A stretch of DNA of 64,000 nucleotides from Armatimonadota bacterium (GTDB lineage Bacteria > Armatimonadota > UBA5829 > DSUL01), in contig JBDHZC010000005.1 of NCBI GenBank assembly GCA_039811685.1, positions 72,057-136,056 of the forward strand, written 5' to 3'. How positions within the stretch are numbered: the stretch's first letter is position 1; the number at the start of each line of letters is the position of its first letter. The position numbers and the translations under genes are program-made. Of this stretch, positions 1 through 64,000 are shown piece by piece. The notes under the pieces were generated by a model. That model saw nothing but the letters and a program-made list of their open reading frames with translations. It was not told the origin of the DNA and ran no database searches.

Positions 1-111
1 GATGCCTTGAGTGGGTTCTTTACGCCGACGGGTCAGTCCGGCTACTACCTCTACAAGAAGCAGTCGCCCAGCGACGTGCGGCTGGAAGGAAGAGAAGTTC
101 CGTACCCGTAG
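1..111 (+). CDS. Small peptide, 5'-truncated at window edge (…DALSGFFTPTGQSGYYLYKKQSPSDVRLEGREVPYP*); paralog of the peptide at 4820..4939
   Basis: Reading frame from position 1 to TAG at 109-111. It is 85-90% identical at nt and aa level to the 39-aa ORF at 4820..4939, which lies just downstream of an E element. The flanks are also duplicated. Confidence 0.35.
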   Translation, partial: DALSGFFTPTGQSGYYLYKKQSPSDVRLEGREVPYP

Positions 112-135
112 CGCCTATCGGCGAAAGAGGATGAA

Positions 136-1128
136 ATGTTTCGACAGTTGATCTGGTTTGTCACAGCAGCGCTCCCTTTGCTCGCACTTGTGCTCGCCGC
201 GGCCGCGTGCGGTGCAAGCGATATTCCGGTCGCTGTGCCCGCCCCCGGAGAGCCGCCTGTTCTGTTCGCTGCCGAGTCAGCAGGTGTGCTCTACACGGCA
301 ACTCTGGAGGCGGACAAGCGCGTTGCGGTCATCGCCGCCCTGCCGCTTGATCGAGTTGCGGAAAAACGGACTTACACAGTGCCGGTACCCGCTCTCGAAT
401 ACGAAAGTTTCCAGCGGCTCCGCTGGAGACTGGGCAGCGGATACGCGTGGCTGCTGCCAACGGTGCTGACGAATGGTGGCTTACGCCGCTACCCGATGTA
501 TCGCATTCCGCGCAGCGAACTCGACAAACTCCTCCACGGCAGTAACGAAGCCAGCGGAAGCGGCTTGAAAGACATGTGGTTTCCGCCGGGCTTTGCGCCA
601 CTCACACGCGCGGACGATGAATCCGGGGTGAAAGGGCAGCCGATCTACGGAGACTTCTACCCTATCTCTACATCAGCTATCCGGCAGTTCATTTTGCAGG
701 GCAGCGTACTGAGCGTCTGGGACTACATCGGAAACCCAGACGCCAAGCGGCCTGGGGGAAGTGACAGAGACCTCACTCCCGTGGCTGACCGAGAGCGGTA
801 CTTCAACTGGGTCCGCGTGGTGAAGCTGAAGGCGCCTTTTACGGAGTCCTTCCACGCGTTTCCTCAGAAGGGCGGGTTCCTGCTGGTTACGGACTCCGGC
901 GCGCTCTACTCCATCACGGGCATCAGCACCGGTACTCCAGCGATACGCAGGGTGGATCTGGGCGACGAGCAGATCAGGGTTATCGTGCAGACGGAGGGTG
1001 GATCGGCCATTGCGGCGACGCAGACGAAGCGCCTCGATCTGTCCTCGGCGCCGAAGCTGTCGCCGCTTTCGCATCCGCACAGCTCACCGACGGCTGCGGC
1101 CCTTGAGCTGGCCAAAGCGCTGAAGTAG
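136..1128 (+). CDS. Secreted protein/putative lipoprotein, P-family paralog (330 aa)
   Basis: ATG with upstream GAGGA. N-terminal hydrophobic signal with LAAAAC lipobox-like motif. Near-identical copy at 4964..5956. C-terminus …LELAKALK is shared with 3400..4482 and 7300..8325. Confidence 0.6.
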   Translation: MFRQLIWFVTAALPLLALVLAAAACGASDIPVAVPAPGEPPVLFAAESAGVLYTATLEADKRVAVIAALPLDRVAEKRTYTVPVPALEYESFQRLRWRLGSGYAWLLPTVLTNGGLRRYPMYRIPRSELDKLLHGSNEASGSGLKDMWFPPGFAPLTRADDESGVKGQPIYGDFYPISTSAIRQFILQGSVLSVWDYIGNPDAKRPGGSDRDLTPVADRERYFNWVRVVKLKAPFTESFHAFPQKGGFLLVTDSGALYSITGISTGTPAIRRVDLGDEQIRVIVQTEGGSAIAATQTKRLDLSSAPKLSPLSHPHSSPTAAALELAKALK

Positions 1129-1181
1129 TAGCGGGGTCGGCCGCGCTCAGTGAAGGAAGTCAGCCATCGCGGAGTCAAAGA

Positions 1182-1358
1182 ATGGAGAAACAAGTAGCTC
1201 AGGCGCAGCAAACCGTTCTGACTCTTGAAGCTGCGACAGCTACCTGCGCCGATTGGAAGCAGTGGTGGGCCGAGAACCAGAGCCAGTTTCAGTCCGGCAC
1301 CAGGAGCAAAGCTGAAGCTGCGGCCTTCGAACCAGCCGAACCCGCAACGGAGCAGTAG
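1182..1358 (+). CDS. W-module small protein (58 aa, MEKQVAQAQQTVLTLEAATATCADWKQWWAENQSQF…)
   Basis: ATG 1182 preceded by a conserved GAAGGAAG-containing leader. Homologous to the ORF at 8379..8555 and to the C-terminal ~50 aa of the HEAT protein at 6209..7165. Ends at the TAG that begins E copy 1. Confidence 0.45.
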   Translation: MEKQVAQAQQTVLTLEAATATCADWKQWWAENQSQFQSGTRSKAEAAAFEPAEPATEQ

Positions 1359-1461
1359 CGGAGGAACAGCGCTTCATCCGCGCAGGTGTCCTCACCTGCG
1401 CATAGAATTGGCGAATCTTTCACCCACTGGCTCCAGGTGGGGACATCTGGAGAGATGTAAA
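1356..1461 (+). repeat. E element copy 1 (~105 nt structured repeat: 5' arm agcggaggaacagcgcttcatcc, hairpin 1, spacer, hairpin 2, GGAGAG-ATG-TAA)
   Basis: One of six near-identical copies. Hairpin 1 is gcgcaggtg-tcct-cacctgcgc at 1380..1401. Hairpin 2 is ctccag-N10-ctggag at 1431..1452. ATG 1455-1457 is followed immediately by TAA. Confidence 0.8.
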
Positions 1462-1553
1462 TGGGGGCCCTTCTGCCAGACTGGGACGATGATGATCCCA
1501 ATCTGAACGGGGCGGAGAACGAGGACCTGGACCAGGTGACACGCGTCGAATGA
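1461..1553 (+). CDS. Acidic small peptide (30 aa, MGALLPDWDDDDPNLNGAENEDLDQVTRVE)
   Basis: Its ATG directly abuts the TAA of the E minimal uORF (ATGTAAATG). Its stop TGA 1551-1553 overlaps ATG 1550-1552 (ATGA). Coding status is uncertain. Confidence 0.3.
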   Translation: MGALLPDWDDDDPNLNGAENEDLDQVTRVE

Positions 1554-1561
1554 GGAGACCA

Positions 1562-3034
1562 ATGGTTTACAATGGAGTTATGGTCGTCGCCCGGCAGAAA
1601 GGCCCTGCCGGCCACTATGCAGCTGTCCTCGCGATAGCCGCATTCGTGTCCGCAGTGTGTGCTGCACAAGCGGCGTGCGAACTGCCAACTCACGGTTGGG
1701 AGTTCACAGTCGCAGCGGAGCACACGCCGGCTGTAGCGATCAGTAGAGACGGCTCGCGCATCGCCGTTTCCGACTGGGCGGCCATCTATCTACTTGACCG
1801 GCAGGGCAAGGTGCTGTGGACCGCGAAGGCGCCACCGAAGAGTGGCTTCGGAGTGACCGCCATCTCTGACACCGGCCATCGTGTGCTGTGCTGGAAGATT
1901 CGGCGCCTCCCAAGTGTGGACAACGAGGATATCGACTACAACGCGGTGCTCTTCAACGGCGCCAACGGGCAGGTGCTGACCGAGATCGAGCTGGACGGGG
2001 GCCGAGTGCCGACGGCGCTGTCTGGCGATGGACGGTATATTCTGGCGGGCTATCCGCCGGACGGCCTGGGCCTGGAAATGGCAGCACAGCCTGATCCCGC
2101 CAACTACCTCATGCTCTTAGATGACACCGGCAAGACCGTCTGGCGCTCAGACAAGCTTGCCCAAAAGCCCGTTGTCGGAGCGGCTTACGGCTTTTTATCC
2201 CACACCGGTTCCTATGCGCTGCTCGGCGCAAAAGACCGCCTGAACCTTGTGACCATCGGCGGCTATCACCTTTTCGACATTGCACTGACGTCAGACCCTG
2301 CCGTTTCCGCCGACGCTGACTTGATCATGATGGGCGCCACACCCGTGTTGTCCACAGACGTTCAGAAGTATGAGACCGCATGGCCTGTTGTCGCGCCACA
2401 GGGTGAGCAAGAGCCGCAGACATGGGGCCATGAGTCCTTTGGCTTCAAGACGTACACTGCAGCCGCGGCGCTCGCCTTGGTCCGCGTCGGGGATGTGGCC
2501 GAGGAGTCGCCTCCCCCGAACCGGCGGCATCCCTTTGCGGAGCTGGTGTGGGCGCATGGCGAGATCTGGGCGGGAAACCGGGAACGAGTGCTGGATGCGC
2601 CGAAGCTTCCGCCCATTCCCGCCGGTAATCCTGGACGGCGCGGGGTTGCCTACGGATCGGCTGGGCTGCTGGCAATTGTCGACCACACGCTGTTGGCGGC
2701 AGAGCTTGGGCAGGAGCACGCGGTGAAGTTGCTACGCCTGCCAGGGCTGGGGATTGTGAAAAGGGTCGGCGTGTCCAGCAACGCTTCCCGCGCCTACACT
2801 CTCGTCGCCGTCCCCGCTGGGTCCGATCTAGTGGGACGCGGCCCCAGCACGGGTTCGGCGGCTTCCGCTCTTGTCTGCACCGTCTGGGACAGGTCTGCCA
2901 AACCTGTTGCAACAATGCCTCTTTCAGAGCAGGAGAGGCCCTTCGCGATAGCCTTCTCCCACGCAGGCGATCTCCTGATCCTAGCGTGGAAGGGTAAGGT
3001 GCAGGCGTTCGAGATCGGAGGCGTCGCCAGGTAA
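1562..3034 (+). CDS. Secreted beta-propeller-like (PQQ/WD40-like repeat) protein
   Basis: 494-aa ORF; ATG 1562 preceded by GAGGAG at good spacing (alternative ATG 1550). Hydrophobic N-terminus and repeated …DG..IAVSD/…LLD.QGKVLW-like strands. It occupies the same position as the P-family genes between E copies 1 and 2. Confidence 0.5.
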   Translation: MVYNGVMVVARQKGPAGHYAAVLAIAAFVSAVCAAQAACELPTHGWEFTVAAEHTPAVAISRDGSRIAVSDWAAIYLLDRQGKVLWTAKAPPKSGFGVTAISDTGHRVLCWKIRRLPSVDNEDIDYNAVLFNGANGQVLTEIELDGGRVPTALSGDGRYILAGYPPDGLGLEMAAQPDPANYLMLLDDTGKTVWRSDKLAQKPVVGAAYGFLSHTGSYALLGAKDRLNLVTIGGYHLFDIALTSDPAVSADADLIMMGATPVLSTDVQKYETAWPVVAPQGEQEPQTWGHESFGFKTYTAAAALALVRVGDVAEESPPPNRRHPFAELVWAHGEIWAGNRERVLDAPKLPPIPAGNPGRRGVAYGSAGLLAIVDHTLLAAELGQEHAVKLLRLPGLGIVKRVGVSSNASRAYTLVAVPAGSDLVGRGPSTGSAASALVCTVWDRSAKPVATMPLSEQERPFAIAFSHAGDLLILAWKGKVQAFEIGGVAR

Positions 3035-3237
3035 CCCGGGTCGAGAACCCAATGCAGTTGACTTACTACGCCGACTGGAACTCAGAGACCGTAGCGATGG
3101 CCGGACTGCTTGCCGGAGGGGACGGCCAGTGCGGCTCCGCCTCAGGCGCAGCACGACGGCCTGGAGGGCCCGGCCTAGCAGCAGATGGTCGCCTGTCTCA
3201 CGGATATGAAGACCGCGCTGGGGTGTCCCCAGGCTAT

Positions 3238-3328
3238 GCTTCATCCGCGCAGGTGTCCTCACCTGCGCATAGAATTGGCGAGTCCTTCGCCCACTGGCTC
3301 CAGATGGGGACACCTGGAGAGATGTAAA
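3238..3328 (+). repeat. E element copy 2 (5' arm degenerate)
   Basis: gcttcatccgcgcaggtgtcctcacctgcgcatagaattggcgagtccttcgcccactggctccagatggggacacctggagagatgtaaa, with ATG 3322-3324 and TAA 3325-3327. The upstream 200 nt look like a decayed W-module. Confidence 0.75.
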
Positions 3329-3399
3329 GCTCGACCTGATATCGAGTGACGTAGCCGGCAGGGAAGCCTCGTATCCATAGCGTTAGAAGGAGTCACTAG

Positions 3400-4482
3400 A
3401 TGAAGATCACCGCTGTTGCCAAAGCTCTTCTTGTCTGTTGGTTGGCGGTCGACGCCGTCAGCCCTGCCGTCGCCGAGAGCTATCTATTCAGTGAAGAGAC
3501 GAAGCACCCCCTGATCGTCCAGCGCCCGCTGACAGGCATACTGGTTGATGAGACTATGTACACTCTCTCGATCGCGCCAGAGTCGGGCTATGCGCCTGTA
3601 CTGACGGAGACGCCGATGACCGCGCTTGCCGCGCCTGTCAGCTACGCTCTCACCGCAGTAGCCGACGCCAGACGCCCGGCCTTTCCTGTTCACTGGTCGC
3701 TGCGTGGAGGTTTTGTTTGGACGTTGACTGAGTCCGATACGCCGCTGAGTGGCATAGTGCCGTTTTACTTCAGTCTTCAGCGGACTGCGCTGACTGGCCT
3801 GGAGCCGTGTGCCGCAGCCACCACGCATGTGGTCAAGCCCGGTACTGTTGCCGATGTGTGGCACGCTCATCTGGCTAAGTGGGAGCGTGTCGCTTTCACT
3901 GAGCCCGAGACGCTGAACGACGCGACGCGGGCCGCCCGGCCTCCCGAGGTACCCTATCCTCTTGCCGCTATCGTGGTGACGGGACCGGTGACCGTCCAGC
4001 TTTTCCAGTTGACCGCCCCACATATGATGGGATGGGAGTACCGTGGGCCGGAGAAGCCTCGGCGGTGGAAAGCCGCGTTTGGGCCGGGGATGGCGCCGAT
4101 CTCTCCCGAGAGTCAGCGGGGCGTGCCTCTCAAGGAGCGTACTCACTCCGGCGACTGGTGGCGCATAGGGATGTTCGACGTTCCCTTCAGCGAGGCCTAG
4201 GAAGTGGCCAAGGTCGAAGGTACCTACTACGCCGTGACACAGAGCGGAGAGGTTTTCTCTCTGGGCGACCTTACCGGGAAAGTAAAGAAGATCGACATAG
4301 GAGGCAGACGTGTGACGGCGATTCTGACGCTGGAGGAGAGCGGAAAGGTGTATCTTTGTTCGCATGAGGACTACGCGCCGCTGTCGGATTCGCCTGGATT
4401 CAAATCCATTCCTGGAGGACACCCAGACGTCACCAGATCGGCAACGCAGTGCCTGCTGGACCTGGCGAAGGCGTTGAACTAG
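3400..4482 (+). pseudogene. P-family paralog interrupted by a single in-frame TAG (3400..4200 plus 4204..4482 in the same frame)
   Basis: Signal peptide at N-terminus. The last ~90 aa (…GGRRVTAILTLEESGKVYLCSHEDYAPLSDSPGFKSIPGGHPDVTRSATQCLLDLAKALN) are near-identical to the C-terminus of 7300..8325. TAG at 4198-4200 is in frame and flanked by homologous sequence on both sides. Confidence 0.5.
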
Positions 4483-4538
4483 CGCAGGGACTGCCATCCG
4501 CACGCAGTGAAGGAAGGCAGCCATCGCGGAGTCAAAGA

Positions 4539-4716
4539 ATCGAGAAATGAGCGGCTCAGGCGCAGTAAAGCGATCTGAATCTGAAGGCCGCGGAAGCTGC
4601 CAGGTCCGATTGGGAGCAGTGGCGGGCAGAGGACCAGAGCCAGTTTCAGTCCGGCACCAAGATCAAAGCTGAGGCTGGCGCACCCTCGATGTCGCCCGGC
4701 CCCGCGGCTCAGCCGT
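4539..4716 (+). pseudogene. W-module small ORF, degenerate copy (start ATG to ATC, internal TAA)
   Basis: Aligns to 1182..1358 and 8379..8555. Start codon mutated (aatCgagaa), stop within 'cagtaaagc', and a diverged middle. The 3' end …WEQWRAEDQSQFQSGTKIKAEAGAPSMSPGPAAQP* is retained. Confidence 0.5.
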
Positions 4717-4818
4717 AGCGGAGGAACAGCGCTTCATCCGTGCAGATGAGCGCATCTGCGCATAGAATTGGCGAATCTTTCACCCACTGGCTCCAGGTGG
4801 GGACACTTGGAGAGATGT
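4716..4818 (+). repeat. E element copy 3
   Basis: Hairpin 1 gtgcagatg-agcg-catctgcgc is a compensatory variant. Hairpin 2 is ctccag…cttggag. ATG 4815-4817 is followed by TGA, which overlaps the ATG of the next ORF (ATGTGATG). Confidence 0.8.
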
Positions 4819-4819
4819 G

Positions 4820-4939
4820 ATGCAAGACGATGCGTTGAGCGGGTTCTTTAGGCCGGCGGGTCAGTCCGGCTACTACCTCTACAAGAAGCAGTCGCCCAGC
4901 GATGTGCGGCTGCAAGATACTGAAGTTCCGTACCCGTAG
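4820..4939 (+). CDS. Small peptide (39 aa, MQDDALSGFFRPAGQSGYYLYKKQSPSDVRLQDTEVPYP)
   Basis: ATG overlaps the stop of the E minimal uORF. Conserved in the duplicate at window start (1..111), with mostly conservative changes. Confidence 0.4.
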   Translation: MQDDALSGFFRPAGQSGYYLYKKQSPSDVRLQDTEVPYP

Positions 4940-4963
4940 CGCCTATCGGCGAAAGAGGATGAA

Positions 4964-5956
4964 ATGTTTCGACAGTTGATCTGGTTTGTCACAGCAGCGC
5001 TCCCTTTGCTCGCACTTGTGCTCGCCGCGGCCGCGTGCGGTGCAAGCGATATTCCGGTCGCTGTGCCCGCCCCCGGAGAGCCGCCTGTTCTGTTCGCTGC
5101 CGAGTCAGCAGGTGTGCTCTACACGGCAACTCTGGAGGCGGACAAGCGCGTTGCGGTCATCGCCGCCCTGCCGCTTGATCGAGTTGCGGAAAAACGGACT
5201 TACACAGTGCCGGTACCCGCTCTCGAATACGAAAGTTTCCAGCGGCTCCGCTGGAGACTGGGCAGCGGATACGCGTGGCTGCTGCCAACGGTGCTGACGA
5301 ATGGTGGCTTACGCCGCTACCCGATGTATCGCATTCCGCGCAGCGAACTCGACAAACTCCTCCACGGCAGTAACGAAGCCAGCGGAAGCGGCTTGAAAGA
5401 CATGTGGTTTCCGCCGGGCTTTGCGCCACTCACACGCGCGGACGATGAATCCGGGGTGAAAGGGCAGCCGATCTACGGAGACTTCTACCCTATCTCTACA
5501 TCAGCTATCCGGCAGTTCATTTTGCAGGGCAGCGTACTGAGCGTCTGGGACTACCGCGGAAACCCAGACGCCAAGCGGCCTGCGGAAAGTGACAGAGACC
5601 TCACTCCCGTGGCTGACCGAGAGCATTACTTCGACTGGGTCCGCGTGGTGAAGCTGGAGGCGCCTTTCACGGAGTCCTTCCACGCGTTTCCTCAGAAGGG
5701 CGGGTTCCTGCTGGTTACGGACTCCGGCGCGCTCTACTCCGTCGCGGGCATCAGCACCGGCACTCCAGCGATACGCAGGGTGGATCTGGGCGACGAGCAG
5801 ATCAGAGTTATCGTGCAGACGGAGGGTGGATCGGCCATTGCGGCGACGCAGACGAAGCGCCTCGAGCTGTCCTCGGCGCCGAAGCTGTCGCCGCTTTCGC
5901 ATCCGCACAGCTCACCGACGGCTGCGGCCCTCGATCTGGCCAAAGCGCTGAAGTAG
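4964..5956 (+). CDS. Secreted protein/putative lipoprotein, P-family paralog (330 aa); recent duplicate of 136..1128
   Basis: About 97% aa identity to 136..1128. The upstream 140 nt are also duplicated. Followed directly by TAGTAG and E copy 4; the W-module ORF is absent here. Confidence 0.6.
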   Translation: MFRQLIWFVTAALPLLALVLAAAACGASDIPVAVPAPGEPPVLFAAESAGVLYTATLEADKRVAVIAALPLDRVAEKRTYTVPVPALEYESFQRLRWRLGSGYAWLLPTVLTNGGLRRYPMYRIPRSELDKLLHGSNEASGSGLKDMWFPPGFAPLTRADDESGVKGQPIYGDFYPISTSAIRQFILQGSVLSVWDYRGNPDAKRPAESDRDLTPVADREHYFDWVRVVKLEAPFTESFHAFPQKGGFLLVTDSGALYSVAGISTGTPAIRRVDLGDEQIRVIVQTEGGSAIAATQTKRLELSSAPKLSPLSHPHSSPTAAALDLAKALK

Positions 5957-6062
5957 TAGCGGGGGAACAGCGCTTCATCCGCGCAGATGAGCTCATCTGC
6001 GCAAAGCATTGGCGAGTCCTTCACCCACTGGCTCCAGGTGGGGACACCTGGAGAGATGTAAA
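5957..6062 (+). repeat. E element copy 4
   Basis: Hairpin 1 is gcgcagatg-agct-catctgcgc. ATG 6056-6058 and TAA 6059-6061. Confidence 0.8.
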
Positions 6063-6071
6063 GCGACGTTC

Positions 6072-6212
6072 GTGGCGGCAATCAACCAGGAGAGGATCGC
6101 GGGTGATAAGGATTACGAGGAGCAGGCCTACGGCGCGGAGGCCGTGTGCGAAATGGACCTGCTGGAGGAGACGTGCGCGTACGTCACGCCGCCATGTGAG
6201 GCGTGTCCATGA
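6072..6212 (+). CDS. Acidic 4-Cys small peptide A (…DKDYEEQAYGAEAVCEMDLLEETCAYVTPPCEACP); start codon uncertain (GTG 6072?)
   Basis: Open frame from the E element to TGA 6210-6212, which overlaps ATG 6209 of the HEAT gene (ATGA). Homologous to peptide B at 8660..8782 with pattern C-x8-C-x6/7-C-x2-C. Confidence 0.4.
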   Translation: MAAINQERIAGDKDYEEQAYGAEAVCEMDLLEETCAYVTPPCEACP

Positions 6213-7165
6213 CCATGGTATGCAGTCCTAGAACGGAGGTCGTTTTGAAACTCTTTATTGTGCTACTGCTTGCTGCTGCTCTTTGTGTTACGGCAATATC
6301 CGAGGGTGCGTCGGCCGAGCGCACGTGTGCCGCCACCAGGTATTACCGCTCCACGGTTTCTGAGTTGGTCGGGCTGCTTTCGAGTGGGCTGTCTATCGAC
6401 CGGTTCGACGCGGCTCTCGAACTCGGGCGGCGAGGCGATGTGTCAGTGATCCCTGCAATGAAGGCTGCGCTTGGCGATCCGGAGCGTTTCGTGCGGATGC
6501 GGATAGCTGCTGCGCTGCTGGATCTCGGCGATCGAAGCGGCGTGGAGGTACTTCACGAAGTTGTTACGTCGGGTGAGCCCTACTGGAGTCTGGCAGCGGC
6601 GGAGGTGCTTGCCCATCACGGTGACACCTTTGGCCGTGATCTCATCAGGAAGGCTCACTCTTCGAGCAGTTGGGTCGCTCGCTCCTCAGCCTTAAGGGCC
6701 TCGGCCGACCTTCCGGAGGGGCCGCCCTACGACGCCGTGGCTGCCGGACTGGAGGACTCGCAGCAGATTGTCCGCTTGACCGCCCTGAGGGCTGCTCAAA
6801 TGTGCCATGACCCCCGGGTGAAGGATCTGGTCCGCAAGGCGTTGTCTTCTTCCGATACGCTTCTGAGGGCGCGCGCGGCCATCATAATTGCGGAGGAGGG
6901 GCAGCCCGCAGACATTCCGGCTCTGATAGCGCTGTTGACAGCTCCGGATGGGGTTACCCGTTCTGCCGTTCTCAGAGCACTGCAGTCGCTGACGGGGCGT
7001 GCTTCTCCGTCGAAAACCGTTCTGACTCTTAAGGCTGCGACAGCTATCCGCGCTGAGTGGGAGCAGTGGTGGGCCGAGAACCAGAGCCAGTTCCCGCCTG
7101 GTACCAAGATCAAAGCTGAGGCTGGCGCACCCTCGGTGTCGCCCGGACCCGCGGCTCAGCCGTAG
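6209..7165 (+). CDS. Secreted HEAT-repeat (PBS-lyase/E-Z type) protein with C-terminal W-module
   Basis: Signal peptide (LKLFIVLLLAAALCV). Tandem repeats of the …LG(D)xxxxxxLxxxLxDxxxxVRxxAAxAL… type. The last ~50 aa (KTVLTLKAATAIRAEWEQWWAENQSQFPPGTKIKAEAGAPSVSPGPAAQP) match the free-standing W-module ORFs. GTG 6203 is an alternative start. Confidence 0.6.
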   Translation: MTMVCSPRTEVVLKLFIVLLLAAALCVTAISEGASAERTCAATRYYRSTVSELVGLLSSGLSIDRFDAALELGRRGDVSVIPAMKAALGDPERFVRMRIAAALLDLGDRSGVEVLHEVVTSGEPYWSLAAAEVLAHHGDTFGRDLIRKAHSSSSWVARSSALRASADLPEGPPYDAVAAGLEDSQQIVRLTALRAAQMCHDPRVKDLVRKALSSSDTLLRARAAIIIAEEGQPADIPALIALLTAPDGVTRSAVLRALQSLTGRASPSKTVLTLKAATAIRAEWEQWWAENQSQFPPGTKIKAEAGAPSVSPGPAAQP

Positions 7166-7267
7166 CGGAGGAACAGCGCTTCATCCGTGCAGAGGAGCGC
7201 ATCTGCGCATGGACTTGGCGAATCTTTCGCCCACTGGCTCCAGATGGGGACACCTGGAGAGATGTAA
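7163..7267 (+). repeat. E element copy 5
   Basis: Starts at the TAG of the HEAT gene. Hairpin 1 gtgcagagg-agcg-catctgcgc has one mismatch. ATG 7262-7264 and TAA 7265-7267. Confidence 0.8.
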
Positions 7268-7299
7268 GTCGCGAATACTGAGCGCAACTGAGATGCACA

Positions 7300-8325
7300 A
7301 TGAGAAGCAAAGGACACAGTAAAATGAGGGTACGGAAACGGCCTCTTCTTCTTCTCTTCGGAGTCCTACTTGTCACCACTCCACCAGCTGTCGGGCAGCC
7401 GTCTCCTGGTGTTCGCCTACGTCCTGGTCAAAGCCAACTGGTGCAGACTCCGCTGACGGCCTCTTCACGTGCGGGCGTTCTTTACACAGTGATCATTGAC
7501 AAAGGGCGTGCCTTGCTGCGGCAGACGCCTCTTGATACTTCATCGCCCGTTCGCTTCGCAAGTCTGGAGTCCTCCAGCCGTTTGACCGGTATCGGCCCGA
7601 TGTTTCCAGCGCATTGGGGACTTGCAGACGGCTTCCTTTGGTCGCTGGTTCTTGAAGAAGGAGACGCATACTGGGCCAGCCCACATCTAAGCCGCTTCGC
7701 GCTGGAGGACATGCGTCTCGTGGACCCGGACAACGCCCTTCCGCCTCGAGGCGCGCACCGCACAAGGCGCACAGAAGTCCCCCCGTATCCTCTCCTGGAT
7801 GCCATCGCGGAAGGGTCAAACCGTGACTTACTGGTCTTCCCCGCGCTTCAGCCCCTGTCGCGCAAATCCGTCCGCCTGTTCGTGCTGCAGCCGCCCGTGC
7901 TGACGGTATGGGTGAACGAAGACCCCGCGCTTTTCGCACCACGAACGTCCGGACGCAGCGTCGAAGGACGCGTGAAGGAAAAGGGCAGGATTGAGAACTG
8001 GTTGAAGGTTGCGTCTATCAGTGTTCCTTTCGCCGAGCCTTTCGAAGTTGTTGGGTGCGGTTCCGTCTGCTACTTCATCACAGGAAGCGGGGACCTCTAT
8101 GCAGATAAAGATCTGAAGGCAAGTCCGCAGAAGATCGACACAGGAGGCAGGCGCGTGACGGCGATTCTGACGCTGGAGGAGAGCGGAAAGGTGTATCTTT
8201 GTTCGCACGAGGACTACGCGCCGCTGTCGGATTCGCCTGGATTCAAATCCATTCCTGGAGGTCACCCAGGCGTCACCAGGTCGGCAACGCAGTGCCTGCT
8301 GGACCTGGCCAAAGCGCTGAAGTAG
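7300..8325 (+). CDS. Secreted protein, P-family paralog (341 aa)
   Basis: Basic N-terminus followed by a hydrophobic signal (RPLLLLFGVLLVTTPPAVG). Middle region recognisably homologous to 3400..4200. C-terminal 90 aa near-identical to 4204..4482, ending LLDLAKALK. Alternative start at 7324. Confidence 0.6.
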   Translation: MRSKGHSKMRVRKRPLLLLFGVLLVTTPPAVGQPSPGVRLRPGQSQLVQTPLTASSRAGVLYTVIIDKGRALLRQTPLDTSSPVRFASLESSSRLTGIGPMFPAHWGLADGFLWSLVLEEGDAYWASPHLSRFALEDMRLVDPDNALPPRGAHRTRRTEVPPYPLLDAIAEGSNRDLLVFPALQPLSRKSVRLFVLQPPVLTVWVNEDPALFAPRTSGRSVEGRVKEKGRIENWLKVASISVPFAEPFEVVGCGSVCYFITGSGDLYADKDLKASPQKIDTGGRRVTAILTLEESGKVYLCSHEDYAPLSDSPGFKSIPGGHPGVTRSATQCLLDLAKALK

Positions 8326-8378
8326 TAGCGGGGTCGGCCGCGCTCAGTGAAGGAAGTCAGCCATCGCGGAGTCAAAGC

Positions 8379-8555
8379 ATGGAGAAACGAGCGGCTCAGG
8401 CGCAGCAAACCGTTCTGACTCTTAAAGCTGCGACAGCTATCCGCTCCGATTGGGAGCAGTGGTGGGCCGAGAACCAGAGCCAGTTCCCGCCTGGCGCCAA
8501 GATCAAAGCTGAGGCCGCACCCCCGGCGTCGCCCGGACCCGCGGCTCAGCCGTAG
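8379..8555 (+). CDS. W-module small protein (58 aa, MEKRAAQAQQTVLTLKAATAIRSDWEQWWAENQSQFPPGAKIKAEAAPPASPGPAAQP)
   Basis: Same conserved leader (cagtgaaggaagtcagccatcgcggagtcaaag) and ATG context as 1182..1358. Ends at the TAG that starts E copy 6. Confidence 0.45.
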   Translation: MEKRAAQAQQTVLTLKAATAIRSDWEQWWAENQSQFPPGAKIKAEAAPPASPGPAAQP

Positions 8556-8659
8556 CGGTGGAACAGCGCTTCACCCGTGCAGAGGAGCGCATCTGCGCAT
8601 TGAATTGGCGCATCTTTCGCCCACTGGCTCCAGGTGGGGACATCTGGAGAGATGTAAAC
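8553..8659 (+). repeat. E element copy 6
   Basis: Hairpin 1 is gtgcagagg-agcg-catctgcgc. ATG 8652-8654 and TAA 8655-8657. Carries an internal TGA in the frame that is open in the other copies. Confidence 0.8.
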
Positions 8660-8782
8660 AAACAACGTGATGAAGAAGAAGCGTACTCCGAACAGGAGAT
8701 GTGCGAGAGGCTTACGTTGGACGACTGGTGTACATTTGGTATCCACGGGCCCTGCACGGCGTGCGATGATCTCAATGACTAG
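8660..8782 (+). CDS. Acidic 4-Cys small peptide B (…RDEEEAYSEQEMCERLTLDDWCTFGIHGPCTACDDLND); start codon unresolved
   Basis: Homolog of peptide A with the same Cys spacing and the conserved EE.AY…C.E motif. Ends at TAG 8780-8782, 20 nt upstream of the second HEAT gene. The only in-frame ATG is at 8699; the homology extends upstream of it. Confidence 0.35.
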   Translation, partial: KQRDEEEAYSEQEMCERLTLDDWCTFGIHGPCTACDDLND

Positions 8783-8801
8783 CAAGATGATGGAGGAAAG
8801 A

Positions 8802-9716
8802 ATGACGAAGATGGTAGCGCTGGTTCTAATCTGCGGGTGGTTCGGCTGGGGTGGTGTCTGTGCTGCGGGGCCGGCTACCCCTGTCACCGCCACAAATGGC
8901 TCAGCGACTCGTTCACCGGATTGTGACGAGGCGAGTGTCCCTGAATTGATTGCCATCCTTCGTGAGCGTGGAACCTTTGCTGTCCGTGCAGCACAGCTCC
9001 TTGCGGATCGCCACGCGACGTCTGCAATTCCGGATCTCGCGCTGTTGTTGACGGATCCGAAAATCTCTCTGCGGATAAATGCGGCGCGTGCAATGGCGCT
9101 CCTGGGAGACCGGAGCGGGTTACCAGTGCTGCGGGCGGCGCTGACAGAGGGTGACGATTTCCACGCCTCTATCGCGGCCGCTTTTCTGGCGCAGCTTGGC
9201 GACGACAGTGGGCGCGCGGTTTTGGAGAGGGAACTCAGTAGTCAAAACTGGATCGACCGGAGGCAGGCCCTGTACGCATTGGCGCTTCTTCCGGATGGTC
9301 TGTCTGATGTGGCTGTTGCAGCGGCTCTAGAGGACGAAAGGCCGGAGGTACAAAGAAGCGCGTTTCGTGTGGCCTGGAAAAATGCGTCTGATAGGGTGCG
9401 GGAGGTGTTGATTAAAAAGACACAGTCCCCGGATCCGCTTACCCGCTGGCGGGCGACTGAGGCCCTGTTTATGAGTAACCCGCACCGAAACGCAGAGATT
9501 GCTATTGGCATGATTACGGATCCGGACCGCCTCGTACAGGGACAAACATCCATGATGCTGGCGCATTTCTCCCGTGTGGCTGTGCCTCGGGTGAGCGGGT
9601 GGATGAGGAGTGCCGAGCGGGCAAGAGATCTCAAGCAGGCGTATCTGGAGTGGCTGGCGGTTAACAGGGACGTGGCGTTCCCGCCAACCGAGCCGGCGCC
9701 GCCTGCACCGCAATAG
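8802..9716 (+). CDS. Secreted HEAT-repeat (PBS-lyase type) protein with a diverged native W-like C-terminus
   Basis: GGAGG then ATG 8802. Signal peptide (MTKMVALVLICGWFGWGGVCAAG). HEAT repeats (…AARAMALLGDRSGLPVLRAAL…). C-terminal QAYLEWLAVNRDVAFPP resembles AIRAEWEQWWAENQSQFPP. An in-frame upstream ATG at 8667 would add a non-signal extension. Confidence 0.6.
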   Translation: MTKMVALVLICGWFGWGGVCAAGPATPVTATNGSATRSPDCDEASVPELIAILRERGTFAVRAAQLLADRHATSAIPDLALLLTDPKISLRINAARAMALLGDRSGLPVLRAALTEGDDFHASIAAAFLAQLGDDSGRAVLERELSSQNWIDRRQALYALALLPDGLSDVAVAAALEDERPEVQRSAFRVAWKNASDRVREVLIKKTQSPDPLTRWRATEALFMSNPHRNAEIAIGMITDPDRLVQGQTSMMLAHFSRVAVPRVSGWMRSAERARDLKQAYLEWLAVNRDVAFPPTEPAPPAPQ

Positions 9717-9765
9717 CAGCGGCTGCGAGCGGGCAAACGCTCATTCAGTCGGAGATACGCACGCA

Positions 9766-9797
9766 AAAGTAAGGGGGCAGCCGGTTGGCCGCCCCCA
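9766..9797. terminator. Putative bidirectional intrinsic terminator hairpin between convergent genes
   Basis: gggggcagccggttggccgccccc, a GC-rich imperfect stem-loop between the + gene ending at 9716 and the − gene ending at 9829. No strong U-tract. Confidence 0.3.
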
Positions 9798-9828
9798 ATT
9801 GCTTGAATCACGCTGTGGATGAGACGCT

Positions 9829-10719
9829 CTACACCCGCTTGCGGCGAACCACCCCTGCCAGTGATACCAGGCCGGCTCCCAGCGCGAGCAGGGAACCCGG
9901 CTCAGGCACCAGCGTCAGCGAGAAGTCATCAAAGTAGCCAGTCTGGCTTCCGAACTTTGAGTTCACTTCTATAACATTGTAGCCGTAGTTGAGCACGGAA
10001 TTATGAGTCAGCGTCGGATTCACCATGTCGTCAATGTAGAACCAGACGTCGTTTGTGCCGTCGCCGAGCGCAGGCCCAACCACGATGCGCGCCTGATGCC
10101 AACCAACGCTTCTGCTGGTGCTGGTGTTGAACCATCCGTTAGGGCCGCCGTAGCCGTCGCTGGACCCGACAACGCGAGCCTGATACTTGCTGGTATCCCC
10201 GGTGCTTTGCGCTCCCAGTGAAAGCCGCTGGATCTTGCTGGCGCCGGCGTTCAGGCTGCCCGATCCAGGATAGTCAGTGCCGGAAGGCGCCGTGTTGTAA
10301 TAGCCAAGAGCGACGTAGTCCTTGAAGTTGCCGTCACCCGCGCCACCGACGTCGTAGAACCACCAGTCGAGCGTCAGATTCCCGGTAAAGACGTTGCCGC
10401 CGTTGAAGCGATAGGCGATATTCAACCAGTTCTGGTCAATGTCTGCCCCGCCTACGAAGGCTCCGCGAAGCATGTGGTCACCACTGTGGGGCGTGACGCC
10501 GCTGTCGGTCGAAACTACCTGTCCGTTTGGCGGGTTGGGGCCGAACCAGGGGTTGCCGGACCCGTTTGGCGCCGAGTTCGCGCCACCGGGGGCATTCTTG
10601 TCGAGCGCGCCGATATTGGCGCCCTCAAATCCGTCTGTAAAGACGGGAGCCGCCTGCGCCGTGAAAGCTGTGGCCACAACCAAAAGTCCCACCGCGCAGA
10701 GGAGCATTCCTCTTTTCAT
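9829..10719 (-). CDS. PEP-CTERM sorting-domain secreted protein
   Basis: Start MKRGMLLCAVGLLVVATAFTAQA (signal peptide). C-terminal VPEPGSLLALGAGLVSLAGVVRRKRV is a PEP-CTERM motif plus TM helix plus basic tail. Confidence 0.65.
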   Translation of the reverse strand: MKRGMLLCAVGLLVVATAFTAQAAPVFTDGFEGANIGALDKNAPGGANSAPNGSGNPWFGPNPPNGQVVSTDSGVTPHSGDHMLRGAFVGGADIDQNWLNIAYRFNGGNVFTGNLTLDWWFYDVGGAGDGNFKDYVALGYYNTAPSGTDYPGSGSLNAGASKIQRLSLGAQSTGDTSKYQARVVGSSDGYGGPNGWFNTSTSRSVGWHQARIVVGPALGDGTNDVWFYIDDMVNPTLTHNSVLNYGYNVIEVNSKFGSQTGYFDDFSLTLVPEPGSLLALGAGLVSLAGVVRRKRV

Positions 10720-11129
10720 ACTTTCTCCTTCTGTCTGCCTGCAGTCAGCCGATCTTACGCCGGCTTGCACTCTAGCAGTACACAAACGTACTTAATTTAG
10801 AATATCACTGCGTACTTATAGAGTCAACTGGTAATTTGGTGTCAAAATCTCATCCTTTTTCCAGGTGAAGCGCAGAAAGCGCAGGATGCCTTTACTGTTG
10901 CGCGACCGGACCGGTGTCTGACGTATTTGCATTCGGATTGCGCTAAGGCCACCGCCCGTGGTATACTCCTGCGTCTGTGAAAGTCGTCACAGGCTTTGCA
11001 CTTACAGAGACGATGGCCACTTCTTGAGGGCAGAGCCAGCGCAACAGAGTTCCACAGACACATAGTTGAGGGTGGAATCAGAACCACGGCCGACTGTGGC
11101 AACTCCGCCTGCTGCTCGTAAATGCTCGC

Positions 11130-11762
11130 ATGAACCAACAGACCCAAAAGGTGCCGGTGCCGACTCTGGAGCGCATGGCAAGATATCTTGCCTGCCTGCT
11201 TGATCTCGACGCAAAAAGCGTTGAGACGATCTCTTCCGCGGACATGGAGCGCTATACGGACGTCAACGCCGCTCAATTCCGCAAAGATCTCTCGTACTTT
11301 GGCGAGTTTGGACGTCCCGGCATCGGCTACAGCGTGCCGGAGCTCACCCGCCGGATCAGCAAGATTCTAAAAGTGGACAGAGAGCAGCCGGTGCTACTGG
11401 TAGGAGCGGGCAATCTGGGGTCGGCGCTTGCGGGCTACCCGAGTCTCTCCCGGGAACACTTCAGAATCGCTGCGGTTTTCGACAACAATCCCGCCAAGAT
11501 CGGTCACAAACTCTGGGACGTAGATATTTACGACATTTCGAAGATTGCGGAGGTCAATGCGCGGAGCATAGACGCCAGACTCGCCATTATCGCAGTGCCA
11601 TCCGCAGCAGCTCAACAGGTGGCGGACGCAGTTGTGAAGTGCGGGGTCACCGCTATTCTCAATTTCGCTCCAGTGACACTGCGAGTTCCGCGTGAAGTGA
11701 CAGTGCGCAATGTAGATTTTGTGCAGGAGCTTGCCGTACTGTCGTTTCACCTGGCTCCCTGA
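11130..11762 (+). CDS. rex: Redox-sensing transcriptional repressor Rex
   Basis: Full-length similarity to Rex family: N-terminal wHTH (…RDLSYFGEFGRPGIGYSV…) and Rossmann NADH domain (LVGAGNLGSAL…ILNFAP). Confidence 0.85.
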   Translation: MNQQTQKVPVPTLERMARYLACLLDLDAKSVETISSADMERYTDVNAAQFRKDLSYFGEFGRPGIGYSVPELTRRISKILKVDREQPVLLVGAGNLGSALAGYPSLSREHFRIAAVFDNNPAKIGHKLWDVDIYDISKIAEVNARSIDARLAIIAVPSAAAQQVADAVVKCGVTAILNFAPVTLRVPREVTVRNVDFVQELAVLSFHLAP

Positions 11763-13277
11763 ATGGCGCGCGTCAGGGATATACGCACTGTCTCGGTGCG
11801 TACAAAAATCCTCGTGCCGGTTCTCTTCATTGTTGTCGCTGTCTTTGCCGCTATTCTCTACGGCGCCGCTCTGGTACTGGAAGCGCAGCGGCACGAATAC
11901 TCCCGAAGAATTGGTAGAAGAGTCTCCAGCGCTGTTGCTGGCGGGTTGCACTCCGCTCTGATGACTGGACGCAAAACCGAAGCACAGGAAGCCATCCGGG
12001 TTATGCTCTCCGAAGCGGACCTCCCTCCCAGTCAAATCGCTATTCGCAAGCTGGACGGCGCTTACTGGATTCGCGGCGGCGACAATACAATCCCGCCGCA
12101 TTCGTTTGCGCTGAAACCGTCTCTAAAGGAGAACTCCAGCCGAGAGTTCAGCGTTGGCGCTGCCCGTTTCATCAATACCACATCAGTTCTCCCGAATGAG
12201 CCTGAGTGTCAAAGCTGTCACAGCCCCGCCACCCGAGTGCTCGGCTATCTCGAAGTGGACCTTCCCGTGGTCTGGGTGCGCCAGCGCCACCAGGCGACTC
12301 TCACGGCTATCGCCGTTATTGCGGGGCTGACGCTTCTGCTGCTGGCTGTTGCAATCGTTTTGTCCGTCCAGATAGCGGTTGTTACGCCGATCAAGGGTCT
12401 GGCAAGCGCTATGACGGTGGTTAAGGGCGGGCATCGCGATGTTCAGGTGGAAGCCGGACCGGAAGACGAGATCGGCATGCTGAGCAGACGGTTCAACGAG
12501 ATGGTGGATGAAGTGGCTGAGGCGGAACACTCTCTTGTCGAAAAAGAGCACCAGCTTGCGCGGGCGGAGAAGCTGGCTGGGATTGGGCTGATGGCTGCGG
12601 GAATCGCCCACGAGATAAATAACCCGCTGACCGCTGTGTCGATGGCCGCGGAGAGTATCAATCTCCCCAACGCCACACAAGAGCAGCGGCAAAGGCTGAG
12701 CGCCTACATTCTGGAGGGTACGCGGCGAATCCAGGATATTGTGGCTGAGCTTCTGACGCTGGATCAGAAGCGAGCTTTGAATGTGACTGAGCAGGACGTT
12801 GCGGAGATCGTCCACGCCGCGCTGGCTGGCAGACAGATTCCCGGTAACATCACGGTGCACGCCAGTTTGGCTCCGGATCTTCCAAAAGTTCACGTGGACT
12901 GGGAACGAATTGTGAGGGCAATCGGCAACCTTGTGAAAAACGCTCTCCAGGCGATGCCTGACGGGGGAGAATTGACTTTGTCTGCAGAAGCTGGAAAAGG
13001 CGAGGTACTGATTGACATCAAGGATACAGGTGGAGGTATAGCCCCCGAACATCTCCACCGCATTTTTGATCCTTTTTTCAGCACGCGGGAGGTCGGAGAA
13101 GGCTTTGGACTGGGACTGGCTTTTGCGCACGCTGTGGTGAAGCAGCACGGGGGGGACATAACAGTCAGCAGCGAACCTGGCCGTGGAACGGCATTTACAA
13201 TCTCGTTGCCCGTTGAGCCGGGAGCGAACCCAGAGGAACCTGGTGATTCCAGGGACGTGTCAGAGATGGAGGAATAG
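11763..13277 (+). CDS. Sensor histidine kinase with periplasmic CxxCH heme-binding motif
   Basis: TM segment, periplasmic domain containing CQSCH, second TM, H-box (IAHEINNPLTAV), and HATPase_c G-boxes (DTGGGI…GLGLAF). Confidence 0.7.
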   Translation: MARVRDIRTVSVRTKILVPVLFIVVAVFAAILYGAALVLEAQRHEYSRRIGRRVSSAVAGGLHSALMTGRKTEAQEAIRVMLSEADLPPSQIAIRKLDGAYWIRGGDNTIPPHSFALKPSLKENSSREFSVGAARFINTTSVLPNEPECQSCHSPATRVLGYLEVDLPVVWVRQRHQATLTAIAVIAGLTLLLLAVAIVLSVQIAVVTPIKGLASAMTVVKGGHRDVQVEAGPEDEIGMLSRRFNEMVDEVAEAEHSLVEKEHQLARAEKLAGIGLMAAGIAHEINNPLTAVSMAAESINLPNATQEQRQRLSAYILEGTRRIQDIVAELLTLDQKRALNVTEQDVAEIVHAALAGRQIPGNITVHASLAPDLPKVHVDWERIVRAIGNLVKNALQAMPDGGELTLSAEAGKGEVLIDIKDTGGGIAPEHLHRIFDPFFSTREVGEGFGLGLAFAHAVVKQHGGDITVSSEPGRGTAFTISLPVEPGANPEEPGDSRDVSEMEE

Positions 13278-13284
13278 CAGGGAT

Positions 13285-13905
13285 ATGCCTAAGCGAGTCT
13301 GGACAGCAGAGCGTGTTGTCGAGGAAATACAGCAACTCGAGAAATCGGGCGTCGATCTGAGGCACGGTTCTGTCCAGGACGAGCACAAGAGGCTGGTAAG
13401 CGCGGCGATCCGTTACTTTGGAAGCTGGAGAGCGGCGGTTGAAGCCTCAGGGCTTGACTATGAAAAGCTGCGGCAGTCCTCTGAAGAGCAGCGCCTTCAG
13501 AAGATTGGAAAATGGTCGGAGGAGAGGATTCTTGCGGAAATCAAGGATCTGAAGGACAAAGGAGACGATCTGCGCGCTGTGATGGTCAAGAACAAGTACC
13601 CCGCGCTGTTCTCAGCGGCGGTCAGCCCCAGGTACTTTGGCAACTGGCGAAAAGCTCTGACAGCGGCGGGAGTGGACTACGATACAGTGCTGTCCCGGTC
13701 CCCGCGCGGGCGTCCAAAAAGGACCGACGTCTGGCACGCAGGGCTGATTCTGCAGAAAATCCGTGAGATGCATGCGAAGGGGCAGAGCCTGGAGTCCGAG
13801 GCGATATCTTCGCACTATCCCCGCCTTCTCCGGCTTGCGACAATGCGCTTTGGAAGCTGGCACTCTGCGGTGGATGAGGCCCTCTCAAAAGACAACTCCG
13901 CATAG
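13285..13905 (+). CDS. Hypothetical protein with three tandem ~45-aa repeats (R[YM]FGSW..A…G[LV]DY)
   Basis: ATG 13285 just after the kinase stop. Repeats RYFGSWRAAVEASGLDYEKL / RYFGNWRKALTAAGVDYDTV / MRFGSWHSAVDEAL resemble homing-endonuclease-associated repeats; this resemblance is from memory. Confidence 0.4.
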   Translation: MPKRVWTAERVVEEIQQLEKSGVDLRHGSVQDEHKRLVSAAIRYFGSWRAAVEASGLDYEKLRQSSEEQRLQKIGKWSEERILAEIKDLKDKGDDLRAVMVKNKYPALFSAAVSPRYFGNWRKALTAAGVDYDTVLSRSPRGRPKRTDVWHAGLILQKIREMHAKGQSLESEAISSHYPRLLRLATMRFGSWHSAVDEALSKDNSA

Positions 13906-13994
13906 TTGCGCTCTTTTCTTACGGGCTTCGATATGGCTGACGGCGCACACAGCGCGGTTGACGTTGCGCGTGCAAAGCTTTATTATACGGTCAC

Positions 13995-14774
13995 GTGAGC
14001 AGGGCGCTTTATATCTTCGACCTTGACGGCGTCATCTACCGCGGAGACACTCCTCAACCCCACGCAGCCGACTGTATCCGGCGATTGACGGCTGCCGGAC
14101 ACGCCATCTATTATCTGACCAACAACGCATCGCGAACGCGCGAGAGCTTCGCGCAGAAGTTGTCCGCAATGGATATTCCCACCGAACCTCGGCAGGTGAT
14201 GAACAGCTCGTACGGTACGGTCTTGTGGCTGCGAGAGTTTGGACAGGTGGCAAGTACTGTGATGGTTGTGGGGGAGCAAGGCTGTTTTGATGAGTTGAAC
14301 GCCGGAGGAATGCGGACTGTGACGCCAGGTGACGGGCATCAGCCAGACTACGTGGTAGTTGGCATTGACCGGAGCTTCACCTACCAGAAGCTCTGGCAGG
14401 CTCAGACGGCGATTCTGAACGGCGCTGTTTTCATCGCCACGAACCGGGACTCGACTTTCCCGTATGAAAGCGGCATCGCTCCGGGCGCTGGCTCGATTGT
14501 TGCGGCAGTCGCGGAGGCAGTGGGACGCCAACCGTTTACAATAGGCAAACCAGAAACATTTCTGCTGGATCAGGTTATCAAGGATTCGGGAATCGCGCGG
14601 GAGCGCGCTATCATGGTGGGAGACCGGCTGGATACAGACATTGCGGCTGGCAACAGGGCCGGGGTAAAGACTGTACTGGCGCTCGGCGGAGTGGCGAGCC
14701 GTGAAGATGCGGCTATCGCTGAAGAGGAAATGCGCCCGCAAGTCATCATTGACAATCTCTCGGAGCTTGAGTAG
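13995..14774 (+). CDS. HAD-superfamily hydrolase, subfamily IIA (NagD-like sugar-phosphatase)
   Basis: Motif I (FDLDGVIY), TNN, and C-terminal GDRLDTDI motifs. Confidence 0.7.
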   Translation: MSRALYIFDLDGVIYRGDTPQPHAADCIRRLTAAGHAIYYLTNNASRTRESFAQKLSAMDIPTEPRQVMNSSYGTVLWLREFGQVASTVMVVGEQGCFDELNAGGMRTVTPGDGHQPDYVVVGIDRSFTYQKLWQAQTAILNGAVFIATNRDSTFPYESGIAPGAGSIVAAVAEAVGRQPFTIGKPETFLLDQVIKDSGIARERAIMVGDRLDTDIAAGNRAGVKTVLALGGVASREDAAIAEEEMRPQVIIDNLSELE

Positions 14775-15461
14775 GTGTCAATTCTGGCAATCGGTGCGGC
14801 AGATTCATCTGGCTTGTCCGGGCTTTGGATGTATGCTCACAGCGCAGAGTGTGACTGCCGGATATTCCCTGTGACCGCGTGCGTGATCGCCAGGAGCAGA
14901 GATGGCCGCGTCAAAGCAGTATCCGCAACCCCGCCAACGATTATCGCGCGCCAGATTGATGCCGCTACTGAGATAGAGCATCCACAGGCCTGCATCGTCG
15001 GGATGCTGGCGCGGCATCAGGCGGTGCACAGGGTGGCGGAACGGATTCAGAGGCGAGAGATCTGCAACATTGTCCTGGCGCCGGTGTTAGGGCGCGAAGA
15101 CGGGCGCGATCTGATGACAGCGCAGGGGATCAAGCAGACCAGAAGGCAGCTTGTCCCGCTGGCTGATATCATCGTTGGTGATGCGCAGACACTTCAAAGC
15201 CTTGCCAACAGTGAACGGGGCGTTGCTGCCGCGGCACAGGCACTGAGAGATAACGGTGCGAAAAGCGTCATTGCGCTCTGGCAGCAGGCGGACAAGTTTG
15301 TCTGCCGCGTGTTTGCCGGGCAAACGGCGCAGTTCTCTCTGGGTCCGGGAAGCCAGATGGACCAGACGCTCATCGACAGGCTCGCTGTTGCTTCGGCGCT
15401 GAGTCTTACGGAGGGCAAGAGCCTCACGGAGCGCCTGAGTCAGTGGAGCGCCGGGTGTTAG
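14775..15461 (+). CDS. ThiD-like (hydroxymethylpyrimidine/pyridoxal kinase family) protein, short
   Basis: N-terminal ILAIGAADSSGLSGL resembles the ThiD glycine-rich motif. Shorter than canonical ThiD. Confidence 0.4.
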   Translation: MSILAIGAADSSGLSGLWMYAHSAECDCRIFPVTACVIARSRDGRVKAVSATPPTIIARQIDAATEIEHPQACIVGMLARHQAVHRVAERIQRREICNIVLAPVLGREDGRDLMTAQGIKQTRRQLVPLADIIVGDAQTLQSLANSERGVAAAAQALRDNGAKSVIALWQQADKFVCRVFAGQTAQFSLGPGSQMDQTLIDRLAVASALSLTEGKSLTERLSQWSAGC

Positions 15462-15561
15462 TCAACTCAGGCTCAGCCGCTGCAGCAGGAAGTGGAATCT
15501 GCGTGTGCGGGTAGAGTACGGGGACAAAGAGCTATACGGATTGTTCGGTGATTTTTAGCAG

Positions 15562-16296
15562 ATGGCTGAGCTGAAACAACAACATTTTGACAGTGGTGAA
15601 TACTGGATAAAGCGGCACGAAGAGTTCGATCGCTCGCATCAGGCGACCGGGCTTCTCGGCTCTTCAGAGCGATCCAACACCGTGCTCTACGATCTGCGCA
15701 GACAGGCGCTGATGGAGGCGATTGGCTCCGTCGATCTCAGTGGGCGGCGCGTGCTGGACGCGGGCTGCGGGCTTGGCGACTTCTCCCGGTTTTACAAGGA
15801 ACGCGGGGCGCTGGTGAGCGGGTGTGATATCTCAGATCTGGCGGCTGAGAAGTGTCAGCAGGCGGGACTTGGTACTTTCCGGGCCGGACGCTTGAAGGAC
15901 ATCCCCACGCTTTTCCCCGGACAGACCTTTGACATTGTTCACTGCTTTGACGTCCTGTATCACATTGTGGACGATGAGGAGTGGCGCGAAACGCTGGATG
16001 CTTTCGAACAGGTCTCAGGACCAGAAACAGTCTGGTATATTATCGAGCTTGCGCGGGCGAAAGGGTCTTCTGTTCACGTGAAGGTCCGCGGTACACGTAC
16101 TTACGGGCAAGAGCTGGCAAAGCGCGGGCGCTTCATCGCGCGTGACCGTCGTATCCACTGGTTGCTGAGTGTCTTTCCGCGCCTGCACGCCCTCAATCCC
16201 CGGCTGTCCTATGCCTTCGAGCGTCTGACAAAGTGGAGCCCGACGGCGAAGGCGCCGAGGGGAGCGCTGTGGACGATAAAGCGGGGGCAGGCATGA
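15562..16296 (+). CDS. Class I SAM-dependent methyltransferase
   Basis: VLDAGCGLGDF motif I and acidic motif II. Confidence 0.6.
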   Translation: MAELKQQHFDSGEYWIKRHEEFDRSHQATGLLGSSERSNTVLYDLRRQALMEAIGSVDLSGRRVLDAGCGLGDFSRFYKERGALVSGCDISDLAAEKCQQAGLGTFRAGRLKDIPTLFPGQTFDIVHCFDVLYHIVDDEEWRETLDAFEQVSGPETVWYIIELARAKGSSVHVKVRGTRTYGQELAKRGRFIARDRRIHWLLSVFPRLHALNPRLSYAFERLTKWSPTAKAPRGALWTIKRGQA

Positions 16297-16342
16297 TGGC
16301 GTATGCAATCAAAGCGATGCACGCAGAAAGGCTTTCTGGTCT

Positions 16343-17083
16343 GTGGCCTCTTTGCTGAAGGCTCTGAGGCTTGGCGCGGCTTCGGCGCGGGTGAAGGATC
16401 CCGCGATGAGCGAAGCGCTTCGCGAGGGCGCATCAGCCTGGGGAAGTGTGACGGGCTGGTCCATTCATCCGGATGCTCTCGGCGCACTTGCTGAATATGT
16501 CCCAGACAGCTCGGTACGTGTAATCGAGTGTGGATCGGGCTACTCAACCGGCGTCCTGCACCTGTGGGCCCGAAAGCGTAGGGCAGCATGCTCTGTGACC
16601 AGCTATGAACACGAGGACGAACAGATTGAGCGTTTGCACAGTGTTCTGGACGGGGAGGCTCTGAACGGAGTTGTCAAATCCAGCCTCAGCCAGCTCACGG
16701 AGCACCGGTTTCGGGAATTGCTTGGGTCCGGCGCAAACGCAGTAAACTACTGGAAGCAGTGGGCAGACCCTCTTCCACATGACCTCTACTCCACAACCCG
16801 CGTCTCCCGCGTCTTCTACACAGAGCTTGCCGAGAATCCGCCAACACTTTCAGACGATGAGACGCTGGTGGTCATCCTGGACGGGCCGCACGGCAACGGC
16901 CGCTCGGTCGCGTTTCCGATTCTGGCCGCCTCTTCAAAGCGCGAGTCCATCTGGCTGATTGACGACTACGACCACTACCCCTTTGTTGAGGAGATGAGCC
17001 AGGTCTATGCGCTTTCGGATCAGCAGACGCGCCACGAAGGCACAAAGCGCTGGACTATCGTCCGCGCGACACCAAAGAGCTGA
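16343..17083 (+). CDS. Hypothetical protein (possible methyltransferase-like fold)
   Basis: Weak VIECGSGYSTG motif-I-like segment. Lies in the polysaccharide cluster. Confidence 0.3.
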   Translation: MASLLKALRLGAASARVKDPAMSEALREGASAWGSVTGWSIHPDALGALAEYVPDSSVRVIECGSGYSTGVLHLWARKRRAACSVTSYEHEDEQIERLHSVLDGEALNGVVKSSLSQLTEHRFRELLGSGANAVNYWKQWADPLPHDLYSTTRVSRVFYTELAENPPTLSDDETLVVILDGPHGNGRSVAFPILAASSKRESIWLIDDYDHYPFVEEMSQVYALSDQQTRHEGTKRWTIVRATPKS

Positions 17084-17091
17084 GAGGCGAC

Positions 17092-18111
17092 TTGAAAGTC
17101 CTGCACGCCGGGATATTCCAGGATCATGAGCTTGGCGGGGACATCATCCTTGAAAAGGGTCTGCAGCAGAACGGCTGCGAAGTCGAACGCTTCGAGTTTC
17201 GTGAACTAGCACAGCGCGAAGGACCGGAAGCGATGAACCGCGCGCTGTTGGAGCATGGAGGCGACGCGGATCTGGTTTTTATCGGCAAGGGCAATTTCAT
17301 TCGCCCGGAGACGCTTCGCGCCCTGCGCGGCAAAGGGGCGCAGGTTGCCGTGTGGTACGGGGACATCCGGCCGGAGCCCGAGCCGTGGCTGGTGGAGCTT
17401 CTTGGGGAGGTGGACGTCTTCTTCATGACCAGTGGTGGAGAGATGCTGCGCCGGCACAAGGAGATGAGCGGTTGTGGACGTGCAGCCTACTTTTTCAACC
17501 CGACCGACCCCGAGCTTCCGGTCAAGTACAGCTATCTGCCGCGGGGAACGCAAAACGTCGTGTGGACGGGAACGATGCACGATGTCGCACAGACAGAGCG
17601 CCGCCAGACGCTGGAGTATCTTCAGACGCGCGCAGACGTCGCCTTCTACGGATTTGAGCGTCCGCGCAGCGCACTTGCGCGGCTCGCGCGGCGAGTCCAG
17701 CGGAAAATCCGCCCGAAGGGGCCGCCTCTGGTGCGCGGGGAAGCCTACATCACGGCTATCAAGAGCGCGAAAATCGGCGTGGGCGTCAGCGCGCTGCAAA
17801 ATGTGACCCGCTACTCAAGCGACCGCATCTCTCACTACCTCACCTTCGGGACGTTCTACCTGGCGTGGCGCTTCCCGGAGGCAGAGCGCCTCTTTGAGCC
17901 GGGCACGGAATTGGTGACTTTTGACAGCGTAGGCGAGCTTCACCGCAAGATTGAATACTTTCTTGCCAACCCGCAGGAGCGGGAGGCCATAGCGTGGGCT
18001 GCTCAGAAGCGAGCGCTGGAGCAGTACAACACGCGGGCTGTCACGAAGATGATGTTGGACATCCTGCAGAAAGGCCGCAGCGGGGTCTTTGAATGGGAGG
18101 AAGTCCTCTAG
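17092..18111 (+). CDS. Glycosyltransferase, CgeB-like/GT1-related
   Basis: C-terminal region typical of CgeB/DUF3880-type glycosyltransferases. TTG start as called by the ORF track. Confidence 0.45.
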   Translation: MKVLHAGIFQDHELGGDIILEKGLQQNGCEVERFEFRELAQREGPEAMNRALLEHGGDADLVFIGKGNFIRPETLRALRGKGAQVAVWYGDIRPEPEPWLVELLGEVDVFFMTSGGEMLRRHKEMSGCGRAAYFFNPTDPELPVKYSYLPRGTQNVVWTGTMHDVAQTERRQTLEYLQTRADVAFYGFERPRSALARLARRVQRKIRPKGPPLVRGEAYITAIKSAKIGVGVSALQNVTRYSSDRISHYLTFGTFYLAWRFPEAERLFEPGTELVTFDSVGELHRKIEYFLANPQEREAIAWAAQKRALEQYNTRAVTKMMLDILQKGRSGVFEWEEVL

Positions 18112-18126
18112 CAGGCGTCACGGGCT

Positions 18127-19365
18127 ATGAAACCGACTGTTGGCATAGTAACAACCTGGTTTGAGCGCGGAGCTGCCTACGTCAGCCGCGCCTACAGGGA
18201 GCTGCTCGTCCCGGACTTTGACGTGCAGATTTATGCGCGAGGCGGGGAGAGCTTCGCCCGCGGCAACCCGGACTGGGACGACGCCTCAGTGTGGTGGAGC
18301 GAGCACCGCGCCGGCACATTCATTGACCGTGCAGACTTTGAGCGCTGGATTGACGAGCGCGGCGTCGGGCTGATTCTGTTCAACGAGCAGAACTGGCTGC
18401 CTCCTGTAATCTGGGCGCATGAGAAGGGCTGCCGGACAGTGGCTTACGTGGACTTCTACACTCCTGAGCTTGTGCCGCTCTTCCGCGCGTACGATGAGGT
18501 CTGGTGCAACACGCGCCGTCACCACTCCGTTTTTGAGAACCATCCGCGGGCGCGCTACATTCCGTGGGGGACTGACCTGGACCTCTTCAAACCCGCCGGA
18601 CACGAGCCGTCTGAAGAGCTGATCTTCTTTCACTCAGCGGGGATGGGAGGAGCGGACCTGGCGCGGGGAATTCTACCCCGCAAAGGCACCGATCTTGCGA
18701 CTCAGGCCTTTCGGCGCGTGCAGGGACCGGCGCGGCTCATCGTTCATTCCCAGCTTCCCCTGGCGGCTTTTGGCAGCGTGACAGAAGAGGCTGTGCAGGC
18801 GGATGAACGCATTCAGTTCATCGAAAAAACTGTTCCCGCTCCGGGTCTGTACCATCTGGGTGACGTCTATCTTTACCCGACACGGCTGGAAGGCATCGGG
18901 CTGAGCATTATTGAAGCGCTGGCGTGCGGTCTCCCGGTCATCGCCACCGGTACCGGGCCCTGCAATGAGTTTGTCGTCGAGGGCAAGAGCGGCTGGCTGG
19001 TTCCGGTCGCGCGCCGTCAGATGCGCCGGGATGGCTATTACTGGCCACTGGCCGAGTGCGATCTGGACGCGCTGGTCCGCATCATACAGACCTGCATAAA
19101 TGAGCGCAAATGTCGCCCCCAGTGGAGAGCGAACGCTCGCGATTTTGCCACTGAGCGTTTGGACTGGATCGCCAACCGGGCGGCGGTTCAGGGCTACGTG
19201 CGGGAGCTACTGGCTTCGGACCCTCTTCCTGTGCCGGCGGCCATCCGGCGGGAGATTCTGGCGCAGGGCGCCTCAGGAAGCCTGGCCACCAGGCTGCTGC
19301 GCCGGATGAAGCGGCAGGCGGTGCGTCTGAGACATGATCTGGCCATGAGGCATGTCCATGCGTAA
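18127..19365 (+). CDS. Glycosyltransferase family 1 (GT4)
   Basis: E-x7-E motif region YPTRLEGIGLSIIEALACGLPVIAT. Confidence 0.75.
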   Translation: MKPTVGIVTTWFERGAAYVSRAYRELLVPDFDVQIYARGGESFARGNPDWDDASVWWSEHRAGTFIDRADFERWIDERGVGLILFNEQNWLPPVIWAHEKGCRTVAYVDFYTPELVPLFRAYDEVWCNTRRHHSVFENHPRARYIPWGTDLDLFKPAGHEPSEELIFFHSAGMGGADLARGILPRKGTDLATQAFRRVQGPARLIVHSQLPLAAFGSVTEEAVQADERIQFIEKTVPAPGLYHLGDVYLYPTRLEGIGLSIIEALACGLPVIATGTGPCNEFVVEGKSGWLVPVARRQMRRDGYYWPLAECDLDALVRIIQTCINERKCRPQWRANARDFATERLDWIANRAAVQGYVRELLASDPLPVPAAIRREILAQGASGSLATRLLRRMKRQAVRLRHDLAMRHVHA

Positions 19366-20299
19366 GACGCCGCTCGCCCTGTTCACCTACAACCGTCCTC
19401 AGTACACTCGCAGCGCGATGGAGGCGCTCGCTCGCTGCCGCAGACTGGAGGAATGTGAGGTTTTTGTCTTTTGTGACGGCCCGAAGACCCTGGAGCACGC
19501 GAGCGCCGTCGAAGAAAGCCGCAGGGCTGCTCACGAACTTGCGCCTGCTGTAAACGCAACTGTTGTTGAGCGTCCGGAAAACTTCGGACTGGCTCGCAGT
19601 ATTGTCGAGACAGTGACAGCTCTTTGCGCGGACTACGGGAGGGTCATTGTTCTGGAGGACGATCTCACGGCTCATCCGCGCTTTGTTGACTACATGCTGC
19701 AGGCGCTGGAGCGCTATGAGAATGACCACCGCGTGTATCAGGTATCCGGCTTCATGTTCCCGGTATCGCACCCGCCTGGGCCGGATGCGTTTCTGATGCC
19801 TCTGTCCACGACGGTCGGCTGGGCGACGTGGGAGCGGGCATGGAAGGCGTTCGACCCGCAGCCGACGGACTGGGAGGCAGACCTGCGGGACGCGGAGTTC
19901 CGGGGCCGGCTGGACCTGGACGGGGCATGCGACTTCTCAGACATGCTTCGCCAGCGCATGAACGGAGGCAATCAGTCGTGGGGGGTGCTTTGGTACTATG
20001 CGCTGGTCAAAGCCCGCGCTCTGGTGGCGCAACCGAGGCGTTCGCTGATCTATGTTGGAGGATTTGACAACAGCGGCGTTCACTGCGGGGCGCCCTCACC
20101 CATCTACAAACACGACCGCGATACGCTGCTGAGCCAGGAGTTTCCCGAGCGCTTCGTATTTTCAGACGCAGAGGATGAGCATGCCTTTCTGCGCGTGAAA
20201 GCCTTTCTGGCCGCTCAGAAGCCGGGGCCGATCCGGCGTCTCGGGTCATCCCTGCGCCAACGCGCCAGAAGCGCCTTTGGAGCCTTGCGAGCCGGATGA
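19352..20299 (+). CDS. Glycosyltransferase, GT-A fold (GT2-like)
   Basis: N-terminal LFTYNRP…FCDG… DxD-like LEDD. Overlaps the upstream gene by 14 nt. Confidence 0.4.
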   Translation: MSMRKTPLALFTYNRPQYTRSAMEALARCRRLEECEVFVFCDGPKTLEHASAVEESRRAAHELAPAVNATVVERPENFGLARSIVETVTALCADYGRVIVLEDDLTAHPRFVDYMLQALERYENDHRVYQVSGFMFPVSHPPGPDAFLMPLSTTVGWATWERAWKAFDPQPTDWEADLRDAEFRGRLDLDGACDFSDMLRQRMNGGNQSWGVLWYYALVKARALVAQPRRSLIYVGGFDNSGVHCGAPSPIYKHDRDTLLSQEFPERFVFSDAEDEHAFLRVKAFLAAQKPGPIRRLGSSLRQRARSAFGALRAG

Positions 20300-20895
20300 T
20301 TCAGCGTCTCTACAACGGGCTGCGGCGCCGCACCCACCGCCGTTCGCTCAACGCGCAGCTTCATCCGGAGGCGGTCGTGACGCCCGAGACACAGGTGGAG
20401 AACTTCGCCGGAGGCCCTGAGCGCGTGCAGATCGGCGCCCACTCCTGCGTCCGCGGCAGGCTGATCACTTACGGCCACGGAGGGCGCATTGCGATAGGCG
20501 AGTGGTGCTATGTGGGAGTGCGCACAGAGATATGGAGCATGGACGCGATCACCATCGGGGACCGGGTGATGATTGCGCACGACGTCAACATTCACGACGG
20601 AACCGCCCACTCGATGGACCCGGAAGAGCGTCACCGGCACTACCGCCACATCGTGGAGCGCGGCCACCCCAGGACATCTGAGGAGATGCCGGGAGTGTTT
20701 TCCGCTCCGGTAGTGATCGAGGACGACGTGTGGATATCGTTTGGCGTGACAATTTTGAAAGGCGTCACGATCGGCAAAGGCAGCGTGATCGCAGCTAAAA
20801 GCACAGTTCTGCGGGACGTCCCGCCGGGTGTGCTCTACCGGTGCGAGGTGACTCCTGTCATCACACCGCTGAAGCTCGGAGTCAGCGATGCTTAG
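20296..20895 (+). CDS. Hexapeptide-repeat (LbH) O-acetyltransferase
   Basis: Left-handed beta-helix hexapeptide repeats (IGDRVMIAHDVNI…VWISFGVTILKGVTIGKGSVIAA). Confidence 0.7.
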   Translation: MIQRLYNGLRRRTHRRSLNAQLHPEAVVTPETQVENFAGGPERVQIGAHSCVRGRLITYGHGGRIAIGEWCYVGVRTEIWSMDAITIGDRVMIAHDVNIHDGTAHSMDPEERHRHYRHIVERGHPRTSEEMPGVFSAPVVIEDDVWISFGVTILKGVTIGKGSVIAAKSTVLRDVPPGVLYRCEVTPVITPLKLGVSDA

Positions 20896-21484
20896 ACGGT
20901 GCCTGAAACGGGCGGCCACAGCGCTCGGAGTTCGCCGGGACGCTCTGAAGTGGCTTGGCGAGCGGGCGAAGGTGGGCGAAGGCGCGCGCATTGTTCACGC
21001 CTGCATCTCCGCTCCTGACCCTGCGGAGTGCGCGCTGACAATAGGTCAGGGCAGCAACATCGAGTGCAGTATCTGCTTTGAGCGCGCGGGAGCGAAGGTG
21101 ACAATCGGGGCGCGCACGCATCTGGGCGGCAGGACGCTTCTGGACTGCGCAAGCGAAATCTCTATCGGAGACGACGTGCTGGTGGCCTTTGACACGCTGA
21201 TTGCCGATCACGACAGCCATTCCCTCGTCTTCAGCGAAAGACAGTACGACGTGCGCGACTGGATGAACGGGCGCAAGGACTGGTCGCATGTCAAAATGGC
21301 GCCGGTGAGGATCTGCGACAAAGCCTGGATCGGCGCACGGGCCATCATCCTGAAAGGTGTCACAATCGGTGAGGGCGCGGTGATCGGCGCAGGCAGCGTG
21401 GTCACAAAGGACGTTCCGGCGTGGTGTGTGGCCGCCGGTAACCCTGCGCGTGTAATCAGGCAGGTGGAGGAGGCGTCCCCGTGA
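20888..21484 (+). CDS. Hexapeptide-repeat (LbH) O-acetyltransferase, second copy
   Basis: Hexapeptide repeats (AWIGARAIILKGVTIGEGAVIGAGSVV). Overlaps the neighbouring genes. Confidence 0.7.
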   Translation: MLRRCLKRAATALGVRRDALKWLGERAKVGEGARIVHACISAPDPAECALTIGQGSNIECSICFERAGAKVTIGARTHLGGRTLLDCASEISIGDDVLVAFDTLIADHDSHSLVFSERQYDVRDWMNGRKDWSHVKMAPVRICDKAWIGARAIILKGVTIGEGAVIGAGSVVTKDVPAWCVAAGNPARVIRQVEEASP

Positions 21485-22281
21485 GTGCGCCTCTCACCTG
21501 GGAAGAAGCCGTCCGGCGCTACCGTAGCGAACCCGCCAACGACAAGGGCGTGCGCGACAACTACTTTGACCTGCCCGTGTTGCAGGCAGCCCGGCGCTAT
21601 GCGGATAGTGAAGAGTTCGCCGAAGTCGAGCGGCTGCTTGGCCCTCCGGATGGCGGTAGAGTCCTGGATCTTGGCGCGGGCAACGGGATAGCGAGCTTTG
21701 CGCTGGCGAAGGCCGGCTGGCAGGTGAGCGCGATTGACCCGGACGGCAGCGCGGAAGTCGGAGTAGCGGCCATTCAGGCGCTCGCGGAAGAGACAGGTCT
21801 CAATATTGACACTCAGCGCACGCAAGGGGAAACGCTGCCTTTTGCCGATGCGTCCTTCAACGCCGTCCACGCGCGGCAAGTTCTTCACCATGCAGCCGAT
21901 CTGGAGCTGATGCTGCGGGAGGTGGCCCGCGTTCTGAAGCCGGGCGGCTCTCTGCTGGCGACCCGAGAACACGTGGCGGACAACCCGCGCCAGCTTGAGC
22001 AGTTCCGGGCGTCTCATCCGCTTCACGGGCTCTATGGGGGCGAGAACGCTTTCTCTCTCCCGCGCTATCTCAGCGCTATTCAGGCCGCCGGATTGAGGAT
22101 TGAAAAGGTCTGGGGACCGCTGGACTCCATTCTGAACTTCTACCCGGGAAGTGAAGAGCAGAGGCAGGCGGCGCTGCGCCGATCCGGGCGGCTGAAGTGG
22201 GCGCTTATCGGGTTTGTCATGGAGAAGCGGCGCGCGAGCGCCGCCGGCAGACTCTACAGTTTTCTGGCGGTACGCCCGTGA
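21481..22281 (+). CDS. Class I SAM-dependent methyltransferase
   Basis: RVLDLGAGNGIASFALA motif I. Confidence 0.6.
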   Translation: MSAPLTWEEAVRRYRSEPANDKGVRDNYFDLPVLQAARRYADSEEFAEVERLLGPPDGGRVLDLGAGNGIASFALAKAGWQVSAIDPDGSAEVGVAAIQALAEETGLNIDTQRTQGETLPFADASFNAVHARQVLHHAADLELMLREVARVLKPGGSLLATREHVADNPRQLEQFRASHPLHGLYGGENAFSLPRYLSAIQAAGLRIEKVWGPLDSILNFYPGSEEQRQAALRRSGRLKWALIGFVMEKRRASAAGRLYSFLAVRP

Positions 22282-22283
22282 GG

Positions 22284-23198
22284 ATGATTGTCACAGGCAG
22301 CCGCGGATTCCTCGGGGCGGCCTTTGGGCGTGTCGCCGGCGCTTCAGGATGGGAAGTGCTCGGAATTGCCCGGTCGAACCAGAGCGAGCCTGACTGGCTG
22401 GGGGAACACGTGTCAGCCGATGTCGCCTTTGCCGATCTCACCTCCGTCATAAGAGACTACAAGCCGGACGTCTTTGTTCACTGCGCGGGAACCGCCTCTG
22501 TTGGGGCGTCTTTTGAGTCGCCGGTGGACGATCTACGGGCGGCTGTTATGACATGGGCCAATGCGCTGGAGAGCATCCGGCGCTCTGGAGTGGGATGCGC
22601 CGTGATCTTCCCCTCCAGCGCGGCGGTGTACGGCAATCCTCTTGCTTTGCCAGTCGCTGAAGACGCGCCAGTCGCGCCAATCTCACCTTACGGGTTTCAC
22701 AAAGCTGCATGTGAGCTGCTGGCAAAGGAGTATACGCACTGCTTCGGCCTGAGCGTGGTGGTCTGCCGGCTGTTCTCCGTCTTTGGACCTTCGCAGCGGC
22801 GGCTTCTGGTCTGGGAACTGTATGAACAGCTTACAAACGCGGGACAGGATATCCACCTTCAAGGGACGGGGGAGGAGACACGCGACTACCTCTATGTGGA
22901 CGACGCAGTGCAGGCGTGCCTGGCGGTCGCTGATGCGGCAAAGCTGCAGCCCGGCTCGGTGAGTGTAAACATCGCCAGCGGGCAGGAAACCAGAGTCGCT
23001 GATCTTGCTGAGGAGATGAGAGAGCTGATTAATCCTGGCAAGCGGCTTTTCTGCGCTCAGACTCAGCGCCGGGGCGACCCGCAGCGCTGGCGGGCCGACA
23101 CCGGGCTTCTGCAATCGCTTGCGCCCCGGTGGGCGGCGCGGCCACTGAGAGAGGGGCTCGAAGCGTGCGTGCAAGCCTGGGGGAAGCACTGCCCTTGA
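22284..23198 (+). CDS. NAD-dependent epimerase/dehydratase (SDR family)
   Basis: N-terminal MIVTGSRGFLG Rossmann motif and YxxxK (YGFHKAACE). ATG 22284; the ORF track extends upstream through overlap. Confidence 0.7.
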   Translation: MIVTGSRGFLGAAFGRVAGASGWEVLGIARSNQSEPDWLGEHVSADVAFADLTSVIRDYKPDVFVHCAGTASVGASFESPVDDLRAAVMTWANALESIRRSGVGCAVIFPSSAAVYGNPLALPVAEDAPVAPISPYGFHKAACELLAKEYTHCFGLSVVVCRLFSVFGPSQRRLLVWELYEQLTNAGQDIHLQGTGEETRDYLYVDDAVQACLAVADAAKLQPGSVSVNIASGQETRVADLAEEMRELINPGKRLFCAQTQRRGDPQRWRADTGLLQSLAPRWAARPLREGLEACVQAWGKHCP

Positions 23199-24331
23199 AG
23201 CTGGGAATCATTCTTGATCCCGCCGACTCAAGCTGGATTGGCGGCGCTATCTACATGCAGAACGTGCTCAGGAGTCTGTGCTCCTCGCAGGCGGATGTGG
23301 AAATCCTGGTCTGGTGCCAGCGTGGACGCATCGATGGGGTTCTTAGTGAACCAGTGGCGCAAGGCGTTCAGGTCATCGAGACATCTGCCGGCCGCCTGCC
23401 TGATGCCGCGGCACGACTGGTCCAGGTGCGCTCCATGCTGAAGCATCGGATAGACGTACTTTTCGGAAGCCTGTCACGCCTGCCATGGTCGCCAGTGCCC
23501 TGGATTGGCTGGATTCCAGACTTCCAGCACGTGCGCCTTCCTGAGCATTTTTCCCCGGCTCAGCGCTCGCAACGAGACCGCATCTTTCGCAGAGTGATAC
23601 AGCGCTCAAGCCGCATGATTTTCAGCAGTCAGGACGCGTTTGGCGACTTCACGCAGTTCGCTCCTGGCTTCACGGACAAGGGACACGTTGTTCCGTTTGT
23701 CTCTTTGTTCCCGGAAGCGTTTTACGAACCAGACCCCGAACAGACAGTGTGCAAGTTCAACATTCAGCGCCCCTTCGCACTGACGCCAAATCAGTGGTGG
23801 GCACACAAGAATCACGAAACGCTGATCAGAGCAGCGGGAATACTCAGGCAGCGCGGCGTCGCGTGCCAGTTTGTGTTGACCGGAGCGCTCTCGGATGTGA
23901 GGGCTTCAGGTCATATTTCGCACCTGCTGCAATTAATGGCGGAGTTGAATGTACAGGATCGTTTTGTCCTTCTGGGGTTGCTCCCACGCGCTGAGCAGGT
24001 GCAACTTCAGCGCGCCGCGGATATTATTGTCCAACCGTCTCTGTTCGAAGGGTGGAGCACGGTTGTTGAAGACGCAAAGACGCTTGGAAAGACTATGGTA
24101 GTGTCAGACATCGCCGTACATCGGGAGCAGCAACCGCCAGGCAGTCTGTTCTTTGAGCCGGCAGACGCGGTGGACCTGGCGGACAAGATACAGCACGCGC
24201 TGGGCGGAGCCGGCCAGTGGGAGGACGAACAGAAGGCGAGACAAGACGCTTTACAGCGCGCAAGAGTATTCTCTGATGCATTTCTCGAAGTGTGTCGCTG
24301 TGCCGCGGCGCGAAGCTCTCCCCCAAAGTAA
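23195..24331 (+). CDS. Glycosyltransferase family 1 (GT4)
   Basis: C-terminal …VQPSLFEGWSTVVEDAKTLGKTMVVSD motif. TTG 23195 overlaps the upstream TGA (TTGA). Confidence 0.6.
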   Translation: MKLGIILDPADSSWIGGAIYMQNVLRSLCSSQADVEILVWCQRGRIDGVLSEPVAQGVQVIETSAGRLPDAAARLVQVRSMLKHRIDVLFGSLSRLPWSPVPWIGWIPDFQHVRLPEHFSPAQRSQRDRIFRRVIQRSSRMIFSSQDAFGDFTQFAPGFTDKGHVVPFVSLFPEAFYEPDPEQTVCKFNIQRPFALTPNQWWAHKNHETLIRAAGILRQRGVACQFVLTGALSDVRASGHISHLLQLMAELNVQDRFVLLGLLPRAEQVQLQRAADIIVQPSLFEGWSTVVEDAKTLGKTMVVSDIAVHREQQPPGSLFFEPADAVDLADKIQHALGGAGQWEDEQKARQDALQRARVFSDAFLEVCRCAAARSSPPK

Positions 24332-24334
24332 GAT

Positions 24335-25507
24335 ATGAACCTTAGACACTCCTCGCCATCACCTGAAGACGGAGACTATCTGCTGTGGCTTGGGCCAATT
24401 CTGGACGAATCCACTCTGCAGCGGTCTCCAGCCGCCAGCCCCGCAGCGGCTCGATGGCAATTCGGCCTGGTTCAGGCCCTGCAGGATCTGGGGCAGAGCG
24501 TGTTCAACATCGGCCATGTCCCCGAAAGGCTCTGGCCTAAGGGACGCCTGTTTATGGGGCGAAGCGCCGGGCGGCTGCCTTCCGGAATAGCAGGGCGGAT
24601 CGTCAGGTATGTTAACGCTCCTTTCATCCGGCGCGGGAGTCTGCACCGGCGCTACCTGCACTCCATGGCCCGCGCTGTCAGAAAACGCGGCCGCCCTTCA
24701 GCCGTTGTCACCTACAACGCCTACCCTCATAACGCTGTCTGCGGCCTGCGCGCAGTGCGCGATCTCAACGTACCCTGGGTATGTATAGCCGCAGACGCTC
24801 CCGGTGAGACCGCAGAGCGCAAAGTGCACGACGCAATCCTGGCACAGGCTTCCGGACGGGTGCTCCTGTCCTGGGGTCTCTACCGTGACACGCCAGGCGA
24901 ACCCAGGCTGCATCTTGACGGAGGGATAGAGGAGATTCGTTTTGCCCCTTCTTCAATGGAGCCTCAGCCAACCCCGGTGATTCTCTACACAGGGGCGCTC
25001 ACCAAATGGGGCGGCGTGAGCCTGTTGATAGACGCTTTTGCACTCATTCGCTCACAAAGCGCGGAATTGTGGATATGCGGTCACGGAAACGACGCACAGG
25101 TGCGCGAAGCGGCGCAGGCTAATCCCCGCATCAAGTGGCTGGGAATGGTCTCAGAAGAGAAGCTGCGCGAGGTCTCTGAAGCAGCCAGCGTTTTTGTCAA
25201 TCCACGCCCGCCGGAGATCAAAGACAACGCGATGAACTTTCCGTCCAAGGTGCTTGAGTATCTGTCTTACGGCCGGCCGGTTGTGAGCACGTGGACGGAC
25301 GGCCTCAGCCCTGATTACCGCGATGCGCTCATCGTACTCCAAAGCAGCGATCCGGAAGCTCTGGCTTCGGAAATCGACACAGTGCTGAGCTGGGATACGG
25401 AGCGCCTGCGGCTTCAGGCGCAAAAGGCGCACAGTTTCCTGCAACAGAAGCTGTGGTCTCGTCAAGCGGAGCGGTTTCTGAAGTGGATGGAGACGGTGCG
25501 TGTCTGA
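24335..25507 (+). CDS. Glycosyltransferase family 1 (GT4)
   Basis: …NPRPPEIKDNAMNFPSKVLEYLSYGRPVV motif. Confidence 0.65.
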   Translation: MNLRHSSPSPEDGDYLLWLGPILDESTLQRSPAASPAAARWQFGLVQALQDLGQSVFNIGHVPERLWPKGRLFMGRSAGRLPSGIAGRIVRYVNAPFIRRGSLHRRYLHSMARAVRKRGRPSAVVTYNAYPHNAVCGLRAVRDLNVPWVCIAADAPGETAERKVHDAILAQASGRVLLSWGLYRDTPGEPRLHLDGGIEEIRFAPSSMEPQPTPVILYTGALTKWGGVSLLIDAFALIRSQSAELWICGHGNDAQVREAAQANPRIKWLGMVSEEKLREVSEAASVFVNPRPPEIKDNAMNFPSKVLEYLSYGRPVVSTWTDGLSPDYRDALIVLQSSDPEALASEIDTVLSWDTERLRLQAQKAHSFLQQKLWSRQAERFLKWMETVRV

Positions 25508-26609
25508 GGAGCAGCAGATTGTCTTCTGGCAGAACACCCTCAGCATTCACCAGTCCGCGCTGATTTCGGCTTTGGCGGAGCGGGCGCAGGTGACTCTGGT
25601 GGCTGAGGAGGATGTTTATCCGGAGCGCTCGGACATGGGCTGGTTCCGGCCGGATTTTGGAAAGGCGAAGGTAGTTGTCGCACCCGGCGACGCGCAACTT
25701 CTCGAGTTCGCCCGCATGAGCCAGGCCGCCCATATCTTCACCGGTATTGGCGCCTACCCAATGGTGAGCCGGGCCATGGCGTCGTGCGCGGAGGCGGGTG
25801 GCTGGATGGCGATGCAAAGCGAGCCGGCGGACTGGCGAGGGCCACTTGCACTTGCGCGCCTGGCGCGAGGACGCCACTACGCCCGTCGCTACGGGCAGAC
25901 GCTTTCACTCGCTCTGGCGATCGGTCATCTGGCGCGGCAGTGGTTCCGCAGGATTGGCCTGCCAGAGTCCAGGACGCGCCCTTTCGCCTATTTCACCCAG
26001 GGCCCTGAGTCTGGGGTGGACGTGGAAGAGCGCGACGAGGTGCGTCTGATAGTTGTGGCAAGTCTTGTCACCCGCAAAGGAGTGGATATTCTGCTGCGAG
26101 CGTTGAGCGACGTGCCGGGGCCATGGTTTCTGACAATCGTGGGCGACGGCCCTGAGCGCAATACTCTGGAGAAGCTGGCGCTGTCTCGTGGATTGGATGA
26201 AAAAGTGCGCTTTGCAGGCTCACTCGCCAATGACGAAGCGATGCGCTTGCTCTCGCAGAGTGATCTCTTGATCCTTCCCAGCCGGTGGGATGGCTGGGGC
26301 GCAGTGGTGAACGAGGCTTTGATGCGGGGAGTTCCGGTTGTCTGTAGCAACCGCTGTGGAGCCTCTGATCTGATAGTCTCCGCAGAGCTTGGCGCAGTCT
26401 ACGCGTGGCAGTCGCAGAGCGCTCTTTCTCAGGAGCTTGCGCGGCGTGTGGCGCACGGCCCGGCAATCAGCAGCCAGCGGCAGAGGATTCGTCAGTGGGC
26501 TGAATGTATCAGCGGAGAGCGAGCGGCGCAATACGTCCTGGATCTGATCAGAAGCGCGCGTGACAGCTCCGAAGCCCCGCGCCCTCCGTGGCGGCCATTT
26601 GTGGACTGA
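25500..26609 (+). CDS. Glycosyltransferase family 1 (GT4)
   Basis: …ILPSRWDGWGAVVNEALMRGVPVVCS motif. Confidence 0.7.
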   Translation: MSEEQQIVFWQNTLSIHQSALISALAERAQVTLVAEEDVYPERSDMGWFRPDFGKAKVVVAPGDAQLLEFARMSQAAHIFTGIGAYPMVSRAMASCAEAGGWMAMQSEPADWRGPLALARLARGRHYARRYGQTLSLALAIGHLARQWFRRIGLPESRTRPFAYFTQGPESGVDVEERDEVRLIVVASLVTRKGVDILLRALSDVPGPWFLTIVGDGPERNTLEKLALSRGLDEKVRFAGSLANDEAMRLLSQSDLLILPSRWDGWGAVVNEALMRGVPVVCSNRCGASDLIVSAELGAVYAWQSQSALSQELARRVAHGPAISSQRQRIRQWAECISGERAAQYVLDLIRSARDSSEAPRPPWRPFVD

Positions 26610-27214
26610 GCAGGCGCGGTGATTGATTTTAGAACGGGCTACCGGCGTCAACATCGGTAGGATGATCTATCAGGCGCTGGACGGCGGCTGTTCGCGTGGA
26701 CGGGCTGGAAGCGCCTATCCCGCACGCGCTGGCGCTGCGGATTATACAGAACGCCGGGAAAGCAACCAGCGCGACAAGAAACAAAACGATTATCAGCTTC
26801 ATGGGAATCTTCCTCTTTCGTTTGCAGTAGCTTTGTCTATCTTAGGACCCGGCTACTGGAAAAAACAGAGCGCGCAGATTCCCCGCATTGGTACGGGTCT
26901 TTGCCTGTAGGGGGCAAAAAATCGGGCTTTTTGGGGCACTGGCAGGCAAAAAAATAGCCCGCGGAAGTAGCTTCAGCGGGCTCCAGAGAAAATATCTGAC
27001 AGAAGGAGAAAAAGATATTTGGTTTCCATCATTAATAAGTGCAAGAACCGTGCCAAAAGCCAGATAGCGCTGAATTTTGTCCAGATTTTGCGTCAACAGG
27101 AGATGGGCAGTCTCTCCTGTGTCTCCTCTGCTGATGCCTGGAGCAGTGCTCCGGAGTGCGTCTGCGTCTGATATTCTGCTTGCGGATGACTGTCTCTGAA
27201 AGGATGCTGGGCCA

Positions 27215-27964
27215 TTGGGTCTTACAGCCGCTTTAGTCTGCAAAAATGAAGAGAAGAACATGGAGCGCGTCCTGCGCAGCGTGCAGTTTGCAGATCAAAT
27301 CCTGGTTGTGGACTCCGGCTCGACGGACAAGACTCTGGAGATCGCGCGCAGGTTCACCGGGGACGTTATTGTGCGCGACTGGCCTGGCTTCTCGGCGCAG
27401 AAGAACTTCGCGTTGTCACAGGCCTCCGAGGAGTGGGTTTTATGCATGGACGCAGACGAGGAAGTCTCACCCGAGCTTGCCCTGGAGATTCAGGAGGTTG
27501 TAGCGGGCAGGCGTACCGGTTTTCGCTTCTACAACATGCCGCGCCTTACCCGTTTTGTGGACAGATGGATGCGCCACGGAGGATGGTATCCCGATCGGCA
27601 ACTGCGCCTGCTTCAAAACGGAGCGGGGGAGTACAATGACCATCCGGTGCATGCGGCTATCACGCCAGACGAGCCCGTAGGCAAGCTGCAGGGAGACATC
27701 CTGCACTACAGCTTCGAATCCATTTCCGACTATGTGGACAGGATGAATGGATACTCCTCCACTATGGCGCGAATGCTGCTGGAACGCACGCACCCTCCGC
27801 GCGTTGGACCGTTTGGTCTCGGACTGACGCTCGCGCGGAAATTTCTGGAAGTTTATCTCCTTAAGCGCGGCTTTTTGGACGGGGGCGACGGGTTTGTGGT
27901 GGCCTGCCTGGGAGCCTACAGCGTCTTTCTGCGGCAGGCGAAAGTCTGGCGGCCTGAAAAGTAA
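27215..27964 (+). CDS. Glycosyltransferase family 2
   Basis: N-terminal …KNEE…ILVVDSGSTDKT… and DxD (MDADE). TTG start per the ORF track. Confidence 0.65.
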   Translation: MGLTAALVCKNEEKNMERVLRSVQFADQILVVDSGSTDKTLEIARRFTGDVIVRDWPGFSAQKNFALSQASEEWVLCMDADEEVSPELALEIQEVVAGRRTGFRFYNMPRLTRFVDRWMRHGGWYPDRQLRLLQNGAGEYNDHPVHAAITPDEPVGKLQGDILHYSFESISDYVDRMNGYSSTMARMLLERTHPPRVGPFGLGLTLARKFLEVYLLKRGFLDGGDGFVVACLGAYSVFLRQAKVWRPEK

Positions 27965-27995
27965 ACGGGACGAACGGGGCCTCAGAAGCGTTCTA

Positions 27996-28814
27996 ATGGG
28001 TGAGGCTGTCAAGGCAGCCAGTCTCAAATGGAGAGTCGGCGTCAGACAAAACACAAAGGAAGGTTTGCCATTGCCATTTAGAAAGATAGCTGCCACGTTA
28101 TTTGTGGCTTTTGTCGCCGTTCTGGCGGCTGAAGGAGTTTCCCGGGCGGAGTCACCCGCAGAGCTGCGAAAGCAGGTGCACGAAGCGACAAAAGGCTTCA
28201 GAGACATCCAGGCGGATGTGAACATAGCCTACTCCAACCAGACTGAGCTCGCAAAGATCGGAAAAGACTTCGGGCAGGCGTACAGATTCAAGAACTCCAG
28301 GATGATGTTCGAGACGCCGAACAAGTTCAAAATGACAGCTCGTGCCGGGCTGGTCAACGTCAGCTATATTGTCACCGGTAACACCAAGAAAATCCGGGCT
28401 GGCATAATCAACAAGACCGAAGATATCTCAAAAGAACCGCATAAGCGGCAGACGATTTTGGATGCGGGGCTTGCCAACGACAGTCTGTGGAGCTCGTACA
28501 ACGTGGAGCAGGTGTCGAAAAGTGCGTGGGACAAGCAGCCTGCGCTGAAAGTGCAGTTGTCCCTGTCAAACTCGCCACAGAAGAAGCAGTACATCTATCT
28601 CAATCCGAAAGACTTCCGGCTGCTGGCGCGAGAGAAGCGGGAAGCGAACGGATCATTGATTGCCCGCTATGTTTACAGCAAGTTCAAAGAGTACGCGGGC
28701 GTGTGGATTCCCACAGAGATACGCGTGTATAACGGGGCGGGAAAACTGGGTGGCACCAGCGTTTACAGCAACATCAAAGTCAACAAGGGGATTCCCGACA
28801 GCGAGTTCAAATGA
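27996..28814 (+). CDS. Secreted hypothetical protein (LolA-like/outer-membrane lipoprotein-sorting-like?)
   Basis: ATG 27996. Signal peptide (IAATLFVAFVAVLAAEGVSRA). Fold assignment is a guess. Confidence 0.35.
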   Translation: MGEAVKAASLKWRVGVRQNTKEGLPLPFRKIAATLFVAFVAVLAAEGVSRAESPAELRKQVHEATKGFRDIQADVNIAYSNQTELAKIGKDFGQAYRFKNSRMMFETPNKFKMTARAGLVNVSYIVTGNTKKIRAGIINKTEDISKEPHKRQTILDAGLANDSLWSSYNVEQVSKSAWDKQPALKVQLSLSNSPQKKQYIYLNPKDFRLLAREKREANGSLIARYVYSKFKEYAGVWIPTEIRVYNGAGKLGGTSVYSNIKVNKGIPDSEFK

Positions 28815-28880
28815 GCAGGTGGGACGGATACAGATAGAAAGATCCAAAAGTTTGCGCGCGGCCAGTGAGTCTGAAGACTG

Positions 28881-29891
28881 ATGCCGAGCCGCTACCGCAC
28901 TATTGACCTCAGCCAGATCACACCGACGAGCATTCAGGGGCGTGAGAGCAAAGTTCACATTGCCGACTTCGCCTCTCCTCTGAAACCTGGGGCTACTGTC
29001 CGGGAGCTGATTGACAGTCTGCCGCACATTCTGGCCGGTGACGATTTACGCACCGCTATCGACGCCGTAGCGCAGGCCGCCCTGAAACGCCGCGCTGTTG
29101 TGTTGTGCTTTGGAGCGCACGTCATCAAGACTGGTCAGGCGCCAGTGCTGATAGATCTGATGCGCCGCGGCGTAATCTCCACTCTCGCTACTAACGGCGC
29201 CAGCGTCATTCACGACTCGGAGATAGCGCTGTTCGGACACACAAGCGAGCACGTCGAGAAGGGAATCGGCCGCGGGCTTTTCGGGATGATGAGAGAGACT
29301 GCCGACTTCGTAAATACCGCCGCCGTCAGAGGAGCGGAGTCGCAGCTTGGTTTTGGTGAGGCCGTCGGCAAAGCCCTGCTGGACGCGGACGCGCCGAACA
29401 AAGCCGTCTCACTTTTCGCTGCAGCCTACGAGATGAAAATCCCAATCACTGTGCATGTGGGAGTGGGGACAGATATCGTGCACATGCATCCGAGTGCGGA
29501 CGGGGCGTCCATTGGTGATGTGTCGCACAGGGATTTCAAGATTCTGATCGAATACATGCGGGGTCTTGCGCACGGTGGGGCGTTGCTCAATTTCGGCTCG
29601 GCTGTAGTCATGCCGGAAGTCGTTCTGAAAGCTCTGACTGTGCTGCGCAATCTCAACGTGGATATGAGCGGATTTACGAGTGTCAACATGGACTTTCTGC
29701 AGCACTACAGGTCCAGCCAGCAGATTGTGGAGCGCGTCCGGGAGATTGGTGGGCAGGGAGTGAGTCTGACGGGTCACCACGAGATAATGATCCCGCTATT
29801 TGCCGCTGGCGTTCTGGAAAGGCTCAGGGAGTCTCGCGAGGAGACAGAGTCCCCTGCGCTTTCGGACGCAGAGGTGAACACGGTTGGCTGA
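28881..29891 (+). CDS. Deoxyhypusine synthase-like family protein
   Basis: Segments VVLCFGAHVIKTG…GVISTLATNGASVIHD and ITVHVGVGTDIVH…LLNFGSAVVMPEV resemble DHS-like NAD-binding motifs; similarity judged by eye. Confidence 0.35.
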   Translation: MPSRYRTIDLSQITPTSIQGRESKVHIADFASPLKPGATVRELIDSLPHILAGDDLRTAIDAVAQAALKRRAVVLCFGAHVIKTGQAPVLIDLMRRGVISTLATNGASVIHDSEIALFGHTSEHVEKGIGRGLFGMMRETADFVNTAAVRGAESQLGFGEAVGKALLDADAPNKAVSLFAAAYEMKIPITVHVGVGTDIVHMHPSADGASIGDVSHRDFKILIEYMRGLAHGGALLNFGSAVVMPEVVLKALTVLRNLNVDMSGFTSVNMDFLQHYRSSQQIVERVREIGGQGVSLTGHHEIMIPLFAAGVLERLRESREETESPALSDAEVNTVG

Positions 29892-30891
29892 CGGACACGC
29901 AGCGCTGCTGGAACTCCTGGAGCGGCTCCCCGGGCGGCGTATCGCTGTCGTCGGCGATGTGATGCTGGATGAGTACCTGCACGGCGGCGTGAAGCGGGTC
30001 TCCCCGGAGGCCCCGGTCCTGGTGGTGGACGTTGACAGGATGACCTGGGCGCCGGGAGGAGCGGCCAACGTCGCGGCCAATATCCGCGCGCTCGGCGCGG
30101 AGGTGTCGCTGATCGGGCTTGTTGGAAAAGACTACGCAGCAGACAGGCTGCGAAGGCTGCTCGAGGATATGCAGGTTGGCACAGATGGCCTGCTGGAAGA
30201 CCCGAACAGGGACACAAGTCTCAAGACGCGCATCATTGCGCACCATCAGCAGGTCGTACGCGTGGATCGAGAGAGGCGAGAGAAGCCGTCCGAAGCCCTG
30301 GTGCGCAAGCTCCGGCTACAGATTGAGGAGAAGCTGGCTGAGTGCGACGCACTGGTTGTCTCGGACTACAACAAGGGCGTTGTCGGAGAGCTTACGCAGA
30401 CGGCTGTAACAAAAGCCCGTGAAGCCGGGGTCCTGGTGACGTCAAACCCCAAGCCTGCAAATCTGCGCTTCTTTCAGGGCGCTGATGTGATTACCCTCAA
30501 CAACCTTGAGGCGGAAGCGGCTTCCGGGGAAAGTATTGACGGACTGAAGGCGCTGGTCAGGGCCGGAGCGAAAATAGTGCGCAAGACCCGCGCCGGATGT
30601 ATTGTCATCACGCGGGGCGCGAACGGAATGAGCGTTTTCCGCCAGGCGGAGCAATCCGCAGAACCCGCGCATATCCCGGGAATGCCGGTTGAGGTTTACG
30701 ACGTGGCTGGCGCAGGCGATACGGTCGTCAGCACACTCACGCTTGCAATGGCGGCTGGAGCGGACGAAGTGCAGGCCGCGACACTGGCTAACTACGCTGC
30801 TGCGACTGTCGTTAGAAAAGTGGGCGTGGCATGCGTGTCCACCGCAGAAGTTGCCAATCTGATCAGAGAATCCGAGAGCAGATCAATTTGA
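29884..30891 (+). CDS. hldE: D-glycero-beta-D-manno-heptose-7-phosphate kinase (HldE kinase domain, RfaE domain I)
   Basis: Strong similarity to the E. coli HldE N-terminal domain (RIAVVGDVMLDEY…PGGAANVA…YDVAGAGDTVV…). Confidence 0.8.
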   Translation: MADGHAALLELLERLPGRRIAVVGDVMLDEYLHGGVKRVSPEAPVLVVDVDRMTWAPGGAANVAANIRALGAEVSLIGLVGKDYAADRLRRLLEDMQVGTDGLLEDPNRDTSLKTRIIAHHQQVVRVDRERREKPSEALVRKLRLQIEEKLAECDALVVSDYNKGVVGELTQTAVTKAREAGVLVTSNPKPANLRFFQGADVITLNNLEAEAASGESIDGLKALVRAGAKIVRKTRAGCIVITRGANGMSVFRQAEQSAEPAHIPGMPVEVYDVAGAGDTVVSTLTLAMAAGADEVQAATLANYAAATVVRKVGVACVSTAEVANLIRESESRSI

Positions 30892-31409
30892 GCAATCTCC
30901 ATGGCGCAAAGCCCGGCGACGAAGACTCCACCTGCCGGATACTGGACAGAAAACGGCTCAGCGAGTATTGCGCGCGCTGGCGCGAAGAAGGTCTGACCAT
31001 CGTCTTCACAAACGGCTGCTTTGACATTTTGCACATTGGACATGCCCGCTACCTGGCGCAGGCGAAAGCTCTCGGAGACCGGTTGGTAGTGGGTGTAAAC
31101 TCAGACGCATCCACCCGGCGTCTCAAGGGTCCCGAGCGCCCGATAGTTCCGGAAAGCGAGCGCGCGGAAATGCTGGCGAGTCTGCGCGTTGTAGATGCCG
31201 TGTCAATTTTCGACGAACCTCGCCCGGACGACCTCATCCGCGCCGTACGCCCACATATCCACACTAAGGGTGGAGACTACCGGCCGGAGGAGCTGCCCGA
31301 AGCGGCGACGGTGGCAGAAGTGGGTGGCGTTGTGAAGATTTTGGGACTCGTGCAAGATCGCTCGACATCGCGCCTGCTGGAGCTTATTCGACGCACGGAG
31401 CAGGACTGA
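30888..31409 (+). CDS. D-glycero-beta-D-manno-heptose-1-phosphate adenylyltransferase (RfaE domain II)
   Basis: …IVFTNGCFDILHIGHARYLAQAKALGDRLVVGVNSDASTRRLKG… cytidylyltransferase-like. TTG 30888 overlaps the upstream TGA (TTGA). Confidence 0.75.
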   Translation: MSNLHGAKPGDEDSTCRILDRKRLSEYCARWREEGLTIVFTNGCFDILHIGHARYLAQAKALGDRLVVGVNSDASTRRLKGPERPIVPESERAEMLASLRVVDAVSIFDEPRPDDLIRAVRPHIHTKGGDYRPEELPEAATVAEVGGVVKILGLVQDRSTSRLLELIRRTEQD

Positions 31410-31421
31410 GAGGCCCTCTGC

Positions 31422-32153
31422 ATGCGCGGTCAAAAGACTCTCGGAGTAATCCCGGCCAGGCTGGCGGCTACCCGGCTTCCCAACAAGCCACTGTTGGAGA
31501 TTTGCGGCAGGCCAATGATTCAGTGGGTATGGGAGCGCTGCCGCCGGGCGAAGTTGCTGGATGATATCGTCGTAGCTACGCCGGACGAGGCAATTGCGGA
31601 AGCCTGTCGCAGCTTTGGCGCGAACGCTGTGTTGACAAAGCCAGAGCACCCGACCGGAACAGACCGTGTTGCGGAAGTAGCCGCAACCTGTGACGCGGAT
31701 ATCATCGTCAACATCCAGGGCGATGAGCCGCTGATTGCTCCGGAGGCGCTGGATGAGCTCATTCGGGCCTTTACGGAGTCCGACGCGCAAATGGGCAGCC
31801 TGATGTTCCAAATACCACCTGAAGAGGACGCCGCTGATCCGAACCTGGTCAAGGTAGTCACGGCTTTGGACTCTACAGCGCTCTATTTCTCCCGCAGCCC
31901 TGTGCCCTTTGCTAGAGGTGCCCCGGATCCACTTCGCTACGGACATGTGGGAATCTACATCTACCGCCGGGCTGATCTGCTTGCGTTCACACGGCTTGCC
32001 CGCACGCCGCTGGAGATTGCGGAGTCACTGGAGCAGCTCCGGGCTCTTGAGTCTGGTTGGAAGATAAAGATGGCGCTGACGGACTACCGTCCGATTGGAG
32101 TGGACACACCGGCGGACCTGGAGCGTGTGCGCGAGGCTCTTTCGGCGGCCTGA
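31422..32153 (+). CDS. kdsB: 3-deoxy-manno-octulosonate cytidylyltransferase (CMP-Kdo synthetase)
   Basis: Near-full-length similarity to KdsB (VIPAR…TRLP.KPL…GTDR.AEV…NIQGDEP…GVDTP.DLERVR). Confidence 0.85.
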   Translation: MRGQKTLGVIPARLAATRLPNKPLLEICGRPMIQWVWERCRRAKLLDDIVVATPDEAIAEACRSFGANAVLTKPEHPTGTDRVAEVAATCDADIIVNIQGDEPLIAPEALDELIRAFTESDAQMGSLMFQIPPEEDAADPNLVKVVTALDSTALYFSRSPVPFARGAPDPLRYGHVGIYIYRRADLLAFTRLARTPLEIAESLEQLRALESGWKIKMALTDYRPIGVDTPADLERVREALSAA

Positions 32154-32156
32154 CGC

Positions 32157-32597
32157 TCAGCCTTGCCGCGAGCGGTTCCTATTGTGGAAATACACCCGGA
32201 CGAACTCTCGCTGTGCCTCTGTCTGAGGCAACCCGACCCACGTAAATGCCCGCTCAAGATCCTGCAGCCGCGCAGCCAAATGAGCGCAAGCCACAGTGCG
32301 GCAGCGTCCAACGCCCATGTAGCAGTGCACCAGAGCCGGCTTACCTTCCGCGCGCCACCGCTCAAGCAGTCCATCCATCTCCTCCATCAGGCGCAATCCG
32401 GGAGAGGTCATATCCTCCAACCGGCGAAACCGGTGTTCAATTTCCGCCTGCCTGAAGAGAGCCTGAATATTCCCTGAAACAGGGTGGAGCGACAACACAG
32501 CCCGAATGCCCATGCGCTCAAGAAGACGAACGTCGCCCTCGGTTGACGGCAAGGAGCCGGTAGCCAGTTCATTTTCGACAGCCCAGTGAAAGTCCAT
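32157..32597 (-). CDS. Dual-specificity/tyrosine protein phosphatase
   Basis: CX5R P-loop VHCYMGVGRCRT. Confidence 0.6.
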   Translation of the reverse strand: MDFHWAVENELATGSLPSTEGDVRLLERMGIRAVLSLHPVSGNIQALFRQAEIEHRFRRLEDMTSPGLRLMEEMDGLLERWRAEGKPALVHCYMGVGRCRTVACAHLAARLQDLERAFTWVGLPQTEAQREFVRVYFHNRNRSRQG

Positions 32598-32896
32598 AAT
32601 GTCGCATTATGCAACGTCAACGACGATAGTTCTGTCTTTTGGATGACAAAAGTATCTGCGGTTGACGGCTGGACACGGGCTATGGAGTGTTTTGTCGGCA
32701 GGCCCCAACCGTGTCGCAGGTTAGAAGCGACTGATTTTCGGACAATCGAAGTCCAAAGGACGCGCGCAAAAGTTGAGAATCGCATCCCTGCTGCGCCGAA
32801 GTGTCCGTCCGGCGTCTTCAGGTTTGCCGGGCGGCCGGTCGCGGTATATAATCCAGCAGCCCTGGCAGGCTGAACTTTGCAAGGAGAAGCACTATC

Positions 32897-34249
32897 TTGG
32901 CAGACCTGAACCCGACCATCTTCAAAGCGTACGACATCCGCGGAACCTACCCGGACCAGTTGAACGAAGACGCCGTTTACCGGATTTGCCGCGCCTATGG
33001 CACGATGCTGAAGGGAAAGACGGCGATTGTCGGGCACGACATGCGCCTGTCGTGGGAAGCCCTGTTCCCTGAAGTTCTGCGAGGCCTGACAGACGCGGGG
33101 CTGGATGTATGGGACGTCGGGCTGGTCAGCACGCCGCTGTACTACTACTGCGTAAATGCACTGAAAGGCGATGTCGGAATAATGCTCACGGCATCGCACA
33201 ACCCCGGCGAGTACAACGGCATCAAACCCACGGGCCCGCAGGCCATCCCCAGCATCTCTTTCGTGTCCAACACAGAGATTCAGAAGCTCGCCAACTCACA
33301 GGATTTTCCGCAACCTCCTCAAAAGGGGCGCATCCTGGGCAAGAAGGACGTGCTGAATGACTACATTGAAGCAGTCATAAAGACTTCCGGCCTGCACGAC
33401 GCAGGCGGTATGAAGGTGGCCATTGATACCGCTAACGCTATGGGTGGCCTGACGGCTCCCAAGATCGCTGAGCGCATCAATCTGAAGGCCTTTCCGCTCT
33501 ACTGGGACATTCACGGCGGCTTTCCCAATCACGAAGCCAACCCGCTGCACGAGGAGACTCTGATTGCGCTAAAAGCCAAAGTCCGCGATGAAGGCGCCGC
33601 GCTGGGAGTGGCCTATGACGGAGACGCGGACCGTGTGGGTTTCGTTGACGAAAAAGGCGACACCATTCCCGGAGATATGATCACCGCGCTTCTGGCGCGC
33701 CAGATTCTCAAGCAGCACCCCGGCGCCACAATCCTTTACGATCTACGCTCAAGCTGGTCGGTGAAAGAAGAGATTGAGAAGGCAGGCGGCAAGGCTGTGA
33801 TGTGCCAGGTTGGGCACGGACTCATCAAGCGGCAGATGCGCGAAGGCGACGCGATTTTCGCCGGCGAGCTCTCCAGCCACTACTACTTCCGCGACTTCTT
33901 CATCACTGACAATGGAGATCTGGCGATGCTGGGCATATTGTCTCTGCTGAAAGAAGCCAGCGAGACTGCAAGTGAGCTCTGGCGGCCCATCAAGCGCTAC
34001 TTCCATTCAGGAGAAATCAACTCGCAGGTGAAAGATCAGCACGCTAAACTCCAGGAGCTGGAAGACAAGTATGGCCCCAGCGCGCAGACAGTGCTGCACC
34101 TTGACGGACTGACAGTGGAGTACGCGGACTGGTGGTTCAATGTGCGCCCATCCAACACGGAGCCTTATCTGCGCCTCAATCTGGAATCCAAAGACGAAAA
34201 GCAGATGGAGGCCAAACGCGACGAACTCCTTGCGTTGATCCGCAGTTAG
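32897..34249 (+). CDS. Phosphomannomutase/phosphoglucomutase
   Basis: Active-site TASHNPGEYNGIK and Mg-binding GDGDADR-like (YDGDADRVGF). Confidence 0.8.
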   Translation: MADLNPTIFKAYDIRGTYPDQLNEDAVYRICRAYGTMLKGKTAIVGHDMRLSWEALFPEVLRGLTDAGLDVWDVGLVSTPLYYYCVNALKGDVGIMLTASHNPGEYNGIKPTGPQAIPSISFVSNTEIQKLANSQDFPQPPQKGRILGKKDVLNDYIEAVIKTSGLHDAGGMKVAIDTANAMGGLTAPKIAERINLKAFPLYWDIHGGFPNHEANPLHEETLIALKAKVRDEGAALGVAYDGDADRVGFVDEKGDTIPGDMITALLARQILKQHPGATILYDLRSSWSVKEEIEKAGGKAVMCQVGHGLIKRQMREGDAIFAGELSSHYYFRDFFITDNGDLAMLGILSLLKEASETASELWRPIKRYFHSGEINSQVKDQHAKLQELEDKYGPSAQTVLHLDGLTVEYADWWFNVRPSNTEPYLRLNLESKDEKQMEAKRDELLALIRS

Positions 34250-34372
34250 AGTGAGTGGCCTTCAGCGGCGCACAGGCCCGGCCGGGACTGCTGGCAGGAA
34301 GGAATAAGCCCGCTTTGCGTCATAGTCTGCAACTGACACATACGCATCAAACAGGCGGGCACACTCTCTACC

Positions 34373-35650
34373 ATGCTTGACATCAAACTTATCCGATCAG
34401 ACCCTGACGCTGTACGCCGGCGGCTCAGCCGCCGCGGTTATGGCGAGGCCGTCGATCAGCTCTTGAGCCTGGATGAAGACCGCCGCCGTTTGATCCAACA
34501 GGTTGAAGACCTCAAAGCGCGACGCAACGCCGCTTCTGAAGAAATTGCCCGGGTCAAAAAGGAAAAAGGCGACGCCTCCAGCATCATCAGCGAGATGAAG
34601 CAGGTCTCCGACGAGATTAAAGCGCTGGACGCAGAGCTGAAGTCTGTCGATGATGCGCTGGATGAGCGCCTGAGTGACCTGCCTAACCTTCCTGACGAGA
34701 GCGTGCCGGACGGCGCCGGGGAAGAGGACAATGTCGAGATTGAGCGCTCAGGTGATCCGCCATCGCTCAGCTTTGAGCCGAAACCCCACTGGGATATTGC
34801 GACTGCGCTGGACATCATAGACTTCGAGCGTGGGGCAAAGCTGGCTGGCTCCGGTTTCATTCTCTACAAGAGGCTGGGCGCGCGGCTTGAGCGGGCGCTG
34901 ATCAACTTCATGCTGGACATGCATACCACCAGTCACGGCTATACCGAGGTGTGGCCACCGTACCTGGCGCTGCCTTCCGTGATGTACGGGACGGGTAAGC
35001 TTCCGAAGTTCAAGGACGACATGTACTGGGTGACCGAGGACGATCTGTATCTCAACCCAACTGCGGAGGTCCCGATTACCTGTATCCACATGGACGAGAT
35101 TCTGTCGCCAGGAACACTGCCACTTCGCCACACCGGATATTGCGCCAGCTTTCGCCGCGAAGCCGGCGCCGCCGGCAAAGACACCCGGGGACTTATCCGC
35201 CTGCACCAGTTTGACAAAGTGGAGCTCGTACAACTCACGGAACCGGAAAAGAGCTACGACGCGCTGGAGGAGATGCTGAAGCAGGCAAAAAATGTTGTCG
35301 AAGCGCTTGGCTTTACTTACCGCGTCCTCAACTGCTGTGCGGGAGACATCGGTCAGGCCGCCTCCAAGATGTACGATGTGGAGATCTGGGCGCCCGGGCT
35401 GGGCAAGTGGCTGGAGGTCTCCAGCGTTTCAAACTGCACGGACTACCAGGCGCGCCGCGCCAACATTCGCTTTCGCAGAGAGCCAACCGCAAAGCCGGAG
35501 TTTGTCCACACGCTGAACGGCAGCGGAATAGCGCTTCCGCGCACGATGATCACGCTCATAGAAACTTATCAACAACCTGACGGCTCTGTCCTCATCCCCG
35601 AAGTCCTGCGCCCCTATATGGGCGGCATGGAAGTCATTTCCTCATCCTAG
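34373..35650 (+). CDS. serS: Seryl-tRNA synthetase
   Basis: N-terminal coiled-coil MLDIKLIR… and class II aaRS motifs (…HQFDKVE…). Confidence 0.85.
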   Translation: MLDIKLIRSDPDAVRRRLSRRGYGEAVDQLLSLDEDRRRLIQQVEDLKARRNAASEEIARVKKEKGDASSIISEMKQVSDEIKALDAELKSVDDALDERLSDLPNLPDESVPDGAGEEDNVEIERSGDPPSLSFEPKPHWDIATALDIIDFERGAKLAGSGFILYKRLGARLERALINFMLDMHTTSHGYTEVWPPYLALPSVMYGTGKLPKFKDDMYWVTEDDLYLNPTAEVPITCIHMDEILSPGTLPLRHTGYCASFRREAGAAGKDTRGLIRLHQFDKVELVQLTEPEKSYDALEEMLKQAKNVVEALGFTYRVLNCCAGDIGQAASKMYDVEIWAPGLGKWLEVSSVSNCTDYQARRANIRFRREPTAKPEFVHTLNGSGIALPRTMITLIETYQQPDGSVLIPEVLRPYMGGMEVISSS

Positions 35651-35764
35651 ACGGCACGCACCTCTGTTTCTGAGCGAGTAGTCGCGGACGTTAGCACCTG
35701 GCAGGGCTTCATTTCCTGTACGGATGAGTCTGCCAAACACGCTGAGAAAAGGAAGCGGTTCTGC

Positions 35765-37291
35765 GTGGCTTTTCCGTATCGCGGTTATAATTTCACAGCC
35801 ATGAAAACACAAACTCAGATTTCCTCCGTCACAGAGCATGCTTGCGACGCTCTGATTGTCAATCTTTTTGAAGGCGTTACCACACCGGGCGGCGCGACAG
35901 GCGCGGTGGACAAGGCGCTCGGCGGCCTGATCAGCCAGCTTATCGCGCAGGAGAAGTTCGAGGGCAAGCTCGGAAAGACTCTGCTCATTCACTCGCAGGG
36001 GAAGATTCCCGCTGCTCGCGTTGTGCTGGTGGGACTGGGCAAATCGCAGGACTTCACGCTGGAAGCTGTGCGCAGAGCGTCCGCTGCCGCTATTCGCAAA
36101 GCCAGAGAAGCCCGTGCGGCCAGCGTGTCGTCCATCTCGCACGGGGCGCGCATCGGCGGGCTGGAGCCAGCCTCCGCCGCTCAGGCGACAGTGGAAGGCG
36201 CCCTGATCGCCAGCTATGAGTTCACCAAGTACAAGAGCAAGCCAGACAACGCCGCAATCGAGAGCTTCACCCTCATAAGCAACGATCCGGCTGAGGTTGA
36301 AAAGCTGGAACGGGGGGCGCGGAAGGGTCAGATCGTAGCGGAGGCTGTCAACGAAGCGCGCGACCTCATCAACACACCGGCAAGCGATGTGTATCCGGAG
36401 ATGCTTGCCGGGTATGCGGAGGCGCTGGCGCATGAGGCGGGCCTCGGCGCGCGGGTGCTGGACCGCGAGGAGTGCGAGCGCATGGGTATGGGCGCTTTTC
36501 TGGCGGTAGCCAAAGGCTCTGAGCGGCCCCCCAGATTCATCGTCCTGAAGCACACGGTCGAAGGTGCGAAAAAGACTGTCGCTATTGTCGGCAAGGGTGT
36601 TACATTCGACACCGGCGGCTACTGCATCAAGACGGCGGAATCCATGTTTACGATGAAGGATGATATGTCCGGGGCGGCGGCGGTGCTTGCGGCGATGCGG
36701 GCCGTCGGCAGGCTGAAGCCCGGCGTAAACGTCATGGGCATCGTGGCGGCCACGGAGAACATGATCAGCGGGTCAGCGTACCGTCCGGGCGATGTGGTGC
36801 GCGCGATGAACGGCAAGACCATCGAGATTGAGAACACGGACGCCGAGGGGCGCGTCACCCTCTCCGATGCGCTGTCCTACGCCGCTTCTGAAGGCGCGGA
36901 TGAGATTATTGATCTGGCTACGCTGACGGGCGCATGCGTGGTGGCTCTTGGAAGGCGCATCAGCGGGCTGTTCTGCAACAACGACGCTTTGAGAGCGCGG
37001 CTGATGGAGGCTTCCGATACCTCAGGGGATCTTCTCTGGGACATGCCGCTGCTTGCCGACTACTTCGAGCAGATTGAAAGCAAGGTCGCGGATATGAAGA
37101 ACACCGGCGGCCGGGAAGCCGGAGCGACGACCGCCGCGCTTCTGCTGCAGGAGTTTGTGGACGCTAAGCCCTGGGCGCACATTGACATCGCCGGTCCGGC
37201 ATTTGTGAGTAAGGACAACGGGCTGGTCTCCTACGGCGGGACGGGAGCGGGCGTGCGGCTGCTGATTGAGTATCTGACGCGAGGGCAGTAG
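35765..37291 (+). CDS. pepA: Leucyl aminopeptidase (M17 family)
   Basis: NTDAEGRL signature (ENTDAEGRVTLSD) and VGKGVTFDTGGY. Alternative start at ATG 35801. Confidence 0.8.
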   Translation: MAFPYRGYNFTAMKTQTQISSVTEHACDALIVNLFEGVTTPGGATGAVDKALGGLISQLIAQEKFEGKLGKTLLIHSQGKIPAARVVLVGLGKSQDFTLEAVRRASAAAIRKAREARAASVSSISHGARIGGLEPASAAQATVEGALIASYEFTKYKSKPDNAAIESFTLISNDPAEVEKLERGARKGQIVAEAVNEARDLINTPASDVYPEMLAGYAEALAHEAGLGARVLDREECERMGMGAFLAVAKGSERPPRFIVLKHTVEGAKKTVAIVGKGVTFDTGGYCIKTAESMFTMKDDMSGAAAVLAAMRAVGRLKPGVNVMGIVAATENMISGSAYRPGDVVRAMNGKTIEIENTDAEGRVTLSDALSYAASEGADEIIDLATLTGACVVALGRRISGLFCNNDALRARLMEASDTSGDLLWDMPLLADYFEQIESKVADMKNTGGREAGATTAALLLQEFVDAKPWAHIDIAGPAFVSKDNGLVSYGGTGAGVRLLIEYLTRGQ

Positions 37292-37295
37292 GCGC

Positions 37296-38147
37296 TTGCT
37301 GTGGGTTCTGCTGGCTCTGGCGGGTCTGATCGCCTATGCGCTTCTGATAGAGCCTTTCGCCGTGCGTCTGCGGAGGGTGACGATGTGGTGCCCGCGTCTG
37401 CCGGAGAGCTTCGACGGCTTTACCGTTCTTCAGATCAGCGATGTGCACATGGAGAAGATGGGGCTGCGGGAGCGCCGGGTCGCGCGTCTGATTCGCGGGC
37501 TGACGCCGGATGTCGTCGCCATCACAGGGGACCTTGCCGGGGACGGGCCTTCGGGGGAAGCCCTCGCTCAGATAGCGCTTGAGAGCCAGCCGCGCCTCGG
37601 CGTCTTTGCGATCTCCGGCAACTCCGATGTGCGCCATCCGGAGCAGTACCGCGAGGTGCAGGCGGCCATGCGCTCGCTTGGAGTGGTCTTTCTGGAGAAC
37701 GAACACCGGGCGCTGGAGCGCGGCGGAGAGAAGTTTGTGCTGGCCGGTGTCGAAGACCCACACACGGGGCTGGACGATCTGAACAAAGCTCTCGAAGGCG
37801 CGCCGCCGGGAGCTTTCATCTTTCTTCTTGCCCATGCGCCCTCCATCGCCATCCCCGCTATCGAAAAGGGCGTGGACTGCGTGATCAGCGGACACACGCA
37901 CGGCGGGCAGCTTGCGCTCCCCTTTTTGGGACCTCTCTTTACCCGCTCCGGGCACGGCAAAGCGCTCGCGGCGGGTCACGTTTACGGGCAGAAGCTGAAG
38001 GACGCGGTCGAGGTGGACCCTGGCGTAACCCAGATCTACGTCAGCCGGGGCATTGGCGCGAGCTTCCTGCCCGTGCGCTTTCTCAGCCCTCCGGAGGTGG
38101 CCATCTTCACCCTCCGCCGCGCTTCCGGCCCTCACCTGAAGACCTGA
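37296..38147 (+). CDS. Metallophosphoesterase (calcineurin-like)
   Basis: Motifs QISDVH, GDL, GNSD and GHTHGGQ. Confidence 0.7.
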   Translation: MLWVLLALAGLIAYALLIEPFAVRLRRVTMWCPRLPESFDGFTVLQISDVHMEKMGLRERRVARLIRGLTPDVVAITGDLAGDGPSGEALAQIALESQPRLGVFAISGNSDVRHPEQYREVQAAMRSLGVVFLENEHRALERGGEKFVLAGVEDPHTGLDDLNKALEGAPPGAFIFLLAHAPSIAIPAIEKGVDCVISGHTHGGQLALPFLGPLFTRSGHGKALAAGHVYGQKLKDAVEVDPGVTQIYVSRGIGASFLPVRFLSPPEVAIFTLRRASGPHLKT

Positions 38148-38234
38148 TGGAGCGCGCTCGCCGGAGCAAGGAGGCGCAGAACGGGTAACTTTTTCCGGAA
38201 TATCACAAAGCCTTCTTGACTCCCGCCCACCCGG

Positions 38235-38663
38235 ATGCTAGCGTATGTCTGCGGGCGCTACGCGCGTCCAGCCAGGGAGGACCGGCAGGTGTTCAGACGT
38301 CTGGCGTCAGTGGTCATTGCGCTGGCTGCCGCAGGAGTTCTTATTCTGAGGTCGGGTCAGAAGACGGCGCAGCCTTCTGGCTACGAGCTCGCACGTGAAA
38401 CGCCACCTGAGATTTCCATAGTCGCGGGCGAGCGAACCACTATTTTCGCGAATCTTTCGCTGGATGGCAGTCCTGTTGATGGGGCTACGTTCGACATCAC
38501 CATTAGCGGCGGCCGACAGCTTCCCCGCAACCACGACCCATCCACGATCGGCGCCGCCAAAGCCGCCACCCCGGGTGACGGGATCACGCTGCGCTCCGCC
38601 GGAAGCCCGGGGGTACCTGCCGGTGGCCACCGCGTCTTATCATCTAAAGTAGGACCTTCATGA
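38235..38663 (+). CDS. Hypothetical secreted protein
   Basis: Hydrophobic N-terminal segment. No recognisable domain. Confidence 0.25.
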   Translation: MLAYVCGRYARPAREDRQVFRRLASVVIALAAAGVLILRSGQKTAQPSGYELARETPPEISIVAGERTTIFANLSLDGSPVDGATFDITISGGRQLPRNHDPSTIGAAKAATPGDGITLRSAGSPGVPAGGHRVLSSKVGPS

Positions 38664-39187
38664 TGCAGCACGACACGCGCCCGCGACAGGAATACGCCGG
38701 CGGGTACCGCTTCTGGGGCGCAAGGACGTGGCTGCTGTACGCTGGCGGCTTGGCGGCTTACCTTATACTGTGGCTGCTCGGCCTTGCGCTCAAACCTGTG
38801 CCCCCTGTCTTTCCCGGGGCGCAGGTGACTGGCGGCCAGACCTCGGCCGCACCGCTGTTTTCGGCGCGGGTTACGCGGGATTTCGTGAGCCATGCGGATT
38901 TCGAGAAAGTTCTCGCGTGGTACCGGGTGGCGCTCCAAAGCACTTCCGCGTCACCCGTAAATGGGCTCTTCGTCGATACGGCAGGAAAAGCTGGCAGCCG
39001 TAGCGCTCGTCTCCTTCACCCTTCCTGGCGCGGAACCACCCAGGTGACGCTCCGCCAGGCGTCGCAGCAGACGCAGATACGCCTGGTCAGCTCGGGGCAG
39101 CCCCCGCCTTCGCCTATCGCCCTCATGGCTCTATTGTTTGGAGTGTGGGTGGCGCAGCGGCTGCGCCGGTTTCGGATAACGGAGTAG
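38660..39187 (+). CDS. Hypothetical membrane protein
   Basis: Two predicted TM segments. Start overlaps the upstream stop. Confidence 0.3.
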   Translation: MMQHDTRPRQEYAGGYRFWGARTWLLYAGGLAAYLILWLLGLALKPVPPVFPGAQVTGGQTSAAPLFSARVTRDFVSHADFEKVLAWYRVALQSTSASPVNGLFVDTAGKAGSRSARLLHPSWRGTTQVTLRQASQQTQIRLVSSGQPPPSPIALMALLFGVWVAQRLRRFRITE

Positions 39188-39420
39188 CCCTCCGCGTCAG
39201 ATAGCGCCCTACTTATTCCGCATGCTTCTTTCATCCAGCATCGATTTCATCTCTGTGCGACTACCCATGATACAATTCGGCTGCTTGACGCGGTGCAGAG
39301 GCTGCACTAGAATAAGCATCCCAATACGGGCGCGCTTCGTGCTGGAGCGCTAACAATGCTGTTTCCGGGAGCGGCGACCAGCGATGAAGCCGGTGAAAGA
39401 CAAAGGAGGACCTGACGACT

Positions 39421-40803
39421 ATGAGGCTGTCTACAGTATTTCGGCTGTTGGCGAAAGTGAGCTCAGCTTTATCTGCTGTGCTCATAGTAGCCTTCGCTAC
39501 CGGGCCGCTTGCGGCTGACTACGGCAATATTGTAGTCAACGGTGACTTTGAGAACGGACTGACAGGCTGGAATCTGGCCACCCCCACAAAACCAGCCTAC
39601 AACTACAACAATCCCCCGATCTCCCCACAGATATTCAGCGGTAACGGTCCTGTAAAGACCCAAACCTATCAGGGGACGTTTGGAGACCCGGTCAATACCA
39701 TTCCGGCAGCCTACAACAATCACTCCATCGGGTGGTTTCGCTCGGGACCGCCCGCTGACAACTACGGAACGCTACCGGGCGGCTTTCTCTACAACTTCGT
39801 TTATCAGAACATCTTCGTAACGCCCGGCGTCGAGTACACCATTGAAAGCGCCAACTGGCAAGCCTCGGCCTGGAACACCTACGACGACTCGAAAAACAGC
39901 ATCAACGAGATCGCTGCGATGCTGCTGATCCGTATGGATTCGCAGCTCGATACTCCCTACGACCCGAACGATCCGTCCACCTACAGCTTCCGGAGCACCT
40001 GCTGGAATCTGGCGTCGCTCGGAAACTGGGTTCCAAAGCAGTTGACGCCGGGGTCTAAGTTCACCAGTACAACTGGGCGCGTCCAGATTCAGGTTCACTT
40101 TCAGGACGGCTACTACGACCGGGACTACGGGGACGCCTACACCAACGTGATGATGGACGACCTCTACATCGGGCTGGACAAGCCGCTTGTCGCTCCGCCG
40201 ACAGTTGCGTCTATCGCTGAGGCTAAGTCCAATCCCGATAGCAGCACGTTCAACATCGCCAATGACGCTGTGGTTACCCTTGCGGGGCAGGGCTTCTTCT
40301 ACGCCCAGGACCCGGACGGCACAGCGGGTATCCACGTGAACTCGAGCGCCACTGTCGCCGTTGGAGACACGGTCAAGCTGGATGGCGTGACGATCGTCAC
40401 GAACCCGGACGGTGAACGTCAGCTTAACGTTCTGACAGCCACGGTCACGGGCACAGGGACCACCAAAGTCCGAAAGACCACTAACAGAACGATTGACGGC
40501 AATGGCTATCCGGACGGTGAGATCCCGCTCAACCAGGGGCTGCTCATGAAGACCTCGGGCCGCGTGATGGACTCGCAGGTGGACCAAGACGGTAACCCGG
40601 TCCTGTTCATTGACGATGGCTCAGGTGTGGACGGCGGCAATACGCTCGGGCTGAACGGACTGCGCGTGATTGGCGACGGTACGGTGGATCTGTTTACGAA
40701 CTACATCTTCACGGGTGTCGTCTCATCGGTTCGCGTGGATGGCAGGATCATCCGGGTCCTGCGCCTGCGCGGACCCTCAGATATCGTGCGCGCCGACCTG
40801 TAG
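39421..40803 (+). CDS. Secreted protein with N-terminal CBM_4_9-like domain (no PEP-CTERM)
   Basis: Signal peptide, then NGDFENGLTGW jelly-roll-type motif. First ~250 aa paralogous to 40948..41775. Confidence 0.55.
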   Translation: MRLSTVFRLLAKVSSALSAVLIVAFATGPLAADYGNIVVNGDFENGLTGWNLATPTKPAYNYNNPPISPQIFSGNGPVKTQTYQGTFGDPVNTIPAAYNNHSIGWFRSGPPADNYGTLPGGFLYNFVYQNIFVTPGVEYTIESANWQASAWNTYDDSKNSINEIAAMLLIRMDSQLDTPYDPNDPSTYSFRSTCWNLASLGNWVPKQLTPGSKFTSTTGRVQIQVHFQDGYYDRDYGDAYTNVMMDDLYIGLDKPLVAPPTVASIAEAKSNPDSSTFNIANDAVVTLAGQGFFYAQDPDGTAGIHVNSSATVAVGDTVKLDGVTIVTNPDGERQLNVLTATVTGTGTTKVRKTTNRTIDGNGYPDGEIPLNQGLLMKTSGRVMDSQVDQDGNPVLFIDDGSGVDGGNTLGLNGLRVIGDGTVDLFTNYIFTGVVSSVRVDGRIIRVLRLRGPSDIVRADL

Positions 40804-40947
40804 AGAACTCTCTTCTACGGGTGGTAGTGGCCGGAGCGGGAAGCTCCGGCCCGCGCCGGAAACGGCAGGGAAGCTCTTACGAGCTGTGATACTGACATCA
40901 TCTACAGCTCACGCGGGACACAGCGGTCCCTTAGAAAGGACATAGTC

Positions 40948-41775
40948 ATGCGAGGTTCAGTGCTTTTGCGCCTCATAGCGCCACTGCCGGTTGTCTTGGC
41001 AATGGCCGCGCCGGCGTTGGCGGATTTTGGCAACGTCATAACAAACGGCGACTTTGAAAACGGTCTCACGGGCTGGTCTGTTGCCGGCCCCAGCAAGGCG
41101 GGGTATAACTACAACGATCCTGCACTGCCGCCACAGACCTATAGCGGAACGGGGCCGGTAGATCTGCGAACCTACCAGGGCACGTCCGGTGGTTCGGCCA
41201 GCGCGTTCACGTCTGCTTACAGCGGATCGTCTCTCGGCTGGTTCCGCACGGGTGACCCCAGCACCAACCACGGATCACTTCCCGGCGGATTCCTGTACAA
41301 CTATGTGTATCAGGACATTTACGTGACTCCGAACGTCGAATACACGATTGAATCAGCAACGTGGCAGGCGTCGGCGTGGAATGGCTACAACAACGCCAAG
41401 AACGATGCCAATGAGATCGCCGCGATGTTTCTCGTTCGCATCGATGGGCAGATTGATTCGATATACGATCCGAACGACTCGGCAACATTTGCGTTCCGCT
41501 CAACGTGCTGGAATTTGGCGTCACAGGGAAACTGGATATCCAAGAGCCTGGCGGCGAACTCGAAGTTCACCAGCACCACAGGCCGCGTGCAGGTGCAGCT
41601 TCACTTCCAGGACGGGTTCTACGACAGGACTTATACGGGCGAAAACACGGACGTAGGATTCGATAATCTCTATATCGGACTCAACAGACCCGTTGTGCCG
41701 GAGCCTTCAAGTGCATTAGCGCTGTTTGGTGGCCTTGTTGGCCTGGCGCCCTTGGTGAGGCGCAAACAGAGCTAG
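40948..41775 (+). CDS. PEP-CTERM protein with CBM_4_9-like domain
   Basis: Paralog of 39421..40803 N-terminal domain. C-terminal VVPEPSSALALFGGLVGLAPLVRRKQS. Confidence 0.65.
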   Translation: MRGSVLLRLIAPLPVVLAMAAPALADFGNVITNGDFENGLTGWSVAGPSKAGYNYNDPALPPQTYSGTGPVDLRTYQGTSGGSASAFTSAYSGSSLGWFRTGDPSTNHGSLPGGFLYNYVYQDIYVTPNVEYTIESATWQASAWNGYNNAKNDANEIAAMFLVRIDGQIDSIYDPNDSATFAFRSTCWNLASQGNWISKSLAANSKFTSTTGRVQVQLHFQDGFYDRTYTGENTDVGFDNLYIGLNRPVVPEPSSALALFGGLVGLAPLVRRKQS

Positions 41776-41979
41776 ATCCGGTGACTGGCCGGAGCGCAAG
41801 GCGGGCGCGGGGGCTTCTCTCTATTGAGCCTCCGCGCCTTTCTTGTACGCTCGTCGCTAAGTCCGGGCGCCGGGAAACGTTCAAAGGCAAAGGAGATGGG
41901 CTCTCTTTCGGCAAATACGAGTGCGGCCTCCTATAGATTTTGGGTGATGGAGGCCGTTGCAAAGACCAGGAGGTAACCA

Positions 41980-43932
41980 ATGCGAAGAGTCACCGCAGCT
42001 ATAGTGGCGGGACTGACTATCTACGGGGCAACGACGGCCTGTAGCCAGGTGGTGATTAGCGGGCGCGTAAGGACAGCTTCCAGCCCGCAGTCCGCTGACC
42101 TGACACCGGTTGGCGGAATGTTTGTGTATGCCAGCCTGGACGGCTCCGGCAGCCAGTCCCTCGGGTCTCGCACCTGGGAAACAGAGCCGGGAGGATGGTA
42201 CAGAGTGTCGGGTAGCGCCGGGCGCTACAGCATGGTTTTTTCCAACCCCGGCGACGGGATTCGGCCTGCGATTCTCACGAACATCTTCACCAGAAAAGGA
42301 GACGATATTGACGTCAGCCCCCATCTCAATCTGGACTACGCTGTCCTGGAGTTCAAGGGCTGGGACACCAAAGCCGCCCACACCTACTACCAGCCGTTCA
42401 CCGCGCGTGGACGCAGCATAACACAGGTATCCTTTCGCCTGGCCACCGATGGCGTGGACGGGCAGGGTCCGGGCGGCCAGAACATGCTGCTGTCGATAGT
42501 GGAGGTCGGGCCTGGCAAACCGGATACATGGAAACAGACCGGCGCGACAATGCTCGTGCGCGACGTTGACACAGGCGGGGTAAAAAACTATGCCTACGGC
42601 GCCGGCTGGAACTCGGGCGAAGCTCCGACTGTTCCGGGGCGGCGGTACGCGGTGCGCCTGACAACAGAGAAATCTGATGGCAGCTTTCAGCCCTTCTGGA
42701 ACAAGGCTGCCTCCGGTAACGGCTGCTACAGGGAGGGCGGTGCGCCGGGGAGCACAGACGGGTGGACCGGCAATGACATGTGCATGGTGATCGGCAGCGA
42801 CTGTGACGGCCTTCTCATCCCCTACAACAAGCGCACCCTCAAGCCCTATCAGGACCTGGATGCGACACAGTCCGCGAGGAAATGGTCTCAGACCTATGTA
42901 GCGCAGGGTCGCAGCCTCGCCTCTGTTATCCTCTACTCCGCATGGAGCGGCGTTCAGCCGGGGCTATTCCGCCAGCGCGCGGCAGTGCGGGTTCGGGAAG
43001 GCGGACCAAACGGCCCTGTCGCCGGAGTGGAGAAAATCGCCACTGGCAATGGCATGCATACCGGAGACGCTTCCTGGGGAACATGCGGGGCCGTGTATTC
43101 ACCCGGGGAAGTCCCGCTCAAGCCCGGAAAGACTTACGCAATAGAGTTTGAAAGCATTGAAAATATCGAGTCCCTGCACGACTATGTGGACATTAAAGAT
43201 CATCCAACCGACGTGACACCCGCGTTCCACCCGTATGCCAAAGCCGCGCCCGACAGCTACCCGAAAGGGCGCGCCTACCAGGATGGCAAGCCAACTGACC
43301 TCGACCTGGATATGCAGATCATCGAATATGACAGAGATCTACCGCAGTGGAATCTGGCGGAGACGGGCCCGAATCTGATTGCGAATAGCTCTATGGACAG
43401 GGGAGCTCTCAGTGACGACGTTAAGGCTTTTGACGGATGGAGTCCTTTCCGCGTGAAGCCGGAGACGCAGCTTCAGGCTGTGGCGGACAAGTGGGACAAT
43501 GGCAACCGCCTGTTGCGCGTACGCGGCGGCGGCACACAGCGAAGAGTCAACGGAGGCATAGAGGGCAAAGCAGCGGACGGCGGCTTTGTCACCGAAGTAG
43601 CGAAGGTAGCTGGCTCGCAGACCTACCGCCTGAAGGGGCGTGTCCGCTCTTCGTGGCCGGTGGATGACAAGCACTGGCTGGCTGTCGGCATTGACCGCAC
43701 AGGGCAAACGGCAAATCCGGAGTCTTCGACAATTGAGTGGACCTATCTGCCACCCACGCACAGCCTCTGGACACCGTACCTTTCCGAGCCGGTGCGCCCG
43801 GCTGAGGGCAGTCTGAGCGTCTGGCTTCGAGGTTACTGTTCAGAAAAGAGCGGCTTTCCGTTCACTGCGGACTTCGACGATTTTGAGTTGAGACAGGTGC
43901 AGACCAGTGTCTCCGAGGCAAACTCCAGATAA
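41980..43932 (+). CDS. Large secreted hypothetical protein
   Basis: 650-aa ORF with signal peptide. No motif recognised. Confidence 0.45.
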   Translation: MRRVTAAIVAGLTIYGATTACSQVVISGRVRTASSPQSADLTPVGGMFVYASLDGSGSQSLGSRTWETEPGGWYRVSGSAGRYSMVFSNPGDGIRPAILTNIFTRKGDDIDVSPHLNLDYAVLEFKGWDTKAAHTYYQPFTARGRSITQVSFRLATDGVDGQGPGGQNMLLSIVEVGPGKPDTWKQTGATMLVRDVDTGGVKNYAYGAGWNSGEAPTVPGRRYAVRLTTEKSDGSFQPFWNKAASGNGCYREGGAPGSTDGWTGNDMCMVIGSDCDGLLIPYNKRTLKPYQDLDATQSARKWSQTYVAQGRSLASVILYSAWSGVQPGLFRQRAAVRVREGGPNGPVAGVEKIATGNGMHTGDASWGTCGAVYSPGEVPLKPGKTYAIEFESIENIESLHDYVDIKDHPTDVTPAFHPYAKAAPDSYPKGRAYQDGKPTDLDLDMQIIEYDRDLPQWNLAETGPNLIANSSMDRGALSDDVKAFDGWSPFRVKPETQLQAVADKWDNGNRLLRVRGGGTQRRVNGGIEGKAADGGFVTEVAKVAGSQTYRLKGRVRSSWPVDDKHWLAVGIDRTGQTANPESSTIEWTYLPPTHSLWTPYLSEPVRPAEGSLSVWLRGYCSEKSGFPFTADFDDFELRQVQTSVSEANSR

Positions 43933-43972
43933 CGGCTTGATCACCGCGACTTCTGAGCGGCCGTGAGATGAT

Positions 43973-43997
43973 GCGCGAGTGGAATATTCTCACGCGC
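43973..43997. terminator. Bidirectional terminator hairpin between convergent genes
   Basis: gcgcgagtg-gaatatt-ctcacgcgc (9-bp stem) between the + gene end at 43932 and the − gene end at 44021. Confidence 0.35.
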
Positions 43998-44020
43998 TGG
44001 CATGGGCGCGACAGCCGGGA

Positions 44021-44833
44021 CTACGGACAGGGAAACTCATCTGACGTGCCCGGCTGTCCGCGGAAGATGTAGCGGCCATCCGGGTACTTTCCATCGTTCC
44101 ACGTCACTCCGCCGGGCACAGTGCCCGCGTGGCCGTCCAGAAAGCTGACACACGCCCTGCCGTTGTGCCGGGTTGTTGAGGCGTCCGTGCCCTGAAAGCG
44201 TTCGTTGTTGATTTGAGTGCACGCAGGGTCGCTGCCTTCCTCGATCTTGCCAACCGCCTGATCTACCACGTGAACCACGGACGAAGGGTTGGCGAACATC
44301 GAGAGCTTCATGCCGGTAGTGCGCGCTTTCTCGTAGTCCGGCACGCGGCATCCGGCCCAGGTCGTATAGCCGTTCACGGCATAGGTCCACTTCAGATCTG
44401 TGCCAAACTGGTTTTTGTACCAGTTCTGGTACTTCGGCGGGCAGGATGGACACATCACCATTACTTTGGTAGTGAGATAGCGCGTAATCACACCATCAAA
44501 CTGACCGGTAGTGACATTTTCGTGGGTGACTGTGGTAAGGTGGAACGCCTGGAGGCCCGGAAGAGTCTCTTTGTAGTCACCCGCGTACATAAGAAACGCC
44601 TGTGTTATCTGGCGCACTGTCTGCAGACACTTCGTCTGCCGCGCGGTCTCTCTGGCGCGGGCAAACACAGGGAAAAGGATCGCTGCGAGAATGGCGATGA
44701 TGGCGATCACAACCAAAAGCTCGATTAGCGTGAATCCGCGCACTTCAGCAACAGGGCTGCGCCCGGTGAACAAGCGCCTGGCGTAGATCACGCGACCAGA
44801 ATCTTCATTGACCATTATCCCCTCACTCTCCAC
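44021..44833 (-). CDS. Prepilin-type N-terminal cleavage/methylation domain protein, DUF1559 (H-x9-DG) family
   Basis: GFTLIELLVVIAIIAILAAILFPVF pseudopilin N-terminus and C-terminal HNGRACVSFLDGH. The true start is probably internal to the called ORF. Confidence 0.65.
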   Translation of the reverse strand: MESEGIMVNEDSGRVIYARRLFTGRSPVAEVRGFTLIELLVVIAIIAILAAILFPVFARARETARQTKCLQTVRQITQAFLMYAGDYKETLPGLQAFHLTTVTHENVTTGQFDGVITRYLTTKVMVMCPSCPPKYQNWYKNQFGTDLKWTYAVNGYTTWAGCRVPDYEKARTTGMKLSMFANPSSVVHVVDQAVGKIEEGSDPACTQINNERFQGTDASTTRHNGRACVSFLDGHAGTVPGGVTWNDGKYPDGRYIFRGQPGTSDEFPCP

Positions 44834-44959
44834 TACATTGTTGAGTGATTATCAAAGTGGGAACTCCCGCTTGACCCATCAATGATACTCTGTTTATCTC
44901 CCAGACCTCAAGAACAACGCTGCCGCACGGTTTCCAGGACCCGTTGAAATCTTTGACAC

Positions 44960-45490
44960 TCAGATGATCTTGGCGATGTTGGAAAGCGAGCGCCCATCCA
45001 GCCGGGAGACATCGCGAATTTCGAAGCGGTTTCCGTGCATATCAATGAGGATTATGCGGTTATTTGGAAGGCGCACCACGTTGTCGCGCAGGTTTCTCAG
45101 GAAGAACTCACGCGGCCCCTTATCGGTTTCCACCATCAGGCGAAACAGGCCAAACTCCTCCTTCATAGAGCGCACGCGGCGAATACGCGCCGTAAAGTAG
45201 CGCTGCTCCAGTTCATCTTCCAGCAGTTTGCGCATCTCAATCGGAAGCTGGCGGATGTCTTTGAGCATTCCGATCTCCTGCTCCTGATGATCAAAGAAGG
45301 TGACGTAGAGGTACTTGTTGCTGAGTGGGAACGCCCGGCGCGCCTCAACCTGAAAATACGAGACATCCGGCAAACTCAAGGCCAGGTCATCCCCTACCTT
45401 GCGCAGGGTGACCTGTTGCGGGTCCAGGAAGTGAAGGTCCAGGTCAATAGGAGGCTGCGGGACCAGACTGTTCGTTACGCTCATACTCAT
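44960..45490 (-). CDS. DUF1854-like hypothetical protein
   Basis: 176 aa, immediately downstream of and overlapping the ABC transporter gene. Family assignment from memory. Confidence 0.4.
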   Translation of the reverse strand: MSMSVTNSLVPQPPIDLDLHFLDPQQVTLRKVGDDLALSLPDVSYFQVEARRAFPLSNKYLYVTFFDHQEQEIGMLKDIRQLPIEMRKLLEDELEQRYFTARIRRVRSMKEEFGLFRLMVETDKGPREFFLRNLRDNVVRLPNNRIILIDMHGNRFEIRDVSRLDGRSLSNIAKII

Positions 45491-45492
45491 CT

Positions 45493-47760
45493 CTAGGCGG
45501 TCATCCTGTCGCTTTCTTCCGCGGGCTCTCCCACCCGGCTGGCAGCCATCTCCGTCTGGATCTGCACCAGTTTCCAGTAAGACCCGCGTTTTTCCATCAA
45601 TTCGTCGTGCGTTCCAAGCTCTGCGATGCCGCCATCTTCGATGACCATAATGCGATCAGCATTGCGCAGCGTTGAGAGGCGGTGCGCAATGGCAAAGGTC
45701 GTGCGGTTTTCCACAAGGCGTTCAATCGCCTCCTGAATCTGGCGCTCGGTCTCGGTATCCACGGCGCTGGTGGCTTCGTCGAAAATCAGGATGCGCGGGT
45801 TGTGCAAAATAGCGCGCGCTATGGAGATGCGCTGACGCTCTCCTCCGGACAGCCGCCCGCCGCGCTCACCCACCTGCGCGTCGTATCCATCCGGAAAGCG
45901 CATGATGAAGTCGTGCGCGTTAGCAGCCTTTGCCGCCCGCATAATCTCTTCTGCGTGAGCAGTTGGCTTCCCGTAAGCGATGTTTTCGGAAATAGTGCCG
46001 CTGAACAGAAACGCTTCCTGTAGCACTACGCCGATCTGACTGCGCAAATCTCTCAGACGCACCTGGCGCAAGGGTTGACCGTCAATTAGTATTTCGCCGG
46101 CCTGCGGGTCGTAGAAACGGCAGACAAGATTGATAAATGTGCTCTTGCCCGCGCCAGTCTTGCCCACAAGGCCAATCATTTCGCCGGGCTGCACTTCCAG
46201 GCTGACATTCTTGAGGATAGGCTTGTTCTTATCGTAGCCAAAGGTGATGTCTTTGATCTCAATGTGTCCCTTGAGATCAGGCAGCGGAATGGAGTTCTCG
46301 ACATCCGCTACCTCAGGCTCTGTATCGAGCACTTCAAACACGCGCTCCGCAGCGGTGAGAGAGCGTGGCAGAGAATCGGCGAGGTTCGTCAACCACTGCA
46401 AAGGTCCGTAGAACATCGCCAGATAGCCAGTGAACATCAGCAGTGTTCCCATGGTCATCGAGTTGTTGATGACCATGATGCCGCCCACCAGCCACACCGG
46501 ATACAGGCCGAACTCGATAAGAAGGGACAGAGTCGGCACAAGAACATTCACAAGGCGCGTGGCGGAGTACTCGCTTTCAAACAGCCCGGTACTGGAGTCG
46601 GAGAAGCGCTTCATTTCGCGCCCCTCCTGCGCAAACGCGCGCACCACCCGAATTCCGGCCAGCGAGTCGCTGAGCATGGCGGTCAGACGGCTCCAGGAAG
46701 ACCAGTAGCGCGTATAGACAAAGCGCAGCCGCTTGGTAAACAGAAACGTAATCCCGGAGACAATTGGCGCTGGAGAAAGCGCGATAAGCGCCAGCTTCCA
46801 GTTCGTGACAAACAGCATGATGCAGATGCCGATAATCTGCAGAATAAACACCAGAAAGTACTGCGCGCTGGAAACCAGAAACACCTGAAGCGCTCCGGTG
46901 TCCTGCGTCACGCGGCTCATCACCGCGCCCGTCTGGCGCTTGTCGAAGTACGCAAGCGACAAACGCTGAAGGGCGCTGTACACTTCACGACGCACATCCA
47001 GCGTTACGCGCCCGCCGAGCCACGCGGCCACCTGTTGTCTCCAGACGCCTGTGCCATACGTCAGCAAGCGCACTCCCAGCATTCCCGCGACTATCAAAAG
47101 CAGCGAATGCACGCGCGAAGCCGCCGGAATGGGGACCTTTGCCTTGGGCATCAGGGAGATATCCCAGAGCGCCCGGCTGAGCATGGGAGGAACCAGAGAC
47201 ACCGCCGTGCTCGCCAGCAACAGCAGCGTGACAAGAGCGGACTTGCCCTTGTACGGCTTGAGATAGGCCAGCAGGCGCCGCATGACCTTGCCCTTGTCCA
47301 GACAGTGAGGACAGACTTTGGTGTACTTGGGAAGGCTTCGCCCGCAAGACGGACACAGAGCCTCCTGATCCTCGTCTTCTTCTTCAGGCGTCTCCTCGTT
47401 GTTGGCGATGGCCTGGAGGACACGGGCGGCGCGGTTGAACTTGCCAGACAACGTGTTGGAGTAGTGCAGCAGCGTGATGCGCTGTCCGTCGTGCAGAACT
47501 GTGAGTACGCCCCCACCCACCAGCGGCTCAGCGTTGACTTCGGTAATCTCCGAGTAGGGCACGTCCACGAGCACAGACGCCTGAGCCGGAGTGGGGTCCA
47601 GAACCAGAGCGCGGTCGTCTATAGCGACAAGCCAGCGCTCTCCGAAGTTGCCGTCCCGGGTGATGTCCGTAGAGGTTGCAAACTGGACGGTGTCCGTGGA
47701 TTTGCCGAGAGATGCCAGAGCCTTCTCTACGGACGGAGGTAAGTTTTCGACGACAGACAT
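45493..47760 (-). CDS. ABC transporter permease/ATP-binding fusion (ABCB exporter type) with N-terminal extension containing a zinc ribbon
   Basis: Six TM helices, then Walker A (GKTGAGKST), ABC signature (LSGGERQR) and Walker B (ILIFDEATSAVD). N-terminal ~200 aa carry CPSCG…CPHC. Start at MSVVENL. Confidence 0.75.
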   Translation of the reverse strand: MSVVENLPPSVEKALASLGKSTDTVQFATSTDITRDGNFGERWLVAIDDRALVLDPTPAQASVLVDVPYSEITEVNAEPLVGGGVLTVLHDGQRITLLHYSNTLSGKFNRAARVLQAIANNEETPEEEDEDQEALCPSCGRSLPKYTKVCPHCLDKGKVMRRLLAYLKPYKGKSALVTLLLLASTAVSLVPPMLSRALWDISLMPKAKVPIPAASRVHSLLLIVAGMLGVRLLTYGTGVWRQQVAAWLGGRVTLDVRREVYSALQRLSLAYFDKRQTGAVMSRVTQDTGALQVFLVSSAQYFLVFILQIIGICIMLFVTNWKLALIALSPAPIVSGITFLFTKRLRFVYTRYWSSWSRLTAMLSDSLAGIRVVRAFAQEGREMKRFSDSSTGLFESEYSATRLVNVLVPTLSLLIEFGLYPVWLVGGIMVINNSMTMGTLLMFTGYLAMFYGPLQWLTNLADSLPRSLTAAERVFEVLDTEPEVADVENSIPLPDLKGHIEIKDITFGYDKNKPILKNVSLEVQPGEMIGLVGKTGAGKSTFINLVCRFYDPQAGEILIDGQPLRQVRLRDLRSQIGVVLQEAFLFSGTISENIAYGKPTAHAEEIMRAAKAANAHDFIMRFPDGYDAQVGERGGRLSGGERQRISIARAILHNPRILIFDEATSAVDTETERQIQEAIERLVENRTTFAIAHRLSTLRNADRIMVIEDGGIAELGTHDELMEKRGSYWKLVQIQTEMAASRVGEPAEESDRMTA

Positions 47761-47998
47761 AACGCGGGCACCCCCGGCCCCGATGGCTTGAGCGCAGCTC
47801 AGTGGAGAAGCGCGCGGGATCCACCGGCGGCCCGGCTCACGGACGGCGTTAGCGCTTGCGCCGTACCATTGCCTGGGGCACACCAACCCCTTTCTCTCCA
47901 GATTCTATCACTCGCCCGTTTGAGTGTAAACACGAAGAACTCTTTGAAGGAGACTGTTTTGAACTTCTCGCGATCCGGATTGACGGCGGCGTGAATTG

Positions 47999-48592
47999 TT
48001 ACGCCTGATTCAACAGATTGAGAGCATCCTTGAGGATGACAGCGGGGTTGCGCTGGTCCGTGTGATTCTTGGCGGCGTCCTGAGCGGCTTTGCGAGCATC
48101 CGCCCGATTGTACCCCAGAGCGATCAAGCCTTCGATGACGTCTCCCATCACGTCAAAGCGCTGATGATCCGCGTCCACAGAGGCCGCCAGTGCAATTTCC
48201 TGCAACTTCTCGCCGATTTCAAGCGATATTCGCTGCGCGGTTTTCTTGCCGACGCCTGGAATAGTCTGCAGACGGACGCCGTTGTCCTGCGCGGCATGCG
48301 CCAGCTCTCGCACGTCCATTGAAGAGAGCATCCCCAGCGCAATCTTAGGACCCACACCTGACACTGAGATCAACACTTCGAAAGCCTGCTGATCCAGCTC
48401 GCTGACAAATCCATAGAGATCGATTGCGTCCTCTTTGACAATGGTGTGGACGTGGAACGCCGCAGGCTCATTCTCAATCAGCCTCGTCAGCGCAGATGCG
48501 GGGGTATTTACCCGGTAGCCTACTCCGGCGACATCAACCACTACATAGCCTGCGCCGATCTTCAGAACAGTTCCCCTGATGTGTGCGATCAT
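47999..48592 (-). CDS. ruvA: Holliday junction branch-migration protein RuvA
   Basis: Full-length RuvA similarity (MIAHIRG…HhH motifs GVGPKIAL/GVGKKTAQRI). Confidence 0.85.
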   Translation of the reverse strand: MIAHIRGTVLKIGAGYVVVDVAGVGYRVNTPASALTRLIENEPAAFHVHTIVKEDAIDLYGFVSELDQQAFEVLISVSGVGPKIALGMLSSMDVRELAHAAQDNGVRLQTIPGVGKKTAQRISLEIGEKLQEIALAASVDADHQRFDVMGDVIEGLIALGYNRADARKAAQDAAKNHTDQRNPAVILKDALNLLNQA

Positions 48593-48732
48593 AGGACGAT
48601 TATGACCTTTCGTTTACCAGTTGGCAGTCATCTGACGTCCCAGGCTCACGGCAGGGCATGCGGCTGGTGACAACGAAGGACACATCAGCGCCAGTTTTGT
48701 TGACGCCCAACACCGAATCACAGGACAATACT

Positions 48733-49836
48733 ATGACATTTCGGGAACGGACCCTGCGCACATTCCAGCACAAACCCGTTGACTGTATTGTTTACCAGCC
48801 CCGTATTGAGCACTGGTACAACTACAACAAAGCGCGGAACACATTGCCGGAGCGCTACCGCGACATGGACCTGCTCGAAGTTTACGACGACCTCAATTGC
48901 TCCATCCGCCCCTATCACTACTACAGCCAGTGCCGTGCCAGGGAAAATCCACCTGACCTCGACATCGAAGTCCAAAGGGACGCAGACATCGAAACCGTCC
49001 TGCAGCACACGCCTGTCGGAACTCTGAAGTCTGTTATCAAGCACACAGATCTCGCGCAGCATCAGATTGAGAACCCCATCAAAACTCATAAGGACGTGGA
49101 CGTGATGGAGTACATCCTGCGCAACAGCAAAATCTGGTTTGATATGGAGAAGTTCAAAGAAATCGACGAGATGGTCGGCGATCGGGCTGCACCGATGGTC
49201 TTTTATGAACGGGTGAACATGCAGCGGATTTTGCTGGATTACGTGGGATGGCAGGAAACGGTCTATCTACTGGCTGACGACAGAGAGCTGATCGAACGGC
49301 TGGTCAAAATCATCGACGAGACGGACGAAGGGACGATGGAGGCGCTCCTCAACTCGCCAATCCCCATCATCAACTTTGGAGACAACCTCGACGAGTACTT
49401 GCTCTCACCCAGACTCTTCGAGGAGTTCGTCCTGCCTGTCTATCAGGATCGCGGGGAGCGCTTCCGAAAAGCCGGCCAGTTCACACAGTCGCACTTTGAC
49501 GGAAACGTGAAGCATCTGCTGAAGTACTGCCAGCGCTGCGGGATAGACGGCTTTGAAGCGCTGACTCCAAAGCCGCAGGGCGATCTGACGATTGACGAGA
49601 TGAAGGAAGCGCTGGGAGACAATCTGATTTTGCTGGATGGCATTCCGATGACCGCCTTTCTGCCTTCGACGCCGGAAGAGGAGTTTGAGCGCGTAACACG
49701 CGAGATCATAGAGACTTTCTCGCCGAACCTCGTCCTAGGCATCTCCGACGAGCCCTCGCCTGTCTGTGATATCGAGCGCGTGCGAAGGGTGGGAGAGATT
49801 CTGCGGGAGTACGAGACGTCGGTGACGGCGCAGTGA
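48733..49836 (+). CDS. Uroporphyrinogen decarboxylase (URO-D)-like family protein
   Basis: C-terminal region resembles URO-D/MtaA-like TIM barrel (…LILLDGIPMTAF…LVLGISDE). Confidence 0.35.
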   Translation: MTFRERTLRTFQHKPVDCIVYQPRIEHWYNYNKARNTLPERYRDMDLLEVYDDLNCSIRPYHYYSQCRARENPPDLDIEVQRDADIETVLQHTPVGTLKSVIKHTDLAQHQIENPIKTHKDVDVMEYILRNSKIWFDMEKFKEIDEMVGDRAAPMVFYERVNMQRILLDYVGWQETVYLLADDRELIERLVKIIDETDEGTMEALLNSPIPIINFGDNLDEYLLSPRLFEEFVLPVYQDRGERFRKAGQFTQSHFDGNVKHLLKYCQRCGIDGFEALTPKPQGDLTIDEMKEALGDNLILLDGIPMTAFLPSTPEEEFERVTREIIETFSPNLVLGISDEPSPVCDIERVRRVGEILREYETSVTAQ

Positions 49837-49945
49837 AACTAAGTATTGCCGCTCGTCTGTAAGGGTAACACACTTCAAAAACAGCGGCCTGCCCTGAACA
49901 AGGACAGGCCGCTGTTTGCATCTCTACGATTGTCCGTGCGTCAGT

Positions 49946-51226
49946 TCAACTTGTGACCTTGAGCGTCTCAGGATTGAAGTTCATGGTCTTATTCTGCTTC
50001 CAGCTCGCTTCCGCCAGCGTCACAATCGTCTGAACGCGCGCGGCCAGCTCGATGTCACAGTTGGGAGTGTCGCCAGTGCGAATGCAGTGGAACCAGTTGC
50101 GCTCATGCTCCGCTATATCTTCGCCGGGGCCAATCACCGGAACGTCTTCCTGCTCGACCTCATCGGAAGCCCAGCGCTCCGGACGAATCTCGACTTTGTC
50201 ACCACCGAAGTAAATGGTGGCCTTGTGCCCTCGAATCATGTCCTGAAGTCCCTGCTCGTTAGCGGTCGATCCGGCGATGACCATCTGGGAGCCGTTGGGG
50301 AACTTCACCATCATCTGCGTCGTGTCAGCTACGTCGCGGTCTGGGTGCGCGATAATGGAGCCAATGCAACTGACCTGAACCGGATAAGCCAGTCCCGTAG
50401 CTATCATCAGCGGGTGCAGGCGGTGCGGGAAAAGGTCGGAGAGAATTCCAGCTGAGAAGAGCTGATACTTGCGCCAGCGGAAGTAGTACTCCGGGTTCCA
50501 ATCCACCTTGCCCACAGGCTTGGTCCACGTAATCCAGTCCAGTGTCTTACCCGGAACCGCGTCCGGATCGATGCCGTACTCCCATTCGCCTTCTTTGGAG
50601 TTGCGGCAATAGCTGCCCTGGCTCCAGACAATCTTACCGATTTTTCCAGCCTTGACCTGTTCTCCAGCCGTGCGCCACTTGGCGTCACTGCAACCCTGCG
50701 ATCCAACCTGAAACGCAACTTTATTGCGCTTGACAGCCGCTTGAAGCTGATGAATCTCATCCAGATGGCGGCACATTGGTTTTTCGCAGTAGACGTGCTT
50801 GCCCGCATCCATAGCGTCTATCGCGATCTTTGCGTGCCAGTGCTCCGGCGTGGCAATGACAACAGCATCTACATCCTTGTCTTCAAGCAGCTTGCGGTAG
50901 TCGGCGTATGCCTTGTCTGAACCAACGCCTATGGCGCTGGCGGAGCTGTTCCGCCGTTTGTCCCACACATCGCACACAGCAACCGATTTCACATTCTGAT
51001 CTGCCGGCTGCCCCTTGACAAAGTTGATGTGCGCGCCGCCCTGGCCGCCCACACCGATGTGACCGATGTTGATCCGGTCGTTGGCGCCGATTACTCTGGC
51101 TGAGCTGGCCGCAAACGCGCGGTTGGACGTCAGCCCGCCTACCATCACCCCGGCCGCTCCAATGCCCGCAACTTTGAGAAAGTCCCGGCGCGACAGATTG
51201 TTCAGGTCTTTTGCTTTCTTTTCCAA
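49946..51226 (-). CDS. Gfo/Idh/MocA-family oxidoreductase with Tat signal
   Basis: RRDFLKVAGIGAAGVMVGG twin-arginine motif and Rossmann GVGGQGG. Confidence 0.7.
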   Translation of the reverse strand: MEKKAKDLNNLSRRDFLKVAGIGAAGVMVGGLTSNRAFAASSARVIGANDRINIGHIGVGGQGGAHINFVKGQPADQNVKSVAVCDVWDKRRNSSASAIGVGSDKAYADYRKLLEDKDVDAVVIATPEHWHAKIAIDAMDAGKHVYCEKPMCRHLDEIHQLQAAVKRNKVAFQVGSQGCSDAKWRTAGEQVKAGKIGKIVWSQGSYCRNSKEGEWEYGIDPDAVPGKTLDWITWTKPVGKVDWNPEYYFRWRKYQLFSAGILSDLFPHRLHPLMIATGLAYPVQVSCIGSIIAHPDRDVADTTQMMVKFPNGSQMVIAGSTANEQGLQDMIRGHKATIYFGGDKVEIRPERWASDEVEQEDVPVIGPGEDIAEHERNWFHCIRTGDTPNCDIELAARVQTIVTLAEASWKQNKTMNFNPETLKVTS

Positions 51227-51354
51227 TAGAGTTCCCTTCGCGAATTGTGAGACAGACCGCCCTGCAAATGGCGAAGCTGTCCTGCTTCTTTTAACATTGA
51301 TTACGGCGAGGCTTCAGCAGTCTCCAGCTTCACCGGTAACACCGTCTGGCGCCC

Positions 51355-52686
51355 TCAGGCCAGATCAAACCATTCCTTCTGGTAGGATATCTCGCTGCCG
51401 TTTACCAGAGCCTCATTAGCTTTAACAGCCGTCACCGTAGCAATGTATCCCGCTATTGCGTCCGCAAGCGGCTTCGACCCATCCCGCACACTGTTGCAGA
51501 ACGCTTCCATGGCGAAATAGAGCGGGTCTTTGCCGGGTTCAACACCACCCTGCGTTGCCGGATCTCCACCAGCCGCCAGAATTTTGGTGGCATCGGCTAC
51601 CAGCGCAATGCCCGTCTCGTCCATGATCTTGTCCTTACGCGCATAGACTTCCCAGCCCAGCATCGCAGAGTCCGCTTCCTTGAACATCCAGGCGCGCTGC
51701 CCGTGAATCGCCACCGCAGACTCCGAACCGCAAACCTCCTCATACGCCGCGTCGAACGAGTTGACGAGCGTCACGTCGTACAGATAGTTGAAGCCCGCAG
51801 GATACTCAAAGACCGCCTGCGCCGTGTCAGCGACATCCCGGCCGTCATTCCACTTTCGGATCCCTCCAAAGGCGCGAATGGTTTTTGGAGGTGTATCGAA
51901 GTACCAGTTCATAACATCGGCCTGGTGGATGCCGATTTCCCCGAGAAGTCCGCTGCTGGTCGCCTTCTGCAGACGCCAGTTCAGTTGCGCTTCACGCTCG
52001 TTCGTCGGCGCCATCCGGCGCCAGCTCTGCTTCTTGTGCCACTGCGCCCGCGACAGAGCTATCGTTCCAGGCACGCCAGTGCGCATAAACTGAAGCACGT
52101 GTTTGTGAATAGGGTTGGATCGCAGAGTGAGTCCGGTCTGGAATATCTTGCTCGAACCCTTACCGGCCTGGGCAATAGCCTTTGCTTCGGCCAGGTCACT
52201 GGAGAGTGGCGCTTCGCAGTAAACGTGCTTCCCAGCCGCAACAGCAGCCAGAGTAATCTCTTTGTGCTGAAGCGTAGGAGTTGCGACGAGCACTGCTTCG
52301 AGTCCCGGTTGCTCGAGCAGCTTTCGGTAGTCTGTAAACGCACTCGCTTTCGGTGCTATTTCAAGCGCTTTCTTGTGAGCGGGCTCGTAGGTGTCGCAGA
52401 CGGCGACAACAGACGCGTTTGGAACCTTGGAAAGCGCCGTTAGCAGATTGCGCCCCTGCTCTCCGAGGCCGATGACCCCCAACGCAACTGCGGGGCCTGT
52501 GGCAGGTGTGCCCTCTGCCTCCGCCGCGAACAGCTCCTGACCCATCAGCCACAATCCGGCGGTAGCCGCACCGGCGCCGATCAGAAAATCGCGGCGAGAA
52601 ATTGAATCTTTACTCAAATGATGACCTCCTGTGGCCCGCTCTGTTCCCAAGTATAGGCGTGGGGAAATCCGCGTTTCCCACTGCAA
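51355..52686 (-). CDS. Gfo/Idh/MocA-family oxidoreductase with Tat signal
   Basis: SRRDFLIGAGAATAGLWLMG and GLGEQG Rossmann. The true start is possibly downstream of the called one. Confidence 0.65.
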   Translation of the reverse strand: MQWETRISPRLYLGTERATGGHHLSKDSISRRDFLIGAGAATAGLWLMGQELFAAEAEGTPATGPAVALGVIGLGEQGRNLLTALSKVPNASVVAVCDTYEPAHKKALEIAPKASAFTDYRKLLEQPGLEAVLVATPTLQHKEITLAAVAAGKHVYCEAPLSSDLAEAKAIAQAGKGSSKIFQTGLTLRSNPIHKHVLQFMRTGVPGTIALSRAQWHKKQSWRRMAPTNEREAQLNWRLQKATSSGLLGEIGIHQADVMNWYFDTPPKTIRAFGGIRKWNDGRDVADTAQAVFEYPAGFNYLYDVTLVNSFDAAYEEVCGSESAVAIHGQRAWMFKEADSAMLGWEVYARKDKIMDETGIALVADATKILAAGGDPATQGGVEPGKDPLYFAMEAFCNSVRDGSKPLADAIAGYIATVTAVKANEALVNGSEISYQKEWFDLA

Positions 52687-53087
52687 GGCCCGCGAGTTGT
52701 TCTGTCAGACGAGTGTTGTCCCCAGACGCCCCATGCCTATTCGCCAGCCAACATCGGGAATCCCTGCCGCAGAGTATCAGTGTTGCCACAGATGCGACAG
52801 AAAGAGTCCGAGACACTCTTCGAGTCAACAAACGCGACCTGGAATCTCAGACCACTACTGCGCAGACCAGACGCAATTCCATTACAGTATACTTCAAGAC
52901 TATCACTTTTTGATCCCTGCTTGTTCGCGAGAAAATTCACTTTTGGGAAGAACGGACGTGTTTGAAGTCGCATCTCAAAGTGAGTCTGTTTTGGTTGGTA
53001 TGTGGAAATGCGGCGCAATATGGAAAGATTACTCGTACAATTGCGGATTTTTAGCAACGGCGCCTGACGCCAGTCAGTTGACACCCG

Positions 53088-54836
53088 ATGTCACACAACC
53101 TGCGACCAAACAGCAGCAACGACCAGACAGCCGCCGGACGACCGCCGTCCGCAGCGCCTCTTCGGTTCATAGAGAGCTACTATCCAGCCGTTAGACTCGC
53201 CGTCAGAGTCTCGGACGCGGCCGTCTTTGCCGCCGAGCCCATTGCGCGGGCTATCTTTCAGACTGCGGCCGCTCACGCTGAGTTGCGCAATGTGTGCGCT
53301 CAAATGCACGCGGCGATTTTGGAAGCCACCGGCGCCCAGTTTCCAGGCATAGAACCAGACCAGCCTGTTGCCCCAGACGCTATCTCTTCCAACGTGCGCG
53401 CCATGGTGCAAAACGGCATCACGCGCATAGCCTCAGACCTGTTGGCGCACCGAAGCTGCCTGAGACTCGCAAACCACAGCGCGCCTTCGGACACACCCGC
53501 AGAGGCGCTGGCACTGCGCCAGATGGCGGATCATTCTCTCCTGCGGGGGATGCGCGCAGAAGCGCAGCAGCGCAGCGAGTTTTTCCTGGAAGGGATTGAC
53601 ACTCTGAGGCGTTATCTGGACTACTCCTGCGCTCAAGTGGACGCCTCAGCGTGGTTTGACATGGGTTGGATGCTGTGGCGCACCGGAGGAGGTCCGGCGG
53701 AAGCTGAGAGCGCAATTCGTTTGGCCGCAGAGTTGACAACAGACGATCCGGCCGGACTGTATCTGCTTTGTCTCAAACATCTGATACATTTCTACTGCGA
53801 ACGCGGATCCATGGATGATGCGCAGGCCGCGGCAAACATCGCCGTTCAGATATCTCCGACCTACGACGTGCTCTATGAGGCTTCGAGGTGCGCGGCTCTG
53901 GCGGGCGATGAGCACAAAGCCATCGATCTGCTGGAGCGCTGCATCGAGCTGGTCCCGCTTACCTACGTTTGCGTGCTTTCTGACAAGGATTTCTCAGAGG
54001 TCGGCGCAGCGATACGCGCACTCACACAACAGCTTTCGCAGACGGCCCAGGAGACAGCTCGCGAGAAGCTGGCCGGTTGGAAGGATGCCCTCGAGCGATG
54101 CGCCGCAGTCGAAGCGAACTGTCAGTTTGATATCAAGCTGCCTGCGCAGCTTAAGCAGAACCCGGACATTCTCTTGACGGACATTGAAGATACGGACTTC
54201 TTCAGTTGTCTGGAGATTGCCAGACACGCCGCAACCAGCCGATCCAAAGTTTTTGTTTTCGCCTGTCAGGCGCTCGAAGAGGAGACGACAGCGCGCTCAG
54301 AGGCCCTGCGCACGGTCGTTCAGCGCATTACAGAGACGCGCAAGCGAGCCGAGGAAGCCAAGGCGGCCGCACGCGCGCAGATGAATGCTGCCATTCAGGA
54401 AGCTGCCAAAGAGCGCGATTCGCGCCCCCGCCTGACTGTCTCGTGGAGCTTCGGTCTCGCGCTGGCGGCTACATTTATCGGCGGCGCGGTGACAGGCAGT
54501 GTGGAAAGTGGGCTGGCGCTGTTTCTACCGGCGCTGGTGGCCTCAGTCTCGTTCACCTACCTGCTCAACTCCAGCTCCGCCAGCCTCGCCTACACAAGCC
54601 GGGCAAACGCCTGCCGGCGTGAAAACTCGATAGCTATCGGGCAGATTGAAAACGAGCTTCAGAAGTCTTTGCGATCGCTGGAGCAAAGCGCAGCTCACCT
54701 GCGCGATCTGAAAGTGCAGGCGGCTCAGGAGATTGCCGCCCTAAGATCGGCTGAAGCTGCGGCTCAAGAAACTCAGGAGCAGGCGCCCATGACAGCGACA
54801 ACCCCTGAGTCTCAGAACGAACGAAAAGCGGCCTGA
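53088..54836 (+). CDS. Hypothetical protein (helical/TPR-like region, coiled coil, two TM segments)
   Basis: 582-aa ORF with consistent codon usage. No recognisable catalytic motif. Confidence 0.4.
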   Translation: MSHNLRPNSSNDQTAAGRPPSAAPLRFIESYYPAVRLAVRVSDAAVFAAEPIARAIFQTAAAHAELRNVCAQMHAAILEATGAQFPGIEPDQPVAPDAISSNVRAMVQNGITRIASDLLAHRSCLRLANHSAPSDTPAEALALRQMADHSLLRGMRAEAQQRSEFFLEGIDTLRRYLDYSCAQVDASAWFDMGWMLWRTGGGPAEAESAIRLAAELTTDDPAGLYLLCLKHLIHFYCERGSMDDAQAAANIAVQISPTYDVLYEASRCAALAGDEHKAIDLLERCIELVPLTYVCVLSDKDFSEVGAAIRALTQQLSQTAQETAREKLAGWKDALERCAAVEANCQFDIKLPAQLKQNPDILLTDIEDTDFFSCLEIARHAATSRSKVFVFACQALEEETTARSEALRTVVQRITETRKRAEEAKAAARAQMNAAIQEAAKERDSRPRLTVSWSFGLALAATFIGGAVTGSVESGLALFLPALVASVSFTYLLNSSSASLAYTSRANACRRENSIAIGQIENELQKSLRSLEQSAAHLRDLKVQAAQEIAALRSAEAAAQETQEQAPMTATTPESQNERKAA

Positions 54837-54854
54837 TCCGGCAGGCCGGGCTCT

Positions 54855-56015
54855 TTAGTAGTCAACCTCCACCCATTGTCCGGATTTCGACGAGCGCAGC
54901 ACCGCCTCGACGATCGCGATCTCATTGTGTCCGTCCACAAAAGTCGGAAACGGTGGCTGTGCGCTCTGCGGGTTCTGATTCTCCGCAACAAAGGTGTAGA
55001 ACGCGCGCATAAAGTTCTTCAGCCCGTCTGGATACCCTTCAGGGTGTCCGCCCGGATAGCTGACGTTTGCGCGCGCCTGCGGGCTCAAGAGAGACGGGTC
55101 GCGCATCAACACGCGGTTGGGCTCGGCGCGGCTTCCAATCCACAGGCGCTCTGGATCCTCCTGGTCGAAGGCGATCGCCTGGTTTTCACAGTCAATCTCG
55201 TAGTAGAGCCGGTTCTTTCGTCCCGCAGCCACCTGACACACCGTGAACGTTCCCCGCGTTCCCTGATCCATCTCAAAAAGCACAGTCCCATAGTCCTCGG
55301 TGGTCACAGGCACAGGCTCGTAGTCCTCAGGCGTCATCTCCTTGCCGGAGTAGGTCTCAATCGCCTTTTTCGGCTTCATGCGGGTTTTGTGAATAACGGC
55401 CAGATCCGCATACACGCGCGTGATTTTCTGGCCGGTGATGAACATGATCAAATCGCACCAGTGGCTGCCCACGTCGGCAACGGCGCGCGACTCTCCGCCA
55501 GCCTCCGGTTCAATGCGCCAGTTGTAGTCCGTTTTCAACAGCAGCCAGTCCTGCAGATAGGAACCGGTTATGACCAGAGGCTTGCCAGCTTCTCCGGACT
55601 GCACCCGCTGCCTCGCTTCCTGATTGAGCGGGTAGAACCTGTAGTTGAAGTCCACTGCGTTGATTTTTCCGGTGTCCCGCGCAAGCTGAACCAGCTCCTT
55701 GGACTCCCGGCTGTTCATGGCCAGGGGTTTTTCGCTGAAGACATGTTTGCCTGCCTTCAAAGCCTCTACCGCCAGCGGGTAGTGCAGTGTGTTGGGCGTG
55801 CAGAGATGGACAACTTCGATGGAAGGATCTGCCAGTATATCCCGGTAGTCGCCGTACGCCTTGTCAATAAAAAGTTGTCTGGATTTTGCTTCTGCCGTCG
55901 CCTGGTCAGCCTCGGCCAGAGCCGCTACGTCAACGAATCCCAGCCGCCGTGCAGCCTCTACGTGGGCGGGCCCGATGAAGCCCGTACCGATGATTCCCGC
56001 TTTTACCTTGCGCAT
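54855..56015 (-). CDS. Gfo/Idh/MocA-family oxidoreductase (cytoplasmic)
   Basis: MRKVKAGIIGTGFIGPAH Rossmann N-terminus. Confidence 0.75.
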   Translation of the reverse strand: MRKVKAGIIGTGFIGPAHVEAARRLGFVDVAALAEADQATAEAKSRQLFIDKAYGDYRDILADPSIEVVHLCTPNTLHYPLAVEALKAGKHVFSEKPLAMNSRESKELVQLARDTGKINAVDFNYRFYPLNQEARQRVQSGEAGKPLVITGSYLQDWLLLKTDYNWRIEPEAGGESRAVADVGSHWCDLIMFITGQKITRVYADLAVIHKTRMKPKKAIETYSGKEMTPEDYEPVPVTTEDYGTVLFEMDQGTRGTFTVCQVAAGRKNRLYYEIDCENQAIAFDQEDPERLWIGSRAEPNRVLMRDPSLLSPQARANVSYPGGHPEGYPDGLKNFMRAFYTFVAENQNPQSAQPPFPTFVDGHNEIAIVEAVLRSSKSGQWVEVDY

Positions 56016-56138
56016 TGTTCTACTCCCGAACAGATGATGTGGTCGGGAAGAGCTTCTCTACCGGACCTCTGTTGCCCTGCCGAAGCTGACGGCATTGGCA
56101 CGATAATTGCACACGTGGCATGCAACAGGAGTGTGCAG

Positions 56139-56747
56139 ATGAGGTTTTTTTGGGCGTTGGCGCTGTGTGCTGCGGCGATGTGTTCGCAGAGCGCCCGAAT
56201 AGATGCGGCTGCGATCATTCTGAATTTCGACGACCTGAGCGTTGGAGAGCCCGTGCCTGACGGCTACATGGGAATCACGTTCGATCTCGGGCAGATGGGC
56301 TTTGAGGGTCGCACAGGCCGAGCGATAGTGGCGGATGAGTCCACTGGCGCCAGGCCCGGCACACCGCCAAACTGCATAATCAACGAGTGGGGAGTCAGAC
56401 AGCTCGACTTCACCGCCTCATCCGGACGGTTCAACTTCTATGGAGCAGTTGTGGCGAGCTATGGCAAAGTAGCCAGCCTGCAGGCGCCAATGATAGGCTT
56501 TGTCGGGTTCAGAGACGGCAAAACTGAGTACCTGAGTCCCGGCTTCATCATCACGGACAAGCCCGGAATCGCCAGCGTCAGCTTTTTGGATGTGGATATG
56601 GTGGAGATTGTCGCCGCCAATGGAGCCACCGGCGACTGCGGGTGGTACAGTCTGGACCACCTGATGTACGAACCCGTTCCGGAACCCTCGTCTCTGATGG
56701 TTCTGGGTGCGCCGCTGATGATCTTGCTTGTGCGCAAGCGAACCTGA
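56139..56747 (+). CDS. PEP-CTERM sorting-domain protein
   Basis: ATG 56139. Signal peptide, then C-terminal VPEPSSLMVLGAPLMILLVRKRT. Confidence 0.6.
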   Translation: MRFFWALALCAAAMCSQSARIDAAAIILNFDDLSVGEPVPDGYMGITFDLGQMGFEGRTGRAIVADESTGARPGTPPNCIINEWGVRQLDFTASSGRFNFYGAVVASYGKVASLQAPMIGFVGFRDGKTEYLSPGFIITDKPGIASVSFLDVDMVEIVAANGATGDCGWYSLDHLMYEPVPEPSSLMVLGAPLMILLVRKRT

Positions 56748-56779
56748 GCCAGGACAGCTCCCAGAGTGACTCCGGAGCG

Positions 56780-57964
56780 CTAGTGCCGCCGCGTGCGCTG
56801 CGACGCCCCTCGATCCTGCGGATAATCTTCGTGGTGTGATGCTTCGCCCTTCAGGTTTGCGAAGATCATCTTGCCTGCCACTGTCTGCCACACACTTGCC
56901 ACCTGCACATCCACGCGCTCTCCAATGTGGCGGCGCGCGTTCTCGATGACAACCATTGTGCCGTCATCCAGATACGCCACGCCCTGGTGCGGCTCTTTCC
57001 CCTCCCGGATCACCGTGACGCTCATCTCCTCACCGGGCAGTACAACAGGCTTCAGAGAGTTGGCCAGCTCGTTTACATTCAGCACTGTCACCCCCTGTAA
57101 CTCCGCCACCTTGTTCAGGTTGAAGTCATTAGTGATGATAGCCGCGTCAAGCTGCTGCGCGACAGCCACGAGCTTGGCGTCCACCTGATCGGGCAACGGA
57201 CTTCCATCGTGGTCGTACGTGCTGACTTTCATCCCCAGCTCCTTGCGCATCTGGTTGAGGATGTCCAGACCACGCCGCCCACGGGCGCGCTTCAGCGCGT
57301 CGCTGGAGTCAGCTATGTGCTGAAGCTCATCCAGCACGAAGCGAGGAATGAACACGGGGCCTTCGACAAAACCTGTGCGACAGATATCCAGAATTCGCCC
57401 GTCAATGATTACATTCGTGTCAACGAGTTTCGGTTGCTGGCGTGGGATCTCCGGCTCGGGAGCCGCGCTGCCGGGTCCGGCGAAAAAGAACCCGAGCTGC
57501 TCTTTGATGCTGGTAGTGGCGGTGATGCTCAGATAACACAGAATCAACGCGATGATGATGGCCAGCCATGTAGGAATCCGAAAGCTCACTGTCAGCAACA
57601 GTGTGAGCAGAAGCCCGAACACCAGCCCCAGAAACAGCGCCATGACCTCGCGCGCGGACATGTGCTGCAAAGCCCGCCGCATCTGCATAATCCAGCGGTA
57701 CACGGCAGAGCTGACCAGAAACGCTGTGAGCGCGCCAGCCACCATAAATCCAATATAGGCAAGGAACTTCGCGGTCTCGGACGGCGCGGAACCGGCCTGA
57801 AACGCCTTCAACCAGTCAGGTGGATCGACGAGGATAGAGATGTAAACCTGCGCGGCAATTGCGCCTGTCACCACTCCGGCGACAAGAAATATAAGCGTCA
57901 GGATAGCCCTGAGCGAGCGATTTTCTTCAAACTGCGGCTGTTGATGCTTGACCGGAAGCTTCAT
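56780..57964 (-). CDS. Membrane-anchored PIN-domain plus TRAM-domain protein (YacL-like)
   Basis: Four N-terminal TM helices, PIN (LVDTNVIIDGR…), and C-terminal TRAM-like beta region. Confidence 0.55.
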   Translation of the reverse strand: MKLPVKHQQPQFEENRSLRAILTLIFLVAGVVTGAIAAQVYISILVDPPDWLKAFQAGSAPSETAKFLAYIGFMVAGALTAFLVSSAVYRWIMQMRRALQHMSAREVMALFLGLVFGLLLTLLLTVSFRIPTWLAIIIALILCYLSITATTSIKEQLGFFFAGPGSAAPEPEIPRQQPKLVDTNVIIDGRILDICRTGFVEGPVFIPRFVLDELQHIADSSDALKRARGRRGLDILNQMRKELGMKVSTYDHDGSPLPDQVDAKLVAVAQQLDAAIITNDFNLNKVAELQGVTVLNVNELANSLKPVVLPGEEMSVTVIREGKEPHQGVAYLDDGTMVVIENARRHIGERVDVQVASVWQTVAGKMIFANLKGEASHHEDYPQDRGASQRTRRH

Positions 57965-58336
57965 GTTGCTTGCCTGACTGCCCCTACGACGTATGCCTGG
58001 CACGGGAGCGTTGCCTGCTGCGCAGTGCAATCAGGTCTTGCCAAGACGCGCGAGCAGCCATAGAAATTGTCGGTATTTCCCGACACGATTCACCCCCAAG
58101 AAAGCAAAGCCGACCCGTCCGATGTCTCCCGAAGCAACTTACGCCGCCCACCGTTTCGAAAAAGCGACGCGTCAGCAACGGTAAGAGCCAGTATCACTGT
58201 AAAGCCTGCCGCACGCTTTGTCAAACATTCAATGCCGGGCGAGACGGCACACCAGCCCACACGCGCTCACGCCCTGCACGCACCACTCACAAAACAGGAC
58301 GCGTCACTCCTGCTCTGTTCGATTCGCCCCGTTCCG

Positions 58337-58804
58337 CTACAAACGCCCTTCCTCAGCATCCAGCAACTGGAACCATGTGCGGACATTGTAGCGCTTGGGC
58401 GCTATCTCACGGCGCGACTGCTCGAAATAGGCTTTGGCTTCTGCGCCTTCGGGCTCACGGCCGCGCTGATCGTAGCTCCAGGCCAGGACATCTTCTTCTG
58501 AGTTGCGCTTGTCGTGCTCCTTCACCCACTGTCCGATCTCCTCGTCCGTTGCGCCCGAAGCGATGAACGCCTTTATCTCTTCTGCGTCAATTCCCGTAAA
58601 CTCAAAGAAACGCTGATCGAGCGGGCAGTTGAACAGGTACTCGCCGTTTCTACCCGCCAGCGTTGCGCGGCATTTGTCTATCAGTCGCGCCAGCAGCACA
58701 TACCCAGCAATCTCTTTGTTAGGCGATCGTGGAAACTCTCTGGTCAGGTCGCGGACTTTCGGAAGATGCGAAACTCCCGGCGCGGGTGTGCTTGTCGTAC
58801 TCAA
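58337..58804 (-). CDS. Hypothetical protein (DUF5069-like)
   Basis: 155-aa ORF. Family assignment from memory only. Confidence 0.3.
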   Translation of the reverse strand: MSTTSTPAPGVSHLPKVRDLTREFPRSPNKEIAGYVLLARLIDKCRATLAGRNGEYLFNCPLDQRFFEFTGIDAEEIKAFIASGATDEEIGQWVKEHDKRNSEEDVLAWSYDQRGREPEGAEAKAYFEQSRREIAPKRYNVRTWFQLLDAEEGRL

Positions 58805-58883
58805 TTATCAGACCTCCGTTTGTGCGAAAAGAGCCGCAGCTCCGTAATAAAGAATACCCGACTCCAGCGGATTCGTCGGCGCT

Positions 58884-60014
58884 TCAGGAAGACGCATGCC
58901 CCTGTGGAAGCAGAGCCTGCACCTGAGCGATCTTTTCTACAAGGCTGGCGTGGTCAGGGGCAAGAACGGTAATGTGACCGATCTTGCGGCCGGGTCTGGG
59001 AGCTTTGCCATAGAGATGCACATGAGCGCCCGGGAGCCTCAGCAATGCCTCCACATCCGGCAGGTGCCCCACGATGTTTACCATCGCCGAGGACATGTGT
59101 GCGTGCGTTGAACCGAGCGCCAGCCCGCATATAGCCCGCACATGGTTTTCAAACTGACTGCACACCGCGCCTTCAATAGTCCAGTGTCCGGAATTGTGAA
59201 CGCGCGGCGCCATTTCATTGACCAGAAGCCGGTTGCCCTGCTGAAACAGCTCGATAGCCAGCACTCCAACATAATCTAGCGCTTCCAGTGTCATCAACGC
59301 CAGCTTCTCAGCCTGTCGCTGAAGCGCCTGAGAGATATCCGGAGCAGGCGCAATGGAAAGCCGCAGAATCCCGGCTCTGTGGTGATTTTCAATCAGTGGA
59401 TACACAGCAGTCTCGCCAGACCGGCTGCGTACAGCCACCACGGAGAGCTCACGGTCGAACCTAACGTGCGCCTCAGCGATCATGGGACCTTCCAGCGGAC
59501 GGGAACAGGCACGCTTTACGTCTTCGCTGGATCGCAGAACGCTCTGACCTTTGCCGTCGTATCCGAAGCGCCGGGTCTTTAGAACAAAGGGCAGGCCCAG
59601 GTCTTTCTCCGCCTCCACCAGTTCCTCAGCAGACGTCACTCCAGCGAACAGTGGAACATCTGCGCCCAGGCTGCGGAAGAAGGTTTTCTCGCGCAGGCGG
59701 TCCTGAGATACACGCAGCGCCTCCGGCGACGGAAAGACAGGCAGACGCTCCTGCAGAAACGCCGCCGAGGAATCCGGCACATTCTCGAACTCAAAAGTGG
59801 CGACATCCAGTCCCTCAGCAAAGCGCTCCAGGGCGCCTGTGCCGTCGTAGGCGCCGACAACCAGATTCCCCGTCTGCCCTGCGCCCGCTCCGGCATTTGG
59901 GTCCAGGAAGCGGAACTCCATCCCCAGCGGAATGCCACCAAGCGCCAGCATACGCCCAAGCTGCCCTCCGCCAAGCACACCTACTTTCATCTGTGAGAAT
60001 TCAGGACCAGACAC
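58884..60014 (-). CDS. purK: N5-carboxyaminoimidazole ribonucleotide synthase
   Basis: ATP-grasp, VGVLGGGQLGRM N-terminus. Confidence 0.85.
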   Translation of the reverse strand: MSGPEFSQMKVGVLGGGQLGRMLALGGIPLGMEFRFLDPNAGAGAGQTGNLVVGAYDGTGALERFAEGLDVATFEFENVPDSSAAFLQERLPVFPSPEALRVSQDRLREKTFFRSLGADVPLFAGVTSAEELVEAEKDLGLPFVLKTRRFGYDGKGQSVLRSSEDVKRACSRPLEGPMIAEAHVRFDRELSVVAVRSRSGETAVYPLIENHHRAGILRLSIAPAPDISQALQRQAEKLALMTLEALDYVGVLAIELFQQGNRLLVNEMAPRVHNSGHWTIEGAVCSQFENHVRAICGLALGSTHAHMSSAMVNIVGHLPDVEALLRLPGAHVHLYGKAPRPGRKIGHITVLAPDHASLVEKIAQVQALLPQGHASS

Positions 60015-60050
60015 AGAAGTTCTCCTACAGTTGAAGTTCGCTGCCGGAAA

Positions 60051-60572
60051 TCACTGCTTTCGGGGATCGGGGGCGTCCAGCACAGACTGAGTTTGACGAG
60101 TTCGAAAGGCTTCGACGGCAGAGCGGATTTCCGGGCGGTCTAACCCGACAATAGAGGCGGCCAGAAGCGCCGCGTTGATAGCTCCCGATCGTCCAATCGC
60201 CAGTGTGCCCACAGGTACTCCAGCCGGCATCTGCACGATGGAGAGAAGCGAATCCATGCCGTTCAGCGCTTTGCTCTGTACTGGAACCCCCAGCACTGGC
60301 AACACAGTTTTGGAAGCTGTCATACCGGGAAGGTGAGCCGCCCCTCCCGCGCCGGCGATAATGACGCGAAGCCCGCGTCCCTGTGCGGAGCTGGCGTACT
60401 CAAACAGAAGGTCGGGTGTGCGGTGAGCAGAGACCACGCGCACTTCGTGCGGCACCCCAAGCTCTTCCAAAGTGCGCGCGGCGTGCTCCATCGTCTCCCA
60501 GTCAGACTTCGATCCCATAATGATTCCGACAAGCGGCTGATTTTTGTCCATGGCACTCACCAGAGTCAGCAT
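60051..60572 (-). CDS. purE: N5-carboxyaminoimidazole ribonucleotide mutase
   Basis: [11 protein letters not shown]…[10 protein letters not shown] signature. Confidence 0.9.
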
Positions 60573-60627
60573 AACTCAAACGCCAGCCGCCACGCCACAG
60601 CCGCCTGCCGGAACCCGGATTCAGAGA

Positions 60628-62598
60628 TCAACCCTCTTCTTCGTAGCGCTCCCGCAGGCTCTGAACCACGCCTGGATCGGCCAGAGTCGTAGTATCTCCG
60701 AGAGCCCGGCCTTCGGCGATGTCTCGCAGCAGGCGGCGCATAATCTTGCCGGAGCGTGTCTTTGGAAGCTCCGCCGTAAAGATGATGTCGTCCGGGCGGC
60801 AGATTGCGCCGATCTTCTTGACCACGTGCTCCTTCAGGTCGTCAGCCATCTCCGAGTTGCCTGCTCGAGAACCCTTGAGCGTCACAAACGCAGAAATCGC
60901 CTGCCCTTTCAAGTCGTGATGCTTGCCGATAACCGCCGCTTCTGCGACAGCCGGATGATCCACCAGCGCGCTTTCCACTTCCATCGTGCTGATGCGATGT
61001 CCAGCCACATTCATGACGTCGTCCACGCGTCCCAGCAGCCAGAAGTAGCCATCTTCATCACGCTTTGCGCCGTCTCCAGTGAAGTAGATACCGGGGTACT
61101 TCGACCAGTAAACGTCTTTGAAGCGCTGCGGGTCGCCGTAGAGCCCCCGCGTCATACCCGGCCACGGATGAGTCATCACCAGATAGCCTCCACCGCCCAG
61201 CGGTACGGAGTTGCCTTTCTCATCCAGTACGTCTACCAGAATTCCCGGAAGCGGCCGCGTCGCGGACCCGGGCTTAGTGGGAGTGATGCCAGGCAGTGGG
61301 CTGATCATAATGTGACCGGTCTCCGTCTGCCACCATGTGTCCACCACCGGACATCTGCCCTCGCCGATATACTGCTGGTACCACATCCAGGCTTCAGGGT
61401 TAATAGGCTCTCCCACCGAACCCAGCAGGCGCAAAGAGCTGAGATCGTGCTTCTGAGCGTACTCCGGCCCCCACTTCATAAACGCGCGGATGGCGGTGGG
61501 CGCCGTGTAGAAGATCGTTACACCGTACTTCTCGCAGATACTCCAGAAGCGGTCTTTGTCTGGAAAGTCAGGCGCGCCCTCGTACATGACGATAGTCGCC
61601 CCGTTAGCCAGAGGGCCGTACACGGTGTAGCTGTGTCCGGTCACCCATCCGCAGTCCGCAGTGCACCAGTAGACATCGTCGTCCTTGAGGTCAAAGACCC
61701 ATTTCGTAGTGGCATAGCAGCCTGCCAGATAGCCGCCTGTGGTGTGCACAATCCCTTTGGGCTTGCCCGTGCTGCCTGAGGTGTAGAGGACATAAAGCAT
61801 ATCCTCAGAGTCCATCTCCTCACACTCGGACTTGCCGGAGACATCCTCCGCCACGCGGTGCCACCAGTGGTCGCGCATTTCGTGCATGCGGGTGAAAGTC
61901 TCGTCCGTCAGCCCATGCCCCAGACGCCGCACCACGACGACACCCTCAACGGACGGGCAGTTCACGAGAGCTTCGTCCACATTGCGTTTCAGAGGGATGA
62001 CCGTTCCGCGGCGGTAGCCGCCGTCAGCCGTAATCACCAGGCGGCACTCAGAGTCATTGATTCTGTCCTGAAGAGACTCTGCGGAAAAGCCGCCAAACAC
62101 CACAGAGTGGATGGCGCCAATGCGCGCGCAGGCCAGCATGGCAATTGCCAGCTCAGGCACCATGGGCATGTAAATGCAGACGCGATCGCCCTTTTTGATC
62201 CCGAAGTGCTCTGTTAGCACGCTGGCGAAACGGCGGACTTCGCGGTAAAGGTCCCAGTAGGTCAGAGTCCGCGTCTCGCCGTTTTCACCCTCCCAGATGA
62301 TAGCGGCCTTGTTACGGCGCGGGGTTGAAATATGGCGATCCACGCAGTTGTAGCAAGCGTTGATCTTGCCACCAGCGAACCATTGGGCGTCCGGCGCCTT
62401 CCACTCAAGCGCCTTGTCCCACGGCTTGAACCAGTGCAGCTCGCGGGCGGCCTCCGCCCAGAAGGCGACAGGATCCTTGGCCGCCACATCGTAGATGGCG
62501 GGGTCGTTTAGAATCGCGGTGGAGGCAAACTCCGCCGAGGGTGAAAAGCTGCGGTTCTCCTGCAGCAGGGCTTCTATTGCCCGGATTTCTACTGCCAC
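60628..62598 (-). CDS. acs: Acetyl-coenzyme A synthetase
   Basis: AMP-binding motif [11 protein letters not shown] and full-length Acs similarity. Confidence 0.9.
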
Positions 62599-62733
62599 GT
62601 TATCCTCCTCTTCGCTGAGAGAACACTCGGTTATCTGTTGTCTGAAAAGTCTCTCGCGTGCGCTTCTGTATGTTAAAACGAGCCGTCAAGCGCTCACTGC
62701 GGCAAAAAGCCCCTCAGCGTCGGTCTCCGGGGC

Positions 62734-63297
62734 TTATTTGATCCATTTCGCCACTTCTTTGAACTCTGGAGTTCCGGCCTTACGCAACCACTCGAAGACA
62801 ATGCTCTCGACCGTAGAAACGGTTGCGCCGACGTTTCTCAAGCGCTCCAGCCCATACCGATAGTTGAATTCTGAGCGTGAGCTGATAGCATCCGAAGCGA
62901 GATGTACAACGTACCCATCATCCAGCAGATCGTGCGCGGTCTGGTTGATGCAAACATGTGTCTCAAGGCCGGCCAGGATGACCTGGCTGCGACCTCGGAG
63001 TCCTTCGAGCGCGGCGCGGAAGTGCGAGTTCCCCATACAGCTAAAGCACATTTTATCGACAGACGCGATATCTGGCAAAAGCTCGGTGAAGCGCTCATCC
63101 AGCGCGCCCAGCTTTTCTGCGTACTGCGTGGTCGCAATGACAGGGACTCTCAAAATAGCGGCGCAGGCCAGCAGCCTGCGGGCATTGTCAATGATCCGCT
63201 CCTTCTCAAACATGACGTTGAGCAGGGCAGGCTGGAGATCAACAGCGACAACGACGCTGCGTCCCGCCTCCACCAGATGCGCATCCGCTAGTCCCAT
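62734..63297 (-). CDS. Isochorismatase-family hydrolase
   Basis: VVAVDLQ…catalytic Cys (THVCI) pattern. Confidence 0.6.
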   Translation of the reverse strand: MGLADAHLVEAGRSVVVAVDLQPALLNVMFEKERIIDNARRLLACAAILRVPVIATTQYAEKLGALDERFTELLPDIASVDKMCFSCMGNSHFRAALEGLRGRSQVILAGLETHVCINQTAHDLLDDGYVVHLASDAISSRSEFNYRYGLERLRNVGATVSTVESIVFEWLRKAGTPEFKEVAKWIK

Positions 63298-63367
63298 CCG
63301 CTACTGTCCTCCGACTTTCCGTGCTCCCGCTTGCGCAGCACCCGGCATCTGCAGGTGACGCCGGGCA

Positions 63368-63862
63368 TTAGTCGCCCGGATCGTAGTATCCAGTCTCCTC
63401 AATCGCATAGGTCTTGAAGCCCGGCTTGAGAAACAGTTTATTCTTCCCGGGATACGACACAACGTCCGCTGGCTGATTGTCCGCAATAATATAATACAGC
63501 AGATCTTCGTCGCCGGTGTTGGTCATGTTGTGCGCGACGCCAGGCGGAATGATGAAGCAGTCTCCCGCAGACACTTCGCTGGTCTCCTCACCTTCGCGCA
63601 CCATCCCACGCCCGGCCAGAATAATGTAAAACTCGTACTGCGCGGCGTGAGAATGCAGTGGCCAGTTAGTCTTTCCGGGCGCGAGCCGCGAAAGCTCAAC
63701 GTCAAAGGGGTGGCCACCGCCCCAAGGGCCCACATGGCGCGGACAGCCGAGCTCAACAGAGAGCTCTCTGCGTCCCAGTTCGTACGTCCCGTTTGGTGAT
63801 CTGCGCTGAGTCCACTCTATGTCGTTGTAGTTGACCTTCTTCATAGCGCCCTCAGACAGCAC
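63368..63862 (-). CDS. Cupin-domain protein
   Basis: Cupin motifs (PLHSH…, G.CF.IPPGVAH). Confidence 0.55.
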   Translation of the reverse strand: MLSEGAMKKVNYNDIEWTQRRSPNGTYELGRRELSVELGCPRHVGPWGGGHPFDVELSRLAPGKTNWPLHSHAAQYEFYIILAGRGMVREGEETSEVSAGDCFIIPPGVAHNMTNTGDEDLLYYIIADNQPADVVSYPGKNKLFLKPGFKTYAIEETGYYDPGD

Positions 63863-63893
63863 GTCTGCCCCTCAGTCCGCTGACGAAGGGAGA

Positions 63894-64000
63894 TTACAGT
63901 CTGGCGATGATGGCGTCTGCCATCTCGGAGGTTCCCACAGCAGACGGATCGTCCCGGTTTGGCTTCATGTCGTAAGTGACGCTCTTGCCTTCCGCGATAA
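63894..64000 (-). CDS. icd: Isocitrate dehydrogenase (NADP), C-terminal fragment (gene continues beyond window)
   Basis: …TYDMKPN…[13 protein letters not shown] resembles the Icd C-terminus. Confidence 0.45.

Follow-up and report, generated by a model that had tools for sequence, protein, structure and literature searches.

What does the end of a repeated intergenic element do when it closes on a hairpin and is followed at once by ATG and a stop codon? The question arises in an Armatimonadota bacterium, where each cassette of a co-directional array of orphan genes (136..9716, + strand) is headed by such an element, here called E. In the 64,000 nucleotides that were analysed, referred to below as the window, E is present in six copies, and an initial annotation of this DNA had read its 3′ end as a hairpin that hides a Shine-Dalgarno (SD) sequence in front of a minimal ‘start-stop’ open reading frame. 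The letters on which that proposal was built are in place, since in all six copies CTCCAG and CTGGAG flank a loop, the second of these holds a buried GGAG, and ATG plus a stop codon follow.

The array comprises seven genes on the + strand: A1 (136-1128), B (1562-3034), C1 (3400-4482, with an in-frame TAG), A2 (4964-5956), D1 (6245-7165), C2 (7300-8325) and D2 (8802-9716). Read by eye, the translations of all seven start with hydrophobic, signal-peptide-like N-termini. The array proteins matched no Pfam, NCBIfam or PADLOC family beyond the generic HEAT repeats of D1 and D2, and they have no homologue outside the species except via those repeats; searches with C2 and D1 returned only self-matches, plus two weak HEAT-repeat matches for D1. 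The annotated genes of window positions 1108-64000 include no transposase, RAYT, integrase or recombinase. A metagenome-assembled genome (MAG) of the same species (Armatimonadetes; GCA_020846715.1, contig JADLDK010000010.1) covers the array as far as window position 1108, where its contig ends, so that the window is 1107 nt longer, and the two differ at seven single bases (3033, 4377, 4645, 5010, 5170, 5179 and 6079). At 3033 the window has A and the MAG C, which creates a TAA and ends gene B at 3034 instead of 3061.

Several features of the array genes deserve mention in their own right. C1 is split by its in-frame TAG (4198-4200) into 3400-4200 and 4204-4482, and the TAG is present in both assemblies. 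The C1 paralogue C2 is intact, the 3′ parts of the two being 80% identical at the protein level, and C1 is either a pseudogene or a candidate for read-through. Two ORFs of 58 aa in the NCBI annotation (1182-1358 and 8379-8555), lying 5′ of E copies 1 and 6, are detached C-terminal tails of D1, the source of which is 7014-7165 (TVLTLKAATA...WWAENQSQF). A third, degenerate copy of this tail is found 5′ of E copy 3, at about 4540-4720; the D-tail and E travel together. The 222-nt D-tail remnant that follows A1 (1120-1370) is missing after A2 (5948-5971). Weak matches to naRNA4 (RF02564; 27 bits against a gathering threshold of 59.5, E = 0.14) inside the two A genes, at 432-492 and 5260-5320, are most likely due to chance.

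The six copies of E occupy 1351-1461, 3218-3328, 4711-4821, 5952-6062, 7158-7268 and 8548-8658 on the + strand. All of them lie between annotated genes and within 9 kb, the remaining 55 kb of the window being free of E. A 36-nt pattern taken from the 3′ half of the element matched each copy with 0 mismatches and had no other site in the 64 kb (expected 0, from 100 shuffles). A seventh copy, which also keeps the ATG and stop and ends in ATGTGATG, is carried just upstream of the window by a Logan contig of the same species. Logan assemblies of seven other samples all break within E, indicating that the element is repetitive in those samples too.

The core of copy 1 runs from 1371 to 1460 (GCTTCATCC...GAGATGTAA) and is preceded by a 5′ extension, GTAGCGGAGGAACAGC, at 1355-1370; the cores of the other copies are 3238..3327, 4731..4820, 5972..6061, 7178..7267 and 8568..8657, again on the + strand. 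Copy 2 is the only one to lack both the 5′ extension and the D-tail, and because it diverges upstream of GCTTCATCC it defines a minimal E of about 90 nt (1371-1460 in copy 1). Copy 5 lies directly 3′ of the stop codon of D1, an intact HEAT-repeat gene. Copy 6 is the last, there being no E past the final gene of the array. Just 5′ of copy 2, GGTGTCCCCA (3222-3231) is the perfect complement of the hairpin 2 loop region of that copy (3305-3314) and forms part of a small palindrome, CTGGGG-TGT-CCCCAG, which may be the remnant of a third hairpin unit.

The 3′ boundary of E is abrupt and falls right after GATGTAA (GATGTGA in copy 3). The 90-nt cores are 84-94% identical in pairwise comparison (about 88%), whereas the adjoining 90 nt on the 3′ side agree at only 17-32%, the random level. 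The copies are paralogues, and the proteins encoded beside them have drifted to identities as low as 26-33%, from which it follows that the likeness of E is maintained by gene conversion, recent spread or selection. E does show concerted evolution with an abrupt 3′ boundary, ahead of cassettes that are otherwise strongly diverged. The variation that remains is patterned: variants in the 3′ part follow the type of the downstream cassette (GATG before both C-type cassettes, TGA before both A-type), while variants in the 5′ part follow the upstream sequence.

E is built on two hairpins of 9 bp, both based on CAG[G/A]TG-N4-CA[C/T]CTG. Hairpin 1 is found at 1380..1401 in copy 1 (GCGCAGGTG-TCCT-CACCTGCGC) and at 3247-3268, 4740-4761, 5981-6002, 7187-7208 and 8577-8598 in copies 2 to 6 (+ strand throughout). 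Hairpin 2 is found at 1431..1452 in copy 1 (CTCCAGGTG-GGGA-CATCTGGAG, with GGAG in its 3′ arm at 1449-1452) and at 3298-3319, 4791-4812, 6032-6053, 7238-7259 and 8628-8649 in the others. The initial annotation had described hairpin 2 as a 6-bp stem around a 10-nt loop; the stem is in fact 9 bp long and the loop is the 4-nt GGGA (1431-1452), the form across the copies being CTCCAGGTG-GGGA-CAYCTGGAG. An A.C mismatch interrupts the stem in copies 2 and 5, and the predicted free energy ranges from -9.8 kcal/mol in these two copies to -16.5 kcal/mol in copy 4. Between the two lies a small central hairpin, GGCGA-N5-TCNCC (1410..1424, + strand). All of its pairs form in copies 2 and 5, copy 6 is short of the terminal A-U pair, and copies 1, 3 and 4 contain a C.A mismatch. 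A closing helix joins CATC (1375-1378) to GATG (1454-1457), so that the ATG at the 3′ end of the element, whose terminus GATGTAA (1454..1460, + strand) holds ATG-TAA at 1455-1460, pairs with a CAT at its 5′ end. This marks E as a discrete element with inverted ends (TTCATC...GATGTAA).

In copies 1 and 2, hairpin 1 is the inverted complement of hairpin 2 (16 nt, 88%), with complementary loops, TCCT and GGGA, and as a consequence the minimum-energy structure of these copies is one long hairpin. In copies 3 to 6, hairpin 1 has been altered to CAGATG/CAGAGG...CATCTG, one pair being changed on both sides (G-C to A-T) and one broken, and it is no longer the mirror of hairpin 2. For copies 4 and 5 the prediction is a set of local hairpins under a CAUC/GAUG closing helix; copies 3 and 6 have other outer pairings in their predicted minimum-energy folds. 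A four-helix model of E is paired in 94% of cells across the copies, and covariation in the helices is not significant, 195 of 500 shuffles matching the observed score. One-sided changes in the stems are divided evenly between G.U and A.C on the + strand (three events each). There is thus no sign of selection at the level of a + strand RNA, and the even split is what a DNA palindrome undergoing neutral transitions would show. Across the whole 64 kb, perfect hairpins with stems of 8 bp or more are, with one exception, confined to E. An H-type pseudoknot between CCCAC and GTGGG involving hairpin 2 was rejected, since it would compete with the 9-bp stem and covariation gives it no support.

Attempts to place E among described elements were negative. 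Rfam 15 gave 0 hits in the window at the gathering threshold and, over E, only a chance-level match to SNORA43 (E = 2.8). A 23-mer specific to E had 0 matches in 185,579 species genomes, and a plasmid search with E found no match. A tRNA-like cloverleaf was dismissed when ARAGORN found no gene, a promoter inside E on account of there being no sigma-70-like match and a TAGAAT hexamer that varies among the copies, and a terminator for want of a T-tract. The possibility that ATG-TAA ends a stop-codon read-through extension was likewise set aside. ATG-TAA is in frame with an upstream TAG and the frame is open in five of the six copies, which by rough estimate is no more than chance would give (about 0.3); in addition, a TGA is present in copy 6, and the end of A2 reads TAGTAG.

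The core hairpin, by contrast, does have relatives elsewhere. A metagenome scan with CTCCAGNTGGGGACANNTGGAG, which leaves three positions free, recovered nine loci, eight of which have letters at the free positions that complete a perfect palindrome, CCTCCAGGTG-GGGA-CACCTGGAGG. The variant CTCCAGGTRGGGAYACCTGGAG was found once each in contigs attributed to Propionibacteriaceae, Luteolibacter, Chloroflexota and an unclassified bacterium; one further occurrence is in an IMG/VR contig. These related hairpins are intergenic and have unrelated housekeeping genes on either side, with genes for an aminotransferase, an IF-2B-family protein (PF01008), a phosphoribosyltransferase, a rhamnosidase and an FGGY kinase, as well as greA, as neighbours. 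They often have an inverted copy 9-50 nt away with the loop TCCC or TCCT, the order being that of hairpin 1 followed by hairpin 2 in E. Their occurrence in both orientations in other genomes identifies the hairpin as a palindrome at the DNA level. Their conserved 3′ flank is GGAGG(G)AT-N, the equivalent in E being GGAGAGATG. Searches of 12 related loci against Rfam, at gathering and E-value thresholds, returned nothing relevant. It was also observed that a palindrome of 22-26 nt, CCTCCAGGTR-GGGA-YACCTGGAGG(G)AT, is identical between genes in contigs of several phyla and in one viral contig, in many cases as an inverted doublet. It corresponds to no Rfam family, nor did its sequence turn up in a search of the literature; it may be a mobile REP-like element.

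On balance, E is probably a repeat of the REP-doublet (REPIN/BIME-like) type, namely a discrete intergenic palindrome of about 90 nt. REP doublets consist of two inverted REPs and a spacer, and form a hairpin in single-stranded DNA or mRNA (PMC3116915). E resembles them in being made of short, imperfect extragenic palindromes arranged as an inverted pair with a spacer, and copies 1 and 2 fold as a whole, as do REP doublets; related inverted doublets occur elsewhere. The six copies lie in register on the + strand inside 9 kb, and the similarity of their cores set against the random sequence that follows speaks for such an element, as do the lack of an Rfam match and an SD spacing which, as described below, disfavours the start-stop ATG and favours the ATGs at 1461 and 4820. 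There are, however, differences from the known class. REPs and REPINs are normally dispersed whereas E is clustered in one array, neither a RAYT nor a transposase or recombinase gene was seen in the annotated window (1108-64000), and E has no conserved GTAG, its conserved flank being an AT on one side. The inverted-doublet feature has eroded in copies 3 to 6. The link across phyla rests on about 26 nt, and a hairpin common to several phyla is atypical of REPs. That E heads every cassette, is absent after the last gene and has stayed about 88% identical despite the divergence around it suggests a cassette-linked function, which a selfish repeat does not need. E is a candidate member of the REPIN/BIME class and not an established one, as neither dispersal nor the GTAG motif is seen in the window, nor a RAYT gene among its annotated genes (1108-64000).

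Elements of the ERIC and Correia type offer a second comparison. They are about 100-150 nt long, have terminal inverted repeats, occupy transcribed intergenic sites and fold within the mRNA, whose stability or processing they alter. E is likewise an intergenic element with inverted ends, but no target-site duplication is visible at those ends.

As a REP-doublet-like repeat, E would have spread, or been homogenised, at the DNA level by recombination or gene conversion, or possibly by mobilisation, so as now to head every cassette of an array of fast-evolving genes whose proteins have signal-peptide-like N-termini. In a polycistronic transcript its stable hairpins would most likely act between cistrons, keeping them insulated from one another and protecting or processing the RNA. 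In the A- and B-type cassettes, the buried GGAG would act as the SD of the ORF at the edge of E, and hairpin 2 would lower the translation of that ORF.

This last point leads to the small ORFs at the edge of E. The initial annotation had them starting at or overlapping the stop codon of the minimal ORF, which holds for copies 1 and 3 and for the copy outside the window, but not for copies 2, 4, 5 and 6. In copy 1, ATGTAAATG opens an acidic ORF of 30 aa (1461..1553), and in copy 3 ATGTGATG opens an ORF of 39 aa (4820..4939), both on the + strand and both as first described. A second copy of the 39-aa ORF, with its 5′ end cut off, lies at window 1-112, implying that A1, the E of which lies upstream of the window, opens with the same small ORF. 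After copy 4 comes a Cys-rich acidic ORF of 46 aa (6072..6212, + strand), which is in the NCBI annotation, and after copy 6 a homologous Cys-rich acidic reading frame (8660..8782, + strand). The two share the pattern C-x8-C-x6/7-C-x2-C, and each lies between E and a HEAT-repeat gene.

These ORFs support a rival explanation, unlikely on the whole yet the strongest of the alternatives, in which E is a shared 5′ leader. In this account GGAG is the true SD of the small ORF of the cassette, ATGTAA is a mere spacer, and hairpin 2 is a translational operator through which the cassettes are co-regulated, its opening being brought about by temperature, a helicase or a binding factor. The aligned distance from GGAG to the ATG is 7 nt at 1461 and 6 nt at 4820. 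With such spacing, ATGTAA or ATGTG(A) in copies 1 and 3 is more simply seen as the stretch between SD and start. Four of the six cassettes that follow an E in the window (copies 1, 3, 4 and 6) begin with a small ORF of coding-like composition (GC1 > GC2 < GC3), copies 4 and 6 are followed by homologous peptides whose DNA cannot be aligned, and, as noted above, variants in the 3′ part of E follow the downstream cassette type. The first small ORF ends in a stop codon that shares bases with an ATG (ATGA, 1550-1553). That ATG is in the frame of gene B and the layout is typical of translational coupling; the NCBI annotation places the start of gene B at 1562. RNA thermometers and the expression platforms of riboswitches are SD-sequestering hairpins, and E copies 1 and 3 are like them in that a CUCC...GGAG stem buries an SD beside a start codon. 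They differ in that E has neither an aptamer nor an Rfam family, is a strand-symmetric DNA palindrome, and has the start codon in only some of its copies. Against a shared leader it also counts that copies 2 and 5 have no small ORF and carry A.C mismatches in the stem, that the ORF after copy 4 starts 17 nt from GGAG, that no canonical start codon lies between the end of copy 6 and the conserved residues of the 8660-8782 frame, and that the same hairpin occurs elsewhere in both orientations.

It is improbable, and more so than a shared leader, that E is a site-specific recombination site of the integron attC or rAID-1 kind, with crossover at the 3′ boundary and a recombinase gene located beyond the window, so that cassettes could be taken up, excised or reshuffled. 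In its favour, the 3′ boundary does not vary among six unrelated contexts, each cassette has a single E, the copies are mosaics of variants, and cassettes have been duplicated in near-identical form (A1 and A2, 97%). The element is palindromic with paired ends, and the array runs off the start of the window. Arrays of rAID-1 provide a precedent for recombinase-linked repeats between orphan genes (10.1101/471110). With these and with integrons E shares the layout of one partly palindromic repeat per cassette, sharp boundaries and co-directional, unrelated orphan genes. An integron has a site at the 3′ end of each cassette, and an IntI gene with attI heads its array. E, however, precedes its cassettes, with none after the last gene (the head of this array lies outside the window), and the consensus boxes of attC (R″ RYYYAAC and R′ GTTRRRY) are missing, the ends of E being GCTTCATCC and GAGATGTAA; identity with attC was rejected for this reason. 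Nor was an integrase or other recombinase gene found in the annotated window (1108-64000). Arrays of rAID-1 have a XerD-family recombinase, homologues of immunity genes and repetitive intergenic sequences, the last of which are present here. All cassettes are, moreover, co-oriented, and the A1/A2 junction, which lies in a 10-nt direct repeat (GTAGCGGRGG), fits an ordinary, simple deletion between short repeats.

A more elaborate proposal, of the same low probability, combines the two roles and makes E both the recombination site and the portable ribosome-binding module of an undescribed integron-like cassette system in Armatimonadota. Each cassette would consist of a gene for a small acidic peptide and one for a protein with a signal-peptide-like N-terminus, a recombinase encoded upstream of the window would capture or shuffle the cassettes at GATG|TAA, and the buried GGAG would give regulated initiation to any ORF that lands at the edge of E.

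The start-stop model, to which the opening question was addressed, is less probable still, and distinctly doubtful. It holds that ribosomes load when hairpin 2 opens, stop at once and reinitiate nearby, with E as the expression platform of a riboregulator. The ATG and stop are found at 1455-1460 (ATGTAA), 3322-3327, 4815-4820 (ATGTGA), 6056-6061, 7262-7267 and 8652-8657 on the + strand. The stop is TAA in five copies and TGA in copy 3, so that every copy has a start followed directly by a stop, as a minimal ORF requires; the same is true of the seventh copy. The GGAG lies in a stable stem, with a predicted probability of being unpaired that is mostly below 0.1 in all copies, and the next start codon abuts the stop in copy 1 and overlaps it in copy 3.

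The agreement of the copies, which the initial annotation had taken as unusual conservation, carries less weight than it seems. The arrangement does recur in all six, but these are paralogues and do not constitute independent evidence, and the ATG and stop are no better kept than the surrounding bases. The only change, TAA to TGA in copy 3, is a transition, and of the three transitions that TAA can undergo two still give a stop. Beyond the paralogues the arrangement is not conserved: among 17 related hairpins in other organisms the triplet equivalent to ATG is ATA in eight, ATG in five, ATC in two, ATT in one and another triplet in one, and a stop follows in 0 of the 17.

The geometry is also against a working initiation site. 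The gap between GGAG and ATG, given initially as 4 nt, is 2 nt (AG), and the aligned SD spacing, counted from GGAG(A), is 1 nt. By comparison, the 23 of 51 annotated genes in the window that have an SD-like motif show aligned spacings of 4-12 nt, none of them below 4, and the main array genes have spacings of 5-6 nt. In E. coli, SD spacings as short as 1 nt severely impair initiation. GGAG is, furthermore, predicted to be paired with a probability above 0.9 in most copies, and the ATG itself lies inside the closing helix. Four of the six copies have no codon for reinitiation, and the riboregulator part of the model finds no Rfam aptamer and no significant covariation.

Operational start-stops do occur in E. 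coli genes (10.1101/520783), which makes the idea a legitimate one, but the instance in E lacks both the geometry and the independent conservation. The E. coli examples (yecJ and hslR) lie inside genes and have demonstrated ribosome binding; E has an SD spacing outside the range of its own genome and a base-paired ATG. We infer that GGAG-AG-ATG-TAA is the 3′ arm of hairpin 2 together with the 3′ terminal inverted repeat. Most likely, then, the ATG and stop of E are an incidental by-product of its inverted ends, and not a functional minimal ORF or a ribosome-loading device. One part of the original idea is partly supported in reduced form: the GGAG is predicted to be almost wholly paired in all copies, and hairpin 2 would accordingly damp initiation wherever GGAG acts as an SD.

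The remaining alternative, that E or its 3′ half is protein-coding and supplies a conserved N-terminal leader to variable peptides, is scarcely credible: a TTG frame (from 1408) has four synonymous substitutions in the 3′ half and ORFs spanning E continue into the Cys-rich peptides after copies 4 and 6, but these two ORFs cross E in different frames and the reading frames are inconsistent among the copies, another four substitutions in that TTG frame are non-synonymous, no SD precedes the TTG, the tails after E are unrelated and range from 3 to 49 codons, and a search with the ORF spanning E and a Cys-rich peptide found no homologue.

Were the start-stop reading true, E would be a rare bacterial leader based on a minimal ORF. 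The evidence points to ATG-TAA being an incidental feature where a palindromic repeat ends, and a place in catalogues of translational devices is not warranted. Of continuing note is a 90-nt palindrome that is 84-94% identical in front of cassettes with proteins at 26-33% identity, and whose core hairpin is common to intergenic palindromes in several other phyla. It suggests that, in a phylum of which little is known, orphan genes for proteins with signal-peptide-like N-termini have undergone concerted evolution or cassette shuffling.

Follow-up and report, generated by a model that had tools for sequence, protein, structure and literature searches.

What are the short open reading frames (ORFs) that lie between a hairpin repeat and the next gene in a bacterial array of secreted-protein genes? 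The question is raised by a stretch of 64,000 nucleotides (the window) that belongs to the MAG of an uncultured Armatimonadota bacterium (locus tags IT209_024xx). In the first 9 kb of the window, rapidly evolving genes for secreted proteins form an array on one strand, probably co-transcribed, with a repeat of about 90 nt, E (n = 6), between them. ORFs of 30 and 39 codons, here called p30 and p39, follow two of the E copies (Table 1). The original prediction took them for short peptides in a recurring order of E, small ORF and translationally coupled secreted-protein gene.

Table 1. Features of the array (positions in the window; distances in nt)
Feature	Position	Strand	Remarks
E0	upstream of window	+	E copy preceding the second copy of p39; 3′ part seen on Logan contig L005
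p39, second copy	1–111	+	36 codons; window edge cuts the 5′ end
330-aa secreted protein, copy A	136–1128	+	duplicate of copy B
58-aa ORF	1182–1358		copy of HEAT-protein C-terminal module
E1	1371–1460	+	repeat copy of about 90 nt; GGAG 1449–1452; ends ATG (1455) TAA (1458–1460)
p30	1461–1553	+	ATG 8 nt past GGAG of E1; residues 6–13 PDWDDDDP
GAGGAG and ATG 1562	1552–1564	+	GAGGAG 1552–1557, 4 nt before ATG
490-aa secreted protein (P0002)	1562–3034	+	ATG 1562, start chosen by NCBI and Logan
E2	3238–3327	+	no following ORF; 72-nt spacer with stops in all frames
Stop-containing copy	4539–4720		copy of HEAT-protein C-terminal module
E3	4731–4820	+	GGAG 4809–4812; ends ATG (4815) TGA (4818–4820)
p39	4820–4939	+	ATG 7 nt past GGAG of E3
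330-aa secreted protein, copy B	4955–5956	+	GAGG 4955–4958, then ATG 4964
E4	5972–6061	+	followed by Cys-peptide ORF
Cys-peptide ORF	6072–6212		NCBI-annotated as IT209_02445
E5	7178–7267	+	no small ORF after it; next gene start 33–57 nt downstream
58-aa ORF	8379–8555		copy of HEAT-protein C-terminal module
E6	8568–8657	+	followed by second Cys-peptide ORF
Second Cys-peptide ORF	ends at 8782

Repeat E and its array

Repeat E consists of two 9-bp hairpins, the second of which buries a GGAG, and its 3′ end reads ATG-TAA or ATG-TGA. In E1, the first hairpin is GCGCAGGTG-TCCT-CACCTGCGC and the second is CTCCAGGTG-GGGA-CATCTGGAG, with GGAG within the 3′ arm and a fold of −13.9 kcal/mol; across the E copies, the stability of the GGAG-bearing hairpin ranges from −9.8 to −16.5 kcal/mol. 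A pattern search returned six matches against none expected, and a consensus fold and alignments were made. All six lie within 9 kb and none in the other 54 kb of the window. In five of the six copies E begins 12 nt past a TAG stop, and a double TAG precedes E4. Substitutions among the copies keep the hairpins, not amino acids. A covariance model recovered no copies in the window beyond the six already known and matched nothing in related loci, and a 20-nt core pattern gave one chance match in genome_contigs, inside an Actinomadura coding region, and none in metagenome_contigs. No Rfam family matched the 64 kb at gathering score, and positions 1–10 kb gave chance-level matches only at an expectation value of ≤5. 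By its distribution, E appears to be a lineage-restricted intercistronic repeat.

The terminal ATG-TAA or ATG-TGA is present in all six copies and in E0; the TAA-to-TGA difference is a single change that preserves the stop. This ATG stands 2 nt from GGAG, a spacing found in no gene of the window, where the distance from GGAG/GAGG to the start peaks at 6–7 nt. Because of this short spacing and the base pairing of GGAG, use of E's own ATG is doubtful. Read backwards from ATG-TAA, the frame meets no stop before the upstream TAG in any of the copies, yet its codon score is −0.02, and E was rejected as a coding sequence. This open frame, together with an in-frame TAG at 4198–4200 that splits one family gene of the array, led us to consider read-through or recoding of TAG, which was set aside on three grounds: no tRNA gene was found in the window, TAG is doubled before E4, and TAG ends 7 of 19 ordinary genes. 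Neither a sigma-70-like promoter nor a U-tract terminator occurs in E; visual inspection gave no fit to sigma-54 or ECF consensus sequences, and a TAGAAT hexamer is not conserved among the copies. E was also set aside as an integron attC site: the flanking core sites GTTRRRY and RYYYAAC were not found by eye, and E has two hairpins rather than one long imperfect palindrome.

The array carries several signs of rearrangement. The C-terminal module of the HEAT protein recurs in two 58-aa ORFs and one stop-containing copy, and mosaic gene conversion is seen in strain contigs within p39 and within a 58-aa ORF. These sequence features suggest a recombining family, or patchwork, of secreted-protein genes.

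The 30-codon ORF

The start of p30 directly follows the TAA of E1, and its 30-aa product, MGALLPDWDDDDPNLNGAENEDLDQVTRVE, is acidic (10 Asp/Glu and one Arg), both as predicted. Its codon score of 0.83 exceeds the in-frame gene mean of 0.46, stands out from dinucleotide shuffles (z = 4.1, p < 0.0005) and is reached by none of 79 spurious ORFs, so that p30 looks like a genuine coding sequence. Logan's gene caller picked it in contigs from four samples with identical DNA, and the five recovered contigs contain no variant of it. NCBI annotation (PGAP) called neither p30 nor p39.

Elsewhere in the window p30 has no match, apart from a marginal 19-nt imperfect repeat (1532–1550 vs 3026–3044; p≈0.02) that reaches the far end of the downstream gene. 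The four differences between its two copies are all synonymous in the frame of p30. As a flanking repeat of the downstream gene it was rejected, since 2% of random tiles score equally. Fusion of p30 with the protein encoded downstream through a −1 frameshift was also rejected: there is no slippery heptamer, and the frame stops at 1490 and 1493.

The 39-codon ORF and its duplicate

The predicted 39-aa ORF is likewise in place, its ATG overlapping the TGA of E3, with an alternative in-frame start, GTG 4817, in an AUGUG context. Its description as Tyr/Lys-rich is overstated, with four Tyr and two Lys in 39 residues. The coding signal is weakly present (codon score 0.26–0.33, z≈2.1, p≈0.015); among the spurious ORFs, 9% score as high. 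The missing start of the second copy was supplied by Logan contig L005, with the context ATGTGATGCAAGAC unchanged; both copies have the same start context, ATGTGATG, including the one at E0 on this contig.

The similarity of the two copies had been taken as conservation. Positions 1–1136 and 4829–5964 are one recent segmental duplication, 97.7% identical, and the likeness of its two p39 copies is uninformative in this respect. Ten of the 26 differences of the duplication fall in p39, where 5 of 36 residues (T/R, T/A, E/Q, G/D, R/T) and three synonymous codons differ between copies A and B. These replacements are mostly non-conservative, contrary to what had been claimed. The dN/dS check proposed for p39 gave 0.42 (Nei-Gojobori; four synonymous and six non-synonymous changes), which is not significant (p ~0.3): when the same 10 changes were placed at random, the ORF stayed open with at least three synonymous changes in 31% of trials. 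The bona fide gene adjoining p39 has a dN/dS of 0.9, and the other two frames of p39 about 3 against 0.42 in its own frame; this test of selection has no power.

A further possibility is that p39 is an internal relic of the neighbouring gene family, with which it shares EVPYP. Smith-Waterman alignments were marginal (p = 0.011 and 0.064) and the profile HMM of the family did not match p39; such an origin was rejected, retained only as a weak possibility.

Spacers, downstream genes and generality of the pattern

Both ORFs span nearly the whole spacer, with 9 nt from stop to next start for p30 and 24 nt for p39. Their lengths are within chance, the estimated probability of 30–39 stop-free codons being about 0.3–0.4 per frame at 59% G+C, with one or two frames open in every long spacer. 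No stable structure was found in the spacers: folds of 1455–1590, 4840–4985 and 12–157 have z-scores of 0.13, 0.17 and −0.14 against shuffles, in line with a coding and not an RNA-structural character.

The gene after p30 had been described as a beta-propeller gene coupled through ATGA. The overlap of p30's TGA with an ATG at 1550 is real, and coupling at this point is doubtful. Two gene callers use ATG 1562 instead, preceded by GAGGAG, and this is the probable start of the 490-aa protein, which is 100% identical in NCBI and Logan; coupling therefore probably does not occur at the ATGA. This GAGGAG Shine-Dalgarno sequence shares nucleotides with the TGA of p30. The beta-propeller label comes solely from a sub-threshold PQQ_2 match with an expectation value of 0.022.

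Every large gene has a strong Shine-Dalgarno sequence of its own. Those downstream of the small ORFs are not consistently paired, with no inhibitory structure over them, and coupling is thus not needed.

The proposed order of E, short peptide and coupled secreted-protein gene does not hold throughout the array. E2 and E5 lack an ORF. The ORFs after E4 and E6 do not begin at E's Shine-Dalgarno sequence; neither has a start codon at a suitable distance from it, and the two are in different frames when counted from E. These Cys-peptide ORFs, with HEAT genes downstream, are acidic upstream of the first Cys. Their products have 39% identity over 31 aa between two diverged copies with many third-position differences. 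This conservation, together with the annotation of one of them, indicates that small genes do occur at this position of the array.

Homologues and related arrays

In a collection of 15 billion proteins, the exact sequence of p39 is absent, and p30 retrieves itself only, on Logan contigs of the same organism; for the peptides, the exact look-up covered 5.8 billion clusters. Translated searches (tblastn) with p30 and p39 gave no match in the related arrays L013–L016. As queries, the 330-aa, 494-aa and 58-aa proteins each retrieve only themselves, and with a profile of the 330/341-aa family, 49 distant representatives were recovered at an expectation value below 1e-3. The family loci L012–L016 have no E, p30 or p39, and the closest of the related arrays found, which belongs to another organism, contains neither E nor the two peptides. 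One of these arrays, L015, includes family genes cut down to 63, 190 and 193 aa, as well as a repeat of its own, E′, in which a hairpin is followed by CTGGAGATGGCC. Homology of E to E′ was rejected because their block-wise likeness is not significant (p = 0.06–0.9).

Possible roles of the spacer ORFs

The explanation that we tentatively place first, at clearly less than even confidence, is that p30 and p39 are spacer ORFs whose translation starts from the Shine-Dalgarno sequence of E and brings ribosomes to the gene that follows. Hairpin 2 of E would open and expose GGAG, and a ribosome would start at the AUG 7–8 nt beyond (1461 or 4820). It would then cross the otherwise unstructured spacer and terminate on or just before the next Shine-Dalgarno sequence and start, so that the secreted-protein gene would be reached by a freshly terminated ribosome (termination-reinitiation). 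The act of translation would count more than the peptide produced. This explanation is drawn from the 7–8 nt spacing, the codon scores, the filling of the spacers, the dN/dS contrast among the frames of p39, the preserved start context of p39, the choice of p30 by an independent gene caller and the precedent of mgtQ (see below). Against it, initiation should be strongly depressed with GGAG locked in a hairpin, and it is weakened by the two of six E copies without an ORF, the lack of homologues and the absence of both ORFs from the PGAP calls. Nearly as likely is that p30 and p39 are non-functional leftovers or chance ORFs, for example decayed 3′ ends of former genes, which are codon-like and have an ATG by accident. 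The array is full of relics (the 58-aa ORFs, the stop-containing copy and the TAG-split gene, as well as the truncated genes of L015), gene conversion has left mosaics inside p39, and p39 aligns marginally with family genes through EVPYP; chance length, missing homologues and a non-significant dN/dS also agree with debris. What such an origin accounts for less well is that two independent ATGs stand 7–8 nt past GGAG in frame with the only spacer-long ORF, for which we roughly estimate a chance of about 0.05 per copy; moreover, the family HMM does not recognize p39, and the marginal 19-nt repeat is the only resemblance of p30 in the window.

It is rather unlikely that p30 and p39 are small proteins with a role of their own, such as a cytoplasmic chaperone, inhibitor or partner of the downstream secreted protein. 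The Cys peptides encoded ahead of the HEAT genes, with a conserved protein sequence and in one case annotated, would be analogous, and the codon usage of p30 is very gene-like. However, p30 is predicted from composition only, exact look-up in the 5.8 billion clusters and searches of the related array gave no homologue, near-identical duplicates of p39 differ at 5 of 36 residues, and neither product has a signal peptide or recognizable motif. Less probable still are regulatory sensor leaders, in which PDWDDDDP would destabilize the ribosome; completion of the small ORF, and with it delivery to the downstream gene, would be set by Mg2+ or the state of the ribosome. N-terminal stretches rich in D, E and P abort translation in Escherichia coli (10.1101/2021.02.02.429294); seven of the eight residues at positions 6–13 of p30 are D or P, and the heads of the Cys peptides are acidic, too. 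On the other hand, p39 has merely Asp3-Asp4, the cluster of p30 encloses a bulky Trp, a kind of residue that counteracts the effect (10.1101/2021.02.02.429294), and no alternative RNA structures were found that would connect the ORF with the ribosome-binding site of the next gene. We give slightly less credence again to a broader scheme, in which E would be a portable translational gate, made of a sequestering hairpin and a one-codon start-stop, that spread through the array, with ribosome-destabilizing sensor peptides, namely p30 and the Cys peptides' acidic heads, metering ribosomes in the manner of mgtL/mgtQ. RiPP precursors were rejected, since no maturation enzymes are encoded among the neighbours scanned.

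Comparison with known systems

The closest parallel in position is mgtQ of Salmonella, an 8-codon intercistronic ORF between mgtC and mgtB that promotes translation of the next gene (PMC8092293); mgtL and the intergenic mgtQ use translation abort triggered by D/E/P for sensing (10.1101/2021.02.02.429294; PMC8092293). By the same measure, a D/E/P cluster near the N-terminus is present in p30 at residues 6–13 and reduced in p39 to DD at 3–4. Like mgtQ, p30 and p39 are short and lie between genes, in their case inside a probable operon, rather than in a 5′ leader; mgtQ also contains acidic codons and influences how the gene after it is translated. In contrast, the putative p30 and p39 are 30–39 codons long. 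Furthermore, mgtQ opens a stem-loop that sequesters the ribosome-binding site of mgtB, whereas here it is the Shine-Dalgarno sequence ahead of the small ORF that is sequestered, and no masking stem-loop was found over those of the following genes.

Start-stop sites inside E. coli genes such as yecJ and hslR have been shown to bind ribosomes (Meydan et al., 10.1101/520783). E resembles them in ending with ATG and TAA or TGA after a Shine-Dalgarno-like GGAG, but its GGAG is paired and only 2 nt from this ATG; the ATGs of p30 and p39 fit better. Overlapping initiation at AUGUG and GUGUG is known from annotated E. coli starts (PMC9841429). Similarly, E3 and E0 read GGAGAGAUGUGAUG, in which an AUG, a GUG two bases on and another AUG offer two frames behind one Shine-Dalgarno sequence; unlike the E. 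coli sites, these frames are a one-codon ORF and the putative p39.

The REP/BIME elements of enterobacteria are short GC-rich hairpin repeats that follow stop codons between co-oriented genes. E is likewise an intercistronic hairpin repeat that usually follows closely on a TAG stop, but it was seen in this one array only, and it combines a conserved single-stranded part with two hairpins related to each other, ending in Shine-Dalgarno sequence, ATG and stop.

Implications

To our knowledge, there is no work on translational control in Armatimonadota. If p30 and p39 are translated and coupled, they would add two unannotated micro-genes to this MAG and further cases of intercistronic small ORFs controlling translation, here tied to an apparently lineage-restricted repeat. 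If the gate scheme were true, a mechanism of the mgtL/mgtQ type would have been repeated along one operon, in a phylum that has hardly been studied. If p30 and p39 are remnants, recombining arrays leave codon-like debris that is easily taken for small genes. Either way, repeat E and its mosaic array are of more interest than p30 and p39 themselves.

Gene array and repeat E

A same-strand gene array occupies the first 9.7 kb of the window. Protein look-ups match the window to a MAG annotated as 'Armatimonadetes bacterium' (locus tags IT209_02430 to 02475), and the DNA of the window, or that of near-identical strains, is present in several Logan assemblies. The organism occurs in the public runs SRR31740696, SRR17578869, SRR35018966, SRR31861156, SRR20729861, SRR19427039 and SRR19427073. 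Besides the genes listed in the table, the array encodes two HEAT-repeat proteins, and 3′ of it lie a PEP-CTERM gene in convergent orientation, rex, a gene for a histidine kinase and a cluster rich in glycosyltransferases. The interval between that kinase gene and the gene of a HAD hydrolase contains, at 13183–13905, an ORF with repeats of the homing-endonuclease-associated type (HNH_repeat, E = 2e-15). The 341-aa-type paralogues are 28% identical to the 330-aa secreted protein (E = 1e-17), and the four genes (the intact paralogue taken as 7324–8325) belong to an uncharacterised family that has no Pfam match and has conserved motifs including RW.L..GF.W and EPF....G..YFFVT.SG.LY. In the interrupted gene (3400–4482), the in-frame TAG is at 4198–4200, the 92 codons past it are still gene-like (codon score 0.43, on the scale described below), and the DNA beginning at nt 4286 shares 88% identity with the intact paralogue at 8129–8655. 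PGAP annotates it as two proteins, IT209_02460 and 02455; it is either a pseudogene or else a split gene.

Features of the array, in window coordinates
Feature	Positions	Strand	Remark
E, units of about 90 nt (E1–E6)	1371–1460, 3238–3327, 4731–4820, 5972–6061, 7178–7267, 8568–8657	+	pattern and alignment
p30, 30 codons	1461–1553	+	small ORF after E1
p39, 39 codons	4820–4939	+	small ORF after E3
330-aa secreted protein, two copies	136–1128, 4964–5956	+	array gene
Duplicate of p39 and 330-aa gene (copy A, copy B)	1–1136, 4829–5964
490/494-aa protein	1562 or 1550 to 3034	+	array gene
341-aa-type paralogue, intact	7300/7324–8325	+
341-aa-type paralogue, interrupted	3400–4200 plus 4204–4482	+	in-frame TAG
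Free-standing HEAT C-terminal helix module (WEQWWAENQSQF), 58-aa ORFs	1182–1358, 8379–8555		carried with E
Stop-containing relic of the module	4539–4720
Cys-peptide ORFs	6072–6212, about 8654–8782		upstream of HEAT genes

The 21-nt core pattern of E has six matches against none expected, all on the + strand and in the first 9 kb; E was not found in the remaining 54 kb of the window, nor in genome and metagenome collections, and no Rfam family matches it. Each unit forms a pair of hairpins, both with a 9-bp stem and a 4-nt loop (−9.6 to −17 kcal/mol); they have the core CAGRTG-N4-CAYCTG in common, and 51 nt separate their centres. The shared core, the stem length and this spacing could suit a DNA-binding protein that acts as a dimer just as well. 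A single compensatory change is seen in hairpin 1 (GGTG/CACC vs. GATG/CATC), and in hairpin 2 one base pair varies to G-U and A-C. No consensus resembling a promoter or a terminator was found in E. The 3′ arm of hairpin 2 reads CCTGGAG and is followed by AG, ATG and TAA, the last being replaced by TGA in E3 and in E0, a copy upstream of the window start seen on L005, a contig with a strain variant. Homology between copies stops sharply at the TAA, downstream of which the sequences are mutually unrelated. E starts 12 nt past a TAG stop in five of six copies, and in all six the ATG-TAA frame is open back to an upstream in-frame TAG (33 codons; e.g., 1356–1460), a stretch that is not codon-like.

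In several cases E is accompanied by a copy of the HEAT protein's C-terminal module, WEQWWAENQSQF; the positions of the module copies also include 7001–7165. The two open 58-aa ORFs are hypothetical proteins in the NCBI annotation, and they look like 3′-end relics. About 80 nt upstream of E2, a stretch of 13 nt (CTCAGGCGCAGCA) agrees exactly with the beginning of the module, which suggests a decayed copy there. A 91-aa PGAP ORF, IT209_02465 (within 3052–3327), crosses E2 and ends at its TAA; it is probably spurious because its codon score is 0.08.

Small ORFs downstream of E

Both small ORFs lie where the original prediction had placed them. p30 begins directly after the TAA of E1, and the TGA that closes it shares bases with an ATG at 1550. 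The ATG of p39 lies within ATGTGATG, overlapping the TGA of E3; an in-frame GTG at 4817 would give a 40-aa p39. The GGAG of E is 8 nt from the ATG of p30 and 7 nt from that of p39, whereas the ATG of the one-codon ORF within E is only 2 nt away; in the genes of the window, the distance from GGAG/GAGG to the start peaks at 6–7 nt. Because of this spacing, any initiation from the GGAG is more likely at p30 or p39 than at the one-codon ORF.

The proposed ATGA coupling of p30 to the next gene is doubtful, since NCBI and Logan both place the start of the 490-aa protein at 1562. p30 still ends 9 nt before this ATG, and its TGA falls within the Shine-Dalgarno sequence; p39 ends 24 nt before the ATG at 4964. 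Each of the large genes is preceded by a Shine-Dalgarno sequence of its own: GAGGAG 4 nt from ATG 1562, GAGG 5 nt from ATG 4964, and GGAGG 5 nt from TTG 6245 and from ATG 8805. These findings speak against a general order of E, short peptide and coupled gene, and so do three others: no ORF follows E2 or E5, the frames of the Cys peptides differ, and the GGAG is held in a stable hairpin. An imperfect direct repeat flanks the 490-aa gene (1532–1572 vs. 3026–3066; CCAGGTRACMCGSGTCGAR ... CCAATG ... TTAC); in its 19-nt core all four differences are synonymous in the p30 frame (QVTRVE), and 2% of random tiles match its alignment score.

A codon log-odds score was trained on 19 confident genes from other parts of the window; on this scale real genes have values of 0.46 ± 0.19 when read in frame and −0.38 ± 0.21 when read out of frame. 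The value for p30 is 0.83 (z = 4.1 relative to dinucleotide-shuffled sequences). Not one of 2000 such shuffles attains it, nor does any of the 79 spurious ATG-ORFs (25–50 codons) that lie inside real genes, so that p30 is very probably a coding sequence, at present or until recently. Its GC content by codon position is 0.80/0.30/0.73, and its 28-residue tryptic peptide is MGALLPDWDDDDPNLNGAENEDLDQVTR. For p39, the score of 0.26–0.33 (z ≈ 2.1, p ≈ 0.015), which 9% of spurious ORFs reach, is only suggestive of coding. The spacers give no signal of structured RNA (z ≈ 0). Logan's gene caller calls p30 in contigs of four samples; the PGAP annotation calls neither ORF, and includes the 46-aa Cys peptide. 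As a candidate small ORF, p30 deserves to be annotated; the case for p39 is weaker.

The two Cys-peptide ORFs are truly conserved as proteins (39% identical over 31 aa); they have the pattern EE.AY….C-x8-C-x6/7-C-x2-C in common with many third-position or synonymous differences, and are therefore probably real. Their frames relative to E differ, and no start codon lies at Shine-Dalgarno distance.

Duplication and probable exchange in the array

p39 had been described as conserved, with conservative substitutions, in a second copy at 1–111. The copy is real, but it lies inside a 1136-nt duplication of 97.7% identity, and the amino-acid changes between copies A and B (T/R, T/A, E/Q, G/D, R/T) are mostly non-conservative. 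Positions 112–726 are identical; 10 differences fall in the 111 nt of the p39 ORF and 16 in the final third of the gene for the 330-aa protein, and this patchiness suggests gene conversion. In L005 (Logan SRR35018966, another sample), compared with window 1–1283, copy A carries the copy-B version of the p39 3′ patch, and the 58-aa ORF is converted towards the 8379 copy. As the two versions are mixed in this way, exchange among array copies seems to be still under way in natural populations.

A dN/dS near 1 had been named as the refuting result for the small ORFs. By the Nei-Gojobori method, p39 gives 0.42 in its own frame, compared with a value near 3 in each of the other frames. The result for its own frame, from four synonymous and six non-synonymous changes, is not significant; when the changes are placed at random, 31% of trials leave the frame open with three or more synonymous ones. 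With such tiny counts, and with 0.9 for the neighbouring undoubted gene, the test has no power at this locus.

In 5.8 billion clusters, the 330-aa protein, the 494-aa protein and the 58-aa module each match nothing but themselves, and a profile of the 330/341-aa family finds 49 distant members (E < 1e-3) in 1.84 billion representatives. A clearly related array of another organism, on contigs L015 and L016 (the latter from GCA_037135195.1), contains family genes 41–51% identical, truncated family fragments and a HEAT gene; a covariance model detects no E in it, and nothing there resembles the Cys peptides, p30 or p39. L015 has its own repeat of about 100 nt (4620–4722 and 5510–5614; also in L016), in which a hairpin whose arms are 19 nt long precedes ...CTGGAGATGGCC; the ATG of the repeat opens a truncated 193-aa family ORF. 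This repeat was considered as a homologue of E and rejected, the block-wise resemblance having no statistical support. No usable comparative evidence was found in these relatives.

Possible roles of p30 and p39

Four readings were ranked. Placed at the head, tentatively, is that p30 and p39 are pass-through spacer ORFs: if hairpin 2 of E opened, they would be translated from its Shine-Dalgarno sequence, and ribosomes terminating on them could be handed on to the start of the next gene. Ranked next, and nearly as likely, is that they have no function and are either remnants or ORFs that arose by chance in a recombining array full of relics. Such an origin is supported by the numerous fragments of genes, both here and in L015, by the mosaic strain variants, by the marginal resemblance of p39 to the neighbouring family at EVPYP and by the failure to find homologues, whereas two independent ATGs at exactly the right distance from GGAG speak against it.

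That the products act as small proteins in their own right is unlikely, and that the ORFs are ribosome-destabilising sensor leaders is more improbable still; the latter reading was prompted by PDWDDDDP at residues 6–13 of p30 (for the D/E/P effect, see 10.1101/2021.02.02.429294) and by the mgtL/mgtQ precedents. The nearest known systems include mgtQ, as an intercistronic ORF (PMC8092293), the start-stop sites of Escherichia coli (10.1101/520783) and AUGUG overlapping starts (PMC9841429); each has at least one defining feature that could not be matched here.

The original prediction thus stands in part, both as observation and as interpretation, without its arguments from conservation and ATGA coupling. 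Leader and intercistronic ORFs are a known class, of which p30 and p39 are at best new members. E and the mosaic array around it are more interesting than the two ORFs themselves.

Follow-up and report, generated by a model that had tools for sequence, protein, structure and literature searches.

The locus lies in the genome of an uncultured member of the Armatimonadetes, where two HEAT-repeat genes, HEAT1 and HEAT2, each have a small peptide frame just 5' of them, here called pepA and pepB (Table 1). The window, i.e. the whole 64-kb stretch of DNA that was analysed, holds a polysaccharide cluster and housekeeping genes, based on Pfam scans of ~30 further ORFs. The pepA frame reads ...DYEEQAYGAEAVCEMDLLEETCAYVTPPCEACP and the pepB frame ...DEEEAYSEQEMCERLTLDDWCTFGIHGPCTACDDLND. 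The array in which they lie is a recombination mosaic: relics of HEAT 3' ends are found at 4567-4710 and at 8404-8555, and one member of the family is split (3400-4482).

Table 1. Features around the two peptide frames, in positions of the window.
Feature	Position	Strand	Remarks
E copy 4	5952..6062	+	leader element ~100 nt; start-stop ATG-TAA at 6056-6061
pepA ORF	6072..6212	+	46 aa from GTG 6072; stop TGA 6210-6212
pepA, inner landmarks			YEEQAY opens the conserved part at 6114; Cys core 6147-6206
HEAT1	6245..7165	+	306 aa from TTG 6245; Pfam HEAT_2 1.9e-20
E copy 6 (E6)	8548..8658	+	start-stop ATG-TAA at 8652-8657
pepB conserved frame	8660..8782	+	KQRDEEEAYSEQEMCERLTLDDWCTFGIHGPCTACDDLND*; stop TAG 8780-8782
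HEAT2	8802..9716	+	304 aa; Pfam HEAT_2 9.5e-21

Every gene of the array is preceded by a conserved non-coding leader element with two hairpins, termed E. Its six copies have 80-100% identity to the reference copy and are all confined to this one array. Each of the six ends in an SD-like GGAGAG followed by an ATG and an immediate stop (TAA in five, TGA in one), which are the sequence marks of a start-stop site, i.e. a minimal ORF. Hairpin 2 pairs CUCCAGGU with ACCUGGAG and thereby covers the GGAG. We rejected E as a part of the peptide ORFs, since none of its three frames is free of stops in all copies and pepA and pepB use different frames. An integron attC site or a MITE was also rejected, since E does not form one long imperfect hairpin, no integrase was seen and the copies stay within one array. 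We found no plus-strand terminator-like site between E and the HEAT genes, and no alternative terminator/antiterminator 3' of the leader ORF as expected of an attenuator. At z +0.24 and +0.58, the pepA and pepB spacers fold no better than shuffles and show no significant RNA structure.

Two other small ORFs, at 1461-1553 and 4820-4939, also trail E copies and are unrelated to pepA and pepB. The stop of the former overlaps the start of its main gene in an ATGA, and translational coupling may perhaps be a habit of this locus.

HEAT2 is a distant relative of HEAT1 (32% identity; BLASTP, E 3e-26), and both proteins begin with signal-peptide-like segments. They match the bilin-lyase/NblB HEAT families weakly, at 45 and 22 bits against cut-offs of at least 300. 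The start of HEAT1 differs between gene callers, PGAP using TTG 6245 and Logan ATG 6209. The former has a strong SD, a GGAGG aligned as CGGAGGTC that ends 3 nt before the TTG, and lies 33 nt 3' of the pepA stop; the latter overlaps the pepA stop in an ATGA at 6209-6212, as the preliminary description had noted. That description also placed the end of pepB close to HEAT2, and its stop indeed lies about 19-20 nt before ATG 8802, whose GGAGG, aligned as ATGGAGGA, ends 4 nt before the ATG. Further in-frame ATGs of HEAT2 are found at 8787 and 8790; the pepB stop is 4 nt before ATG 8787 and 10 nt before the GGAGG serving ATG 8802. Translational coupling from peptide to HEAT gene is plausible with this geometry.

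The EE.AY motif and the cysteine spacing C-x8-C-x6/7-C-x2-C that were first noticed in pepA and pepB are present in both as claimed. The strict spacing occurs twice in the six frames of the 64-kb window, against 0.2 expected, and both occurrences lie on the same strand, each flanked by an E copy on one side and a HEAT gene on the other. The conserved Cys scaffold comprises 21 residues with fixed spacing, and both peptides are strongly acidic (11-12 D/E vs 2-3 K/R). The local BLOSUM62 score of the two frames is 66, higher than that of all 35 other frame pairs; the eight remaining sense pairs score 14-31 and the antisense pairs 42 at best. None of 20,000 composition-preserving shuffles reached 66 (maximum 53). 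A free local alignment of the DNA scores 10 vs 9.0 +/- 1.4, which is chance, and different codons are used at 9 of the 12 identical residues. The EE.AY part taken alone is modestly significant at the protein level (anchored p ~0.013); at the DNA level, anchored and 5' of Cys1, 19/36 nt are identical with p ~0.0007. No Ser/Thr position is conserved between the two peptides.

The divergence of the DNA had been taken to argue for coding constraint on both frames, and this is borne out and reinforced by pN/pS, codon-position GC and the frame controls. The identity of pepA and pepB by codon position is 0.49/0.63/0.40. In the peptide frame the Nei-Gojobori values are pN 0.41 and pS 0.86, vs pN/pS of 0.45/0.52 and 0.52/0.37 in the shifted frames of the same alignment. 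GC1/2/3 of pepA is 0.66/0.45/0.79, coding-like when compared with ~0.65/0.50/0.70 for the genes of the genome; that of pepB (0.56/0.39/0.61) follows the same gene profile. The other frames at both sites depart from it, the two at pepB not being coding-like. HEAT1 and HEAT2 give pN 0.50 and pS 0.74; the peptides therefore date back to the HEAT duplication and have been conserved a little better. Since the peptides have diverged about as far as the HEAT paralogs, each peptide and its HEAT gene were duplicated together and both kept. Synonymous divergence is saturated, yet both frames are intact, with four Cys kept and no internal stop. By these measures pepA and pepB are a real paralogous pair of orphan small proteins.

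The starts of the two peptides are less uniform. Neither had been thought to have a canonical in-frame start covering the conserved region. This does not hold for pepA, where GTG 6072 is in frame and is used by two independent gene callers (PGAP and the calls on Logan contigs), the product being the GenBank hypothetical protein MCC6483681.1 of 46 aa (PGAP, GCA_020846715.1). It does hold for the conserved region of pepB after E6, as no start codon lies in its frame between E6 and ATG 8699. This ATG, the last codon ahead of Cys1, is the sole pepB start after E6 and would give 27 aa; upstream the frame stays open as far as TTG 8600 and GTG 8558, both within E6 (ORF 8558-8782). An alternative start of pepA, GTG 6144, is likewise the last codon ahead of Cys1 and would give 22 aa. 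GTG 6144 and ATG 8699 fall in the same alignment column, which is the sole start position common to both peptides, and the EE.AY similarity lies outside the ORFs if these short starts are used. The SD spacing is poor at both, with AGGAG zero nt from ATG 8699 and GGAGG 2 nt from GTG 6144. The region 5' of ATG 8699 is A-rich and predicted to be unpaired. Many genes of the window have no SD.

Reinitiation from the start-stop of E had been suggested, beside a non-ATG start, as the origin of both peptides, and the reading frames speak against it as a shared mechanism, as they lie in different registers (+1 and -1) relative to its ATG. The first starts after E6, i.e. GTG 8667 and ATG 8670, are in the HEAT2 frame and not in the pepB frame. 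An extension in the HEAT2 frame from GTG 8667 was rejected as the real gene, because GC1/2/3 of this stretch (0.40/0.60/0.57) is not coding-like. The motif of pepB lies 38 nt closer to E than that of pepA. PGAP leaves pepB uncalled and calls a 66-aa minus-strand ORF in its place, and in the Logan calls pepB forms the 3' end of a gene that is truncated where the contig stops. No minus-strand ORF is common to the pepA and pepB sites.

We found no homologs of the peptides, the HEAT genes, the neighbouring genes or E, and no orthologous HEAT locus, beyond the organism itself in any collection searched. The peptide profile recovered only the identical 46-aa protein in a word-indexed search of 5.8 billion proteins, and only itself with HMMER against 1.84 billion representatives. 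In word-indexed searches the neighbouring family of 330-341 aa found only itself, and HEAT1 found itself and three generic HEAT proteins, whose contigs (L005-L007) have unrelated neighbourhoods with no peptide frame. A back-translated scan and tblastn gave no peptides in metagenomes and no HEAT pair in GTDB genomes, and a 34-nt E pattern had 0 matches in genome contigs and metagenome contigs. At E<=10, Pfam and NCBIfam hold no family for pepA or pepB, nor does NCBIfam for the long pepB ORF; Rfam gave nothing relevant at the gathering threshold and at E<=5, and PDB sequences gave a chance match only (E 1.6). The evidence for the peptide family consists of two sequences from one organism. Among the NCBI MAG and eight Logan contigs of this organism both peptide cores are identical, and pepA varies at a single residue, A3E at 6079. 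We also rejected a fusion of peptide and HEAT protein through programmed frameshifting, or descent from an anti-sigma-like protein, as it would need a -1 shift for pepA and a +1 shift for pepB and the sequence is identical in independent assemblies.

Our best reading is that the peptides are lineage-restricted small cysteine-rich proteins, each the first cistron of a peptide-HEAT unit. We give a probability of roughly 0.55 to the full form of this reading, namely that pepA and pepB are paralogous coding ORFs, duplicated with the HEAT genes and kept by amino-acid selection as first cistrons of E leader-peptide-HEAT units. As the sequence statistics show, each peptide was duplicated together with the HEAT gene 3' of it and has stayed under amino-acid selection since. 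The E leader, the peptide and the HEAT gene probably form one polycistronic transcript with the peptide as its first cistron, and the geometry suggests that ribosomes finishing the peptide help to load the HEAT start, either by termination-reinitiation or by local unfolding. The predicted product would be a cytoplasmic and very acidic mini-protein of ~22-46 aa with no signal peptide.

More tentatively, and with less than even odds for this step by itself, the likeliest role of the four Cys would be to hold one metal ion, in a Zn or Fe knuckle-like fold, and the peptide would then act in trans in connection with the HEAT protein that is exported. Such a metal-binding fold is conjectural, as the AlphaFold2 model built on the two-sequence alignment is uninformative (pLDDT 55, pTM 0.19), and a cytoplasmic peptide and a HEAT protein bearing a signal peptide are not obvious partners. 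A much bolder view sees in the 4-Cys peptides the first examples of a new class of small peptides that carry a thiol or a metal and are dedicated to PBS-lyase-like HEAT proteins, either as substrates to whose Cys a cofactor is attached or as metal or redox sensors whose E-gated translation sets the output of each exported HEAT protein. The E-sORF-gene array would then be an undescribed form of leader-based translational control for a family of secreted proteins; we consider this improbable.

The peptides could instead be cis-acting leader peptides, i.e. regulatory uORFs with no life of their own that meter ribosomes to the HEAT start, for instance by stalling on a metal, thiol or redox signal or on cysteine supply. 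Such a role would suit their location between the regulatory-looking E, with its SD-sequestering hairpin and start-stop, and the HEAT ribosome-binding site, as well as the peptide stops adjoining the HEAT starts; the unrelated small ORFs after other E copies also make a small ORF look general to these leaders. The MFE fold pairs 6064-6072 with the HEAT1 SD at 6233-6241, and translation of pepA from GTG 6072 would melt this pairing, but no such long-range pairing to the HEAT SD exists for pepB, and neither a terminator/antiterminator nor a significant or shared RNA structure was found. What is conserved is the whole Cys scaffold instead of a few regulatory codons in a row or a brief motif for arrest, and the nonsynonymous constraint on it is at least as strong as that in the HEAT proteins. 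We regard a purely cis-acting role as unlikely. It is more doubtful still that one or both frames, above all pepB, are relics that stayed coding through most of the period after the duplication and are now untranslated, or leftovers of a longer ancestral protein. Decapitated or decaying genes are expected in a recombination mosaic, and outside E6 no canonical start would bring EE.AY into pepB, which also has a shortened distance from E and a lower GC3 than pepA (0.61 vs 0.79). The intact frames with all their Cys at saturated synonymous divergence argue against decay, however, as do the start codons conserved in one alignment column and the A-rich, predicted unpaired stretch before ATG 8699, as expected for initiation; a missing SD counts for little where many genes of the window do without one.

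A role as RiPP-like precursors of a modified peptide or cofactor, e.g. with Cys thioether chemistry performed by the PBS-lyase-like HEAT protein or by an unlinked enzyme, seems very improbable to us. The layout, acidic towards the N-terminus and with a Cys-rich core at the C-terminus, the E-x3-Y in both peptides (EEQAY, EEEAY) and the weak match of the HEAT proteins to bilin-lyase/NblB families, which act on protein cysteines, would agree with it, but these matches are generic repeat similarity far under the cut-offs, no precursor family of NCBIfam or Pfam is matched, the Ser/Thr positions differ between the peptides, and the signal peptides are on the HEAT proteins and not on the peptides. 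The lack of a nearby RiPP maturase had been remarked before and is confirmed for the called genes within 10 kb and, by Pfam, for the ~30 further ORFs, with no radical SAM, YcaO or Lan enzymes; the 64-kb window likewise holds no LanB/C/M, MNIO or peptidase/exporter set. A resemblance by chance, through an RNA- or DNA-level element or through an antisense gene is close to refuted. There are two copies only, GA-rich leaders yield D/E in one frame, PGAP places a minus-strand ORF over pepB and the anchored DNA identity before Cys1 is 19/36. Against this stand the shuffles and frame pairs, the chance-level free DNA alignment, the lack of an RNA structure signal and of a shared minus-strand ORF, and a pN far below pS in the peptide frame only.

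If the peptides are made, a well-supported lineage-specific pair would join the growing number of bacterial micro-proteins, and one of the two, pepB, was missed by annotation. The locus would then be a natural experiment in which two copies diverged to saturation still keep their four cysteines and their HEAT partner, and it would offer a handle on the function of the secreted HEAT_2 proteins of bacteria, a plentiful but hardly characterised group, as well as on the repeated E leader. For now, the wider significance of the system is limited by its confinement to a single uncultured species of Armatimonadetes and its lack of homologs.

Among known systems, the SCIFF/ranthipeptide and other Cys-rich RiPP precursors and PqqA are short, acidic, Cys-rich and located just 5' of a partner gene, as pepA and pepB are, and the E-x3-Y of pepA and pepB is PqqA-like by eye. 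Unlike SCIFF, which has six Cys in ~45 residues, they have four Cys in another spacing, no NCBIfam match and no adjacent radical SAM/SPASM maturase; unlike PqqA, a peptide of 20-40 aa, they match no PqqA model (NCBIfam/Pfam E<=10) and have no pqqBCDE in the window, where the only 'PQQ' match, a beta-propeller repeat (PQQ_2), stays below threshold with 14.9 bits (cut-off 27.6). They also differ from the zf-HC2 anti-sigma N-terminal domain (H-x3-C-x2-C, PF13490), with no Pfam match at E<=10 and no adjacent sigma factor gene; pepA lacks His altogether, and pepB has H-x2-C-x2-C. Prokaryotic one-domain zinc-finger micro-proteins, e.g. the C(P)XCG proteins of Haloferax volcanii, have fewer than 70 aa and two CxxC/C(P)XCG knuckles, and are often acidic and of unknown partner or function (PMC6562870, PMC11241148). 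Like them, pepA and pepB are stand-alone, small and built on essentially four metal-ligand cysteines, which are putative ligands here. They differ in having one CxxC (CEAC, CTAC) and two single Cys at x8 and x6/7, and show no sequence relationship to the C(P)XCG proteins.

In bacterial operons, overlapping stop/start codons (ATGA/TGATG), coupled upstream cistrons and termination-reinitiation are known (reviewed in PMC5972666). The ATGA of pepA and HEAT1, the 4 nt between the pepB stop and a HEAT2 ATG and the ATGA of 1461-1553 resemble such layouts; the best SD-supported HEAT starts, TTG 6245 and ATG 8802, differ in lying 33 and 20 nt 3' of the stops, and coupling is here a prediction from geometry. 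The start-stop sites of E. coli detected by retapamulin Ribo-seq lie inside genes, are bound by ribosomes and tune how the genes that contain them are expressed (bioRxiv 10.1101/520783). E resembles them in its SD-like GGAGAG, ATG and immediate stop, and differs from them in sitting in a repeated 5' leader with its SD within a hairpin.

Two short acidic reading frames with four cysteines, pepA (ending at 6212) and pepB (ending at 8782), lie upstream of HEAT1 and HEAT2, respectively, and our analysis indicates that selection has acted on their encoded proteins. A search of all six frames of the 64 kb with the strict pattern C-x8-C-x6/7-C-x2-C gave exactly two matches, against 0.2 expected, one in pepA and one at the corresponding position in pepB, confirming the common spacing given in the preliminary description. 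We translated in all frames the spacers between each HEAT gene and E, a repeated leader that ends in an SD-like GGAG and a start-stop (ATG-TAA), and scored the frame pairs locally with BLOSUM62. The acidic pair scores 66, with 14-31 for the other eight sense pairs and 42 for the best antisense pair. None of 20,000 composition-preserving shuffles reached 66 (mean 22.4, standard deviation 4.5, maximum 53). The DNA alignment of the two spacers is at chance level (10 versus 9.0 +/- 1.4), and different codons are used at 9 of the 12 identical residues, including three of the four cysteines. The identities at codon positions 1, 2 and 3 are 0.49, 0.63 and 0.40. In the peptide frame pN is 0.41 and pS 0.86 (Nei-Gojobori), while the two shifted frames of the same alignment give pN/pS of 0.45/0.52 and 0.52/0.37.

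The GC contents by codon position, about 0.67/0.44/0.78 for pepA and 0.56/0.39/0.61 for pepB, follow the profile of this genome's genes (about 0.65/0.50/0.70), which the other frames do not. RNA folding of the spacers is no better than that of shuffles (z of +0.24 and +0.58). The frame scores, codon use, pN/pS, GC profile and folding result together indicate that the similarity comes from selection on the amino-acid sequence. Hence the coding constraint proposed earlier is well supported by the protein-only similarity, pN/pS and codon-position GC, and the combined results speak strongly against chance, an antisense gene or an element acting as DNA or RNA as the source of the similarity. The scaffold common to both peptides is C-E-x3-L-[DE][DE]-x-C-x-[YF]-x0-1-[VI]-x2-P-C-x-A-C; neither has a signal peptide, and the net charge is about -9.

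A canonical in-frame start does exist for pepA: GTG 6072 lies 11 nt past the TAA that closes the E start-stop and has no usable SD of its own, since the GGAG of E is 18 nt upstream. The annotation of GCA_020846715.1 uses it for a 46-aa hypothetical protein (MCC6483681.1), and pepA is called in the Logan contigs too. The same annotation lacks pepB and has a 66-aa ORF on the minus strand in its place. The pepB frame has no ATG, GTG or TTG between the end of the sixth E copy, E6 (8657), and ATG 8699, which is followed at once by the codon for the first cysteine; the frame is open back into E6, with TTG 8600 and GTG 8558. The statement that neither peptide has a canonical in-frame start covering the conserved region thus fails for pepA and stands for pepB between E6 and ATG 8699.

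Reinitiation from the minimal uORF of E, as previously suggested, cannot serve both peptides. Their frames lie in different registers to E, and the first starts after E6 (GTG 8667 and ATG 8670, 10-13 nt past the TAA) are in the HEAT2 frame, which excludes the E start-stop as a common mechanism. The HEAT2 frame is open upstream to these two codons, overlapping pepB in another frame; its extension from 8667 is Arg/Lys-rich and the codon-position GC is not coding-like. The sole start position common to both peptides is the aligned GTG 6144/ATG 8699, directly before the first cysteine; starts here would give products that begin with M-C-E... and are 22 and 27 aa long. A GGAG is too close to these codons (2 and 0 nt, respectively). 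Many genes in the window lack an SD, and ATG 8699 follows an A-rich stretch that is predicted to be unpaired. Homology reaches upstream of this position, which counts against the short forms: the anchored protein score there is 19 (p about 0.013), and at the DNA level 19 of 36 nt agree (p about 0.0007), best at codon position 2.

Translational coupling of peptide and HEAT gene is plausible from the geometry, since small ORFs that span the interval from E to the main gene are found repeatedly in the locus. The ATGA at 6209-6212 that had been put forward for coupling is present, and the Logan gene call starts HEAT1 at its ATG 6209. The overlap is real, but the annotation of GCA_020846715.1 starts HEAT1 at TTG 6245, 33 nt past the pepA stop; this codon has a strong SD and, as for HEAT2, the signal peptide follows it immediately. 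From the pepB stop it is 4 nt to an in-frame ATG (8787) and 10 nt to the GGAGG of ATG 8802, the annotated HEAT2 start. No plus-strand terminator-like site was found between the array genes. In the predicted MFE fold, 6064-6072 (around GTG 6072) pairs with 6233-6241 (the HEAT1 SD) and encloses the whole pepA ORF; this fold does not surpass those of shuffled sequences, and pepB has no counterpart of it.

Features of the E-associated gene array (window positions)
Feature	Position	Strand	Remarks
E, six copies (E1-E6)	1351-1461, 3218-3328, 4711-4821, 5952-6062, 7158-7268, 8548-8658	+	~100 nt, conserved, one before every array gene
Small ORF after E1	1461-1553	+	30 aa, very acidic (10 D/E), no Cys; MGALLPDWDDDDPNLNGAENEDLDQVTRVE
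494-aa protein gene	1550-3034	+	after E
Small ORF at third E copy	4820-4939	+	39 aa, ATG overlapping E TGA; ATGTGATG
Orphan 330-341-aa family, four members	136-1128, 3400-4482, 4964-5956, 7300-8325	+	no Pfam match
HEAT1	6245/6209-7165	+	HEAT_2 repeat protein
HEAT2	8802-9716	+	HEAT_2 repeat protein

The two HEAT genes belong to an array of same-strand genes (1-9716) whose products are predicted to be exported, and they are the only genes of the array with four-Cys frames upstream. The second orphan-family member has an in-frame stop that divides it into 3400-4200 and 4204-4482, which makes it a pseudogene unless the stop is read through. JADLDK010000010.1 (GCA_020846715.1, 'MAG: Armatimonadetes bacterium') matches the window at 99.96% identity, and the Logan contigs from several sequencing runs are identical in sequence. 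SRA runs in which the organism is present include SRR19427039, SRR17578869 and SRR31740696. The window differs from the MAG contig at seven sites, all of them in the part of the repeat array from 3033 to 6079 and none in the next 11 kb; either gene conversion among paralogs or the assembly of repeats could account for this clustering. Relics of HEAT genes (the last ~50 codons, ...WEQWWAENQSQFPPG...GPAAQP and stop) were found at 4567-4710 and 8404-8555 (+), before the third and sixth E copies and 3' of non-HEAT genes, indicating that the repeat unit is a gene 3' end plus E and that the array is a mosaic from recombination between E copies. Beyond the array are a PEP-CTERM protein gene on the opposite strand (9829-10785, -), a Rex-like repressor with a HAMP/HisKA kinase (11130-13277, +) and a long polysaccharide-synthesis cluster (15500-32200, +) of glycosyltransferases, an epimerase, hexapeptide transferases and nucleotidyl-transferases. 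The array may be part of a cell-envelope or exopolysaccharide neighbourhood.

E itself is non-coding, as each frame has stops in some copy, and it has the appearance of an intercistronic element or of a leader dedicated to translational control. It has two hairpins, the second of which (CUCCAGGU...ACCUGGAG) buries the SD GGAG preceding the ATG-TAA. The E pattern had no match in the genome and metagenome contig collections, nor did E match any Rfam family. Start-stop sites of E. coli were shown to bind ribosomes (bioRxiv 10.1101/520783); E has the formal start-stop in common with them, but that of E is part of a leader, with the SD hidden within a hairpin. The small ORF after E1 starts directly after the TAA (ATG-TAA-ATG), with the GGAG at a good SD distance, and its TGA overlaps the ATG of the 494-aa gene (ATGA). 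The third E copy has ATG-TGA in place of ATG-TAA, a change that creates the ATG of the small ORF there. A paralog of this ORF lies at 1-111 (+), upstream of the first orphan-family gene, with the frame kept and 10 differences in 111 nt; the genes downstream of the two ORFs are 97% identical to each other.

A word search of 5.8 billion proteins with the peptide profile, HEAT1 and the neighbouring orphan family returned only this organism besides generic HEAT matches, as did an exhaustive HMMER search of 1.84 billion representatives with the peptide profile. Scans confirmed with tblastn found no relatives of the peptides in metagenome contigs or of the HEAT pair in GTDB genome contigs, and three weak HEAT matches have unrelated neighbourhoods. 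HEAT1 and HEAT2 are 32% identical (E 3e-26; pN 0.50, pS 0.74, saturated), and pepA and pepB 34%, also with saturated pS. These sequences are most simply explained by a single old duplication of a peptide-HEAT unit, after which each copy kept both parts. Nonsynonymous sites are slightly better conserved in the peptide than in the HEAT protein.

We estimate a probability of roughly 55% that pepA and pepB are real small proteins, each the first cistron of a peptide-HEAT unit. What is conserved is the whole scaffold, not just a brief arrest motif or a series of regulatory codons, and this favours a folded mini-protein. A purely cis-acting leader peptide, with which the position of the stops next to the HEAT starts would agree, appears unlikely. 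Four thiols in the cytoplasm would most naturally hold a metal ion, and we tentatively propose that the peptides would bind metal and act in trans with the HEAT protein. AlphaFold2 gave no usable peptide model (pLDDT 55). It is somewhat more doubtful than the leader peptide that the frames, pepB especially, are relics no longer translated. A RiPP or cofactor precursor is very improbable, as no precursor model matched and no maturase was found in the 64-kb window, in agreement with the preliminary description. Least credible is chance or an RNA-level element, given the similarity at the protein level only.

The significance of the pair is modest as it is confined to one uncultured species. No match to pepA or pepB was found in PDB, Pfam or NCBIfam, and hence they belong to none of the families described so far. 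By analogy they most resemble in function the one-domain zinc-finger micro-proteins (PMC6562870, PMC11241148), but those are defined by two CxxC, a feature that pepA and pepB lack. Their layout is like that of translationally coupled upstream cistrons. Overall, pepA and pepB make up a small-ORF pair that is new, restricted to this lineage and of a general type that is familiar.
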